A stretch of 64,000 nt of DNA from Octopus vulgaris. Its lineage: Eukaryota. The translations under genes and the position numbers were made by a program. The stretch is taken from assembly GCA_951406725.2 (NCBI GenBank), contig OX597815.1, positions 150,102,001-150,166,000 of the forward strand, given 5' to 3'. Below are positions 1 to 64,000 of this stretch, piece by piece. Within the stretch, counting starts at the first letter, position 1. Each line of letters starts with the position of its first letter. The notes under the pieces were generated by a model that searched no databases, was not told where the DNA came from, and saw nothing but the letters and a program-made list of their open reading frames with translations.

Positions 1-85
1 CAGGGTCGATGTAATCAGCTTAATCCCTTAGTCCTTGTTTGTCCCCTCTATGCTTAGCCCCTTGTGGGCAATAAACAAATAAATA
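1..85 (+). mobile_element. 3' part of a SINE (family 2) ending in the Tx1-LINE-type tail
   Basis: GGGTCGATGTAATC..TTAATCC..GTCCTTGTTTGTCCCCTCTATGCTTAGCCCCTTGTGGGCAATAAAC matches the minus-strand SINE at 56221-56420 and the LINE tails at 37481 and 42741. Confidence 0.75.
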
Positions 86-169
86 TTTAATAGTATTCTT
101 TTTACATGATATGTTTCTTAAATCTCCGTCGCTAGATACCACGTTTATCCTACACCATATTAAAAGAAA

Positions 170-372
170 ATGCGGCGAGCTGAGAGATCGTTAGCATATC
201 GGATAACGTACTTAACGGTATTTTTTCTGGTGCTTTACTGTCAGAGTTCAAATCCCAAAGGATGTCAACTCTGCCTTTTATTCCTTCCGGCTTGATAGAA
301 TAAAGTACCAGAGAGGAGCTGTGGTCGATGTAACTGACTTTCTCCCTTTTCTCAAAGATTACTTCCATTGAA
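170..372 (+). mobile_element. tRNA-headed SINE, family 2 (Meta/Nin-like central domain)
   Basis: B-box-like GAGTTCAAATCC, then GCCTTTTATTCCTTCCGGCTTGATAGAATAAAGTACCAG..GGTCGATGTAA. Homologous copies recur in the window. Confidence 0.65.
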
Positions 373-974
373 CCCTGCAACGGATCCGCATCAATTTCAG
401 AGGCATTGTCGTGATGTCGCTCACTTATACAACATTGAAATCGAGTGACCGATGTTAGAGATACTGGGGCTCATGGGAAAATACCGTAAAGTAATATTAT
501 TGAGTAAAAAATTACCTGCATATTACTTCGACACACTTTATGTTAAAAGCTCCACCCTGACTGCGTGAAACTATAAGGTAATCCTTCCTGCCATAACCAT
601 CATATCTTGTTTTTCAAGACACATTGTATATAGGACTGCATTATACAACGTGTCGTCTTGTCTTTATAACGGTGAGGTGTAAACATCACAAATTATTCAT
701 TCTCTATTAGTCACAGTTATTGTAGAAATATTATATCTCCTTTACTATATTTCATATAGAATCGATCTTTACTAAAATTAATTACGAAGATATAAAAGCA
801 TAATCACATACAGCGTAATTGGTTATATTGAAGTATTAATAAATCAAGATTTAACATAATGTAAAATAGAAAAAAAAAATTAATTACGAGAATATCTTTC
901 GAAATATTAATTCTCAGCTTGTAAGAAGTTAACATTATTTGCTTTGATTAAAACATCACTTTGCATTTCTTCTT

Positions 975-989
975 CATTATTATTACTAT

Positions 990-1078
<89 letters not shown>

Positions 1079-1207
1079 TAATAATAATAAAAATGAAAAT
1101 AATAATAATAATAATAATAATGATAATCATTATCATTATCATTATCATTGCTATTGTTGTTGTTGTTATTGTTATTATTGCCGTTGATATTTTTGTTGTA
1201 TATTGTT

Positions 1208-1264
<57 letters not shown>

Positions 1265-1295
1265 GGTGGTGGTGGTGGTGGTGGTGGTGGTTGCA
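975..1295. repeat. Compound trinucleotide microsatellite (AAT)n-(ATT/ATC)n-(GTT)n-(GGT)n
   Basis: Read directly from the sequence. Confidence 0.95.
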
Positions 1296-1626
1296 GTGAT
1301 AGTGTTTCTGTTGCTGTTGTCTGCAGAATGTGACTACGCTCATAGCGTAAGTAGATGTGGGAACTAATATAAATTTTACCTGCGTTAAAGTGCTTTGATG
1401 TTTCAGTTTGTTCTATTTTACAAGAACCATGTTGTGTCTAATATATTTTTGAGGAAAATATGAACAACAGTTTCCGACTGAAGAAATCCCAGATCTTGCC
1501 ATTTGAATTAAATTGCATCTCATGTCCTACGGTTAAGTTTCCACAGTGTTACACCACTCAGAAATATGAGTATCAGAAACACGTTTTTTTATAAATACAC
1601 TGCAAATCATATATACATTAACCATA

Positions 1627-2031
<405 letters not shown>

Positions 2032-2532
2032 AGCTTTCGGGCTACCTCCTGGAGAGGGCAACTTTGGGGCCTTCGTCCCCACTATCGGGCCGCATCGCGA
2101 CCCTCTACCCGTCTACAATGATAATTATTCATGCAAATATGCTAAGCACTGATGCTGATCATAGTTTAATCAATAAGCATAGGAGAGAGGTAAATGTGGT
2201 AGAAATATCGGTGGGGTCAGCGGTGGGGTAAGAGGCTCTTCAGAAATTGAAGCTCATCACGGTACTCCGTGGAAATTCATGGTATTTAAATTCATTGTCA
2301 TAGCTCCGATTTGGTCACCAATGCCAATTTACTTTAAAATGCAGTAGAAATAGTGGTTGTGGCTAGTGGGCCACTAATTAGGCGGTTCTTAAAAAATAGA
2401 CCACCTTAGGACAATCCCTGGGATTAGAGGTGTTGCTGGTTTGAGTTTCCTTGTATTTGCACCAACGGCCTAGGAGGAGTTAACGCACATAGAAACGTAA
2501 CGGACAGAGAAACATCACTTAAATTTATATTG

Positions 2533-2575
<43 letters not shown>

Positions 2576-2647
2576 GTGTGTGTGTGTGCGTGTGTGAGTG
2601 TGAGTGAGAGTTTGTGAGTGTTTGTGTGTGCGTGTGTGTGCGTGAGT

Positions 2648-2731
<84 letters not shown>

Positions 2732-3021
2732 TAGTACAAACTGTACATAGAGAATAATGAAAGGACAGCTGGCAATGTCAGAAGTTTCAATAGTCAAGCA
2801 AAAATTTCAAATGTAACGAACAAAATGTAATTACACAAAGAAAAAAATACATTTTGCGCACGATGAGTAGAACGCTGAAAACAGGAAAAAAATGTGAAAT
2901 ACTGACATTTCGAGTGGCTCATTTATCAAAGTAAAACGAAAAGCGTCAGAAATTATAACTATTTGAAGAAGCACATGTGTATCTTTATGGTACATGATTA
3001 TATATATATATATATATATAT

Positions 3022-3765
3022 ACTTTGATACTTTGATACTTTGATAGGTTTCGGCCATTATTGGCCCAGGCCATGTCTAACTTAATAGCACCACCTGGTG
3101 AAAGTCTTTCAAGTCAGAATTTGGGCACTATGGCCCACTCAAGTAGAGAGTTATTGTTTACAGAGACATATCCGGGTGTAGGGGGTTTATCCGGGATTTC
3201 TTGAAGGAATCTGTCCAAAGACGTCTTGAACCCTATAGGGTCAGTTTCTGTTTTAATGTGTTTTGGTGTAATGTTAAAGAGAGCGGGGCCAATTGAGGTG
3301 AAATAATTGTGCCGTATTGTTGTTATGAGATGTGAGTGCGATTTTTGTTTTGGGCGGATGGCACGGGGCCCAAGCCTTGGATGTACCTTAAAGGTGATGC
3401 CAACATCATTTGGGCAATGCTGATGGAATATTTTCCACATCATGCAGATGATGTAGCGCTCACGACGACGTTGGAGAGAATAGAGTTTTAGCTTTTCTAG
3501 TCGACCCCAATAGTCGAGGCCTGTCATGCCATCTATCTTTTTTGTGATTGCCCTTTGAGGTGCTTCAACTTTTATGATACCTTGTATTGTGTGGGGAGAC
3601 CACAGTGGACAACACTATTCAAGGTGGGGTCGGGCAAAAGTGGAGAAGAGAAGGATAATGGTGTGGATATCTCTCGACTGGAAAGTTCTGAGAATCCAGG
3701 AACACATTCTGCGGGCCATGTCAACTTTGGTGTTTATATGAGTGGCCCAGCTTATGTTGTTGTCC
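3022..3765 (-). mobile_element. CR1-clade LINE, 5'-truncated 3' fragment (ORF2 C-terminus and tail)
   Basis: ORF 3114-3527 (RLEKLKLYSLQRRRERY..FK..LDRFL..IPDKP) is homologous to 30057-30467. The tail has (TATCAAAG)n octamer repeats. Confidence 0.85.
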
Positions 3766-3979
3766 ACAATATATATATATATAAATTAAATTAGAGATAA
3801 ATCCACTATTAGGCAAATCAAACAGTGAAAAACATAAACCAAAGCATAGAAATAAAATTAATTAATATAATATACAAAATGGCTTTATCTCTAATTAAAT
3901 TTAAATTTATACTGTAAAATTAGATTTAATCCTAAATCTAATTTTTCCCTGTAAGTTTGGATTTACTCCCTAATATTAT

Positions 3980-3981
<2 letters not shown>

Positions 3982-4024
<43 letters not shown>

Positions 4025-4254
4025 CTGTTTGTCTGTGTCTGTGTGTATATATATATATATGTATATATATATATACATATATATATACATATATATATAT
4101 ACATGCATACATATATATATATGTATATATACATATATACATATATATATATGTATATATATATATATACATATACATCATATTTATGATATACAGCTAC
4201 CTATATGTGTGTGTGAGTCAGTCTGTGCGTGTGTGTATACATTTATATATAAAT

Positions 4255-4345
<91 letters not shown>

Positions 4346-4358
4346 TATATACGCATGT
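3982..4358. repeat. (TG)/(TA)/(CA) compound microsatellite
   Basis: Read directly from the sequence. Confidence 0.95.
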
Positions 4359-4779
4359 ATGTATACATTTAATTATTCCATATTTGAACTTTTCTGCATT
4401 CATATCCGAAAATCTAAGTTCACTTCTACCATGATGGCGGTGGCTCGCCATATCCAGCCAATGCTGATTGCTTCCATTGCAGCCATATATTGTGACGGAC
4501 TACATCTACCAACATTACAATGGATCTCTGAACCCGAACAAACAGGTGTTGGACATATATTTTATTCGTATCGCGAATAAAATATAAGAAATCTCATCAA
4601 AAATTTAAACTCCCTGGACATGGCTGAAAGTTTGGATACGTGAATACATTTACTTTATTTACCACTCTTTGGAGCTGAGAAGGTGGAGGTTTTTGAAAAA
4701 TTCACAAAATCCTTAATTTTTGATGCAAACAAATTTTATTGACATCAATGTGTTTGTATTGAATTAGCATTTGTCCGAA

Positions 4780-5220
4780 TTAAGTGTGGAAAACAACATC
4801 CATCATGCGGTATCCGTTTTCATTGATGCCTTCTTGGAAAGGCGTTCTTGGAAGTTGTCTGACGCGTTTCACATTTTCCAAGGTCCGTACTGTTCGTGAC
4901 GTTGCCACCAGTCTTCTATTCATCAGTGTACCTCGTGTAAATACTGCATTCACACAAGGTGAGATGATTGTGTTACGGGTGAGAAAGGCCTGATTTCGGT
5001 GAATGCTAGAGTGGCGCCGAAACTCACGCTGCACTGCTGTGACAGACTCGTTATTCTTCACGTAACTGTCGTAAGCAAACACGCGATGCTTTATCGTAAA
5101 CAGCGACATGGCTTCACCTGAAAAGGGAAAAAGAGGCTAAGACACCACGGATATATGTTCCACCTACTGGGGTGAGAAGTAGACATTTCAAAAAGGTCCA
5201 TCCTCTCTGCCCCACCTTGA
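4780..5220 (-). mobile_element. Internally deleted Tc1/mariner-superfamily element (DUF4817-like HTH N-terminus fused to a C-terminal remnant)
   Basis: ORF 4780-5109 (HRVFAYDSYVKNNESVTAVQREFRRH..RTVRTLENVKRVR) is typical of these transposase N-termini. No DDE core follows. Confidence 0.65.
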
Positions 5221-5279
5221 ACATGGATAAATACAAATATGAAGATGAATTTACAGGCTGCAATTGACAGCACTTTACT

Positions 5280-5870
5280 CTTTTCCTGAATGATTGGCAT
5301 CATAGATTGTCGGAATATGTTCATGTAAATGGAACCTGTCATAGTACTGTCAAAAATGATTAACCAAATTATTTGATTTAATAAACCACATCATACTGTA
5401 ATATGCGGAATATTTGGTACCAGCGATTTACTGATTCATTTAATTTAAATGTAGTCTAGTTACTCCAAACAATCTTTGGAGGATAATTATGAAGATTTTA
5501 TCCATCTTGCAAAGTATCACTCTAAAACCCTACTCTTTGGTCCAGATCATGTTTATTGAGTTTTTGGACTATTCTGGGAATGTAATTTTTCCAATGACAG
5601 TATTTCAAAATAACTATTGCATGACTGGCGTGTCATACACATTTTCCTCAACTCTTGCAATACTAGATTTTACTGCTCTTTCTTGCTTTGTGGAACTCGC
5701 CGATGTTCGCAGTTTTCAGAAACATGTGTTGTAAAAATTTTGCTCTGTAGCTTTTGCTTCAAGTGTATCTCAAATTCGTTTGTTATTAAGTCGTGTAGCT
5801 CGACATTCTGAAACTCACCCTTGGATCGTTCTTACATTTCGGCTTGCTTTTTTGTTTATGTAGCTATTTA
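5280..5870 (-). pseudogene. Degenerate Tc1/mariner-like transposase fragment
   Basis: Hand translation gives YIPRIVQKLNKHDLDQRVGF and TVTGSIYMNIFRQSMMPII, with stops and frameshifts. Confidence 0.45.
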
Positions 5871-5999
5871 GGTAAAAATGTTCATTGTAAAAAGCTTAGT
5901 CTGGCACCCTTCAATGATTGTAATGGGGTAAGTATAAAAACTGTTAAAATGAGCTTACGTTTTGAATGACAGAAATAGAAAGATAGATAGATAGGTAGG

Positions 6000-6099
<100 letters not shown>

Positions 6100-6123
6100 C
6101 AGACAGACAAATAGATAGATATG

Positions 6124-6498
6124 TTTCTTTATTAGCCACACAGGGCTGAACACAGACGGGACAGATTACCAAGTAGCGCTTTTCTTTTTTGGGGGAAAAA
6201 AAGGTGGGGTAGGTTTTCGATCAAAATGGATCGTAAGGTGGAAAGAAGAAAATGAAGAAAAAAAGGAAAAAAGGAAAAGAAACAAAAGAAAACAAAAAAA
6301 ACGATCAATAGGGATCGTGTATCACAGTGTCATGATGTAAGGTGATAAGGGGGAAGCAGATAAGGTTTATCCGTGAGAAGAAAAGCCTACGGAAACGACC
6401 ACGGTAAACTCGGTCAATATTGTTACATGTTACCACATTTGTTTGCATGTAGGTAACCCTCTGTTATAAATTTCCGGGTTCATAGTATTATGCTCAAG
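6124..6498 (-). mobile_element. Tx1-clade LINE 3' UTR fragment inside a (GATA)n tract
   Basis: Tail TGTCCCGTCTGTGTTCAGCCCTGTGTGGCTAATAAAGAAA. Homologous to 6589-6800. Confidence 0.7.
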
Positions 6499-6499
6499 T

Positions 6500-6584
<85 letters not shown>

Positions 6585-6588
6585 GTAG

Positions 6589-7935
6589 TTTTTTATTGCC
6601 CAAGCAGGGCTGAACACAGAAGGAACAAAATACAAAGTAAAGCTTTTCTTTTTGGGAAGAAGAGAAGGAAAAAAAGGAAAAAACTGGGGCCGATCAATAG
6701 GGATCGTGTATCATAGAAATGTCAATGTAAAAAGGGAAAACACATTAGGTTTGTCCTTGGATAGAAACGCCTACAGAAAAGACCAAGAGAACATTGGGCA
6801 ATAGTGTCATGCAAAAAGAAATCACAGAGTGAGTGGCTCTCTTTTTTCCTTTTGTTTTTTTTTCTTTTGATTCATAGGATTATGTTCAAGCTGGCTCCGT
6901 CATTCACACATGCAATTCTTGCTACATTCACACACATTTTTTTGAAACATTCACCAGTCAAAACTTCCTTCTCTACTCTCACCTTCCTCTTCAAGTGATA
7001 CTTGAAGAAGTTGATGAGAGATTGACCAGAGAGAAAGTGTTTGTGTCTAGACCTTTCAGACGCGTCCACCATACACATTCTTTCGCCATAGCCACAATTA
7101 CGATGAAAATGGCTCTCCCTTCCCATTTCAAGGAAAGAAGCGCGACAATATTCACGATAGACTCGGTTTATAAACCGACTCCTCCCACACCCCAGTCGTT
7201 CGACATAGGCCCACAGGTCGGAAATGGTTGGACACTGTAAGAGTGCGTGCAGAACAGTTTCGTCGCTCTGATCGCATCTCGGAAAGGTCGGCCCCGTGTT
7301 TCTTGAGACATGCCTGTAGAGCTTATCCCGAAAGGGTAGCGCTTCTCGATAGCACTGTCAGGTCAGGAATCTTTGGAAGTTATCCATAGGTCCCGGCCCG
7401 AAAATTGTCTTGAACAGGCGGGTCAGTTATTCTTAGTCAATGCCCTGGTTCGCCCCGAGATTGTAGTCGTACCTCCCCTCCACTAATCCCCTATAGAATG
7501 CTTTGGTTGTGTTGAAATCGCTCAAGGTCGATCCGGGACGGCATAGTTGCTTGAGAGCAACGTGACATTCGAGGTGGCCATTCGGCCTTCCTTGGCCTCT
7601 TTTTGAGCCACGACTGCATTTCGGTCATGGAGACGAGCTGCGGGAAAGCGCTCCTCACAAACGGCGACCACACCTGTTCACCGTCATCTACGTTGAGCCG
7701 GAGGTGTCTTAGTCTCAGCGCGTGTCAGCACATCAACCACGTCCTGCCCAGCCCTCCTTTTAACGGGTGTTGGCAGCAAACAGATTGCTTGACCATCCTT
7801 TCCACAAGAAGCAGAAGAGAATGTTCTAGCTTGGTGAAGGTAGGGTCGGGACAAGGCACCACGGTCAGGCGGTAGTAGATGACGGACTCGATGTACGTGC
7901 TCGCCACCTCCGCCCGACCTTTTAGGGACAGCATC
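6589..7935 (-). mobile_element. 5'-truncated, decayed Tx1-clade LINE (ORF2 C-terminal part and 3' UTR)
   Basis: LSLKGRAEVA..VIYYRLTVVPCPD, CCQHPLKGGLG and HLKRKVRVE align with ORF2 at 37725-38780. Same tail type; (GATA)n on both sides. Confidence 0.85.
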
Positions 7936-7950
7936 TTCTTGGCCCATAGT

Positions 7951-7989
<39 letters not shown>

Positions 7990-10199
7990 GCATACACATG
8001 TACAAAAGCAAAGACAAGCATGTAGATAGGTAGGTAGATAGATAGGTAGGTAGGTAGGTAGGTAGGTAGGTAGGTAGGTAGGTAGGTAGGTAGGTAGGTA
8101 GGTATGCAGGTAGGTAGGTAGGGAGGTAGGGAGGTAGGTAAGTACGTGTGTATGTATGTATACATGCCTGCATGTACGTATGTATGTGCATTGACTGTCA
8201 AATTTCCCAATGGTGGTCATACACGAAGAGAATATAGGCTGCCACTTGAAGATTATGAGCTGAAAATAATGCCTAGTTATTTGAAACGGTCTGCCTCTTG
8301 AGAAATAGGTGATATTAAGTTCAATGCATGATTTATTCGCCACAATGTCGAATGAGAGACTACAAAATTCCTTCTAACAGTCAGAAGTGAGAAATTCAAT
8401 GAACCTGATGTTTGTGCTCAACATTATATATTTTGGACGTATATTTGTGTCAGTGGTCAACACTTTTGATGCATAGTGAACGCAAGGGTTAATGAGAGAT
8501 TAGAAGTACAAATACAATTATTCATTTGTGTCAAAAAAATTTTCATTAATTGGCTAAATTAAGGAAATAACATTAGAAGATTTCCCAATGGTGCCTTCTG
8601 CATGTACAAAATAGAGCTTAATAAACTCTTTCACATCCCAGATGATGAGCTGAACGTAATATTTAATTAATTAATTGGTATTGTAGCCCTAATGAGAAGG
8701 AAATCATTATCATTAATAAAACTTTAATTCTCAGAATAAATAAGGGAGACAACTTGTAACAATTCAATTAACTGAAAATATTTTTTTAATACAAATATTC
8801 TAACGTTGCGAGTGATAATTGAATTTTGCGCGTTATGTTTACAGCTATGCATGTGTCGTCCTCCCATGGGTCACAAATAGAAACTCAGTAAGAAAATTTT
8901 TAACTGAATAGAAAAAAATATATTTACACTGAATGCATCTCTAAATTGTAGATTATTATGTGTATACGCTTTGCTAATTAAAATCTTTCAATATTGAGAG
9001 ACAAATACTTATGTTAATCAGCAATAACTCTGTTACATACACAATCACAACTCTTCTACATTCATACACATACACACATATAAACAACAGTTCCACGCAC
9101 ATCCACATATAACTGCGTATATTTACATATATTTGCATAAATTTGTATAGGTACCTCTGCATATACATGCATATATATATAATTTTGAAGAAAGTCGATA
9201 CATATATTTTCAATAGTTACCAACTATAACTGCGCTTGCGCATTGGATTTGAAAAATTATCTTGTACAAAGATGGGACAAGTGTTGTATATTTGTCCCAT
9301 AATTATACGTTAATTTTTAGCGCCCTTTCTGATGAGAACACGCATAACAAAATATTTTATTTGTTCATTAAGTTTCGAAACCTAGGTACAAGTGGTAACT
9401 ATTGAAAATGTTTTTATTTTTCATTCCCTTCGGAATTACTCTTAACCGTGGTTTGGGCTTTAACTGTTCCATTTATTATGTAAGGTGTACTGTTTTGGGT
9501 CACCCAGCCCTTTCATGCTTATTCGTTCATTCCACTCTTCGTTCTTTCGTTCCCCCTCTCTCACATTTCTTTGCCATCTCTTCTTGCTCACTTTCCTCCA
9601 ATTTTTACTTCACTGTGTACCTGTCATTTTTTCTCGCCCCTCCTTAATTCTTCTGTCCCTCTGCTTCTACCTCTCTCTCTTCTCTTTCCACGTGACCGGT
9701 GTTCGGCCAAGCCTGATCTTTATTTCTTGGTCTGGCCGTGTCCGTGCAACATCGATATTCCTCACTGTGCCTCTGAAACCTTGTACCTCTGCCGTAAGGC
9801 TTCATTTCCACACACCCCAGCTTAATTTAAATCGTCCTTAGCCAAACGACACCTGTTGTTATATCCTGTTATTATTTTGTATTGTATATGTGTAACATTG
9901 TCCGTCTTTTACTGTCCTTGTTTTGTATACATTCGCTGCTTTCTTCCAAGGAATCTATGCTGTTAGCTTAGTTTTTCCTTGGAGATGGCCAGATTGGGGC
10001 AATCTCGTGTATAATCAGCCGAAATTGCGAAGATAGTCTGGTACTTGAGTGAGGAAAGAAAACTTTGAATGACTCGTTCTTGTTTTCTTTGTATGGTCTC
10101 TCTGGATGATTTGTTGTCCCATTGTTGTATCACCTAGCTAACCGGATGTTTTGCGTTCTTGTCCCATTTTGTATTATATATATATCCATTCATTCTCTA

Positions 10200-11620
10200 T
10201 GCTCATTGTTGCAGGGAGAGTCGAGAAGCAGAGAGCTGTGGCATCTTTTCATACAAGAAACAATTGACGTTACACTTTCCGGCTGGATTTTGCACCGTAA
10301 CCAACTGATACTGTCTCATTCTTCGTCTACCCCAAGGTCACATATCAGCTGGCTCGACTTGAAACCTCCGTCATGCGATTCATTCCTGCGACATTCCTAC
10401 CGCACGTCATATAAAATATGAACAGATGAGGTGAAAATAAGCAACCCTGCTGAATTTCAACACCCAATTGAAAGGTTTCTACGGAGCACAATTTACCCGA
10501 ATACAGACAATTGAGCATTCGTATAGCGACTTGACAGCAACTTGGTTCCCTACTAATCCTAATCTCCTGCAAAACCTTTCATAGCGTGTCCTGCGGCCCG
10601 CTGTTATATGACTTTAATAGCTCTACACAGCAAATGCACGCTTCTTGGCAATATTTGCACCATTTCTCGAAAACCTGCCATAGAGTGAATATTTGATCGG
10701 ATATGCTGCATCGAAAACGGAAGACAAGCTGTCAACATGTTGGGGTCAGCAATATCCCTACATCTCTTATCCAGACAACTAACAAAGACTTTACGGAGAG
10801 GATCTACAAGGAGATTCACCTATAATTATAGCACTCTATCTTGATTTTCTTTTTAAAAATTGTGATTATCTATCCTTGTTGCATTAGCTTTATTATTAAA
10901 GCATAACCGAGGCAGAGAAAAGCTTCTTCGTTTAAGATTTTTAACATCGCTGGCCGAATTTCATCCTCCAATCGACCCTGCCTCACTTGAGTGATTTTAT
11001 TGCCTATATAACGTGAGATTAAACTTCGCCTCCGGATGAACCGGGTATTCAACCGAAAATGTTATTGTTATTTGATTCAGATCAGCAAAGTCTTCTCTCC
11101 ATATCCCATGATTTTTATCTCTGCAGGGATAAAAATGCCAGCCGAGTTCTAAACGGTAAATGTGAAAGAAGGTTTCTTGTTACAAAGCAAGCGGATGGTC
11201 TGCCAGAATACTTTATTGGCCATTGTAAAGTCAGAATACATCTTAATCTCAAATTCCACTCGTGGCTTCGCCTTCGACGATTTTACTGTCTCTACTGCAA
11301 CTTCCAGCCCTCAGTTTACTGCCTGCGCAAAAGGAGGAACTTGTTTCCAAATCAAGATTTTTAAGCCATCTTCTTAGATAACTTCTTAGGGTAATTACTG
11401 AACCGAGATGCTTAGATCAACGGCATTATACGCCGAAGAAGAAGCTGACGAACAAAATAATCTCCATAGCAATTCGACGTCTTCAATTCCGTCCAGACGT
11501 TCTCTGCATTTAGATGCAGTTGTGTCCACATATTGGTTTCCCATTCCATCATCTTCTGGAACTTCCCAAATGATGCTGCATGTCGCACTGAACTTAATAG
11601 TGTTATGTGTTCTCCAAGCA
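10200..11620 (-). mobile_element. Highly decayed RTE-clade LINE (RT region)
   Basis: Fragments IEDVELLWRLF, ANKVFWQTIRLL, EDEIRPAMLKIL, KVFVSCLDKRCRDIADP, SDQIFTL and QQGCLFSPHLFIFYM occur in RTE order, with many stops and frameshifts. Confidence 0.75.
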
Positions 11621-11634
11621 TATATTTGAGTGCA

Positions 11635-11822
11635 CCGATTTTTTTCCCACTTCTTCCTTTTTCTTGTTTGACTTTCCCATGTCTCCTGTTTCTGAAGAAG
11701 AGCTTTGCTAGAAACGTAATAAAACCACTCTTTCTTTCCTCCTCTGAGTGATTTATTAATATTTTGCATGTACCACATCCTCGTGTTTTTTTTTCTTGTT
11801 GTTCTCTTTCTCCATTGCTTTG
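11635..11822 (+). mobile_element. Short repeat carrying a Penelope-type hammerhead-ribozyme-like motif
   Basis: CTGAAGA-AGAGCTTTGCTA-GAAACG at 11692-11716. Homologous copy at 16245-16450 (-). Confidence 0.5.
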
Positions 11823-11873
<51 letters not shown>

Positions 11874-11899
11874 ATCCATTTATATATGTGTATACATAT

Positions 11900-11965
<66 letters not shown>

Positions 11966-12829
11966 ATGTATATGTATATGTATATGTATATACATATATA
12001 AATGGATGGATAGCTGTGAAAGAAACATCTTTCCATAACGACGCCGTACTGTAATAATGATTCTGCGATGTTGTGTTACTTCCGGGAACATGTTACAACC
12101 ATGAACAATCACTTTTTCATTACAATCCCTTTTTTTATCAGCCTTCATTACGTACCAAATTTTGTGACTTGCAATGTCCTTAGGAATGTATTAGATCTAC
12201 CACCCAAAATTTGTTCGGCTGCAGCAGACTTTGTAAATAACCACAAACTAAATATTAATATTCTAACGTAAGTATATTTTGGGAAATATTTTTAGAAATG
12301 TCTAATACAATCACACATTCTTACATACTATGATTGATATCCATACGATTCACATTTTAAAGAAATCAATACTAATTCTTTTGTTAACAAACTTTAAAAA
12401 TATATATCTTCCAATGTATTTCCCAAAAGCATTTCAAAAAAAATATTCTTATAAAAGCAAGGCATCTATTGGTTGGTTATTAGATTGTACAGCAAGGTGA
12501 AGAACTTCTTTTCTAAGAATTTATTTTGTTTTGTTTTTCGATACGGGGAAGAGATAAGATATGTTATATTATCTTTAAGTATTTTTCAATTACAGTTTCT
12601 ATATTTCTTTCGTTTTAGAAATCGTCACCAATATTCATATACAGCAACGATTTTGTTTTCACTGGATCCCATCTCTGTAGGGGGATTCAATCAAATGATA
12701 TCGGGAGCCAGTATTTTGAAAGGAAAAGAAAATTGTAATCTGTATTTTAATTCAAGATTGGTGGGTTTTGTAGAATAATCAAATCGTCAAAAAATCGCTT
12801 TGCAACATTTCTTCTGGAATTTAAAGAAA

Positions 12830-13010
12830 GCAAGCTGACAGAATTGTTGGTACGCCGGGCAAAATGCTTAGTGGCGTTTCGTCCGTCTTCATTTTCTGAC
12901 TTGAAATTCCATCGACTTAGCTTTTCATCCTTTCGGGGAGATAAAATACTTGAACAATAGGGTTAACTCTTCTCCCTCATATTTGCTTGCCTTGTACCTA
13001 AATCAGAAAC
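12830..13010 (+). mobile_element. SINE family 2 copy (non-Tx1 tail)
   Basis: GCTGACAGAATTGTTGGTACGCCGGGCAAAATGCTTAG..TTTTCATCCTTTCGGGGAGATAAAATA. Confidence 0.65.
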
Positions 13011-14380
13011 AGTGATCTTGTATAAATGCAACGAACAACATTCTTTCTCTTGTTCAATCGGTCAATAAATTTGGTTGGAATTCATGATTTATGTATTTTC
13101 TTGATCAGATGTGGAAACAGCATTCGGAAAGAAAATTCCCTATGATAACGAAATAATATACTCGAAATCTGCTGCGAGATTCATAATAAAATTATTCAGT
13201 TGACTTTATTCATTAAACATTTTTTCTGTTCATAGCGTAACCAATAAAATCGGCTGCTTTTAAAACAGCTATGAAATGGTCTAAGTGAAGATTGATAATA
13301 TTACATTTTAATACGACATATTTACTAATGGTATTATGAAATAAATAAGCTTTTTATCTACTCGATATTAATATCAACATGTTTTTAAAAGTTATTAAGC
13401 TAAAACCGAATGATATATCCGAGCAATATAATTGTATTTCGCTTCATTATTAGATTGAGAGGAGAATGATTACAAAGCTAATAGTAACATCATTCATATA
13501 TTAGTCAAACTAAAAGGCCGCTCTCTTTTTAAGGAAGGAAGCCGCTTCAGAAACATTCAGCAATAATAAACTCCCCGATGCAGAGTATATTTGCTTTTGT
13601 AAGAGGGGAAGTTATAGATTACTGAAGTGCTACCTTGGTATTAATCGACCGTAAATAAAATGCAATATGAAGCAGCCGAAGTCAAAATATGGATAGATTA
13701 TATGAATTATTCAAAGGCGTTTATTGCCATTACTTGCTAGCTTTCCTGTGAACTCGTAATTTATACCAACTTGCTATTATTAGTAGCACTGTACTAAGCA
13801 AATATATAACTTTGTTAGTGAATCTATAACTGATGTGTGGAAAGTGTTACCTTCGGTAGACCTACTTTATCTTTTAATGAAGAATGAATACAGTATCCCT
13901 GAACCGTTACAGAGTCTAAGACACAACTGGGAGAGTAGAAGCTATCTTCAAACGGGAAACCGGACCCGAATGTTTGCAGAAACGTACTTGGGCTCGCTGA
14001 TGGGGATTTTAAACCAAGATTAGTGTTAAACTAGCCGCTGAAGTAGGCTATAGCAGGATGTGAACACAGTGACAAAGATCTATAAATAAAAGCGCAAAGA
14101 ATACGGTTCGACGGTCTTGTAGTTCCGCCAATCAATCGATTCTTGTTGGTGCATATTTTATCGACCCATGGAGGATAAAAGGAAAAGATAACCATTAGCC
14201 ATATTTGAACACAGTGTGTCGTATTGAATACCACGAAGTTAAAGTATTTTGTCAAACGTTACAACCACTGCCGATTTTCGGTGTATATTCTTATTCTAAA
14301 GTGTTTATTTCTCAATCCTAAGCCAGCTTCATATACGAGAATTTTCTATCTACATACCCCTATGTTGAATAAGATATATA

Positions 14381-14505
<125 letters not shown>

Positions 14506-14826
14506 TAAGCAAAGGCTAAAGAAAGTTTTCTAAAGCCAATATACTGAAATCCACGTTTAATCTACTTGCTACAGAAAGTTGAACTGAAATGCGGGCAACT
14601 CTACCTTTGGAACATTTAAATTTCGTTATCTTAATATTGAATCAATTTCGGAATCAACACTAAGTGTTTGTTCTTCTTCAGTTAAGCTTACGAGAGAATA
14701 TAAGTGAGATACTAACACGCGCCCATATATCTATATATCTATATATATATATAGGTAGATAGATACATAGACAGATATATATAGATATAGATATAGATAT
14801 ATAGATATATAGATAGATAGATAGAT

Positions 14827-14891
<65 letters not shown>

Positions 14892-16177
14892 CACATAGAT
14901 AGACACATAGATAGATAGAGATATATTTATTTATTTATTTATTTATGTAGGAGTTGTTTGTTTATTTAGTTATTAAATTTATTTACCGACACGGTTGTTC
15001 ATAGCGTAAATGTGTTTGGAATTTGCGGTTTCTTTGGTATGTTTGTACAACACTTATTTTAGTGATGTTGACACCACCATATTAAATGATATTGCCCAGG
15101 TGTTGAAACCATAATGATATCCGTAGGGCAGCTGATGATGGTGGTATGTTGGATTGTTGATGTGGCTGCTTTTCTATACGTAGAATAGTGTTATAATCAG
15201 TGTCTCTGATCATTATCTTCCACTATATTGAAACAACTAATTCAAACTCAACCACTTATAAATTTCCAAAAAAACAATTACTTCATAATACATATTTTTA
15301 ATAGCAGAGATACAGCCAGCAAATAAATAGATGTTATGAAATGATATAAAATTATATTTATTCAATACAATAACGTATTTGCTGTAATTATGATCATGTT
15401 ATTATGCATGTTAGCAACACGGTGTTAATAATACTGTTTTAAAGATAATTAAGCATATGATTATATGATTAGCAATATCAGAATAACAATAGTTTTCGTC
15501 ATTTCCCTCCTTATCATCATTAAAATAATGAGATTTTTTTTCGAAAACTAATGAACGTAAATATTCAGTATCAATTAAACAAACCGAATTCATATGACCA
15601 TGAACGTTATGGATAAAAGAAGAATACTTTTATACATTTTACTGTTGTTTCCTTGACTGAAAGACAATACCAACTTGCAGAAAACAACACAACTATCACA
15701 TTTATAATTCTAAATACAGACGTCCTATTTGAGATTAAGAAAACTAATTACATTGAAATCATAAAATTTATTTCATATTTGATATTTTTGTTTTTCATTG
15801 TGTCCATCTCTTCAAACTATGGTTCTAAAATCACATCATGATATTGGTGAGGCCTGCTACAAGACCATATTTCCTCCAATGCTGCTCAGTCCACCGTGAA
15901 GAAATTTATAATGCACGATAATTTTTTCAAATTTAGAATTTTGCGTTTCTAATTATCTAATTATTTTTTCATTAATAATCATACTTCGTGTTGCTCGTTA
16001 GCAAATCTGAACTTATAATTACAGACTCTAAACGAGAGGAAAGATGAGGTCATTGGTTCTCCTTCAAAGTATAGTATGTGGTATATGTGTATGTGTTTGT
16101 ACGTATATAAACTATATATATATATATATATGTATGTATATGTGTTTTACGAATTGATGTACGTATGCCTGTATGCA

Positions 16178-16244
<67 letters not shown>

Positions 16245-16246
<2 letters not shown>

Positions 16247-16450
16247 AAACATGAAAACCCAAAGAGAAAACACAACAACGCGAGGACGTTGAACAAGTAT
16301 AGTATTATTGGACGCTCAGGAAAGAAGGAAAGAAAGAGGGTTTAACGTTTCGAGCGAAGCTCTGCGGCAGAAACATAGGAAAAGGAAAGATCCCAAAAAG
16401 AGAAGACGGAGGGAAAAAAATCGCCAACGGTACACACGCGGTCACATTTT
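16245..16450 (-). mobile_element. Second copy of the hammerhead-like short repeat
   Basis: Reverse complement reads TTTCTGCCGCAGAGCTTCGCTCGAAACGTTAAACCCTCTTTCTTTCC, colinear with 11690-11740. Confidence 0.5.
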
Positions 16451-17189
16451 ATATACACGCATTATTAGTGTGCTTTAATCTCCCTATAAAACGTTAACAA
16501 CTCTAAAGGTGTTTAGTTGCATAAACCAGTGATACATTTGACAAGAAAAGCTCAAAATCGAAACAGCCATTGCTTATCATCATTCACTAAATATGCGGAA
16601 AGGAAATTACTGAACTTATAACTTTAATACATCTCTACTTATAGTTACTCAATCAGTGATTTGTTGTTTTGTACAGTCGCTGCCGGCCATAGCGACAGCT
16701 GACGTGGTTATTTATGTGACGTATATTAGTCTTAGTGTGGCAATAGATTTCTTGTTATAATGCTATTTGAAGTCGCTTTTGTTGCTTTTGTTGATATTGT
16801 CCGTGTTGTTGTTGTTGTTGTTATGACGGTCACAATAGTTTATATTTTTTCCTACGACTGTTATGATAATTACAGCTATTTTATAATCAGATATTAGAGA
16901 TTAGGCTCGCTGTGCTTTGAAACAAACAATAATAAATGCATACACACAGATCGATGGCACTTATCTAGTTTTATTAGATTCTACAAGCTTATTGTTATTA
17001 AACATTTTAATTTGTCTGGCATAATGTTGCATTGTGTTTCTGACAAATCAGTGTTGGTGTGTGTTTTTCAAATATATATTGCAGATTCGATGAAATGACT
17101 GGTTCATGTCGCTCGAAAAGGCGAGTAATCCCCAATGTTATGTTTCTCTATCTGCATCCATTTTTTTTTTCTGTTTCTTCATTATAATG

Positions 17190-17400
17190 GTACAAATTTT
17201 AGCACAAGGCTGCCGGTTTTCTTTTAGAGAAAACAAAGGAGGTTACATTGATCCCAGTTCTCAAATGGTACTTATTTTATCGACCCGGAAATCATGAAAA
17301 CCAAAGTCGGTCTCGGTGGTGTTTGAACACAGAACGTAAAGGCGGACGACTGCTATTAAGAATTTTCTCAGGGATGCTCACGACGATTATCCCAGCTCAC
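17190..17400 (-). mobile_element. SINE family 2 copy
   Basis: GGTACTTATTTTATCGACCCGGAAA..GAAAACCAAAGTCG..ACGATTATCCCAGCTC is the reverse complement of the family pattern. Confidence 0.65.
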
Positions 17401-17407
17401 TGCAAAA

Positions 17408-17437
17408 ATAATAATGATAATAATAATATTAATAATA

Positions 17438-17507
<70 letters not shown>

Positions 17508-17527
17508 CGATGATGATGATGATGATG

Positions 17528-17564
<37 letters not shown>

Positions 17565-17783
17565 TAATAATAATAATAATGATAGCAACAACAGTAATAA
17601 AAATAACAATAATAAAAATAATAGTAATAATAATAAGATAATGATAATAATAATGACAATAACAAGAAGAAGAAGAAGAAGAAGAAGACGAAGAAGAAGA
17701 AGAAGAAGAAGAAGAAGAAGAAGAAAAGAAAAAGAAGAAGAAGAAGAAGAAGAAGAAGAAGAAGAAGAAGAAGAAGAAGAAGA
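17408..17783. repeat. Compound trinucleotide microsatellite (AAT)(GAT)(AAT)(GAA)
   Basis: Read directly from the sequence. Confidence 0.95.
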
Positions 17784-20700
17784 ATGTCGATATTCAGTAA
17801 TATTTCATTTCAAATAGAAATTTGTGACAAGTGTAGAGGGAACATTTAGTAGGATCCCTTGGTATCTTTTATCTCTCACTCGTTTAAGACGTTCATCTAC
17901 GGTCATGCCGGGTCACCGTCTTAATGATTTTACTTGAACGAATCCATCCAGCCCAGTACATATATTTTAAATGCTGTTACATATCTTATCGGGCTCGTTT
18001 GACAACGGTTACGTCACAGGCCCAAATCAACATCGATCTCGAATCTGTGGCCAGAAGAACAACACATACACAACGACACATTCAAACACTTCTATATATA
18101 TGTGTGTGTTCGTACGTCTATATGTTTGTATGTATGCATATCCAAATGTATAAGTATACTAGAGGCTTCCTAGCAGTTTCTACCTACGAAGTTCACACAG
18201 AGGTCGTTGGCCAGACAGGTGCTATAGTGGAAGATAACTGACCAAGATGCAGTGGGATCGAATGCGAAAGCACCAGGCTGCAAGTTCAGCTTCTTAACAA
18301 CATAAACTTACCTGTGTCTATAGTCATGCGATGTTCGTTCATTCTTATTCAAAGTTGTTTGTTATCAAATGTTCAATGTAACACATAAGACATTCCAGAT
18401 CAGTTAAGCCGTTCATTATATTTATAGACATGTATCGAAAGCACAGAAGTTTATTAGTTTTCTCCAGATATTACATATATTGGATGTTATGACGATGACT
18501 ATGATTGCAAATATTAATCAAAACACTTGATAATCTGTCTCAAAATTATGGATGCTTCAGCTAATAAGCTCTCTCTATATGTATTAAGTTTGCAAAGCGA
18601 TTATACATAATACTGTTATGGAACACGGTTGTCACTTCACAATGGTAGTTGATGGGATACGATCGAATGTAAATTAGATACAGTGTATGAAATATGGCAG
18701 AGGTTAGACATAAACCGTTCTTTCCATACACTCATTTTTATGTCTCTTATCATTATACATCAATTGCCTCTCTTTGTTGAAATTTCTAAGAATACATTGT
18801 ATTTGTGTGTGTATTTGCACTGGTTTCTCTATTTTGTCTTGCATGATAATCGATGAACGGAAATCTTCTGGGTTTCAGTGCGTTGTGTAAGTTTATACTG
18901 GTGTCTGTGCGCAATACGAATATTGTAGTGTATATAGTTCAAATTATATGGTTTCTGTAATTGTTTTAATATCTGTGACATGAAAGCCGTATGTACTTGC
19001 AGTAGATGTTATTCATTACGTTCTCCATTCATATTTTATCAGAATATTTTGCCGTTCGTTTTGTTCCGCTATATTAAGTCATAGTTTGCATTAAACATTT
19101 CAGTTCACACAGGACATACCCTCCGTTAAAGAAGACCAGAAAACTTCATGTCATTGCCTCATAGACTCGGATTAGATTCATGTTGAAAGACACCAACAGA
19201 AAGTGTCATTAGATCTTAGTTTTATTTAATCCGATTCTGTGTCGTATTGGTTTGTGTTCTATTAGTACTGCTCTATCTGATACTGTTGTAATATATGTTA
19301 TTTATGTTGTAATGGATAACAGATAAAGTAATGTCCATAGTTATATCAATTTTGTTGTGAATATTTCATCATTTTGTATATATATATGTCTGAAAACGGG
19401 TTTCTGATGATTAACTTACCAATACACTAACGTGTGATTGATCATAGATATAATCAAATATAACAATTTTCTCTAAAATATTCAAAATATATATTTAACA
19501 GATAATTCAGGTTTCTATGGTTGTTAACCTAAAGAGTGTGGGTGTGTATAAATGTATAGGAATGCATCTGTATGAAGGGTAAAATACAGAGACACAAAGA
19601 TATCTAGCTTTGCGCCTATGATAATTAAGTCAATTATTATCATTTTCATTATTGTTTTGCTTCTATCGACTTATGCTGTCGAACTCTGCATTTGAACATT
19701 TGACAGAATCCGTTGATCTACAACGCTTCTTCTTATTCAACTTTGCTGAAATTTGTTATCAAGCGTCTAATATAATGCGAAGGAAATGACTGATCGGTTT
19801 AGCCATTTATCATATTTATATACAAATATGGGAGACAGAGAGAACTATTACTGTGAATGATAACCAGAATTCTTTGTAATCTATCTCAAAATTCGTGCCA
19901 TGGATTATTTAGGAAGTTGTGGGCTCTCACGAACCAGTCTTTGAACAAATAACTACACATATGAAAGTAAGTACGTATGTGTTACCGCGATTGTCCGTGC
20001 AATGATTTGGTGTGGATTTAGTTTCTACCCACACGAAGAGGCAAATTGTGCCAGCTCATGTAAGATCGTCTTAGGCTTAAGACTGAGAAAAGAAAAAGGA
20101 TGGGGAGAGAGGTAATAACTATGGCGCGTGCCTTGCAATATTCGAGCAGGATGATAATTCAAACTATACTAGTGAATATCACATTGGTGCTAGACAAGGA
20201 AGATTGCTTTGTTGTAACAGGAATCGAGTAAGGGAGTCTAACTGATATATGTGAAATTTTCCTTGAAGTCACCTCCAAATTCAATTGTTAAATGAAATAT
20301 CTGGGTATCACACACCATTTTAATTCCATTTGTAGCATCATCACAAACAAATAGATATATAAATAGAATGATACCAACTAATACACTTTCGGCTGTACAT
20401 AAAATAGACTGTCAATATTAAATGAGGTACAGAAATCAAGCCGATAAAATCACAATTTTCGTTACTTTCAGCTGCAATTTTTAATATATAAGACTCTTCT
20501 AATGGCAGATTCTTTTTGAATATTCCATTGATTAATAAATCACTGTGCTACTATAGGAAACATTTCAGTGCAAGTTTTTAGCGACTTCAATTTTCCGCAT
20601 GGTAAATTCAGTGATGGCATCTGTTATTAATTTTGTTTGACATGTTAAATTGTTACACCACAGAGAAACGACAAAGCCGTTTATTACCAGAAACTTTTCC

Positions 20701-21480
20701 CTTTTGACTCATTTGTAGATAAAATGTTTAGAATGAATTGTTATGTCTATACATTACTAAACACACCTACTCACTGTCCAACATGTTATTCAAATGTATT
20801 CAGCTTGCTTTTCGGCATAGCAATGAAAGAAGCGGAAGGTTTAGAAATATACTTTAATCTTAGTATGTGCGCAACCCCAAAAGAGAAACGAAAAGTAAAA
20901 TATAGAGAGGTAATAAAAAAAACCTCTACGCCAATTTTATGTACTCATCACTATAATGCTTGTTATATATTCTATTGATTATCTTTATTCCCATCTGCTA
21001 TCTGTTTCACAATATTATGAACAGAAACATCACTGCAGCTATTTTCCTCTACATTATTCATAACGTAAGTTTCGTGTTGCAAAGTACGGCAGTTCGGGTT
21101 CCGTTCCAGGGTCAGACCAATTTTACCTCCATTTTCTTTTTCTTTCACAAGGGGAGGTTACTTTTTATCTCTTGCTTAACTTTTGTCCGTTTCTGATGAA
21201 ACGCATCCGTGAGTTCTGTTCCACGGCTTTTTTTTTTAAGCGATTTGTAGCCGTTTCTCAGAAAGAATGATGGACAAACAAATAGGTAGACATACTGACT
21301 GAGAGAGAGAGAGAGATAGAGAAAGAGAGAGACAGATAAACACACTGGTAGATAGATAGATATATAGATAGATTCAAAGAAGAATTGGCTTAGTGAGTCG
21401 TCAAAATCGAAATTAAAATGTATTATTGATGAAGGCAAGATTTGAACTGTCCTTTTAAAATTTATATCAATTTGTCCGTG

Positions 21481-21528
<48 letters not shown>

Positions 21529-21845
21529 TGCGTGTGTATTATATAGATATATGTATGTGTATATGTATATATGTATATAACTTACTTGGAAGTAGATGGG
21601 TGGCGTTCCATCATATAACAACAAAATAATAAATAAAACATATGCATATATACATATATATATGTACGTACCTTGATCTATATGTATATATCCATGCATA
21701 TATGGGTACAGGACACCGAAAAAGCGTCGAACACAGTGAGAAACGAAAACATGAAAACAAAACCAAGGAAACGGACATCCTACGACCGCGAGTTCACTGC
21801 CCCAACCACTGGGCCTCCACATACATACACACACACACACACACT

Positions 21846-21897
<52 letters not shown>

Positions 21898-22321
21898 ACA
21901 CATGATATACTTATACGTATACATACATACATACACTTGCGTCAGAAATTAATTAGCACTTCTCAAATTTCTACATTAAATAGGTTAAATTAATTAACCT
22001 ATGAGCTGTTCAAAACGTCTTACGCGATGAGAAAACTTAGTATGGTGATTTCGGTCCTTGCGAGGCGCTACCTATATCTATTAAACAAAGGAAGATTTGT
22101 CTGCATCCGCACTCCAAGTTGTTGTTGCACTGCTATGTCAACATCATAAGGCTGTAGACTCTCAAACTGCTCTGCAAACAAAGTTACGCCATCGTTCTGC
22201 GCAACAGTGAACTCGCAACAAAGCAATAGTTCGAGATATGGCCACTAGGTGACAGCACATACCTTGAGTGAAGAGCAAATCAAGGGTGCTAATTAATCTC
22301 TGACGGTAGTGTATATGAATA

Positions 22322-22709
22322 CTAGCAGTATCGCCCGGCGTTGCTCGCGTTTGTTTCGACCCGCTGGAATTGAAATTTTTGAAAAGTAGAACTTTTGCAT
22401 TATGTAGCTTGTTATTCTCTTCAAGTGAACATTTTTCTGGTTGAAATACACCGAAAAGTGGCGACACAGCAGTGATAAAATCGTAATAAATAGGGATTTT
22501 CATAGAAAAAAGGACCTTTTTGATGTAAATAATTTTTGGTGTTAACATGGTCCGATTTGAATTTTATTTTCTACGGAAGGAAGAGCAACCCTTCTATCAT
22601 ACTCTCAATTTTGGTCAACTTGTGCCGCAGGGTCTCGGAAGAGATAGTGTTAGTTGAAGGCTACCAAACCTGGCGCACACAGACAACTTCAGCTTTATAG
22701 AGAGAGAGA
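22322..22709 (-). mobile_element. Non-autonomous Helitron (~390 bp)
   Basis: Minus strand begins A|TCTCTCTCTCTATAAAGCTGAAGTTGTCTGTGTG and ends CGCGAGCAACGCCGGGCGATACTG-CTAG|T (GC hairpin plus CTAG, inserted between A and T). Confidence 0.75.
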
Positions 22710-22999
22710 TAACACACACATATTAATACACATACATACACACACACACACATCTATGTATGTATGGATGTATGTATGTATATATGTACATCTGTCCACT
22801 TCTTGCCATATTTTTATCTTTCACTTCCTACACACACACACACACACACACTCTCACACACACAAACACTCACACACACACACGCACGCACACACACACA
22901 CACCTTCTTAGCTTACGATTTTCTTTCAACAATTGACACTGTCATATATGTATATGTTTGCGTGTCTATGTGTGTAAAGAGAAAGTGGGAGAAAGTGTG

Positions 23000-23589
<590 letters not shown>

Positions 23590-24001
23590 TATAGATATAT
23601 AGATATATAGATATATATAGATATAGATATGGATATAGATATAGGTATGTGTGGGTGTGTTCATATGCAAGTATTTATGCGACGGTTTTAAAGTATGACA
23701 AACGAAATACGACATACTTTTAAATAGTGGGTAATACTTTAATAGTGCATGTGCACGCTGACGTCACAACCTTATCGAATGATCAAGAATGTTTTCTAGA
23801 ACTGAAATCAAGCAAATTCTATAGGCCAATCGATGGCACTATTTAAAGTACAACTGTCAATAAATATTCTATATGTGACAGGTAATTCAATTAGTGCATT
23901 CTATCTTTAAATATCCGCTTAAAAAAACATGCTGGAAATAATTTCAATGATGAATGTTAACTACTAGAATCCAAATCTGATATCACACCTTTTTCGATGT
24001 A

Positions 24002-24233
24002 CAGTAATACCTCGCTATATCGCGGTTTACCTTTCGCAGTTCACCAATCGCGTTTTATTATTTAAGCTTTTGTCGATTTTCCTGTAGTGTTGATTTGCAT
24101 TTATGCTAGAATAAATAAATACAAATTATAGAAATAGTGAAAACAAATACAAATTACTGTTTCTTGTTCACAGATTTTCACCTATCGCGAGGGCTTTTAG
24201 AACGTAACACCCGCGATAGTCGAGAGATAACTG
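24002..24233. mobile_element. Tigger/pogo-like MITE
   Basis: TA|CAGTAATACCTCGCTATATCGCGG ... CCGCGATAGTCGAGAGATAACTG|TA: imperfect TIRs with a TA target duplication. Confidence 0.75.
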
Positions 24234-24927
24234 TAAACTTCGTCTGCATTTACTGAAGTATGTGAGAAGGTAAATGCTACAAACAAAACTGAATCTGTGA
24301 GGAAAGAAACCAACGCAACTGGTTCAATGCTGTATTCTGTATTCTAACATCTGTTTCAAGCGTGGTATAAATATCAAAGCTTTAGTTTCAGTATAACTTT
24401 GGCAATAATTGTTTTTTTCTAGTTAAACTGAAAGACGTCAGCTCAATCCAGTTCCATATTTTATGAATTACCTTAATGAGTTACGGTTCTTTTCCCTTTC
24501 AGACACCCACAGCCTCCGTTCCTTCTAAAACTATATTAAATATGTATTCTGCGAGATGCTGAATAAACGTTCACTTAAATTTTTTAATGTTTTTACCTTC
24601 TGTCTCTTATCGTTCACTTGTTTCAATAATTAAATTGCGGCTCTGCTGGGGCACCGCTTTGAAGAGTGTTTAGTCGGATGAACCGTCCCCAGTACACACA
24701 CACACATACTTTGTTTGATGAAAGTGGAGAAGGACGATGATGATGATGAGAGCAATAATGATGACGACGACAACGGCAACCACCACAGCGACGACGATGA
24801 TGGTGACATTAACGAGTAGCTGTTGATGATGATTATGATCATAAGTACAGCTGTAACGTTAATCTTGATATGTTTCCGCTCGTCTCTTGAGGCTTTCTGT
24901 TTTCACTTACAATAATATTTATCATCA

Positions 24928-25106
24928 GGCGTAGGAGTGGCTGTGTGGTAAGTAGCCTGCTTACCAACCACATGGTTCCGGGTTCAGTCCCATTGCGTGG
25001 AATCTTGGGCAAGTGTCTTCTACTATAGCCTCGGGCCGCCCAAAGTCTTGTGAGTGGATTTGGTAGACGGAAACTGAAAGAAGCCCGTCGTATATATGTA
25101 TATATA

Positions 25107-25165
<59 letters not shown>

Positions 25166-25493
25166 ATCACGTGACCGACCAGACCATCAGATGTTGTTAC
25201 ACATCGCTGGTCACAATGCGTTCGCATTGTTTTAGCCTTCGAATGACGCCACCCCGCCCATGTATGTATGTATGTATATGTTTGTGTTTCTGTGTTTGTC
25301 CCCAGCAACATCGCTTGACAACAGATGCTGGTGTGTTTACGTCCCCGTAACATAGCGGTTCGGCAAAATGGACCGATAGAATAAATACTAAGCTTACAAA
25401 GAATACGGCCTGGGATCAATTTGCTCGACTAAATCCGGTGCTCCAGCATGGCCACGGTCAAATGACTGAAACAAGTAAAAGAGAGTAAAAGAG
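24928..25493 (+). mobile_element. tRNA-derived SINE family 1 (CORE-like, internal microsatellite), with a ~100 bp insert
   Basis: A box TGGCTGTGTGG, B box GGTTCAGTCCC, CORE-like CTTGGGCAAGTG, tail CAAATGACTGAAACAAGTAAAAGAG. Confidence 0.85.
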
Positions 25494-27230
25494 TATCATT
25501 CTGAGACTGCTATGATTAAAAAACGAAATGTCTGACTTTGTCGCTCCGCACAGTGAGATCAAACTCGGAACCATCTCGTTAGGAAGGAGAACTTAGCCAA
25601 GTCTACAACACTGCTAATCAATTCGATACATTATTGTTCTGATGAACAGAAAGCTGTATGTTGCTGAGTGCAGATAATTTATTTTAGATGTTGAAAGCAG
25701 TATTCTTTACATAATATAGACATAGGTAGAAAAGGCATCTAAGTCGCAACAAATGGTTTCAGATAGAATATATTTACGAGCAGCGTCTGTATGAGAAATG
25801 TGCTGCAACTTGGAAAAAGTGTGCGTTGAATAATTTAGAGGACGTCATCTTTAAGTTGTTTCCCTTGCGGGCCACATATTCCATATTTAATGCTAGCGTA
25901 AATTGTATTGCAGAGTTATTAAAAGTTACAACAAGAAAATAACAGGCGTTCCTTGCTGCTGTTGGTGTTGTTGTTTTGTGGTCGTCTTTTGTTGTTGTTC
26001 TTGTTTGACTTTTTGCTGTTGAATTTCCTGTTTCATTACTGTTGTTGTGGTTGTTGTGATTTCACTCTTTTCTCCGAATTGACCAATCAAAACAATGACT
26101 AAACGAGTTCTAGTTCTAGCCTTGAATATCTCGTTCACTTTGTCCAATACGTTCTACATTAATCTCAGAAGGCAGAATGCTATTTGAGAAAGTTCTCGCT
26201 GCTATTTTCAGCAATTTGAGCAATCTGGCCGAAATGCATGGCATATATTTTTATTACGTGTCTGTGTATGTGTGTGTCTATATGTGTGTTTGCGTCGTTT
26301 TATGCACCAACATAGAACTTCAAAATGTATTTTGAGGTAAAAATTCCGTGCGTGGCCTTGTGGCGAAGAAGCTCGCAACGCAGTTAGTTTTTCCAGGTTC
26401 CATCTCACTGTACGATATCCTGGGGAAGTGTTTTCTAATATAGTCCCGACCAACCAATGCCTTGAAAAAAAATTTGGTAGAGATAGAAAGAGAGTGGGGG
26501 AGAGAGATCCATGCCACATAGTTCATAGCTTTGTTTCAATGAGTGACAAGTTGGATAGTGTCTCCTACAATAGTCTCGGGCCAGCCAGTCTTGTGTGTTC
26601 ACTTGGTAGACGTAAATTGAAAGATGTCAGTCTTGTGTGTGTGTGTGTGTGTGTGTGTGTGTCAGGGTATGTTTGCGTATGGGTTTATTTTGGCTTCTGT
26701 GTTTGTCCCCCACCGCCGCTTGACAACCGGTTATGGGATGTTTAAGTTAGCGGTTTGACAAAAGGAGTCGATAGCATAAGCACCAGGCCTTACAAAAATC
26801 AAAATAATAGGTTCTGATGTTGACTGGTTTTGACAAAAGCCTTCGTGACGGGTGCTCCTGCATGACTGCACTCCAATGACTGAAACAATTAAGAGATTAA
26901 AGTATTAATAATCATACATACAATATATCGCTTCGATGTTACTTACGAGATCGGTAAGCTTCCGGAGATTGCTGTGATTAGCTGCCAATCGAATGTAGGA
27001 ATTGGTATCATTGCTACTGTAAAATTTAACCTAACTGGTACAAGTATTTGTTACGTAGACACGGAGAACCAAAACACTATAATGACCACGTGAATGTAAA
27101 GCAAAGGATAGAAAGAAAGACATACGGTGTGACAGGTAGGCAAACAGAAAAAAGGATACAGTGCGTAAAGTGAATCGGCGCTGCGACTTATAAACAAATA
27201 AGCGTACCGAATTTTTTATATGTCCATTTA

Positions 27231-27452
27231 TTCTTTAATTTGTTTCAGTCATTTGACTGCGGCTATGCTAGAGCATCGCCTTTAGTCGAACAAATCGCCC
27301 CCAGGTCTTAGTCTTTATAAGTATAGTACTTATTCTATTGGTCAGTTTTCCCGAACCGCTAAGTCCATAAACACACCAATATAGGTGGTTAAGTGATGCG
27401 GGGTGGCGGCAAAGACAGATCCACAAACATATATATATATATGTGTGTGTGT

Positions 27453-27507
<55 letters not shown>

Positions 27508-27736
27508 CGAAGGCTTCTTTCAGTTTTCATCTACCAAATCAACTTACAAGGCTCTGGTCGGTTCGAGGATCTAGTAGAAGACAAACGCCCAAGATCTCAC
27601 GCAGTGGGATTGAACCCGGAACCATGTGGCTGGTAGGCAAGCAACTTACCACAGAGCCAGATGCGACGCACTGGGACTGAACTCGGAAACATGTGGTTGG
27701 TAAGCAAGCTATTTGCCACACAGCCACTCCTACGCC
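27231..27736 (-). mobile_element. SINE family 1 copy with a duplicated tRNA head
   Basis: Reverse complement of the family-1 pattern. The head segment GGGA.TGAAC.CGGAA.CATGTGG occurs twice (~27605 and ~27673). Confidence 0.8.
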
Positions 27737-28609
27737 TGTTTATATCTTTGAAATATTTTTGTTACTTACACAGAGTTTTCCTTTGTCTTTTCTATAATGC
27801 ATGGCCGAAGGGTTCAGAAACTTGCTTACCGCCTACACAATTTCGAGTTCAATCCTTCTTCGTTTCATTTATGCAATTTTTTTCTGTGAAAAAAGCTTTG
27901 GCAGAGCGAAAGTGTGTGGAAACGTTTAGCGGAGACACGTGCCTCTATTCTTAATCCCGTGCTCGGTTTTAGATCATTGTAAAATTTTCGTTTCGAACAT
28001 GTGTTCAGTATCTGTCTCTCCCGAACGACAATGGACTTTCTTCGACTGGTCAGTCAGTATTCATGCTGCAACGCCATTTTAGACTTTATTGCCATTCGTC
28101 TACTACATCTCGTTTTTGTTCTTGTCTTTCGCAGTGGTATTGAAGGGACTGCTCCAAGGCGTATGTTTCTGACTGGCTAATAGAGATCCTTGTTCATGTA
28201 GTCGTCAGATTCAACCTCTCAGCCTGACCAACGGGACCCCAAGGTGTACCAAGCAATAAATACAGAAGTAAGACTAGCTCAAAGATCATGCCAATTTTAG
28301 GACACCATTCCAGGAATATCCTAAATTTTAGGACTTAGAATTTGTTTCAAAAGGAGACAAAATATTACCAGATAGCTGCATATTTTAGTCCGCAAAAGAT
28401 ATTCTCATCGAGAGCAGGCGGAAACCTACAATAGCGTCAGGCATCGTCGTCCCGTCGTAGAATGTTGGCTGCCCTGCTCTCTTCTTGCAATCCACTTTCA
28501 GAATTTTCCAATAACTTTAAGGTTATATCATAAGGAAACAAGAAACTATGCATTTTAAATTGCATACTTAATCAAACATCAAACACAAGTATTGAATATT
28601 ATAAAGAAT

Positions 28610-28653
<44 letters not shown>

Positions 28654-28682
28654 AGATATATGACGACGATGGCGATCAGAGA

Positions 28683-28744
<62 letters not shown>

Positions 28745-28810
28745 ATGCATGTATATATTAAAGTATTTACGTATATACATGTATACATGCATATACATGT
28801 ATACTATTGA

Positions 28811-30579
28811 CGTAAGAGAAGCGAACGAAGTTGTCTCCCAACACAAAATTGCAGACATAACCTTCACTCCCACTGACATCGTAGCAGCAATAAATGAGGT
28901 CAAATACTACTCTGCTGTAGGCCCTGAGAGATTCCCCGCTAGTCTCCTGAAGGAATGTAAACACCAACTTACAGTCCCACTGACCAACCTCTGGAGAAAT
29001 TCGTTAGATGCAGGTTATATACCAAAACAGTTTCTATCCCAGTCAGTCATCCCGGTTTTCAAACAGGGAAACAGATCCCTCGCACTCAACTATCGCCCAA
29101 TCTCACTTACCTCCCACATCATCAAAGTGTTTGAAAGAGTGTTAAGATCGAGGACGGCTGACTTCCTGGAGACCCAGAAACTCCTAAATGCAAATCAGCA
29201 TGGCTTTCGCTGTGGCAGGAACTGTCTAACACAGCTCTTACACCACATTGAAGATGTACTCAAAGCATTGGGAACAGGTTCGAACTCTGATGTTATATAT
29301 CTTGACTTCAGTAAAGCGTTCGACAGGGTAGACCATAATATCCTACTCTCAAAATTGGCAAATGTTGGAATCCGTGGAAAAGTATTTCCTGGCGAATAGA
29401 ACACAACATGTTGTAGTTGATGGAGTCCACTCAAGCCCAGCAAAAGTCACCAGCGGTGTCCCCCAGGGGACTGTCTTGGGTCCGTTACTCTTCATAATCT
29501 ACATAAACGACCTTTCCAGTGTCGTACATTACGGCAAAGTGAAAATATTTGCTGATGACACCAAGCTCCAGCAAATCGTCAAAGAAGAAGCAGACCGAAC
29601 TCAACTCCAGTCTGATCTATATGCTGTGAGTCAATGGGCAGACAGAAACAAAATGCAACTGAACGAGGGAAAATTTGAGCTGATGCATTTTGGAAGAAAC
29701 TCCTCACTAAAACAGCCATACTCTCTTCCTTCAGGGGAACCGCTCACAGCCTCTAACAATATCAGAGACCTGGGTGTAATTGTTGATGACGATCTCAGTT
29801 AGAGTGCACACATCAACAAGAAGGTCGATATAGCTCGTAGGATGAGTTCCTGGATCTTAAGAACTTTCCGGTCCAGAGAACAAGGTGTCATCATACCACT
29901 TTATTCCTCCTTTGTAGGCCACACCTTGAATACTGCTGCCCACTGTGGTCTCCTCACACAAGACAAAACATCTCCAGAAGTGAGTCACCCCAGAGGGCAC
30001 TCACTAAACGAATTGAAGGCATGGCTGCTCTCGATTATTAGGATCGCCTTAAAGCCTTGAAACTTTACTCCCTCCAGCGTCGCCGTGAGCGGTACATCAT
30101 TTGTACGATGTGGAAAATATACCGCCAACTATGCCCAAACGACCTAAACATTAGCTTCAAGGTTCATCCAAGACTTGGACCACGGGCTATACGTCCCCTG
30201 CCCAATTCAAGATCACAACATACATGTACACTACAACATAATTTCTTTTCCTCAACAGGTCCTGCCCTATTTAACATTGTCCCGGGAGAGATCAAAGAGG
30301 AAAAGGATCCCATCAACTTTAAACAGAGTATGGATAGATTCCTTCAAAGAATACCAGATAAGCCACCCATAATTGGATACAACTCACCCAACAAGAACTC
30401 ACTACTTGAACAAACTGGATACAACTCACCCAACAAGAACTCACTACTTGAACAAAACTTGACTTAAACAAAACTTGACTTAAACAGGATTCGAATAATC
30501 CTATCAGGTGGTGCTCTTAAGTTAGACATGGCCTGGACCAATCTTTGGTCGAAACATATCTAAGTTTATCTAAGTTTAT
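28811..30579 (+). mobile_element. CR1-clade LINE, 5'-truncated, RT pseudogene
   Basis: NYRPISLTS, QHGFR, IYLDFSKAFDRVDH, SGVPQGTVLGPLLF, FADDTKL and LYSLQRRRERY, with frameshifts and stops. Tail repeats TATCTAAGTT. Confidence 0.9.
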
Positions 30580-30596
30580 ACATATATATATACATA

Positions 30597-30641
<45 letters not shown>

Positions 30642-30734
30642 TATATATACATATATATAGATACATATGCGAACTTTTATAAGGAATATATATATATACA
30701 TCTATATGTGTGTGTATATATATATATATATATA

Positions 30735-30899
30735 GGCGCAGGAGTGGCTGTGTGGTAAGTAGCTTGTTTACCAACCACATGGTTCCGGGTTCAATCCCAC
30801 TGCGTGGCACCTTGGGCAAGTGTCTTCTACTATAGCCTCGGGCCGACCAAAGCCGTGTGAGTGGATTTGGTAGACGGAAACTGAAAGAAGCCCGTCGTA

Positions 30900-30937
<38 letters not shown>

Positions 30938-31157
30938 TGTGTGTGTTTGTGTTTGTCCCCCTAGCATTGCTTGACAACCAATGCTGGTGTGTTCATGTCC
31001 CCGTTACTTAGCGGTTCGGCAAAAGAGACCGATAGAATAAGTACTGGGCTTACAAAAGAATAAGTCCCGGGGTCGAGTTGCTCGATTAAAGGTGGTGCTC
31101 CAGCATGGCCGCAGTCAAATGACTGAAACTAGTAAAAGAGTAAAAGAGAGTAAAGAG
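30735..31157 (+). mobile_element. SINE family 1, well-preserved full-length copy
   Basis: GGCGCAGGAGTGGCTGTGTGGTAAG..GGTTCAATCCC..CCTTGGGCAAGTG..GACTGAAACTAGTAAAAGAG(TAAAAGAG)n. Confidence 0.9.
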
Positions 31158-31194
<37 letters not shown>

Positions 31195-31902
31195 ATACAC
31201 ATACATATATATATATACTTATGTTTGAGAGTGTGTGTGTGTGTTTGTGTATAACTTCACATACGTATGTACTTTATAGAGAACTACTTAAGAAAATGCA
31301 AACCATTGGTGGGTGATTTTTAAGCAACCATTAACACTTTTATTTACATACTTCGCATGAAAAGACAATGTGAATTCGTCTTTTGGAAAATGCGCAAAGC
31401 TGATTATATCTGCCGCCAAGATGAACAGGACAGGATGAGACTAGATTAGATTTTTCATTATGTAATCAATAATTGTGTTTATGCATGTATACATCAAAAG
31501 TAAAAGAATACAAACTTTGAGAAACATGCATCAGGCAGAGATAAAAACGGTGAAGATTAAATATTCATAGTTGACAAGAGAACTTACGTATTAAAACTAG
31601 GTTATCAATACAATTGTGTTTTCCATTTGAATAATTCGTTCAAATTTTAGAGGATCAAATACGGAATACGAATAGTTTTCTTTCATTTGTTTTTTTTTTT
31701 TTTGATATCTTGTAGAAATGCGTGTTAAATATTCGTAAAAAATACTAGGTATTTATAATTGCAGTGAATTACGTACAAATTATTCCTTGTTACTTGATAT
31801 GTATTTTGTAGTTGAAATTGATGATGGTGGTGGTGTTGGTTGTGGTCACACCGACAAGGATGACGGTGACGATAACGACGCTGTTTCTGCTGCCGCAGAT
31901 GG

Positions 31903-31985
<83 letters not shown>
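31903..31985. repeat. (GAT)n microsatellite
   Basis: Read directly from the sequence. Confidence 0.95.
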
Positions 31986-32399
31986 GCCATCACAGTCGAT
32001 AAAAAATGACGTTCCAGCCTAGCGTTAGCGCAGCCCTCTTTATAACCACCAACTCCTCGTATCATATTCTGAATGGCTCCTGAGTGAATCATAAGAAGGC
32101 TGACCGTTGCCTGTGCAGTGTACGACTCCACAGGACAAGCATCTAAAGTAATTTACGAATGCATAGTTCGCGGTCCGAACTCACACTTGCTGCTGATGTG
32201 GCGACCGTTGCTTAGTGCGAATCGTGCCGACCCGTCTACCTATGTTAGTAAATGCAGGTTTTTCTTCTGAATTAAAAAATCTAAAGAATATTCGCGAAGG
32301 TTCATGCTAGAGATCTGTTCTGTATTTTTAACTTACCTTTGCAACATACTCGATTTTGTTTATGGATTTGTCTGCTCCTATTTATCGTGCGATTGAAGG

Positions 32400-32800
32400 G
32401 TCTAGTCAATACCATAAACACCAGTACTTGTGTAGGTCAGTATTTTATCGACCCTGCAAGAATGAATGGAAAAACAGGTTTCGATGACATTTGAAACCAG
32501 AACGTAATGTGTTGGAGATGGTACAATGCATTTTGTCGGACGCGTCAACGATTTTTTCTTGCTCGACATCTTAAACCAGCAAATAATAAATATTTCTGAT
32601 TTCAGCACAAGGCCAGCAATTTTAGTGGAGGTGTAAGTCGATTACATCGATTCTAATACTCAGCTGGTACTTATTTTATTGATGCCGAATGATGAAGAGC
32701 AAAGACGATTTCGGCAGAATTTGATGTCACAGCATAAATACGGAGGAAGCACCACTAAATATTTTGTCCGAAGTTCTAACGATTTTAACAGCTCGTAACC
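32400..32800 (-). mobile_element. Two adjacent SINE family 2 copies
   Basis: TATTTTATCGACCC..GAATGAA at ~32440 and GTCGATTACATCGA..CTGGTACTTATTTTATTGA at ~32637. Confidence 0.6.
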
Positions 32801-33183
32801 TTAAACCACCTACTAATAATAAAAACAATAATTTGAAAATTATAAATGGAAGTTTATAAATTAAAAGGAAGGAAAACTAATGTGAAATCAAAAGGACATG
32901 AAACACCAAAGCACGATGAGACAGGAACTATGTGAAGGTTGCTATTCACTTATCTATTTATTTGACGAATCTGTATGAAGAAGCTGAGAATGTAATCCTT
33001 GCAAAATTTCTGATGAGTGAGTCAGTAAATGTTCCGCTTGATCTGTTGCAGGTTAATTCTTGCAGGAAAGGCTCTAGCGAGGCGATTCCAGTGGCACGAG
33101 ATTGAAGGATTAGTGACAAGCGTTACTGAAGAGGAAATGTTACTGAGAGGCGAATATAAGACCACGTCGGGAGACGAGAGGTA

Positions 33184-34261
33184 GATGTGATATATCTTGA
33201 CTTCAGAATAGCGTTCAACAGGGTTAATCATAATATCTTACTCTCAAAAGTGGCAAATGTTGCAATCCGTAGAAAAGTTCTACACTGGATTGAGTATTTC
33301 CTGGCGAATAAAACACAACATGTTGTGATCGATGGAGTCCACTCAAGCTCAGCAAAACTCATCAGTTGTGTACTTCAGGGAATTGTCTTGGGCCCGCTTG
33401 TCTTTATAATCTATATAAACGACGTTTCCAGCGCCGTAAAAAAATTAATCAGTGAAGAAGAAGACCAAACTCAACTCCAGTCTCATCTATATGCGGTAAG
33501 TCAATGGACAGACAAAAACAAAATGTAATTAAACGAAGGAAAATTTGAGCCGATGCATTTTGGAAGAAAGACTATACTTAAACATCCATGCTCTCTTCCT
33601 TCAGGGAAACAGCTCACAACATCTAATGATAGCAGGGACCTAGGAGTAATTGTTGACAACAATCTCAGATGAGTGCCCACATCAACAAAAAGGTCGATAT
33701 AGCTCGTACGATAAGCTCCTGGATTTTAAGAATCTTCTCGTCCAGAGAACAAGGTGTCATCATTCCACTTTTCTCCTCTTTTGTACGACCACACCTCGAA
33801 TACTGCTGCCCCCTGCACTCTCCCCATACAAAACAAAGCATGTGCACGATGTGGAGAATATACCCTCAGCATTGCCTAAACGACCTGAACATTAGCTTCA
33901 AGGTTCATCCAAGGCTGGGTACACGGGCCATACGTCCCCTGCTCAATTCAGGATCACAATATATAGTTACACTGTGACACATTTTCTTTTGCTCAACAGG
34001 CGCTGCCCTGTTTAACATTGTCCCAAAACTGATCAAAGAGTAAAAGGATCCCATCAACCTTAAACGGTGTCTAGACAAAATATTCAAGACAGGCCACCGT
34101 ACCTGGATACAACTCAATAAACAAGAACTCCCTACATGAATGCTCCAAGATAACACAAAACTTGACTATAAAAGGACTTAGATAATCCTATCAGGTGGTG
34201 CTATTAAGTTAGACATGGCCGGGACCAATTTTGGGAGGAAACATATCTAAATTTATCTAAA

Positions 34262-34262
<1 letters not shown>
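33184..34262 (+). mobile_element. CR1-clade LINE, 5'-truncated and internally deleted copy
   Basis: IYLDF..AFNRV, VLQGIVLGPL and VRPHLEYC are colinear with 29290-30579. Same tail TATCAGGTGGTGCTATTAAGTTAGACATGGCC. Confidence 0.85.
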
Positions 34263-34308
<46 letters not shown>

Positions 34309-34642
34309 ATCTGGTGTAAGTTCTTCACGATGGTGTCTCATTGAAATGTCTAGAAATGACGGTAAAATAGACGATATATCAATTTAAGAAAATAATTGAA
34401 TTGTAAATTATAAATTACAAACAATTAAAAGTAATAAAATAATTGACTAATGCATAAACTGGTTTATAATTGAGAAGTTTATTACATTTATCGAATACGT
34501 TACAGAGTTTTGGGGTGACTGAATCTGATTCTAAATATATACATACGTATTTATATACACACACACATATATATATTTATATATATATATATATTAATCT
34601 AGTTTCAGCTCACAAGCTGTGGCCATGCTGGGACCCCACCGC

Positions 34643-34695
<53 letters not shown>

Positions 34696-34868
34696 TATGT
34701 ATATATAAATGTATAACTATATATACATACATATATATATATGTATATACATATGTATATATACACATATATACATATGTATATATATACATATAACATA
34801 TATATGTATAGATATATATATATAATAGTATATATATATATACATATATGCATATATATGTATGTATG

Positions 34869-34900
<32 letters not shown>

Positions 34901-35603
34901 CATGTATATATATGAAACAAAAGAAACGTTTTCGAAATTTGGATAATTTTGCTAGACTGGTTTTAGTAATCTGTAAACATGTAAGTGTGTGATAATTATC
35001 CCCCTGAGTACGATACATTACAGTGAAATATCTATCTGTAAAGAAATAAATAGCTTCCACTACAGGGGTTATGACATAAAAATTATAAACGTCATTGGAC
35101 CACTAACTCTATGTGTATTCACTTCATTTCACAATTAAAGGTTAATATTTTGTTCGTTTATTACTATGCGTGCGTGTATATATAAATACATATGTGTGTA
35201 TATATGTATGTATGTGTATGTGTATATACATATATATCTCAGCGTATATGTACGTGTGTGTATTTATATATTTATATATGTATGTGTATATATATGTATG
35301 TGCGCGTATACGTAGGCAGGTATATATGTGTGTGTGTGTGTGCCTGCGTGTGTGTATATAATGTGTGTGCATGTATATATATACATACATATATGTGTAT
35401 ATATATATGTGTGTGTGTGTGTGCTTGTGGGTATATATATTTAAATATATATATATATATATATACATATACATGTGTGTGTATATGTATACTTATACAC
35501 ACAGAGAGTGAAAGAAAAAGAGCGAAAGAGAAAAAGATAGATAGATATATAGATAGATAGATAGATAGACAAGGATAACGTACACACACATGTATACATA
35601 TAA

Positions 35604-35665
<62 letters not shown>

Positions 35666-37186
35666 TCAAGTAATGTATGTTAGTACATATATGTCTATGA
35701 CAGTTCAATTCTGTATCAAATGTTTGCTTATAAATAATTGCGAAATTGTCTTTGTCTCTTTGTACGAATCTTATCCCGTTTGTATTAAGGTGTGTCTGTT
35801 TGTGGGGTTGTGAGTATCTTCCTGCATTCGTGTATAGTCAGTTTTGTTTTGCTTTTTGGTTTTTTTTATATATGTTTGTGCTGCTTTATTTCAAAGTTTT
35901 CCTGCTCAAAACTTACATCCCTTCTTAAATCCCCGCTGGAAATTTATTTATTCCACTTGATGACGTTTCACATTAGCTTCAGCTATTATTACGTTCCACC
36001 GCACCACCCTCTTCACTGCCTTCTACATTACATTTCTATCACAAATTTTCCTCTATACTTACAACACTTTATCAACAGCGCATATTCTTCAATATTATTT
36101 TTCAGATTCTTATTTCGTTCTCACCGATCCCATCAACAGCTTCAAAATTTCCTCGCTCCGATGAAAGGCAGCATCTTGTGGAATGCTTGAAATATGTCAA
36201 TCCCACTGGCACTGGCTTTTCTGGGTTTTAAGAAGTTATGGTGGAACACTTCCAGCAGTACACCACCAAACAGTCACTATAAAATTCTTTTTGAAGAGCT
36301 CGGGTTTAAGGATGGTTTATTTAATAAGGTGCTTTATTTTGGAACAACCACAGCGAAGAACGTATTTTTTATTATTGTACACATTCCACTTTTCATCGCA
36401 AGTTACAATAAAAAGCACTTTAATAAATACAAAATATATATTTTACAAAATAAATCATCTTAATAAATAAACCATCTTGCATTATTAGACAGACAATTTC
36501 AGATTTAAAAATATTTTTTTTTAGTTCAAAACTCTGCAAAAATCCGGTACAAATTGTTTACTTTTTACTCAACCTGATATACATGTTATAAGTATATGTG
36601 ATCGTGTGATGCCTTTAGTGAACCTAATAGATGCAGGAACTCGAAGTCGGTACCGCGTGTGATAGTGATTTAGTCAAATCTAAAACAGTATTTGATGAAT
36701 ATTACCTCCAGTTACTTTATGATTTTTATGGAATGAAAACAACTTGAGAAGAGTAGCTTCTTCGAGTTCTACTGTTAATTCTGCCATGTTGTTGCAAATG
36801 GCGCAGGACTGCCTGTTTGGTAAGAAGCTTGAATCCCAACTACATGGTTCTCAGTCGAATTCCGATCTGTGGTCTGCTCAGGTATGTAACCCGCTGTGCG
36901 GCTCCTCAGGTGTGTATCAGGCCAGCCAATGCATTCTGAGTGGATTTGATAGACGAAATGTGAAACAAGCCCATAGTACATATATTAATTTTTTAGTTTA
37001 TATATATACTAGCATTAAAGACCCTTCGTTGATGGGTCATAGTGCTAGTGCATGTATAAATGTGTATATATATGTGTAAATATTACATGTACATCTATAT
37101 ATATACATCTACACATAGAATACAAAATACAAAGTTATATCTTGATATCGCTAGTGATAACAATACTTAAAATATATAACAAACTG

Positions 37187-37476
37187 GAATTGTTAGCCCG
37201 TCTCTTGTAATTTCGATCAATTGTATCTTGTCCTCCCTCTTGTATAGAAGTGTGGCTTCAATCCAGCCTACCTCTACTTCTGGGGCGGCATTTAACTTTT
37301 TTTCCGGGACGGCCTACGTCCCAGATATAAAGGTAAAAATAAAATATTTCCACTTTGCAAGTTCGAGTCGAGTACTCCCTTGCACGCTCCGTTGACTATT
37401 ATGGCGAATTTACCGCCTCTGATTAGATATCTTTCATAGTCGCACCAATATTATTTTGGAAGGTGCTTTCCTCCAT
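37187..37476 (-). pseudogene. Decayed Tx1-type ORF1 fragment, directly next to the LINE tail
   Basis: Hand translation across frameshifts gives YLIRGGKFAII / NILFLPLYLGRRPSRK / APEVEVGWIEATLLYKREDKIQLIEI. These match YINRGKKYGTV / DIVLLPLYKGKRTSKI / PPNVEAEWIVAAVISGHEDEVDIL in the array ORF1s. Confidence 0.65.
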
Positions 37477-37724
37477 GTTGTTTTATTATTACCCACAAGG
37501 GGCGAACACAGATGGGACAATACATTCTGATGATGGGGTCAGACAAACGAATGGGTTTTTACAATAAATCGGGTTTAAAAATTTTCATGAATAACAATAA
37601 ATGGACAGAAATCGAGTGATAGGACAGACCGGAAGACATTACGGGTGGAGTGGGTGCGGGTTTAGCTCGGACCCCACGAGCCCCGCCTCCCCACTGATAC
37701 TTTTGGTTGCACTTGGTATTACAT

Positions 37725-40700
37725 TTATGTTGTAACTTTCATTCGCAACTTCCGTGCTACATCCTTCCATCGTTCTTCATACGCTCTCCTAGTCAGGCAT
37801 ATTCTCTCCAGCCCTATCTTCCTTTTCAGGTGAAAGATGAAATAATTCATCAAACCAGGGCCGGAGATGAACTTGCCTGACTGTAAACCTTTCATTCTCG
37901 TCTTCCATATCACCTCTTTCGCGATTGCTACTACAACGAGAAAACGAAACTTACCTTCATTCACGAGGAAATCCGGTGGGTCAATTTTTGTAATCGACTC
38001 AGTCGACAGCTGTACTCTTCGTGTACCTGACAACAGGTGTTCGGCATAAACCCACACCTCAGACACGTCCGGACAATGAACAATCGCGTGCGGGACGGTT
38101 TCCCTATCCCGCCCGCATCTTGGACATATCGGACTGTCTTGGCCACCGTGCCTTGCGAGTTTATCCCGAACAGGTAGAGCTCCTCTGTAGCATTGCCATG
38201 CCAGAGACTTCTGGAAGTTGTCCAGTGTCCTTGGCTCGAACGTACGTCGGAACAGACTGGCCAGCTGGTTATCGTCGAGACCTAGGGTTTCCCCCAAGGT
38301 ATCTTCACATTCCGCCTCTACCAACCCTCTATAGAAGAAAGTGGTGGAACCCCCACCGCAGGCGTTGCCCGAGCGACGGAATAGCAGGAGAGCCTTGCGA
38401 CACTCCGTGTACCAAGTACCAAGTTTCGATCTACGATTCAGCCAGGTTTCCCATCCACCGAAACTAGTGAACTTGGGAAACATCAGTTTTGCTAGCGAAG
38501 ACCACACCCGTTCACCATCCAGGTAGAGCCACAGATGTCTTAACCTCAGCGCATGTCTGCGCATCATCAGCCAAGGCATCCCTAGCCCACCCTTTAACGG
38601 TTGTTGACAGCAAGTAGAGCGTTTCACAAGTGGTTTCCCGCCCTTCCACAAGAAGTAGAAGAGCTGTCTTTCCAACTTGATCAACCACGAATCAGGGCAA
38701 GGAACGACGGAAAGGCGGTAGGTGATAACCGATGCGATAAACACATTGGCCACCTCCGCCCTCCCTTTCAGGGATAGCCACCGCCAAGACCAGGTCTTGG
38801 CTACTGCAGCCACCTTGCTCGTTACCTCGCCCCAATTCTTCTCTATTTGGAGGTCTGGACCGAACCAGACCCCTAGCAGTTTAATCGGACCCTCCGTCCA
38901 ACGTCCCACGACGCTGTCAGGAGGCATCGACTTGCCTCTCCAGGTGCCGAGTTGCAAGCCGACTGACTTTTCGCGATTAACTTTTGCTCCTGTCACCGTC
39001 TCGTACACCTCTATGGCCTTGCCTACTTTACATAGGTGGTCCATTTCGGTTACGATGATGGTGATGTCATCCGCGTACGCTGACACTGATTTTCCATTAC
39101 CTGGCTGTCTCGGGATGCCGCTCAGTTTTCGCAGTAATGGCTCAAGAGCCATCACGTACAAAAGCGGGGAGAGCGGACACCCTTGACGAACCGAGCGTTT
39201 GATTTTGAACGGCTTCGACAAGAAGCCGTTCACCCGAACTACCGAGTCGATGTTATCATAAATTTCGATAATCCACCTGAGGAATCCAAGGCTCAGCCCG
39301 AACTGTGCCAGGGCAGATACCAGGTAACGATGGTCGACCCTATCAAAAGCTTTAGATTGGTCTAAATGGACCAGTGCCCCACCCTTGCCAGAATCACTAT
39401 TAAACCCCTCTATAGTGTACCGCATTAGATGGAGATTATCCTGAATGGATCTGCCCGGAACGGCACATGTCTGTGCCCCTCCGATCAGACCATCCGCGAC
39501 ACGCGCCAATCTTTTCGATAGCACTTTGGCCAAAATCTTCAACTCTGTGTTTAGCAGAGTGATGGGCCTGAAATTATCAATGCACTCCCCTTGCTCGGGT
39601 CCTTTCTGACGAGAGTCACTACTCCCCGGCGCACAGATCTGGGTATAAGCCCGTTCTGCTGCCAGTTCGCGTAGACCTCCGCCAGTAGGTGCCCGAACAA
39701 GTCTGGCATACTCTTATATAACTCATAGGGTAGACCATCCAAACCCGGCGCCTTGCCCGCGCCGCAGTCCGCCATTGCCTCAACCACCTCCTCAGGCGTG
39801 ATTGGCCCTTCACAGCCCTCCGCATCTCGCCCCGATAAGCGCGGCAGACCGTCGAGTAGGTCCGTAAAGGCCCTCCTCCTATCCAGTCCGCCGCACTCAC
39901 CGAAAAGCTGAGCGAAGTGCTCCTGAAAGGCCTCACACATCTCCTCGGGTTCGTTTATCAACTCACCTTGTTGGTTCGTCAAAGATCGAATCGTGGCATC
40001 GTTACCATGCTGAGCTTCCACCACTCGGGCCCATCTCACGGCGTTGATTCCTTCACATCCCATATGACGGATTCTAGCCCTGACAATGCAGCCCATGTGT
40101 TTGGCCTCGAGGTGCTGGTTTAACACCAGTCTCTTGGCCGCCACCTGAGCCGCAGAGCCAGTTTTCATGGCTTCCTCTAATTCCTTAACTAGAGTAGTTT
40201 CCCTTCTAGCCTCTCTAGCCACTACTCCTATGCTATATCTAATAGACTCAAACTTGATGGCTCGTTTGAGGGCGTACCACCATTTGTTATTAATGATGGT
40301 ACCAGATAGTGCCCTCTGAATTATATCCCTAATCCGGTCTTTGTACTCCTTAATCGCCAAAAGGGACGTATTAAGTTTCCAGTAACCGGATCCTCTATTT
40401 TTAACCTTATCTATTTCAAGCTTACAAGTGACCATTTTATGATCACTGTAGCTGATCGGGTAAAACTGTGGACACTTAGCTATTTTACTGTCTACTTTTC
40501 TAATTAGTATTCTATCTAGATACGACCTGGAAGATCCGTCGCTGTTTGACCATGTCCACAATGGAGCGTTCGGAAATTCCAGCCTATAAGGATCTGCTAG
40601 CTCAAAGCGGCTTAGCAGTTCCATGAAGCCACTGTTGCCTTTTCTATCTGGACACGAGCCAACATAATCTACATCCGCTTTGCAAATTGTGTTAAAGTCT

Positions 40701-41119
40701 CCTAGCACCACTAATGAATGCGAAGTACCAAGAAAGTTTTCTAGTTCACGAAAATAATCACTTTGCCCTGTATGGTTGGGTGCGTAAATTGCAACCAGTC
40801 TGATAACTTTACCATTACTGAACGTCAAATCCATGACGACCAGCCTACCTTCTGGATCTGCAAAAATTAACTTTTTCTCAGAAACCCGGTTTCTTTTTAA
40901 TAGGACCAACACCCCACTCCCGCCTGTAGGACTGCCAGGAGAGAAAAAACTCTCGTAGCCGTCAAACAGCGGGAGTAGACCTCTTGGCCCCTCTAGCCGG
41001 GTTTCTGTAGCAACAATAACATCTAAATTACGCGACCTGATATCATGCAGGAAGCGACCTTGCTTCCAGCCTGCTCCCAGGCCGCGCACATTTAAACAAC
41101 CAACATAAATGTAATCCAT
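37725..41119 (-). CDS. Tx1 ORF2: APE endonuclease + reverse transcriptase + C-terminal zinc finger (one -1 frameshift at ~39587-39590)
   Basis: APE: LNVRG, ETRL, YAPN, GDFN, LDRI, SDH. RT: KAPGLDG, DQSKAFDRVDH, RQGCPLSP, YADD. Zinc finger: CPRC..ETVPHAIVHC. Adding one G to a G-run restores KGECIDNFRPITLLNTELKIL (about 1131 aa). Confidence 0.92.
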
Positions 41120-41128
41120 TACTTACCT

Positions 41129-42507
41129 TTATATCAGTGGTTCGGTTTTTTCTTCTTCTTCCTTCTCTTTTTCTGGGCCTCGTGGGGGAGTCTGACGTAG
41201 GCCCTCGAATATATGTGGAGATGTTACATCCAACCTAAGTGGGCCTACGTCATGGAAGAATTCTGACTTTATCCGCCCGTAATCCTTCCGGTCTATTTTG
41301 TAAAATTCCAAAGTCATTTTTTTTCTCTACTTTCTTCACATTGGCCATGGCTGCCAACACGTTTCCGAGTCTGCTATTTGATGCTTTTACGGCCATATAT
41401 GAGTTCATTGACTCTTTTTTCTTTTTTAAAATTACTCTGGGAGGGGTGGTTTCCGTTTTTCTTTTTTTTTTCCGATAATTTTTGCCCACCCCTCCCTATT
41501 TATCTTTTCTTCGCTCTTTTTTTCCTCCGCCGCTGGTTCTGCTGTTACCATCACCTCCACACCTTCAGTCTTCCCATCTGGGCCGTCTGACGCTGCTTCT
41601 GGTGACACATTGTCTTCTTTTCCTTTTGGCTTAGGTGCTTCCTGCGGTTTGGGTTGGGGCTGGCATTCCGCCCTTACATGCCCCTTCTTACCGCAGCCGA
41701 AGCACCTCGGCTTTCTGCCCTCTACGAAGACTGTGACTCTTTCATCTTCGCTTATCCTAAGAGTCTCTGGGATCTCTTCCAGGGTTTGTACTTCTGCTTG
41801 TATGGCTATTATTATCTTTTGCCCTTTCCAGAATTCTTCTTCTTCTACGGTGGCCTGGAGGATGTTTATTTTTTCCTCCAGGCCTACCATAACTGCTGCC
41901 ACTAGGACTTCGGCATCCGCTTCTGGCGGGATGTTGTTCATAGTGATTTTGGAAGTTCTCTTGCCTTTATACAGGGGTAGGAGAACAATATCCTCCGCTT
42001 TTATGGGTTCCATGGATAGCTTCTTCGCTACCTCCTCTGACGTGAATCTCACCTCCACTGTGCCGTATTTCTTCCCTCGATTGATATACGTAATTTTATC
42101 CATTATTGGCTTTAAGCAGTTTTCAATCTTTTTCTCCTCTATTTTTTGGATTGCTCTGTTTGTTATACTGAATGTCTTATAGATTATTCTCCTATTCGAA
42201 ATATCCTCCTGTATTTGGGCGTTTGAAGCCACGGTTACTTCCGTGCCCTCTTTTGACACACAGTCCGCATGTTTTCCCAGGTTGTCCACGTTAATTTTTT
42301 TAATTTTCTTCCCAGCCACTTCAGCGAATTTTTTTGCTGGAGTTGATGCTGGTACTGGTTTTACCATTTTCTTGGGCGACGCCGCCTCTTTTTCTTCGGC
42401 GACAGCGCCTCTTTTTTTCTTGGCGACAACGCCTCTTTTTTACTTGGCGACAACGCCGGGTATTCATCCTCGCTCGTCACGGGCGAATAAGTGATGGGGG
42501 ACTCCAT
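41129..42507 (-). CDS. Tx1 ORF1 nucleic-acid-binding protein (RRM-like region + CX2CX4HX4C knuckle), with homopolymer frameshifts
   Basis: VFVEGRKPRCFGCGKKGHVRAEC. The likely start is MESPITYSP at 42507. Frame changes fall in A-runs at ~42390, ~41465 and ~41320. Confidence 0.85.
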
Positions 42508-42739
42508 TTTGAACAAATGGCTTTAACAAGCCTTTGGTAATCTAAATTGATTGTAGTTTTCCCCCACTGAGGGGGGAACACCAACGCGAAGTCTTCGCGC
42601 GAAGGTTGACTTCGTCCGTTAGACAACAATGGACAAAAAAAGGTAGACCAACAGTATATAATAACAGAGATAAGTAGTATGAGAGCAAAAATATATATCA
42701 ACTTACTAATAACGCAAAAAATTGATTTCCGCCATGTGA

Positions 42740-44504
42740 TTTTATTACTACCCACAAGGGGCGAACATAGAGGGGACAATACAATCGGGGAACTTAAAAT
42801 AAGAAAGCGAAATGACAAGAAAAGGAAAAAATAAAAGTAAAAATGACAAATGAAAGAATATTTACAATGAGATGCAAATGCCCACTCGATCCCCGGAATC
42901 GAGAGGTTACATTTTCGTCACATATAGTTCACAATTTTTTTTTCCTTTTTCTCTTCTTTCTTCTCTCTCTCTCACAGTCTCAAACGTATTCCATGATAGT
43001 TTTCAATTCTCTAAAGTCTATCACTGAGCCCTCAGGCAGCCGCTCTTCATTCGAACACTCGTGTAGAAAAATTACACTCTCTCCGGCTGCTCTGAGGAAC
43101 TCAGCGACTCTTTCTTCGGGGATTAGAGCAGTCTCCTGCCACCGATCAGTCATCCTGTTGACCCACACATGTCCCTCCGTACTACATGTCAATTCCCTCA
43201 TTTCGGGGCTGAAATGGAAGGTTATTAACTTGTAGTAATCCTGCTTCCGTCCCACGCTCTCTCTCGTTTCTCCTTTCGGGCTCACCTCTTCCTTGCTCTC
43301 CTCCCTTTGCTTCTCTCTTTCTCTCCCTTTGCCCTCCTTTCCTTCTCCTTCCTTCTCTTGTCCTTTTGGTTCCTTGTCTGTTCTCTCCCTCTCTCGTGTT
43401 TTATGTTCCTCTTCCTTTTCCTCTTGTGTGCCGTCCCTTCTTTTCGTTTGATTCCGATCTCTCTCTTGTTTTTTTCCTGTTGTTTCCCTTTCCTTTTTCC
43501 TTTCCTGACTCTGCCTTGGTTCCACTTCTTTCCCTTCCCTTATTTCTTCTTCCTTCATTGACTTATTATTTCCCTTCTCTTGTTGTTTTGTCTCCCTTTC
43601 CATGCTTTCCCCTTCATCTACCGTATTCTTCTTTTCGAGTTCCTGCTCGCACTCCGCTACGAATTCGTATAACGGGCACTCTTTTTTAATGTGCCCCCTT
43701 GTCCCGCACAAGTAGCAGTTTGGCTTTCTTCCCTCTACAATTACACTGAGGGTTTTCTCATCTTCGATTTCTATTCTATAGGGGAACCTTTCAATGTCCT
43801 CTTTTGTGGCCATCAAACACAGTTCTACCCCATATCCTCTCCAGTTTATCACGTTGGACTCCTTAAAGGATTCCACCTCCACTTCCTCTTCTGCTGCTCC
43901 TAGAATAGCTGTTGCCAGCCATTCTGTTTTTACTTCTGGGGGTATATTCGGGATTTTAACCCGGACCCCTCTTCTTCCCTTGTATGAGGGCCACATTATA
44001 AATGTTTCCGCTCTTAGAACAGTGGTAGCCAGTGAGGCTGCAATTTCTTCCGTTGCATATCTCACCTCCACCGTACCAAATTTTTTCCTCTACTCACGTA
44101 GGTCGATTTATCCATTATGTCTCCCAGACATTTTTCGATCTCTGCTATCTCCACTCTTGCCAGTTTCTTTGTACTTTTGTCTGGGTTCTATATGTTACAG
44201 TCTTGTTTTCTTTGTCCTCTTTTGCTTTCGCGGGGATTAGCTTCACGCTATCACCCTCCCTTTTGAATAGCTTTTCATATTCTTTGAGTTTACTCTTCTC
44301 AAAGAAAACATCCTTCACGATTATTGCCGAATCATTATTATTCTTTCCCGTGACCCCCGCGTAAGTCGCCATGACTAGAGGGTCAATTCACCTTCTTCGG
44401 AAGGTTTCCACACGTGGAGGCAAACGCCTCGCGCGATATTAATCACTTTACACAACAAAATTTCAACGTCTAATCACAGATAACAACACGTATAGCTTGG
44501 AGCC
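42740..44504 (-). mobile_element. ORF1-only unit, family A
   Basis: Has its own 5' UTR, a single ORF1-like gene and the LINE-type tail at 42741-42780. No ORF2 sequence. Confidence 0.85.
42980..44372 (-). CDS. ORF1-like zinc-knuckle protein, family A (two frameshifts in A-runs near 44085 and 44175)
   Basis: MATYAGVT..IEKCLGDIMDKSTYVSRGKKFGTVEVRY..VIVEGRKPNCYLCGTRGHIKKEC, then an E/K/R-rich linker. Confidence 0.8.
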
Positions 44505-44510
44505 ATGTGA

Positions 44511-46239
44511 TTTCTTTATTACCCACTAAGGGGCTACGAAGAATGGCGGACATAACAAAACATGGGGACATAGAACATTATAATTAAACTTTATGAACAT
44601 GAATTGTTAAACGAAAAAAATGATAAAATGAAAGCGATACCAACGGCCCCGTCCGTCAGCATCACTTACCTGTCCTTTGTTTTTCATAGTCACTTGAATG
44701 TTCTTTGTCAATACGAATAAATTCCATATCCATTCTTACTCCGAAATACTCATCCATATTTTCCACGAATTCATCGCTCATTCTTATATCTTTCACCTCC
44801 CAATTCTCCCTTTCACACCTCCCCATAAACTCACCTATGTTCTTCTTTTCAATCACAGCATACCTAGTCTCTCCAACATCATACCATTTATACTCTTCCA
44901 TTAGACTTTTAACTTCTTTCTGTTCAGTCATAGTACAAATGTACGGCCTGGGTTCGATTTCAATCTCTTGTGTGTGTGTATTCTTTTTTTTCTTTTGTTT
45001 TCTTGTTGGGGGGGAGCGGGTGGGTTCAATGTCTGCATGGATAGGGTGGGACTCAGAGGGTGTGGGTGGTTTTGGGGTAGATTGGAGTTCCATATTATTT
45101 TCTTTTTTTCCACGTATTCTTCTCTTCCTCTTACTTCCAGCTTCCTTCCATTTCTGTGTATTCTCTTCCTCTGTTTCCTTCTCCTCTGGTTCGGAATCCA
45201 TTTCTTTCCCTGGGGGAGGGCAGAAGGCTCTTATGTGACCCCTCAGGCCACACTTGTAACAACGTGGAGCCCTGCCCTCCACCCACACTCTCATGATCAC
45301 TTCTCCCAGTCTGATGCTTTCCGTCAGGTCCACCAGTACCTCGGTCTCTGCCTGTACGTTCAGCTCCACTGTTACGCCTCTCCAGCCCTCGGACTTAACC
45401 GAGGCATGGAGAATATCCACTTCGTCCTCGTGGCCGCTGATCACAGCCGCCACAATCCATTCTGCCTCCACGTTTGGTGGCACTCCCTCCACCCTTATTC
45501 GTGTAATCCTCCTGTTTAAATACGTAGGTAACAGTGTTACCTTTTCCGACTTCACCGCCTTCGCTGCCATCTTCCTCGCTGCAGATTCACTTTTAAAGTG
45601 CACAACTACGGTCCCGTACTTGGATCCTCGAGTCAGAAAATTTATTTCCTCCTCAGTTCTTCGCAGGGCTTCCTCTATCCATTCCATGGTTACAACTTCT
45701 ACCCTCTTCCTTTCGTTTGCGAACACCCTGTAAACAATGGTCCTCTTATCATACCATTCTTTTCTCCTGGGTGTCGGTGACAGTTCCACCTCACCGCTTT
45801 CCCTTTTCATGTATTTCTGGTAACTTGGCAACTTGGCCATGTCGACCCCTTTCTCTTCCGCCTTCTTGGTTACACCGGCATAGGTATAACCCAGCTTCTG
45901 ATCCATTTTCCTTGCTGCCATTTCTAGCTCCTTCTCAGATGTAGACAAGTCTGATAAAGACTCGAAAACTCCAGCCTTTTCCTCCATCAGCTTCACTGCA
46001 ATTGCCTGTTCCAGTTCCTCATCTGTCGTGGACAAGTCTGTTAGAGACTCATAGTCCATTTCCTTCTGTCTGACAGACCGAAAACGGCCGCCAAAACAGA
46101 AAAAGTGTAACGCGCTGAACGAGCGAAACGCGAAACCGCGTCAACGCCGTTCAGAATTTCCACAACAACAACAACGCTTTTTGTTCTTTTTTACCGAATT
46201 TTCAGGAGCCGAAAAAAAAAACACGGAGCCGAAAAAACC
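44511..46239 (-). mobile_element. ORF1-only unit, family B (copy 1)
   Basis: Tail at 44511, a single ORF, and 5' end GGTTTTTTCGGCTCC. Confidence 0.88.
44662..46059 (-). CDS. ORF1-like zinc-knuckle protein, family B, intact 465 aa
   Basis: TYAGVTKK, RGSKYGTV, LLPTYLNRR, VWVEGRAPRCYKCGLRGHIRAFC. Confidence 0.88.
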   Translation of the reverse strand: MDYESLTDLSTTDEELEQAIAVKLMEEKAGVFESLSDLSTSEKELEMAARKMDQKLGYTYAGVTKKAEEKGVDMAKLPSYQKYMKRESGEVELSPTPRRKEWYDKRTIVYRVFANERKRVEVVTMEWIEEALRRTEEEINFLTRGSKYGTVVVHFKSESAARKMAAKAVKSEKVTLLPTYLNRRITRIRVEGVPPNVEAEWIVAAVISGHEDEVDILHASVKSEGWRGVTVELNVQAETEVLVDLTESIRLGEVIMRVWVEGRAPRCYKCGLRGHIRAFCPPPGKEMDSEPEEKETEEENTQKWKEAGSKRKRRIRGKKENNMELQSTPKPPTPSESHPIHADIEPTRSPPTRKQKKKKNTHTQEIEIEPRPYICTMTEQKEVKSLMEEYKWYDVGETRYAVIEKKNIGEFMGRCERENWEVKDIRMSDEFVENMDEYFGVRMDMEFIRIDKEHSSDYEKQRTGK

Positions 46240-46245
46240 ACGTGA

Positions 46246-47912
46246 TTTTTTATTACCCACAAGGGGCCAACGAAGAGGGGGACATTACAAGACATGGGGA
46301 CATGGAACATCACAATTACATATATATGAGCAAAATGGAATATGAAAATGATATATGAGAGCGATACCGACGGCCCCATCCGCCAGCATCACTTATCTGT
46401 CCTTCTTCACCCATTTTCAATTAGTATTCCTGTTTCACCTATCACAACATTCGTTTTTCTTTTAGCCCTCTCTATCCATTCATCTTTCATTTCCACTGAC
46501 TTCCAACACACACCCTCTTCCTCTAACCTTGTCGCCAATATACCCGTATCATCACTATCCACAGCCGTGTAGCTCCAATCTTCGTGTTCGTACCACTTGG
46601 TTAACACCAGTTTTTTAACGTTTTGTATGTCTTTCCCTTGTATAACACATAAAAAATGGGTCTTGGGACTTTCTTTGCTCTGTGTGTCTGTTTTTATTTT
46701 TCTTGTAGGCGGGGAGTGGGTGGAATTACTGTTTGCAGGGGAAGGATGGGACTCCAAGGGTATGGGTGGTGTCGGGGTGGGTTGGGGCTTCGCACAGTTT
46801 TTCTTTTCCTTCTTTTTCTCTTTGTTCCCGCTTCTTTCCACTCTTGTTGCATCTCCTCTTCTTCTGTCGTTTCCTTCTCTGTTTGTTTCTGTTTATTTTC
46901 TTCCTCTCCCGAGGCTTCCTCAACGCTTTCCTTTTCTTTTTCCTTTGGTGGGGGAGGGCAGTAGGCTCTTATGTGACCCCTTTGGCCACACTTGTAGCAC
47001 CTGGGCGCCCTACCCTCCACCCACACTCTCATAATAATATTTCCAGTTTTTATGCTGTCCGTAATCCTCTCTATAACATCCGCCTCCGCTTGAATGTTCA
47101 TAACTAGTGTGGCACCTCTCACGCCTTCATACTTCATAATGGCGTGGAGGATGTCCACTTTATCTTCATTTCCTTTTATAACCGCAGCCGTTATTAATTC
47201 GCCCTCTAGGTGTGGAGGTATTCCCTCCACCCTAATTCTAGTTGTCCGCCTATTCAGATACGAGGGTAACAAGTAAATCTTTTCTGTACTCACCACCTTG
47301 GCTGCTACATTCCTGGCTGCTTTTTCGCTTTTAAATTGCACCGTTATCGTTCCGTATTGTAATCCTTTTGTCATGTACACAATTTCCTCTCCCGTCTGCT
47401 TGAGAGCCTCTTCAATTGCTTCCATGTTGATTACTTCCATCTTTCTACCTCCATTCATAAATACTTTATATTTAATGGTTCTACGATGGAACCAGTCTCC
47501 GCGCCCTACTGGATGCAGCAGCTCGACTTCACCGTTCTCGTCCTCCTTCACAAACTCCTGGAGGCCCGCCAACTTAGCCAAGTCTATCTCTCTTTCCGTT
47601 GACTTCTTCGTTACACCTGCGTAGGTGCCTTCCATCTTTTTCACCGCCAACTCCTCCTCAGATGTCGATACTTCCGTCGAAATTTCAGAGTAAATTCTCC
47701 CTTCCATCTCCTCCGCTTGATGGAGGCGGCTCATAGTCGCCTCCGGCCGAGAAACGGCCTCCCGAACCGAAAAAGTGTAACGCGCAGAACCAGTGAGACG
47801 CGAAACCGCATCAACTATGTTCAAAATTTTACAACAACAACCATTCACTTTTTGTTCTTTTTTCTTTTTACCGAATTCCACAGAGAGCAAAAAACACAGA
47901 GCCGAAAAAACC
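46246..47912 (-). mobile_element. ORF1-only unit, family C (copy 1); ORF 47734-46407 with a frameshift at ~46800
   Basis: Near-identical to 47919-49585. Tail at 46246. Confidence 0.88.
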
Positions 47913-47918
47913 ACGTGA

Positions 47919-49585
47919 TTCTTTATTACCCACAAGGGGCCAACGAAGAGGGGGACATTACAAGACATGGGGACATGGAACATCACAATTACATATATAT
48001 GAGCAAAATGGAATATGAAAATGATATATGAGAGTGATACCGACGGCCCCATCCGCCAGCATCACTTATCTGTCCTTCTTCACCCATTTTCAATTAGTAT
48101 TCCTGTTTCACCTATCACAACATTCGTTTTTCTTTTAGCCCTCTCTATCCATTCATCTTTCATTTTCACTGACTTCCAACACACACCCTCTTCCTCAAAC
48201 CTTGTCGTCAATATACCCGTATCCTCACTATCCACAGCCGTGTAGCTCCAATCTTCGTGTTCGTACCACTTGGTTAACACCAGTTTTTTAACGTTTTGTA
48301 TGTCTTTCCCTTGTATAACACATAAAAAATGGGTCTTGGGACTTTCTTTGCTCTGTGTGTCTGTTTTTGTTTTTCTTGTAGGCGGGGAGTGGGTGGAATC
48401 ACTGTTTGCAGGGGAAGGATGGGACTCCAAGGGTATGGGTGGTGTCGGGGTGGGTTGGGGTTTCGCACAGTTTTTCTTTTTCTTTCTCTTTCTCTTTGTT
48501 CCCACTTCTTTCCACTCTTGTTGCATCTCCTCTTCTTCTGTCGTTTCCTTCTCTGTTTGTTTCTGTTTATTTTCTTCCTCTCCTGAGGCTTCCTCAACTC
48601 TTTCCTTTTCTTTTTCCTTTGGTGGGGGAGGGCAGTAGGCTCTTATGTGACCCCTTTGGCCACACTTGTAGCACCTGGGCGCCCTACCCTCCACCCACAC
48701 TCTCATAATAATATTTCCAGTTTTTATGCTGTCCGTAATCCTCTCTATAACATCCGCCTCCGCTTGAATGTTCATAACTAGTGTGGCACCTCTCACGCCT
48801 TCATACTTCATAATGGCGTGGAGGATGTCCACTTTATCTTCATTTCCTTTTATAACCGCAGCCGTTATTAATTCGCCCTCTAGGTGTGGAGGTATTCCCT
48901 CCACCCCAATTCTAGTTGTCCGCCTATTCAGATACGAGGGTAACAAGTAAATCTTTTCTGTACTCACCACCTTGGCTGCTACATTCCTGGCTGCTTTTTC
49001 GCTTTTAAATTGCACCGTTATCGTTCCGTATTGTAATCCTTTTGTCATGTACACAATTTCCTCTCCTGTCTGCTTGAGAGCCTCTTCAATTGCTTCCATG
49101 TTGATTACTTCCATCTTTCTACCTCCATTCATAAATACTTTATATTTAATGGTTCTACGATGGAACCAGTCTCCGCGCCCTACTGGATGCAGCAGCTCGA
49201 CTTCACCGTTCTCGTCCTCCTTCACAAACTCCTGGAGGCCCGCCAACTTAGCCAAGTCTATCTCTCTTTCCGTTGACTTCTTCGTTACACCTGCGTAGGT
49301 GCCTTCCATCTTTTTCACCGCCAACTCCTCCTCAGATGTCGATACTTCCGTCGAAATTTCAGAGTAAATTCTCCCTTCCATCTCCTCCGCTTGATGGAGG
49401 CGGCTCATAGTCGCCTCCGGCCGAAAACGGCCTCCCGAACCGAAAAAGTGTAACGCGCAGAACCAGTGAGACGCGAAACCGCATCAACTATGTTCAAAAT
49501 TTTACACCAACAACCATTCACTTTTTGTTCTTTTTTCTTTTTACCGAATTTCACAGAGAGCAAAAAACACAGAGCCGAAAAAACC
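47919..49585 (-). mobile_element. ORF1-only unit, family C (copy 2)
   Basis: Tail at 47919 and a single intact ORF. Confidence 0.88.
48080..49408 (-). CDS. ORF1-like zinc-knuckle protein, family C, intact 442 aa
   Basis: TYAGVTKK, KGLQYGTI, LLPSYLNRR, VWVEGRAPRCYKCGQRGHIRAYC. Confidence 0.88.
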   Translation of the reverse strand: MSRLHQAEEMEGRIYSEISTEVSTSEEELAVKKMEGTYAGVTKKSTEREIDLAKLAGLQEFVKEDENGEVELLHPVGRGDWFHRRTIKYKVFMNGGRKMEVINMEAIEEALKQTGEEIVYMTKGLQYGTITVQFKSEKAARNVAAKVVSTEKIYLLPSYLNRRTTRIGVEGIPPHLEGELITAAVIKGNEDKVDILHAIMKYEGVRGATLVMNIQAEADVIERITDSIKTGNIIMRVWVEGRAPRCYKCGQRGHIRAYCPPPPKEKEKERVEEASGEEENKQKQTEKETTEEEEMQQEWKEVGTKRKRKKKKNCAKPQPTPTPPIPLESHPSPANSDSTHSPPTRKTKTDTQSKESPKTHFLCVIQGKDIQNVKKLVLTKWYEHEDWSYTAVDSEDTGILTTRFEEEGVCWKSVKMKDEWIERAKRKTNVVIGETGILIENG

Positions 49586-49591
49586 ACGTGA

Positions 49592-51237
49592 TTCTTTATT
49601 ACCCACAAGGGGCCAACGAAGAGGGGGACATTACAAGACATGGGGACATGGAACATCACAATTACATATATATGAGCAAAATGGAATATGAAAATGATAT
49701 ATGAGAGTGATACCGACGGCCCCATCCGCCAGCATCACTTATCTGTCCTTCTTCACCCATTTCCAATTAGTATTCCTGTTTCACCTATCACAACATTCGT
49801 TTTTCTTTTAGCCCTCTCTATCCATTCATCTTTCATTTCCACTGACTTCCAACACACACCCTCTTCCTCAAACCTTGTCGCCAATATACCCGTATCATCA
49901 CTATCCACAGCCGTGTAGCTCCAATCTTCGTGTTCGTACCACTTGGTTAACACCAGTTTTTTAACGTTTTGTATGTCTTTCCCATGTATAACACATAAAA
50001 AATGGGTCTTGGGACTTTCTTTGCTCTGTGTGTCTGTTTTTATTTTTCTTGTAGGCGAGGAGTGGGTGGAATTACTGTTTGCAGGGGAAGGATGGGACTC
50101 CAAGGGTATGGGTGGTGTCGGGGTGGGTTGGGGCTTCGCACAGTTTTTCTTTTTCCTTCTTTTTCTCTTTGTTCCCGCTTCTTTCCACTCTTGTTGCATC
50201 TCCTCTTCTTCTGTCGTTTCCTTCTCTGTTTGTTTCTGTTTATTTTCTTCCTCTCCCGAGGCTTCCTCAACGCTTTCCTTTTCTTTTTCCTTTGGTGGGG
50301 AGGGCAGTAGGCTCTTATGTGACCCCTTTGGCCACACTTGTAGCACCTGGGCGCCCTACCCTCCACCCACACTCTCATAATAATATTTCCAGTTTTTATG
50401 CTGTCCGTAATCCTCTCTATAACATCCGCCTCCGCTTGAACGTTCATAACTAGTGTGGCACCTCTCACGCCTTCATACTTCATAATGGCGTGGAGGATGT
50501 CCACTTTATCTTCATTTCCTTTTATAACCGCAGCCGTTATTAATTCGCCCTCTAGGTGTGGAGGTATTCCCTCCACCTAATTCTAGTTGTCCGCCTATTC
50601 AGATACGAGGGTAACAAGTAAATCTTTTCTGTACTCACCACCTTGGCTGCTACATTCCTGGCTGCTTTTTCGCTTTTAAATTGCACCGTTATCGTTCCGT
50701 ATTGTAATCCTTTTGTCATGTACACAATTTCCTCTCCTGTCTGCTTGAGAGCCTCTTCAATTGCTTCCATGTTGATTACTTCCATCTTTCTACCTCCATT
50801 CATAAATACTTTATATTTAATGGTTCTACGATGGAACCAGTCTCCGCGCCCTACTGGATGCAGCAGCTCGACTTCACCGTTCTCGTCCTCCTTCACAAAC
50901 TCCTGGAGGCCCGCCAACTTAGCCAAGTCTATCTCTTCCGTTGACTTCTTCGTTACACCTGCGTAGGTGCCTTCCATCTTTTTCACCGCCAACTCCTCCT
51001 CAGATGTCGATACTTCCGTCGAAATTTCAGAGTAAATTCTCCCTTCCATCTCCTCCGCTTGATGGAGGCGGCTCATAGTCGCCTCCGGCCGAGAAACGGC
51101 CTCCCGAACCGAAAAAGTGTAACGCGCAGAACCAGTGAGACGCGAAACCGCATCAACTATGTTCAAAATTTTACAACAACAACCATTCACTTTTTGTTCT
51201 TTTTTCTTTTTACCGAATTTCAGGAGCCGAAAAAACC
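49592..51237 (-). mobile_element. ORF1-only unit, family C (copy 3); ORF 51076-49753 with frameshifts at ~50575 and ~50300
   Basis: Near-identical to C1 and C2, but the 5' tip is B-like. Confidence 0.85.
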
Positions 51238-51240
51238 GTA

Positions 51241-51609
51241 TTTCTTTATTACCCACTAAGGGGCTACGAAGAGCGGCGGACATAACAAAACATGGGGACA
51301 TAGAACATTATAATTAAACTATATGAACATGAAGTGTTAAACGAAAAAATGATAAAATGAAAGCGATACCAACGGCCCCGTCCGTCAGCATCACTTACCT
51401 GTCCTTTGTTTTTCATAGTCACTTGAATGTTCTTTGCCAATACGAATAAATTCCATATCCATTCTTACTCCGAAATACTCATTCATATTTTCCACGAATT
51501 CATCGCTCATTCTTATATCTTTCACCTCCCAATTCTCCCTTTCACACCTCCCCATAAACTCACCTATGTTCTTTTTTTCAATCACAGCATACCTAGTCTC
51601 TCCAACATC
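51241..51609 (-). mobile_element. 5'-truncated family B unit (3' ~370 bp only)
   Basis: B tail plus the ORF C-terminus (..EKKNIGEFMGRCERE..KQRTGK*). Breaks at ~51609 directly into the next tail. Confidence 0.85.
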
Positions 51610-51610
51610 T

Positions 51611-53376
51611 CTTTTTTTTATTACCCACTAAGGGGCTACGAAGAATGGCGGACATAACAAAACATGGGGACATAGAACATTATAATTAAACTTTATGAAA
51701 ATGAATTGTTAAACGAAAAAATGATTAAATGAAAGCGATACCAACGGCCCCGTCCGTCAGCATCACTTACCTGTCCTTTGTTTTTCATAGTCACTTGAAT
51801 GTTCTTTGCCAATACGAATAAATTCCATATCCATTCTTACTCCGAAATACTCATCCATATTTTCCACGAATTCATCGCTCATTCTTATATCTTTCACCTC
51901 CCAATTCTCGCATTCACACATCACCATAAAGTCACCTATGTTCTTCTTTTCAATCACAGCATACCTAGTCTCACCAACATCATACCATTTATACTCTTCC
52001 ATTAAACTTTTAACTTCTTTCTGTTCAGTCATAGTACAAATGTACGGCCTGGGTTCGATTTCAATCTCTTGTGTGTGTGTATTCTTTTTTTTTCTTTTGT
52101 TTTCTTGTTGGGGGGAGCGGGTGGGTTCAATGTCTGCATGGATAGGGTGGGACTCAGAGGGTGTGGGAGGTTTTGGGGTAGATTGGAGTTCCATATTATT
52201 TTCTTTTTTTCCACATATTCTTCTCTTCCTCTTACTTCCAGCTTCCTTCCATTTCTGTGTATTCTCTTCCTCTGTTTCCTTCTCCTCTGGTTTCTGCTTC
52301 TCTCTCTCTGGTTCGGGATCCATTTCTTTCCCTGGGGGAGGGCAGAAGGCTCTTATGTGACCCCTCAGGCCACACTTGTAACAACGTGGAGCCCTGCCCT
52401 CCACCCACACTCTCATGATCACTTCTCCCAGTCTGATGCTTTCCGTCAGGTCCACCAGTACCTCGGTCTCTGCCTGTACGTTCAGCTCCACTGTTACGCC
52501 TCTCCAGCCCTCGGACTTAACCGAGGCATGGAGAATATCCACTTCGTCCTCGTGGCCGCTGATCACAGCCGCCACAATCCATTCTGCCTCCACGTTTGGT
52601 GGCACTCCCTCCACCCTTATTCGTGTAATCCTCCTGTTTAAATACGTAGGTAACAGTGTTACCTTTTCCGACTTCACCGCCTTCGCTGCCATCTTCCTCG
52701 CTGCAGATTCACTTTTAAAGTGCACAACTACGGTCCCGTACTTGGATCCTCGAGTCAGAAAATTTATTTCCTCCTCAGTTCTTCGCAGGGCCTCCTCTAT
52801 CCATTCCATGGATACAACTTCTACCCTCTTCCTTTCGTTTGCGCACACCCTGTAAACAATGGTCCTCTTGTCATACCATTCCTTTCTCCTGGGTGTCGGT
52901 GATAGTTCCACCTCACCGCTTTCCTTTTTCATGTATTTCTGGTAACTTGGCAACTTGGCCATGTCGACCCCTTTCTCTTCCGCCTTCTTGGTTACACCGG
53001 CATAGGTATAACCCAGCTTGTCTTCCAATTTCCTTGCTGCCATTTCTAGCTCCTTCTCAGACGTAGGCAAGTCTGATAAAGACTCGAAAACTCCAGCCTT
53101 TTCCTCCATCAGCTTCACTGCAATTGCCTGTTCCAGTTCCTCATCCGTCGTGGACAAGTCTGTTAGAGACTCATAGTCCATTTCCTTCTGTCTGACAGAC
53201 CGAAAACGGCCGCCAAAACAGAAAAAGTGTAACGCGCTGAACGAGCGAAACGCGAAACCGCGTCAACGCCGTTCAGAATTTCCACAACAACAACAACGCT
53301 TTTTGTTCTTTTTTACCGAATTTTCAGGAGCCGAAAAAAAAAAAAAAAAAAAAAAAAACACGGAGCCGAAAAAACC
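51611..53376 (-). mobile_element. ORF1-only unit, family B (copy 2)
   Basis: Tail at ~51611 and an intact ORF at 51763-53181. Confidence 0.88.
51763..53181 (-). CDS. ORF1-like zinc-knuckle protein, family B, 472 aa
   Basis: Near-identical to 44662-46059, with a 7-aa insertion (EREKQKP). Confidence 0.88.
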   Translation of the reverse strand: MDYESLTDLSTTDEELEQAIAVKLMEEKAGVFESLSDLPTSEKELEMAARKLEDKLGYTYAGVTKKAEEKGVDMAKLPSYQKYMKKESGEVELSPTPRRKEWYDKRTIVYRVCANERKRVEVVSMEWIEEALRRTEEEINFLTRGSKYGTVVVHFKSESAARKMAAKAVKSEKVTLLPTYLNRRITRIRVEGVPPNVEAEWIVAAVISGHEDEVDILHASVKSEGWRGVTVELNVQAETEVLVDLTESIRLGEVIMRVWVEGRAPRCYKCGLRGHIRAFCPPPGKEMDPEPEREKQKPEEKETEEENTQKWKEAGSKRKRRICGKKENNMELQSTPKPPTPSESHPIHADIEPTRSPQQENKRKKKNTHTQEIEIEPRPYICTMTEQKEVKSLMEEYKWYDVGETRYAVIEKKNIGDFMVMCECENWEVKDIRMSDEFVENMDEYFGVRMDMEFIRIGKEHSSDYEKQRTGK

Positions 53377-53379
53377 GTA

Positions 53380-55142
53380 TTTCTTTATTACCCACTAAGG
53401 GGCTACGAAGAGCGGCGGACATAACAAAACATGGGGACATAGAACATTATAATTAAACTATATGAACATGAAGTGTTAAACGAAAAAATGATAAAATGAA
53501 AGCGATACCAACGGCCCCGTCCGTCAGCATCACTTACCTGTCCTTTGTTTTTCATAGTCACTTGAATGTTCTTTGCCAATACGAATAAATTCCATATCCA
53601 TTCTTACTCCGAAATACTCATTCATATTTTCCACGAATTCATCGCTCATTCTTATATCTTTCACCTCCCAATTCTCCCTTTCACACCTCCCCATAAACTC
53701 ACCTATGTTCTTTTTTTCAATCACAGCATACCTAGTCTCTCCAACATCATACCGTTTATACTCTTCCATTAGACTTTTAACTTCCTCTGTTCAGTCATAG
53801 TACAAATGTACGGCCTGGGTTCGATTTCAATCTCTTGTGTGTGTGTATTCTTTTTTTCTTTTGTTTTCTTGTTGGGGGGGAGCGGGTGGGTTCAATGTCT
53901 GCATGGATAGGGTGGGACTCAGAGGGTGTGGGAGGTTTTGGGGTAGATTGGAGATCCATATTATTTTCTTTTTTTCCACATATTCTTCTCTTCCTCTTAC
54001 TTCCAGCTTCCTTCCATTTCTGTGTATTCTCTTCCTCTGTTTCCTTCTCCTCTGGTTTCTGCTTCTCTCTCTCTGGTTCGGGATCCATTTCTTTCCCTGG
54101 GGGAGGGCAGAAGGCTCTTATGTGACCCCTCAGGCCACACTTGTAACAACGTGGAGCCCTGCCCTCCACCCACACTCTCATGATCACTTCTCCCAGTCTG
54201 ATGCTTTCCGTCAGGTCCACCAGTACCTCGGTCTCTGCCTGTACGTTCAGCTCCACTGTTACGCCTCTCCAGCCCTCGGACTTAACCGAGGCATGGAGAA
54301 TATCCACTTCGTCCTCGTGGCCGCTGATCACAGCCGCCACAATCCATTCTGCCTCCACGTTTGGTGGCACTCCCTCCACCCTTATTCGTGTAATCCTCCT
54401 GTTTAAATACGTAGGTAACAGTGTTACCTTTTCCGACTTCACCGCCTTCGCTGCCATCTTCCTCGCTGCAGATTCACTTTTAAAGTGCACAACTACGGTC
54501 CCGTACTTGGATCCTCGAGTCAGAAAATTTATTTCCTCCTCAGTTCTTCGCAGGGCCTCCTCTATCCATTCCATGGATACAACTTCTACCCTCTTCCTTT
54601 CGTTTGCGCACACCCTGTAAACAATGGTCCTCTTGTCATACCATTCCTTTCTCCTGGGTGTCGGTGATAGTTCCACCTCACCGCTTTCCTTTTTCATGTA
54701 TTTCTGGTAACTTGGCAACTTGGCCATGTCGACCCCTTTCTCTTCCGCCTTCTTGGTTACACCGGCATAGGTATAACCCAGCTTGTCTTCCAATTTCCTT
54801 GCTGCCATTTCTAGCTCCTTCTCAGACGTAGGCAAGTCTGATAAAGACTCGAAAACTCCAGCCTTTTCCTCCATCAGCTTCACTGCAATTGCCTGTTCCA
54901 GTTCCTCATCCGTCGTGGACAAGTCTGTTAGAGACTCATAGTCCATTTCCTTCTGTCTGACAGACCGAAAACGGCCGCCAAAACAGAAAAAGTGTAACGC
55001 GCTGAACGAGCGAAACGCGAAACCGCGTCAACGCCGTTCAGAATTTCCACAACAACAACAACGCTTTTTGTTCTTTTTTACCGAATTTTCAGGAGCCGAA
55101 AAAAAAAAAAAAAAAAAAAAAAAACACGGAGCCGAAAAAACC
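53380..55142 (-). mobile_element. ORF1-only unit, family B (copy 3); ORF 54946-53530 with frameshifts at ~53850 and ~53785
   Basis: Near-identical to B2. Its 5' end is the 5' end of the whole array. Confidence 0.88.
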
Positions 55143-56220
55143 GACCTTTTTCCTCTACATTCTATACTTTATAGACAATAGACTTTTCTTTAATTTCATT
55201 TTTTATTATCCATCTGGATTATTCCATTTCTGCACACTAATTTTATTTTTAATTTATTCCCATTCATGTGAAACCACTTATTCAAGTTCAAGTCATTGAT
55301 GCAATTTTATACCAATTGCTATTTTTACTTTTGTTATGTTACGATTATATTATACTTTAGTTTGATTTTGATTATTACTTACTACATAAAACTCAATTGT
55401 TATTATTATTTTTATTGTTAAAGTGAAATCATCTGACATAAAATAGAGAAGTGTATTTGTTTCGCTTTTAACACGTAATACTGAAAAATGGAGAAGATAT
55501 GATATTGCTACGGGCTCGCTCTAGGCAAGAAGTTGAACATTTTTTTGCCCATGAAACTACATGGACCCTAAGTAAGGCATGTGTAAACTTTGAATGAAAT
55601 TGGTTGTTTAGTTCTCAAGTTTTAGGGAAACACACAGACAGACAGACAGCCATTCTCAGTTTTATATGTATAAAGATATATATATACATATATATATGTA
55701 GATATATGCATGCATATATATATACTTATATGTATATATATATATATGTATGTATGTATGTATGTATTGTATATATATCCACATATGTATACATATACTG
55801 TATATGTATATACTTATATACATGCATATACTGTAAATATATATATATTAATCAACCGACAACTGGTGTTGGTGTGTTTGCGTCACCGTAGACTAACATT
55901 TCTGCAATAGAGACGGATATTGTTGGTTTCTAAAACCAAAAGATAAATAAATAAATAAATAAATGCTGAGCCCAATTCGTTCAGCTAAAACTCTTCATGG
56001 CGATGCACCAGCAATTGTCTTAATTCAATGGCTGAAACAAGTATGAAATATATGCTTTTACTCTAAAATTAGATTACTAAACAGAAGGTGAAACTATGTG
56101 GAGCAGTGATTTGTTATAATGTATTTTCTTCTACGGAGCCATACGATAATCATGGATATAATATATGCAAGCGAACATAACGATGAAAACCTTTGAATTG
56201 AAATGTTAGTTAAATGTTTA

Positions 56221-56420
56221 TTTCTTTATTGCCTACACAGAGAGGACTAACACAGAGGGGACAAACAAGGACAGACAAACGGATTAAGTTGATTACATCT
56301 ACCCCAGTACGTAACTAGTACTTATTTAATGGACCCCGAAAGGATGAAATTCAAATTTGACCTCGGCGGAATAACAGCAGACGAAATACCGCTAAGCATT
56401 TTGCGCGGTGTGCTCGCCGC
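56221..56420 (-). mobile_element. SINE family 2 copy with the Tx1-type tail
   Basis: Minus strand: ..AAAATGCTTAGCGGTATTTCGTCTG..TTTCATCCTTTCGGGGTCC..GTCCTTGTTTGTCCCCTCTGTGTTAGTCC..GGCAATAAAGAAA. Confidence 0.75.
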
Positions 56421-56756
56421 CATGTTAGTTAAATGTTGAAAATTCAAAATGGGGAGCTAATCACTGATTGTCGCTACGTTTTATGCGACCTGGTACAAAC
56501 AGTAGTGAAATATCAGCAAAACACAGAAAGATGGAATTGTAAGATAATTTGATCGCAGAAACAGTGTACGAATAAAAGAAGATTGCTTTTTACGATAGCT
56601 TTTGTTTATCAAGGCTAATATAGAACAACAAATCAACTCTGGAACGGATGCACAAAATAGTAGGTGGTGATGTTAAATCTAGGGATGGTTTGATTTGAAC
56701 ATTGACGTAGACCGTGGCGTGGCTTAGTAATGAGAAGGCAAAAAGCCGTTTTAAAT

Positions 56757-56894
56757 ACTTGCTTACCAACCACATGGTTCCGGGTTCAGTCCAACTGCGT
56801 GGCACCTTGGGCAAGTGTCTTCTACTATAGCCTCGGGCCGACCAAACTTTTGTGAATGGATTTGGTAGACGGGAAGTGAAAGAAGCCCGTAGTA

Positions 56895-56945
<51 letters not shown>

Positions 56946-57187
56946 GTGTGTGTCTGTCTGCGTGTGTGTGTATGTTTGTGTGCATGTGTTAGTCCCCCCC
57001 CAACATCGCTTGACAACCGATGCTGGTGTGTTCACGTTCCCTTATCTTAGCGGTTCGGCAAAAGTGCCCGATAGAATAAGTACCAGGCTTCCAAAGAATA
57101 AGTCGTGAGGTCGATTTGCTCGACTAAAGGCGGTGCTCCACCATAGCCACAGTCAAATGACTGAAACAAGTAGAAGAGTAAAAGAGT
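56757..57187 (+). mobile_element. SINE family 1 copy (head slightly truncated)
   Basis: Colinear with 30755-31157. Confidence 0.85.
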
Positions 57188-57652
57188 AATCCATAAGAGA
57201 TTACGAAGATTGATACTGTGAACTTCTAGGTCATGTAACAACTTAAAATTAATTTTTATTCTTCAGAATAAAAGCTATAGACGACTGTAGTTTGCTATTA
57301 ATATCTCTCTTATTGTTTACACCTTTTAAACCGGTGCATATTTTTAAGTCTACACAAACGAAAACTTGTTATTTCTATAAATATTATTGATATATGTTTA
57401 TGTATTCCAGGTATATTTCAGTTTTATCTGTCGACTGTGTTCAACTCGTAATATCGAACTGTCAACAGTAATTATCGTGTTAACAGATCAACAGACGATG
57501 TCTTCAACAACGTAACCAGTCGTTTAGTCGCTTATATTGTCTGCAATTCTTAAGCTTCTTCCAAATGTCTTATCTCTAGCTAGAATTCGTCAATCATTTT
57601 GTCAGCAACGGCGATTAAGATATCGCTATTGTTCATATATACATTGTATATA

Positions 57653-57718
<66 letters not shown>

Positions 57719-59459
57719 GAGATGTCTATGTGTGTGTATGTATGCATATACGGATGAATGTATATGCGGTTGTCAGTGTGCGTGAGTGTATATATATATA
57801 TGTATGTATATATATATATGTGCATGTATATATTTCAGTAAATACAGATCGCAGTATACATATGTATATATACACACACACCACACACACACATATATGT
57901 TTGTTTGAGTGTATGCATGTGTGCGTGTGTGTATGTGTGTGTGTGTGTTTGTACTGCATAGTAATCTTCACCTGTCGCCAGCCACCATTTTGCCATAGAT
58001 TCTCAACTGTAGAACAAGTTTCTATTCCTTCTGGATAATCATTTTCTTTCGTTTATGTGTTATGTAATTACGTTAACTTTGCATTTGCCATGATTATTGA
58101 ATTGTAACAGCGGCTCAAGACAAAAAAAAATGCTTCGAGCAGGGTATAGTCAAAATAATGACCATACACCTTGAATCATAATCTCTCTATCAATCTCTAC
58201 ATTTCTTTTTCTATCTTTTTTCTTTCTCTAACCCTCTCCTCTTCTATCTCTTTTTCTCTCTCTTTCTCTTCTTCTCTCCATCACACACTCCCCCCCCTCT
58301 CTCCATGTAACAGGTCTGCAGCTTTCGGCGACCTTCGAATTTCATGTATGAACGTTCCTGATTTGTTTTGGCAAAGCCACAGTACTACGTTCTCATGGTT
58401 TCTGCCGGTTTCTCTACAGATGTTGTACTCAACTACATTTTTTAAATACCTTTTTATATTACTCTATTAGACCTCCGTAGCTGTTCGATGTATATAAAAA
58501 ATATTATTGTATGTTTCTAAATATATATATTATTAGGCATTGTATAAATAATTGTTAATACATGTTGTATATTGTTGAAGTATAACGAAATTATTGCAAT
58601 TAAGATTTGACAACATATGCACTCAGGTTGAGAACCATTGTAGACTACAAATTATCCTGTTTGTCTCCCTTAAGTTCCCCCAAAGCATACGCCCTATTTA
58701 CATCCTAAGTAAAGTGATTCGCTCACGTGAGATCAGTAAGTGTCCATATTCTGATGGTTCTGTATGTTTATGTCCAGTAGCCAGCCATCCTCATATATGT
58801 GTACACCTTATTCACTGTGCCCTAGAATTGGTGAAAGAGCAAAAACTGTGGTTCGGTTGAGAAAACCTTGTTATGACCTGTAGCTCCACACTTCCTGAGT
58901 TGCTTGGATTTTAGAGTTGCAGTCACATCAACAAAAGCATTTTAATGTCTATTATTGACTCCGAAGAGATTAAAGATTTTTCTTTGTTTGTGTATTTGCC
59001 CTCACCCACGGCGCCACGTCTTGACAACCGGTATTGATTTTTTACAAAGATTTAGATGAATATATAAAAGATTGAGAAATAACTACGAAGATAATTCGTT
59101 CGACTAAAATCCTTCAAAGCGGTGCCTCGGCGGGGCCGCAGTCCAAAGAAGTCGAAAAAATAAAAGATAAAAATTGGATTGTATCAACAGGTTTGTAATT
59201 TTTCATGATATATGAACGAAAAGTTTATTTCAATGATTATTCACATGCTGAGAATAATCAGATCCACGTACATTTCATGTTACTTCCAAATAATTCGTGC
59301 ATCTTTTTGTCGCTCGACACTTTTCAGACATTGACAAATCTTCTCTTTTATCTTCGAGGGAGGGAATGAGCTAATGAGCAGCTCCAAAATTTGATCACTA
59401 AAAACTAATCCTTGGTGCAGGTAATTCGGCAAATGTAAGCGCTCACACGTCGCCTTCGA

Positions 59460-59765
59460 CTGGAGAAAACAATTGCAGCGTGGAAGGTATACCATAAGCC
59501 ATTTAAGAAACACATAAAAACCGTTAGATTCACTTCAACATTTAAATTTAATTTGTCAAAATATTTTCCTGACTTTGAGACCGCGACCGGGTCACTGACA
59601 AAATTCCGAGCAGCACAGAATTTTGTCAGTGCCCAGGTCGCGACCACTAAGCGACAAATATATTTTGACAAATTAAGTTTAAATGCTGAAGTGAATCTAA
59701 CAGTTTTTGTGTGTTTCGTAAATGGCTTATGAATATCTTCCACGCTGCAATTGTTTTCGTTCCAG
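59460..59765. mobile_element. Palindromic foldback/MITE-like element (~145 bp arms, 11 nt spacer)
   Basis: GAAAACAATTGCAGCGTGGAAG..CACTGACAAAATTC-CGAGCAGCACA-GAATTTTGTCAGTG..CTTCCACGCTGCAATTGTTTTC. Confidence 0.8.
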
Positions 59766-59814
59766 CACACGATCTCAGATTAGGTCACTTGCTACGCAAG
59801 TACATCTCTGTGAT

Positions 59815-60025
<211 letters not shown>

Positions 60026-60640
60026 TGCTACTTGATTTAGTTCTCCAAGTCAAACATCTTTATCGTAATGTTTACATCTTTTATCAGTAAGCATTAGTTT
60101 TATCTCGATAAACGGCCTCCAGAGATGTTCTGAATTCACGCGATATTCAGTAGATATATTTCAATCGCCCACTCATATAAACAAGCTTTAGTTTTGTATA
60201 ATTTTATTATGGAAGACGGTTGCCTTTCCTCTGAGATCTTTGCGCTAAATTCCAAAGATTTTGACCTGTCTCTATATTTCTTGTCCAATCAGGAATGGAC
60301 AAATGGCATCCATTCATTAATCTGGGACTTTCATAACTCAAAATAATTAACAGCTATAAGAATTCTTGTATCTCGTTTAGTCAGACAGGCTCTGGCATTC
60401 AAGCGAAAATAAGAGAAAGCTTTCGTTCCGGTTGTTGGAGTATAGAATTTATTTCGTAAAAGCTGTTATGCGTAGTGGTGCATCTTACAAACGATTTTCA
60501 AGCTTCCTAATCTAGCGGTTTGGCAACAAAAAATGTATGCAATTTATCAATACAGCAAATTAAACATTTATCTCTTAAATGTGTCTTATACGGTCACAGT
60601 CTCCTTCCTTCAATCACATCCATTATTTTTTCTCTATATA

Positions 60641-61879
60641 TTGGATCATCCCCTAATCCGGTTTTTTATACTTCTTTTATTTTCAAAATTAAGATAAAAC
60701 AAATTTATTTTTTAATCAAAAATATACTCTCCTTCGTTTTCTACAATGCTCTTCTATCTATCTCGAAAACTTACAAGACCTTTCTTCCAAAATTCACACG
60801 TCCGTGACGAAAAGTACTCCTCCAGTACTATTCTTACCTCATCTACAGAATTCATATGTTTTCCGTTCAAATCATTTTGAAGACTGCGGGATAAACGTTA
60901 ATCAAATGGGGCGATGTCCGCTGAATACAGCGGGGGTGGGGGGAATCAGAATCCCATCAAACTGCTCCAGCTTCTGGAATGTCATCCTCGCTGTATATGG
61001 TCGCGTATTATCCTAATGGAAGAACACCTTTCATCTTGAAACCAAAACTGGTCGTTTTTCTTCTGGCACTGATTTAAGCCGTTCAAGCTGCTGGCTGTAG
61101 ATCTGCTATGTTATCGTTTGGTTTGCGTTAAAAAGTTCAAAGTGGACTTAAACTTTTATACCCCACCAATCAGAAAACAACAGCTTACGTGGATGAAGAC
61201 ATTCTTTAGCTTAGGGTGCCGGTGTTTCTCCTTTCCCTACCCAGTCTTCGGTGCTTGTCAGTTTTATATAGAACCCGTTTCTCATCCCCAGTCATAATTC
61301 GGTCCAAAAAAATGTTCATTCGGGAGACGTGACAGCAAAAAAGAGCATACATTTATTCTCTGCGTCTGATTAGACACGGAAAGTTTGTGAGGAACTCATT
61401 GACCCAATTTGCTGACTTTTCCGATGGCACCCAGTTGATGATGATTGGTTGAATAACCAAATCCATGTTTCTCTGCTAGTTTTCAGCAGTTACGATGGGA
61501 TTTTGTTCTACCAGGGTTTGCAGGATATCTTCGTCGAACTCTTCAGATCTTCTAGGACAGGGCTTGACTTCTAGGTTGTAGTTTCCGGTTCGGAACTTCG
61601 GGTATCATCATTGCCACTGGCTTACGCTTATTGTCCGATCCCCATATACTGCAATGATATTCATCGCACTTTCCGTTGCGTTGTTGCCTTTACTGAACTC
61701 ATAAAGCAAAATGCCGTATATGCTCCTTTGTCACTTCCATTATAGCTTCGAAAAAAACTGTTAAAATCGAATTGTACTCTTCAAAACTTGCACTTAGAAT
61801 AAGGACAAGATAAATTACTACCTGCGTTTATAGCAAGTTTATACAGGTAGTTTATCGCAGTAATTATGGGATGACCCAA
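60641..61879 (-). mobile_element. Full-length decayed mariner element (~1.24 kb); transposase pseudogene at 61740-60712
   Basis: TIRs TA|TTGGATCATCCCCTAAT and ATTATGGGATGACCCAA|TA. Motifs MEVTKEHIRH..LLYEFSKG, (W)VPHKL, TGDEK, DNTRPY, YSADIAP-D, GEYIFD*, with many stops. Confidence 0.88.
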
Positions 61880-62044
61880 TATTAAGATTGTAAAGTTTCA
61901 AATTTAGTCATATGAGACAATTTACTTATATTCTTTTATATGCATTTGGGTACTAAATTCAGATGTTTTGCCCGAAAAAAATTTACTAGGTAGGAGGTGA
62001 GTAAAGAAGATATGAATAAATCTATATTTAAATATTCTTCTAAT

Positions 62045-62225
62045 TTTGGCTCAAGGTCAGCAATTTTGAAGATGGGGATCAGTCACATCGACTCTAGTGC
62101 TCAGCCGGAGTAGATGTAATCAGAAATGCTGAAAATCAAAGTCGACCTCAGCAACCGCTTAACTGAGAACCTAGGGAACCGGAAGAGATGCCGCTAAGCA
62201 ATTTGTTCGGTGCAGTAAGGATTTC
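62045..62225 (-). mobile_element. Degenerate SINE family 2 copy
   Basis: CAAGGTCAGCAATTTT..CACATCGAC..AAAGTCGACCTC..GCCGCTAAGCA. Confidence 0.5.
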
Positions 62226-63947
62226 CGCAGCTCATTAAACAACAAAAGAAAAGAATAAATTCGAAAAGTAAGATGCCGTGATTCGACGGATGATTGAAAT
62301 GAAGGGGAAAAACAGGTGGGAATATAAAAATGAATAAAATAAAACCTAATCCTGCGCAATTAGATTTTTTTTCTGAATAAGTCATTTCAGTAAAAACAGG
62401 ATGTCACATAGTTAAAAGGAACTACGATAAATACCAATACACCCAAAAATGCCTGGGCCGTACACAGCTGAAACGAACTGAAAGCAACAATTAAGATGAG
62501 GTCACGACTAATATATAATTTTAGATTTAGTAAGTGTTTTCAATCTGTCATGAAAGAATAGGTTAAAATGTTAAAAAGCAATGAAACTGAAAATGGGAGT
62601 ACAGTAAATGTTTGAGGTTAAAGATGCGTAGCTAATACGTATTTCTAATTTTGGACTTGGTAACTTGATAAATAGTGAAAAAAAGAGCATAAAATAGAGA
62701 GGGTACAAACCAGGTTTCATTTATGTGCGTATGGATACGGGCGATATTTATGAGGACATGATTGGGTTAAGTCAAGTTTAGATAATTAACAATATGTTTT
62801 AAATGTATTATTAAATCTAGAAGAGAGCTGAAATTTAATATACAAAATAGATATTTTTAGAAAATAATGATAAATTAATTAGTATTTCGTTGCAATGCGT
62901 TAAGTAAGACATTGTTTTCAATTTGTTGTTTGTACGTAAACTAAATAAAGTTTACAATAAGTGTTATGAGTTAAGGGTTAGGCTGTAGGGGTAGGTTTGA
63001 GTCGAAAAACATTAGATATTAATGTTTGGTGGGATGATGAATTTATTAAGTTAGTAAAATAGATGAGAATGTACGAGTTATTTCTCGGTCTGTAGAACAG
63101 CTAAGTATTATATTAATGTTTGTTTGTATGTATACTCATATATAAAAGATGCCAAACATTAAATTGAAGTATTATAGAGTAATATATTCGTGTTTCATAG
63201 CCAAGGAAAGGGTTGGTAATTACATCGAAATTTCATCACACTGTTTTATGAAGACTTCTGAGACGAAATGTCGAAGTAAGTAATAGCACTTGCCTTGTAA
63301 AATTATATTTTTTTTTTTTTTTAAATACAGAATTCAATTTTCCCATCTTTCAATTCAATACGTTGGTGTGTCTGGGCAGAGTCATTCTCTTTCAGTGCCT
63401 TGTTATTTAACACACTCACCGGTTCAATTTCGACCCATTTACTTATTTATTTTTCCTAAAATTTTCGTTGTGCCTTGCAACTGTTTTAATGGTCGTTGAC
63501 TGCTCGTTATCCGAGCAGTCCGTTATCCGATAAAGGACAGAGTCAACGACTATTGAAAAGTTTGCAAGACACAACGAAAATTTTATAACAAAATAAATAA
63601 GTAAATGAGTGGAAGCTGAACTGGTGAGTGTGTTAAATAATAAGGCACTAAAAAGATTCTCCCCAGGCACAACAAAGTATGCTTCTACACAGAAACTCAC
63701 ATAAAGAATCTTACAAACCAAATCCAAGAACGAAATTTAATACTTGAAACTTTTTCATATAACTCTACATAGAGAGCAACAATGCTAAAGTAATAATGAT
63801 AATTATGATTAGGAGATAGTACATATGTCATATACATACATCTGCGTATATGCATGAGTATGTGCGTGCATGTGTGTAAGAAAGAGAGAAAGAGAGAGGG
63901 TAAAGAATATATATATATATACCCTCACCGTCTCCATTTCAATCTCT

Positions 63948-63983
<36 letters not shown>

Positions 63984-64000
63984 CTCTCTCTCTCCCTTAC

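Follow-up and report, generated by a model that had tools for sequence, protein, structure and literature searches.

Trains of ORF1-only retroelements at a fixed site in a Helitron-like repeat of Octopus vulgaris

Introduction

Non-autonomous LINEs that retain an ORF1 have been described as HAL1 (half-L1) and Ag-Sponge (PMC5753468, PMC5786205). As set out in the available parts of these papers, they resemble the octopus units considered here (passengers) in comprising a 5' UTR, ORF1 only and a LINE 3' tail, and in depending on the ORF2 of a partner. They derive from L1 and CR1, whereas the octopus units appear to be Tx1-type, site-specific and stacked, and fall into multiple lineages. The available text of PMC5786205 names no such element derived from Tx1, a term with 0 occurrences there.

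A second likeness is to HeT-A, TART and TAHRE, which form head-to-tail, same-direction mixed arrays of gag-only elements and RT partners, grow at their 5' ends and keep gag under negative selection (PMC5537684, in the text available). These elements belong to the Jockey clade, sit at chromosome ends and have a host function, whereas the octopus trains are interstitial, lie inside a DNA transposon and carry target duplications. HeT-A Gag targets TART according to the same portion of that source (PMC5537684); the octopus passengers are only candidates for a comparable role.

In crocodilian SINEU-3/Tx1-Mar and in Xenopus Tx1 in Tx1D, as in the octopus, a non-autonomous DNA transposon is the target of Tx1-type machinery, and passengers have entered one after another, in tandem, around a duplicated target (available part of PMC4494074). 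The SINEU-3 passenger is a non-coding SINE and its target Mariner or piggyBac (same part of PMC4494074). The octopus passengers, in contrast, encode selected proteins, enter a Helitron-like target, and build trains of up to 14-21 units with, probably, two ordered end classes. By analogy, the octopus system would work like HAL1/HeT-A and SINEU-3/Tx1-Mar.

Self-insertion is familiar from Zepp. Zepp and ZeppL of green algae gather LINE copies in local clusters as the octopus trains do, but are autonomous, centromeric and of one family (PMC9940879, in the text available). Literature searches turned up no description of a Tx1-type system with several families.

The array and its insertion site

The window is a 64,000-nt stretch of the O. 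vulgaris assembly GCA_951406725.2 (contig OX597815.1, 150,102,001 to 150,166,000), which places it at 150.1 Mb on a contig 215.6 Mb long; on many contigs of this genome, trains are interstitial and non-telomeric. Nine units can be marked off by their nine common 3' tails, and every one of them is on the minus strand, which bears out the head-to-tail array of A, B and C units plus a LINE described in the first-pass annotation, together with its full-unit size of 1.65-1.77 kb. That annotation had the passengers concatenated behind one autonomous LINE; in transcription order (B1, B2, truncated b, C1, C2, C3, B4, A, LINE) they lie 5' of it.

55143..55676, minus strand: 5' segment of the non-autonomous, Helitron-like host repeat, beginning TC after A
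53378..55142, minus strand: unit B1, ORF1-only, ATG at 54946, frameshift in the A-rich linker (383 aa)
51613..53377, minus strand: unit B2, intact ORF1 53181-51763 (472 aa)
51239..51612, minus strand: unit b, a 5'-truncated B
49590..51238, minus strand: unit C1, ATG at 51076, frameshifted
47917..49589, minus strand: unit C2, intact ORF1 49408-48080 (442 aa)
46244..47916, minus strand: unit C3, ATG at 47734, single frameshift near 46811
44510..46243, minus strand: unit B4, intact ORF1 46059-44662 (465 aa)
42740..44509, minus strand: unit A, ORF1 from ATG 44372, frameshifted; head and tail LINE-type
37480..42739, minus strand: LINE "L" (Tx1-type), ORF1 from 42507 frameshifted, ORF2 41119-37725
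37009..37479, minus strand: 3' part of the host repeat, from target word ACATGG to the subterminal hairpin and CTAG before T

The three open frames reported earlier, in B2, C2 and B4, are confirmed; ORF1 is frameshifted in B1, C1, C3 and A. The passengers indeed contain no recognisable ORF2 remnant, the best tblastn match in 42740-55142 having E 0.47 with two intact ORF2 proteins as queries. The LINE 3' tail first ascribed to every passenger holds in part: overlap with the LINE covers only the final ~45-50 nt in A (91% over 46 nt) and C (84-85% over 40-44 nt), and the B tail has no match to the LINE tail at E 1e-3. Junctions, put at 3-6 nt, are short but are not bare joints, since they carry a target-derived word of 4-8 nt, ACATGG or CG(T)GG. 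Where the 5' part of the host repeat meets B1, the target bases ATTTGAACACATGG are missing and the B head comes after GAAAAAGG.

The resident LINE encodes APE, RT and zf-RVT in ORF2 (Pfam Exo_endo_phos 4e-14, RVT_1 8e-31, zf-RVT 7e-9). This putative member of the Tx1 clade matches a protein named in its source "Transposon TX1 149 kDa" at 35% over 421 aa, and the nearest solved structure is human L1 ORF2p. The ORF1 of the Tx1-type LINE, its fold modelled on the B homologue, is of type I (RRM + CCHC), consistent with Tx1 (PMC5203782). Set against an intact genomic copy, the resident LINE carries several indels in its ORF1 and a single one in its ORF2 (a frameshift near 39590), so that as assembled it is not a working helper.

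The train splits a dispersed repeat of ~1.1 kb, an interruption missed in the earlier reading; the two halves of the repeat flank the train on both sides. Empty copies elsewhere have the two flanks joined directly. Non-autonomous Helitrons are recognised by a 5' TC, a 3' CTAG, a subterminal hairpin and insertion between A and T with no TSD. The host repeat has all of these: a 6-bp subterminal hairpin, and TC after A and CTAG before T in four of the five empty copies examined, the fifth showing the 3' end only. A genomic pattern search returned 125 exact empty and 121 filled junctions at a single fixed site in the repeat, with 0 in the controls. A, B, C and the LINE thus occupy one site in a Helitron-like repeat. 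Target-sequence preference, which L shows through this fixed site, is common in the Tx1 clade, though not universal.

Could the array be an artefact of assembly? Homopolymer indels are many, but the units can be told apart by sequence, neither flanking half of the host repeat is damaged, and trains built in the same way turn up on many contigs, where empty sites can be set beside them; an artefact is scarcely credible.

The target was also considered as an RNA gene and rejected, an Rfam scan of 35,000-58,000 returning nothing at gathering score. ARAGORN found no tRNA gene at the SINE-like locus.

The ORF1-only families

Across the genome, the pattern of the ORF1 knuckle matches 1,893 times against 0 with the reversed control, and is therefore not due to chance. 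Exact motifs number 173 for B, 90 for A and 119 for L, and B/C 3' UTRs number 389. As the first-pass annotation had suggested looking for, units occur at other loci in an order that varies from locus to locus, in more than 100 trains of this kind and also as solo copies between host halves. Further families (A2, D, E, E2 and G) accompany A, B and C, and at least three deep passenger lineages carry an RRM-RRM-CCHC ORF1 (row F_C8_37 of the tree, a LINE ORF1, is disregarded).

The possibility that A, B and C are the 5' halves of ordinary LINEs was pursued in the first 94.75 Mb of C1. Among the 46 ORF1 motifs of A, B/C or E type there, none has an ORF2 start 0.3-1.4 kb downstream; for the autonomous families L, L4, L5 and L6 the figure there is 23 of 26. 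The ORF1 core is 32-35% identical between passengers and LINE. A, B and C are, as first argued, dispersed ORF1-only families and not deletion derivatives of the neighbouring LINE. Solo copies, 5' truncations and A>G editing of single units show that they move as their own units via RNA, and a LINE-ORF1/A2 chimera at C10 records template switching.

The B2 protein has two predicted RRM folds, a CCHC knuckle, a charged linker and a ~90-aa C-terminal domain. This is not the coiled coil-RRM-CTD (type II) architecture of HAL1 proper, which derives from vertebrate L1, and no Transposase_22 Pfam match was found in ORF1 at E 0.1. The C-terminal domain is confidently predicted to fold (pLDDT 84). Structure searches gave a best Z of 5.3 (rmsd 3.5, 73 aligned) and no Foldseek match at E<=0.001, so the predicted domain lacks a clear structural match, which does not imply a new fold.

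The proposed check of dN/dS, carried out without C-terminal-domain comparisons, gave 0.09-0.18: 0.18 for C/D (bootstrap 0.09-0.32), 0.11 for B/G (0.065-0.17), 0.09 for A/A2, 0.12 for E/E2 and 0.11 for an autonomous pair, dS being saturated for B/C. These ratios show purifying selection on the ORF1 of the passenger families. Intact ORF1 copies make up 14 of 48 for B, 11 of 21 for C, 6 of 13 for D, 5 of 13 for E and 0 of 21 for A.

How the trains may grow

Each unit has its own history, and local target words are copied into the junctions. Two junctions of one train have the same word in 15 of 42 pairs, versus 55 of 699 pairs drawn from different trains (p=3e-4, after 9 mis-parsed rows out of 48 were dropped by hand). 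Locus-private variants span different families, such as ATCTGG at C1:108.56 Mb, and some junctions repeat 20-70 nt of the local upstream flank, private changes included.

These same observations bear on a rival origin in which a whole train is made at once by end-to-end template jumping: the RT would copy one RNA and move to the 3' end of the next, the junction words then being the RNAs' own 5' heads. R2 jumps templates in vivo (PMC3414825, in the part available), the chimera at C10 shows template switching, and unit b has the sequence of a B1-type RNA and no target word where it meets B2. The final 369 nt of b show 0 mismatches to B1 and 15 to the adjoining B2, so it did not arise by duplicating B2 locally. 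At other loci, too, target words are missing from some junctions that follow truncated units, which fits template jumping. However, words private to a locus yet common to several families and subclades, and copied local flanks with their private changes, make this an unlikely origin for whole trains.

Trains might instead be mainly tandem duplications of a few insertions by unequal exchange, or travel whole as Helitron cargo. Against duplication, the divergence of B copies is about equal inside trains (2.6%, 43 pairs) and across trains (2.7%, 363 pairs), and mixed-family order differs at each locus. C copies differ by 1.8% within a train and 4.1% between; since certain runs in one train are all but identical, local duplication plays a part as well. 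C copies at C1:142.95 Mb cluster in the tree, and motif matches reveal ~21 evenly spaced A motifs on C7. At C2:158.83 Mb units 2-5 differ by 0-0.5%, but the 5' unit there has 84 A>G relative to its neighbour and so passed through RNA. Host halves at other loci are mostly 83-95% identical to the window, versus 92-100% for B and LINE ORF2, indicating that the insertions postdate dispersal of the host. Duplication as sole cause is already unlikely, and we regard it, like transport of whole trains as cargo, as decidedly improbable even as the main one.

In all 14 mixed trains that were fetched, and in all 15 motif clusters (overlapping sets), B-group units are found on the 5' side of A/L. Exceptions are L-related LINEs, 5' of D at C10:43.6 Mb (with a B-type tail) and, on C22, 5' of B,B where the site is not a Helitron, and an L-like element 5' of L2. 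The supposition that an autonomous LINE is the basis of the trains is not supported, the LINE being missing from 23 of 38 B-containing clusters; a regenerated target site accounts for them better.

L2, a second autonomous family, has a head and tail in common with B, and a copy sits within the B zone of one train. B and C ends match L2 better than the resident LINE (C tail 93% over 44 nt), and A matches L (tail 91% over 46 nt, as above). Chaining onto older 5' ends stands from the first reading, while B and C probably have a parent type other than the resident LINE. Young L2 tails number only 11, and 8 of 9 L2-type copies seen lie outside the Helitron site, so the helper of B and C may instead be L or one of its variants. 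The two candidate helpers differ in their ends and endonuclease loops. The common tail and site suggest that passengers are mobilised in trans by a partner's ORF2, and end sequences alone point to the donor.

Most probably, then, A, B and C are HAL1-like non-autonomous Tx1-type LINEs with their own ORF1 and a borrowed ORF2, stacked sequentially in the 5' direction. Each passenger would make its own ORF1 protein and borrow endonuclease and RT through its conserved ~45-nt 3' tail; ORF2 would nick the site and reverse-transcribe one RNA, and a short duplication plus the target-like head would rebuild the site at the new 5' junction, where the next unit could land, extending the train 5'-ward. The 3'-most resident LINE would be the oldest insertion and B1, the 5'-most unit, the youngest. 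Two end classes may be at work: L, A and A2 would retain the ACATGG site, while the B-group (B, C, D, E) would combine an L2-type head with a GAAAT tail. The first B-group unit, B4 joined 5' of A in this train, would swap ACATGG for GGTCG(T/C)G-Tn, and from then on the train could gain units of the B-group alone. ORF1 may be retained for its packaging in cis of its own RNA, which it would help to capture scarce ORF2. The roles put forward in the first reading, an alternative targeting subunit or a dominant-negative regulator, are candidate functions as well. Some RNAs would be hyper-edited by ADAR ahead of reverse transcription.

Probable editing fixed in DNA, and target choice

The proposed editing step would have left traces in unit A:

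43143..43618, minus strand: A>G cluster, 50 A>G and 0 T>C on the sense strand, ADAR-type hyper-editing

Six copies, unit A included, carry what appears to be ADAR-type hyper-editing fixed in DNA; two flagged copies with many transversions (A>G:T>C 14:4 and 27:8) were left out of the count. Across 312 sites in the six copies the editing rate is 0.06 after G versus 0.35-0.36 after A or T (p=1e-26), and G depletion at the 5' neighbour is the ADAR signature (PMC5625713). At the 3' neighbour G is enriched (0.33 vs ~0.2, p=3e-7), a vertebrate-type pattern, by a measure different from that of PMC5625713, where invertebrate ADAR prefers A. Editing ends at unit borders, and no long internal inverted repeat that might account for the edited span was found in unit A. 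The edited copies point to cephalopod ADAR acting on retroelement RNA later copied into inherited DNA. They would provide a fossil record of RNA editing and a candidate host defence.

Several selected ORF1-only families, two candidate helpers, ~125 empty and 121 filled sites and ordered trains make a natural test set for two questions: what leads a LINE parasite to keep ORF1, and which of ORF1 and ORF2 chooses the target. A tentative suggestion, which we hold to be rather doubtful, is that the ORF1-only families are aiming subunits, ORF1 or the RNA head steering a weakly specific, scattered L2-type ORF2 to the 5' end of existing members; ADAR edits in germline DNA would then amount to an RNA-editing-driven mutator of the ORF1 radiation. 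If so, target choice would follow the passenger and not the endonuclease, as with HeT-A Gag for TART but inside chromosomes. Passengers also occur at unique non-Helitron sites that have been re-entered repeatedly, as aiming subunits would predict.

The array and its insertion site

The window array is real and lies entirely on the minus strand, where nine tail copies ending CCCCTT(A)GTGGGTA(A/G)TAA bound nine units. In transcription order these are B1, B2, truncated b, C1, C2, C3, B4 and A, from the ORF1-only families A, B and C, and then the 5.26-kb Tx1-type LINE L. The first-pass annotation correctly reported fully open passenger ORFs (472, 442 and 465 aa) and no ORF2 remnant, none being found over 42740-55142; indels interrupt B1, C1, C3, A and both ORFs of L. 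APE, RT and zf-RVT domains are present in L ORF2, and the best named RT relative comes from Argonauta. Elsewhere in the window, fragments of an RT-encoding LINE family unrelated to the train lie at 28656-30467 (+), 33160-33528 (+) and 3114-3614 (-), and a degraded piece at 6872-8373 (-) with a zf-RVT-like C-terminus is likely an older Tx1-type element.

Searching the 2.8-Gb genome with the repeat 3' of the window LINE gave 2,012 first-look candidates. Among the best 11 other copies fetched, seven lack an insertion and run upstream into the sequence 5' of B1 (6/7 at length), and in the other four a tail of LINE or B type sits at the identical base; the 17.7-kb train is therefore an interruption of a single element. 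Empty copies measure 1.0-1.2 kb, with TC after A at the start and a hairpin plus CTAG before T at the end (4/5 copies examined), which we take to be the marks of a non-autonomous Helitron. Exact junction patterns occur genome-wide in 125 empty and 121 filled forms (controls 0); since the two patterns differ in strictness, "about half filled" is a rough estimate. The autonomous family L3 and the ORF1-only family A2 insert into the same Helitron at different positions. Older E-type ORF1-only copies (L079, L090, L100) have another upstream repeat in common, which suggests a different target for them.

ORF1-only families across the genome

Families A, B and C each occur on many contigs, mostly at 90-99% identity. 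Exact ORF1 motifs number 173 for B, 90 for A and 119 for L, and B/C 3' UTRs 389; 79 of the first 100 B/C matches have another within 4 kb, with longest runs of 14, and contig C7 carries about 21 A motifs in one row. Fetched trains contain the additional ORF1-only families D, E, F, A2 and G. Across the genome, a degenerate knuckle pattern, VEGR-P-C, matches 1,893 times (control 0), and among its first 30 loci ORF2 comes next in 9 and is lacking in 21. Could A, B and C be the 5' halves of ordinary ORF2-containing LINEs? When the 90 ORF1 motifs on contig C1 up to 94.75 Mb were crossed with an ORF2-start pattern, with families judged from the motif string, ORF2 lay downstream of none of 46 A-, B/C- or E-type motifs, of 23/26 motifs of L and the autonomous families L4, L5 and L6, and of 1/17 unassigned motifs; L3 scored 0/1, though tblastn shows its ORF2. 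In this sample, then, the answer is no. Many passenger copies are broken, and 0/21 A copies are intact end to end.

Nor are the units simply concatenated behind one autonomous LINE, as first described: L is found in just 15/38 B-containing clusters, is internal or doubled in some trains, and, like A, B and D, also occurs as solo copies. The LINE is dispensable in cis.

At G000:C10 43.60 Mb (L151:1670-3330), a LINE ORF1 piece is joined to the 3' part of A2, with an internally deleted LINE nearby; judged by its sequence, this chimera would represent ORF1-only forms made by template switch. L copies at L050, L052, L062 and L107-L122 hold ORF2 at 95-100% identity and the ORF1 region at 79 to 99%, a pattern that would reflect repeated 5'/ORF1 replacement.

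ORF1 proteins

The AlphaFold model of B ORF1 (68-sequence alignment) is confident at residues ~70-290 and resembles tandem RRM proteins (IMP3 RRM12, E 5e-5) and the La RRM (Z 9.5, rmsd 2.5, 81 aligned). One CCHC knuckle, with weak Pfam matches, follows the RRM region; RRM plus CCHC defines type I ORF1, consistent with Tx1 (PMC5203782). Core identity to L is 33% for B, 33% for C and 35% for A, and that of B is 35% to L2 (a second autonomous family), 59% to C and 32% to A. A FastTree phylogeny (222 columns, one mis-picked row left out) resolves the ORF1-only sequences into three clades, B/C/D/G (0.99), A/A2 (0.99) and E (1.0). None of them falls inside any autonomous family sampled, and L+L2 is the sister group of the B clade (0.94). 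This agrees with the initial view that the passengers are not simple deletion derivatives of the neighbouring LINE. In D, the core is C-like (90%) and the C-terminal domain is B-like. The neutral dN/dS raised as an alternative at the outset is not what the family pairs gave: C/D 0.18 (bootstrap 0.09-0.32), B/G 0.11 (0.065-0.17), A/A2 0.09 and E/E2 0.12, with two autonomous pairs at 0.11 and 0.03. The passenger values presume ORF1-only ancestors for each pair, and several dS are near saturation.

Two end classes

A target-like word opens L, A and A2, which terminate in AATAAAA. The head of B, C, D and E starts with GTCG(T/C)G-Tn, and the tails of B, C and D end in AAAGAAAT or close variants. 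B-group units lie 5' of A/L in 14/14 fetched mixed trains and in 15/15 motif clusters on contigs C1-C10 (B motif only, overlapping the fetched set). Exceptions to this order come from L-related LINEs: on contig C10, with a B-type tail, they lie 5' of D, and on contig C22, outside the Helitron site, 5' of B,B.

The B-type head and tail also occur on L2, whose ORF1 and ORF2 are intact (L129:1040-6260) and which heads one train. Its ORF2 has 72% identity to that of L, with a different endonuclease hairpin loop. When the final 90 nt are scored, L2 is the better match for B, C, D and E, and L for A and A2; F matches both equally well. With 11 young tails, L2 is rare. Its eight other examined copies occupy a variety of sites, and duplications of 14-18 nt accompany several of them; either LINE is therefore a candidate for the ORF2 serving B/C.

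The common 3' tail pattern has 94,648 genome-wide matches. At the three loci checked (L064, L065, L066) lies a SINE-like element whose head resembles a tRNA, arranged in tandem: a single full copy comes first, and after it 184-nt copies beginning inside the head. It is probably a Tx1-dependent SINE that likewise re-enters its own head.

How trains grow

Copies diverge within and between trains by 2.6% and 2.7% for B, 2.6% and 3.5% for A, and 1.8% and 4.1% for C, which marks some C runs as local duplicates. Trains otherwise probably arise by sequential insertion of units. Identical junction words precede A/L heads in 15/42 within-train pairs versus 55/699 between-train pairs (p=3e-4; 9 mis-parsed rows of 48 left out). 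An ATCTGG variant private to C1:108.56 Mb recurs in the host 3' half, the A/L junction and the B/A junction; at C1:118.74 Mb one private variant marks every internal junction, four in total, as well as the 5' junction, despite A units of different subclades. In some internal junctions a stretch of 20-70 nt from the host half upstream is repeated, private changes included, so that the newer unit must be the 5' one. On contig C2, a non-Helitron site holds five C units spaced by a 20-nt local word, a variant of which occurs only in 5' junctions.

Autonomous L3, L4 and L5 too form or join head-to-tail tandems (L123, L124, L131, L125-L126), and in-train units at L049-L050 (G000:C1 74.68 Mb) and L122 have a twin-priming-like internal inversion.

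Relation to known elements

Like A, B and C, the elements HeT-A, HAL1 and Ag-Sponge are non-autonomous and retain ORF1, and derive from the Jockey, L1 and CR1 clades respectively (PMC5786205, PMC5753468). SINEU-3/Tx1-Mar offers a precedent both for Tx1-type targeting of DNA transposons and for sequential tandem insertion around a duplication (PMC4494074), as in the octopus trains. HeT-A Gag brings TART to telomeres (PMC5537684); that passenger ORF1 likewise aims the insertion machinery seems unlikely. L1-Tx1 is an expanded coleoid family in PMC8967140, in the covered part of which train-level detail is absent. The literature searched, a scope outside which repeat catalogues and supplements fall, shows no Tx1-type ORF1-only family and no Helitron-targeted train, and parts of the system may already be catalogued, e.g. 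in Repbase or Dfam. Every ingredient thus has precedent; the combination and scale have none in that literature.

A>G editing in DNA copies

Clustered sense-strand A>G changes occur in 6/122 ORF1-only copies compared, in both genome orientations, with A>G:T>C counts of 50:0, 56:0, 36:0, 22:0, 68:3 and 80:0; such clusters are absent from 24 LINE ORF2 and 7 LINE ORF1 segments.

Single retroelement copies with A>G clusters and ADAR neighbour bias
Window 43143-43618, minus strand: cluster in unit A
L082: cluster in a single copy
L106: cluster in a single copy
G000:C3 113.97 Mb: cluster in a single copy
G000:C8 37.45 Mb: cluster in a single copy
G000:C2 158.83 Mb: cluster in a single copy

On their 5' side, edited sites strongly avoid G, a conserved ADAR rule, and on their 3' side they are enriched for it, a departure from the invertebrate pattern reported in the same source, which also describes exceptionally high hyper-editing in Octopus (PMC5625713). 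No cephalopod genome with fixed LINE copies bearing ADAR edits is reported in the literature searched (repeat catalogues and supplements outside its scope). Two edited B copies have 23-30 sites in common with another copy. Editing is limited to single units, which shows that each unit derived from its own RNA.

What the first reader, a model, noticed from the sequence alone, without database searches (positions are those of the whole stretch)
42725..53390. Junction grammar suggests RT template-jumping or self-5'-end targeting rather than independent insertion
Seen (sense strand): tail AATAAA(G)AAA, then a short linker, then GG starting the next unit. Linkers are TCACAT|GGCGG (42733), TCACAT|GGCTC (44504), TCACGT|GGTTTTTT (46239, 47912, 49585) and TAC|GGTTTTTT (51237, 53376). 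The array's own 3' end is followed by CAACAT|GGAG (37480). One tail (51611) joins directly onto a 5'-truncated unit. No host DNA or TSD lies between units. The same TCACRTGG appears at junctions between unrelated 5' UTRs (T, A, B, C). Established: many Tx1 endonucleases are sequence-specific, and non-LTR RTs can jump end-to-end between templates. Inference: either CACRTGG at element 5' ends is the insertion target, or the RT serially jumps to new RNAs that share the tail.
Basis: partly seen in the sequence, partly recalled or inferred. Interest (0 to 1): 0.72.

Follow-up and report, generated by a model that had tools for sequence, protein, structure and literature searches.

The report
Retrotransposon chains rebuild their landing site
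The short spacers between these stacked jumping genes are copies of one landing site inside another transposon, and each new copy likely lands in the site that the previous copy duplicated, a known trick here used by a LINE and several partner families that keep only its RNA-binding gene.

Summary
The array (9 units, minus strand, 55142-37488) splits a ~1.04-kb Helitron-like repeat at GAAC|ACATGGAGGAAAGCAC. The 'linkers' are the upstream tail's last bases plus a 5-16 bp target-site duplication, so each unit's head is again a target. Natural experiment: in Helitrons carrying the ACCTGG allele, 11 of 11 scorable adjacent unit heads start ACCTG, against 2 of 34 in ACATGG Helitrons. Heads match the 3' neighbour, not the nearest relative (61 vs 7; 61 neither), and drift stepwise (18 vs 2). 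Host Helitrons are old (3.9% apart), units young (mostly 0.1-0.5%), so segmental duplication is rejected. Self-5'-end targeting is supported in this refined form; template jumping is not the main route but may explain about 13 of 238 junctions. No age gradient was found, and arrays are longer than independent hits predict. Tandem growth through duplicated targets is known (R1, SINEU-3); a Helitron target, ORF1-only partners and a one-way order were not found in print. The scan reported this system before elsewhere in this genome.

The parts
55146..55676 (-). Left half (positions 1-532) of a ~1044-bp non-autonomous Helitron-like repeat; the 8 bp ATTTGAAC before the site are missing
   Evidence: blastn to an empty copy, 92%; empty-site sequence
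53387..55142 (-). ORF1-only unit C (5'-most); head GGTCGG-T6
   Evidence: ORF 53795-54946
51620..53378 (-). ORF1-only unit C, 472-aa ORF with CCHC knuckle; head ACGG; tail variant ending AAAAAAAAGAG
51248..51609 (-). 5'-truncated unit C (starts at about position 1396); upstream tail joins it directly, with GATG shared with the intact C context
49598..51239 (-). ORF1-only unit B; head ACGG, the same rare variant as the two C units upstream (3 of 4 such heads in the whole sample are in this array)
47925..49589 (-). ORF1-only unit B, 442-aa ORF with zinc knuckle; head ACGTGG
46252..47916 (-). ORF1-only unit B; head ACGTGG
44518..46243 (-). ORF1-only unit C, 465-aa ORF; head ACGTGG, shared with the two B units upstream
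42747..44508 (-). ORF1-only unit A (zinc knuckle); head ACATGGCTCC
43197..43618 (-). Cluster of 35 private A>G changes and no other private change in unit A; likely RNA editing fixed by retrotransposition
   Evidence: not checked against reads
42726..42737 (-). Head of T, ACATGGCGGAAA: 5' copy of the target site (one difference from the 3' copy)
37488..42725 (-). Autonomous-type L1/Tx1-like LINE 'T': ORF1 (41432-42367), APE endonuclease (39551-41119), RT and zf-RVT (37725-39425); ORF2 is split in this copy
   Evidence: intact 1131-aa ORF2 in 19 of 48 full-length copies elsewhere
37463..37478 (-). Target site, right part ACATGGAGGAAAGCAC (3' copy of the duplication)
37009..37478 (-). Right half (541-1044) of the Helitron-like repeat, ending in a hairpin and CTAG|T

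Best explanation
The array lies at one fixed site inside an old Helitron-like repeat, and its linkers are target-site duplications, so it likely grew at its 5' end by separate target-primed insertions, each landing in the site that the previous one duplicated. Shown: the site, the duplication, copying of the local allele into unit heads, stepwise inheritance of heads, and the one-way order 5'-[B/C/D]-[B']-[A]-[T]-Helitron-3'. Inferred: T's endonuclease nicks at GAAC|ACATGG; the top strand is cut 5-16 nt downstream; the cDNA joins that overhang, so a head is part target and part RNA. Also inferred: the last few bases of each RNA pair with the nicked strand, which decides where it can dock; B/C/D RNAs carry a Helitron-derived leader that deletes 8 bp of the site, so A and T can rarely land upstream of them; T supplies RT and endonuclease in trans to the ORF1-only families. 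Local tandem duplication probably lengthens some arrays afterwards.
For: Target: 1196 genome matches to the site pattern, 11 of the first 100 filled; 63 of 86 parsed arrays or solo units end on the Helitron right half and 55 start on the left half. TSD: solo T copies flanked by ACATGGAGGAAA on both sides; a truncated T carries the full 16-mer and has another T upstream; off-target T copies show 11-34 bp duplications. Allele test: 11 of 11 scorable heads (14 loci fetched, 3 unscorable) start ACCTG in ACCTGG Helitrons vs 2 of 34 in ACATGG Helitrons, p=8e-9; 8 of 8 for heads already buried under another unit, p=4e-7; their nearest relatives elsewhere mostly carry other heads. A private Helitron variant ATCTGG passes to T and then A at one locus. 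Head equals 3' neighbour vs nearest relative: 26 vs 1 for A/T, 35 vs 6 for B/C/D. Cross-family neighbours share a head in 7 of 20 (0.33 expected, rare heads only) and 26 of 46 (7.8 expected). Head equals previous head vs original allele: 18 vs 2. Order: 4 of 238 junctions run backwards; A never precedes B/C/D/B' (0 of 53) while C or B' precedes A 10 times. A/T-led 5' junctions keep TTGAAC in 16 of 16, B/C/D-led in 1 of 33. Five head-less A/T units inside Helitrons have nothing upstream. Independent events: host Helitrons 3.9% apart and not clustered by occupancy; no block copying at 0.3% (2 of 216 vs 1.6). Precedent: R1 tandem arrays formed by insertion into the 5' TSD (PMC2718515, passages).
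Against: No age gradient along arrays (3' copy more mutated in 13, 5' copy in 18, 19 ties), though copies are so young that power is low. Arrays are over-long for equal-rate independent hits: mean at least 3.2 units at 11 filled sites on contig C1 vs 1.2 expected. 61 of 129 informative heads match neither neighbour nor relative, so duplication alone does not write the head. 13 junctions join a tail straight to a truncated unit with no TSD (one search lists 14; one has a head and was misclassed). A mild excess of similar adjacent pairs appears at the 0.5% threshold (21 vs 9.4). 64 of 188 units have their nearest relative in their own array. No RNA ends, nick sites or allelic series were observed.
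Confidence: 0.8

Rival explanations
1. Serial RT template jumping: one priming event at the Helitron nick, then the RT jumps from each RNA 5' end to the tail of another RNA, building the chain in one reaction.
For: R2 proteins make longer products by jumping to further template RNAs in vitro (PMC11371274, passages). T is usually the 3'-most unit (45 of 63), as cis preference predicts. No age gradient; over-long arrays; 13 tail-to-truncated junctions, including window 51610 with a 4-nt GATG overlap.
Against: Jumping does not copy DNA from the target between units, yet heads copy the local Helitron allele (11 of 11 vs 2 of 34) and the neighbour across families. The order is strictly asymmetric. 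All 13 direct junctions are C onto C or B', which share heads, and the neighbour's head often persists across the truncated unit (window: CGG, CGG, truncated, CGG); this fits insertion into a resident unit with deletion of its 5' part. One C-onto-truncated-T junction exists outside a Helitron.
Confidence: 0.07
2. One-event iterative priming: after each cDNA copies the same top-strand overhang back to the nick, a new RNA primes there before ligation, so one visit yields many TSD-separated units.
For: Explains TSD-type linkers together with over-long arrays and no age gradient.
Against: All heads should then copy the original allele; they follow the previous head in 18 cases vs 2 and drift stepwise in long arrays.
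Confidence: 0.07
3. Arrays are copied as blocks: segmental duplication, Helitron transposition of filled copies, read-through multimer RNA, or unequal crossing-over.
For: Some runs of near-identical units (14 C on contig C2); one identical Helitron pair 35 kb apart; mild pair excess at 0.5%.
Against: Filled and empty Helitrons intermingle (19 label changes vs 18.0 shuffled; the tree is weakly resolved) and are about ten times more diverged than their cargo. 124 of 188 units have a closer or equal relative in another array. 2 of 216 adjacent pairs recur elsewhere vs 1.6 by chance. Array compositions differ at every locus.
Confidence: 0.05

Closest known systems
R1 tandem arrays in Drosophila 28S rDNA (Stage and Eickbush 2009, PMC2718515; passages)
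   Same: APE-type element at a fixed site; 14-bp TSD separates tandem copies; new copies insert into the 5' TSD; melanogaster-type R1 carries upstream target sequence on its RNA, deletes 9 bp and makes upstream duplications, much as B/C/D here delete 8 bp and trap Helitron-left fragments (18 of 238 junctions).
   Different: Different clade and target (rDNA vs a dispersed Helitron-like repeat); one family, not six; the deleting R1 type has few or no tandems, whereas B/C/D keep stacking on their own heads.
Crocodilian Tx1-Mar and SINEU-3 in Mariner-N4_AMi; Xenopus Tx1L in Tx1D (PMC4494074; passages and part 3 of 5)
   Same: Tx1-clade elements aimed at a fixed region of a non-autonomous DNA transposon; a non-autonomous partner shares the target; tandem SINEU-3 copies sandwich a 16-bp TSD and are read as sequential insertions.
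   Different: Target here is Helitron-like; partners are 1.7-kb ORF1-coding elements, not SINEs; chains reach 15 units in my sample, with a one-way family order; copies are very young.
HAL1 (half-L1) (PMC5753468; passages)
   Same: Non-autonomous elements that encode only ORF1p.
   Different: No target specificity or arrays are mentioned for HAL1 in the passages seen; here five families (A, B, B', C, D), 33-38% identical to T ORF1, share a tail and a site.
HeT-A/TART/TAHRE telomeric arrays (PMC5537684; passages)
   Same: Head-to-tail mixed arrays of gag-only and RT-bearing elements that grow at the 5' end.
   Different: Those are added to chromosome ends; these are interstitial, nick-primed inside a repeat, TSD-separated and present at more than 100 loci.

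Membership tests
L1 group non-LTR retrotransposon (T) | ORF2 with APE endonuclease, RT and C-terminal zinc motif, behind an ORF1 | tested here: met
   PF03372, PF00078, PF13966; best solved relative human L1 ORF2p, E=6.7e-65; 1131-aa ORF2 in 19 of 48 copies
Tx1 clade | RT phylogeny places it with Tx1/Keno/Kibi/Koshi | not tested
   No named Tx1 references were returned; the only named hit of 25 is a fungal protein labelled TX1 at 26% identity
Tx1 clade | ORF1 with CCHC zinc knuckle (feature recalled) | tested here: met
   CX2CX4HX4C in T and all five partner ORF1s
Tx1 clade | Target-sequence preference | tested here: met
   33 of 50 T tails on the Helitron site, 10 on another unit, 7 elsewhere, one of them a different element
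TSD-driven tandem array (R1/SINEU-3 type) | Units separated by a copy of the target duplication | tested here: met
   Allele test 11 of 11 vs 2 of 34; heads are partly RNA-derived, so not pure copies
TSD-driven tandem array (R1/SINEU-3 type) | No insertion upstream of units that lack the TSD | tested here: inconclusive
   Holds for 5 of 5 head-less A/T units in Helitrons; 13 C tails sit directly on truncated C/B' units
TSD-driven tandem array (R1/SINEU-3 type) | 3' units older than 5' units | tested here: inconclusive
   13 vs 18, p=0.47; median private changes 0-1.9 per kb
Template-jump concatemer | Tail joined to the next RNA's own 5' end, independent of target and neighbour | tested here: not met
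   Heads follow neighbour and local allele
HAL1-like ORF1-only element (A, B, B', C, D) | Single ORF homologous to partner ORF1, no RT, shared 3' tail | tested here: met
   33-38% identity to T ORF1; no RT or EN domain in the window's partner ORFs; shared tail
HAL1-like ORF1-only element (A, B, B', C, D) | Mobilised in trans by T | not testable with these tools
   Inferred from shared tail and site
Non-autonomous Helitron (target) | 5' TC, 3' hairpin then CTAG, inserted between A and T | tested here: met
   CTAG|T in 23 of 30 loci (6 not parsed, 1 CTACT); A|TC in 9 of 10 parsed 5' ends of 20 empty copies; 3' stem-loop folds
Non-autonomous Helitron (target) | An autonomous Rep/helicase partner with the same ends | not tested
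   Not searched

The most novel reading that the evidence does not exclude
The target is a heritable, evolving sequence owned by the array: each insertion rewrites the site from target DNA and its own RNA leader, and each RNA's last few read-through bases act as an inherited docking guide. That would sort six families into a one-way hierarchy in which ORF1-only hyperparasites cap the array and shut the autonomous LINE out, with array heads used several times more often than virgin Helitron sites. Support: 13 of 19 C units docked on ACATGG have a nearest relative docked the same way (base rate 19 of 119); recurring tail variants join recurring micro-matches such as GCTC and GAT; a leader variant AGAGG occurs at 16 of 49 filled and 0 of 18 empty sites.
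Probability: 0.35. Interest if true: 0.75.

Novelty: new variant of a known kind. Interest (0 to 1): 0.5.

Why it matters
More than 100 very young loci and 19 intact ORF2 copies make top-strand cutting and second-strand priming in an APE-type LINE directly testable, a step still argued over (PMC2718515). A site-preferring LINE aimed at a harmless dispersed repeat, carrying 1.7-kb coding passengers in trans, is also of interest for targeted gene insertion. The core mechanism, tandem growth through a duplicated target, is already in print.

Tried and rejected
Age gradient by private substitutions: no signal, low power. T with upstream units vs solo T: no difference, p=0.38. Allelic state in other individuals: contigs of 4 public runs break inside the Helitron and bridge nothing. 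No RNA holder listed, so start sites and 3' ends were not seen. Protein search gave no named Tx1 reference. Treating GG as a cap-derived 5' end was rejected: empty sites place the boundary before ACATGG. Overwriting of the 3' junction by RNA was rejected as a rule: ACCTGG and ATCTGG alleles survive at 3' junctions, although one off-target copy shows extra CAT that is not in its target. Hitch-hiking on Helitron transposition was rejected. My docking classes were crude (many B/C heads fell into 'other'); only the ACATGG class is reliable. Unit counts for the Poisson test were read by hand. Segments on contigs C1, C3, C4 and C5 that did not touch split four arrays into two records each, so the 86 records are about 81 loci. 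Samples were chosen by C or T tails, so family frequencies are biased.

Full report
Observation. All junction motifs are at the stated coordinates. The array is larger than the interval given: on the minus strand C, C, truncated C, B, B, B, C, A, T from 55142 to 37488. T has ORF1, an APE endonuclease and RT; A, B and C carry one zinc-knuckle ORF, 33-38% identical to T ORF1. 'Octopus-type genome' is a recalled resemblance, echoed by earlier notes, and was not tested.

The flanks are a target. The 21 bases behind the last tail match 557 places in the genome. Twenty of the first 30 are empty and read TGTAGAGAAAAAAG(AAG)ATTTGAAC|ACATGGAGGAAAGCACC inside a 1044-bp repeat with 5' A|TC, a 3' hairpin and CTAG|T, the marks of a non-autonomous Helitron (marks recalled). 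The window's two flanks are its halves. A wider pattern gives 1196 sites, 11 of the first 100 filled. Of 86 parsed arrays or solo units, 63 end on the right half and 55 begin on the left half; most others run off the fetched DNA, and about ten are off-target.

What follows a tail. Of 114 C tails read (164 in the genome), 69 lead to a B/C/D head, 16 to an A/T head, 14 to a clipped or truncated unit, 5 to a Helitron-left fragment plus head, 8 to the Helitron right half, 1 to a SINE and 1 to unique DNA. Of 50 T tails read (56 in the genome), 33 lead to the Helitron, 10 to a unit and 7 elsewhere. The generic tail has 92,125 matches; all of the first 30 loci are a SINE, so it cannot be used for this test.

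The linker is a target-site duplication. Solo T copies read GATTTGAAC ACATGGAGGAAA|T...tail|ACATGGAGGAAAGCAC. A truncated T has the full 16-mer before it and another T upstream. Off-target T copies have duplications of 11-34 bp, three of them at ACATGG- or ACACGT-like sites. TC, CA or T before AC depend on the upstream family. The true boundary therefore lies before ACATGG or ACG, not before GG.

Decisive test. Fourteen arrays sit in Helitrons with the ACCTGG allele. All 14 were fetched. In 11 of 11 scorable cases the adjacent A/T head starts ACCTG (three unscorable: one C-type unit, two parse failures), against 2 of 34 in ACATGG Helitrons (p=8e-9). For heads already buried under another unit it is 8 of 8 (p=4e-7). 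Nearest relatives of those units mostly bear other heads. Several heads are chimeric, ACCTG from the target then TCCG, TCTG or GCTCC, so RNA contributes the rest. Across the main sample, heads equal the 3' neighbour rather than the nearest relative in 26 vs 1 (A/T; 30 neither) and 35 vs 6 (B/C/D; 31 neither). Cross-family neighbours share heads far above permutation (7 of 20 vs 0.33; 26 of 46 vs 7.8). Where the previous head differs from the original allele, the new head follows the previous head 18 times and the allele twice (13 neither). In the window, the rare CGG head appears three times in a row across C and B and survives the truncated unit.

Order. Only 4 of 238 unit-to-unit junctions break the order [B/C/D]-[B']-[A]-[T]. 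A/T-led 5' junctions keep the Helitron's TTGAAC (16 of 16); B/C/D-led ones lose it (32 of 33) and often carry a variant absent from empty sites (16 of 49 filled vs 0 of 18), which suggests an RNA leader copied in. Docking class is heritable in C. I infer a ratchet set by pairing of RNA 3' ends with the nicked site.

Independence. Host Helitron halves are a median 3.9% from their nearest neighbour and filled and empty copies intermingle (weakly resolved tree). Units are mostly 0.1-0.5% from relatives, and for 124 of 188 the closest or an equally close relative is in another array. Adjacent pairs recur elsewhere in 2 of 216 vs 1.6 expected, with a mild excess at a looser cut-off (21 vs 9.4). Block duplication is rejected as the general cause.

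Against. There is no age gradient. Arrays are too long for equal-rate hits, so heads must be hot, or local duplication or occasional jumps add units. Thirteen tails join truncated units directly; these are the remaining candidates for jumping, including window 51610. Public contigs did not resolve alleles; no RNA holder was listed.

Literature. R1 tandem arrays separated by the 14-bp TSD and ascribed to insertion into that TSD, and the 9-bp-deleting R1 type, are in PMC2718515 (passages). Tx1-Mar, SINEU-3 tandems sandwiching a TSD, and Tx1L in Tx1D are in PMC4494074 (passages and part 3 of 5). Template jumping by R2 is in PMC11371274 (passages), HAL1 in PMC5753468 (passages), telomeric arrays in PMC5537684 (passages), occasional tandem Utopia in PMC4640811 (passages). 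An octopus repeat annotation lists 13 young L1-Tx1 families and does not use the word 'nested' in its main text (PMC13282606, passages; supplements not seen). Searches (listings) found no L1/Tx1 element aimed at a Helitron; Repbase and subscription journals were not searchable. Earlier scan notes e1-8663012 and e1-8663684 describe the same system elsewhere in this genome; I saw them after reaching this reading.

Verdict. A real and well-supported feature; a new variant of a known kind. Serial insertion into a regenerated target, 0.8; template jumping as the main route, 0.07. Interest 0.5.

Noticed in passing
window 43197-43618 (unit A); also C8_L061 unit B and six others: Clusters of sense-strand A>G changes (35 here, 46 in one B copy), 5' G in 3% vs 31% background, neighbours unaffected; looks like ADAR hyper-editing fixed in the genome. 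ADAR neighbour preference is recalled.
   Followed up: partly
L001-L030: A tRNA-type SINE shares the tail (most of 92,125 matches). 12 of 32 tails run into an internal SINE position, giving 184-bp tandems; others show 7-14 bp apparent TSDs in 10 of 13 scored.
   Followed up: partly
G000 genome-wide: Target allele bias: 100 tails on ACATGG vs 14 on ACCTGG, although 25 vs about 62 of the first 89 empty sites carry these alleles.
   Followed up: partly
L035:3142-5817: An inverted C fragment sits inside a C unit at position 814-819, forming a 0.9-kb palindrome; its tail docks on ACCTCGTGG.
   Followed up: no
L179, L180, L182, L183, L233: Truncated or clipped insertions delete 40-320 bp of the Helitron upstream of the site.
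   Followed up: partly
all junctions: Each tail holds AATAAA or a variant and the next head is GU/U-rich, like a downstream polyadenylation element; the next unit may supply the 3'-end signal of the one before it (inference from sequence).
   Followed up: no
L031, L043, L061 5' units: A-runs in the 5' UTR converted to G-rich runs, again A>G.
   Followed up: no
L168 and L169: Identical filled Helitron halves 35 kb apart: a local duplication or assembly redundancy.
   Followed up: no
L054, L049, L051: C arrays outside Helitrons, one ending in a SINE.
   Followed up: no
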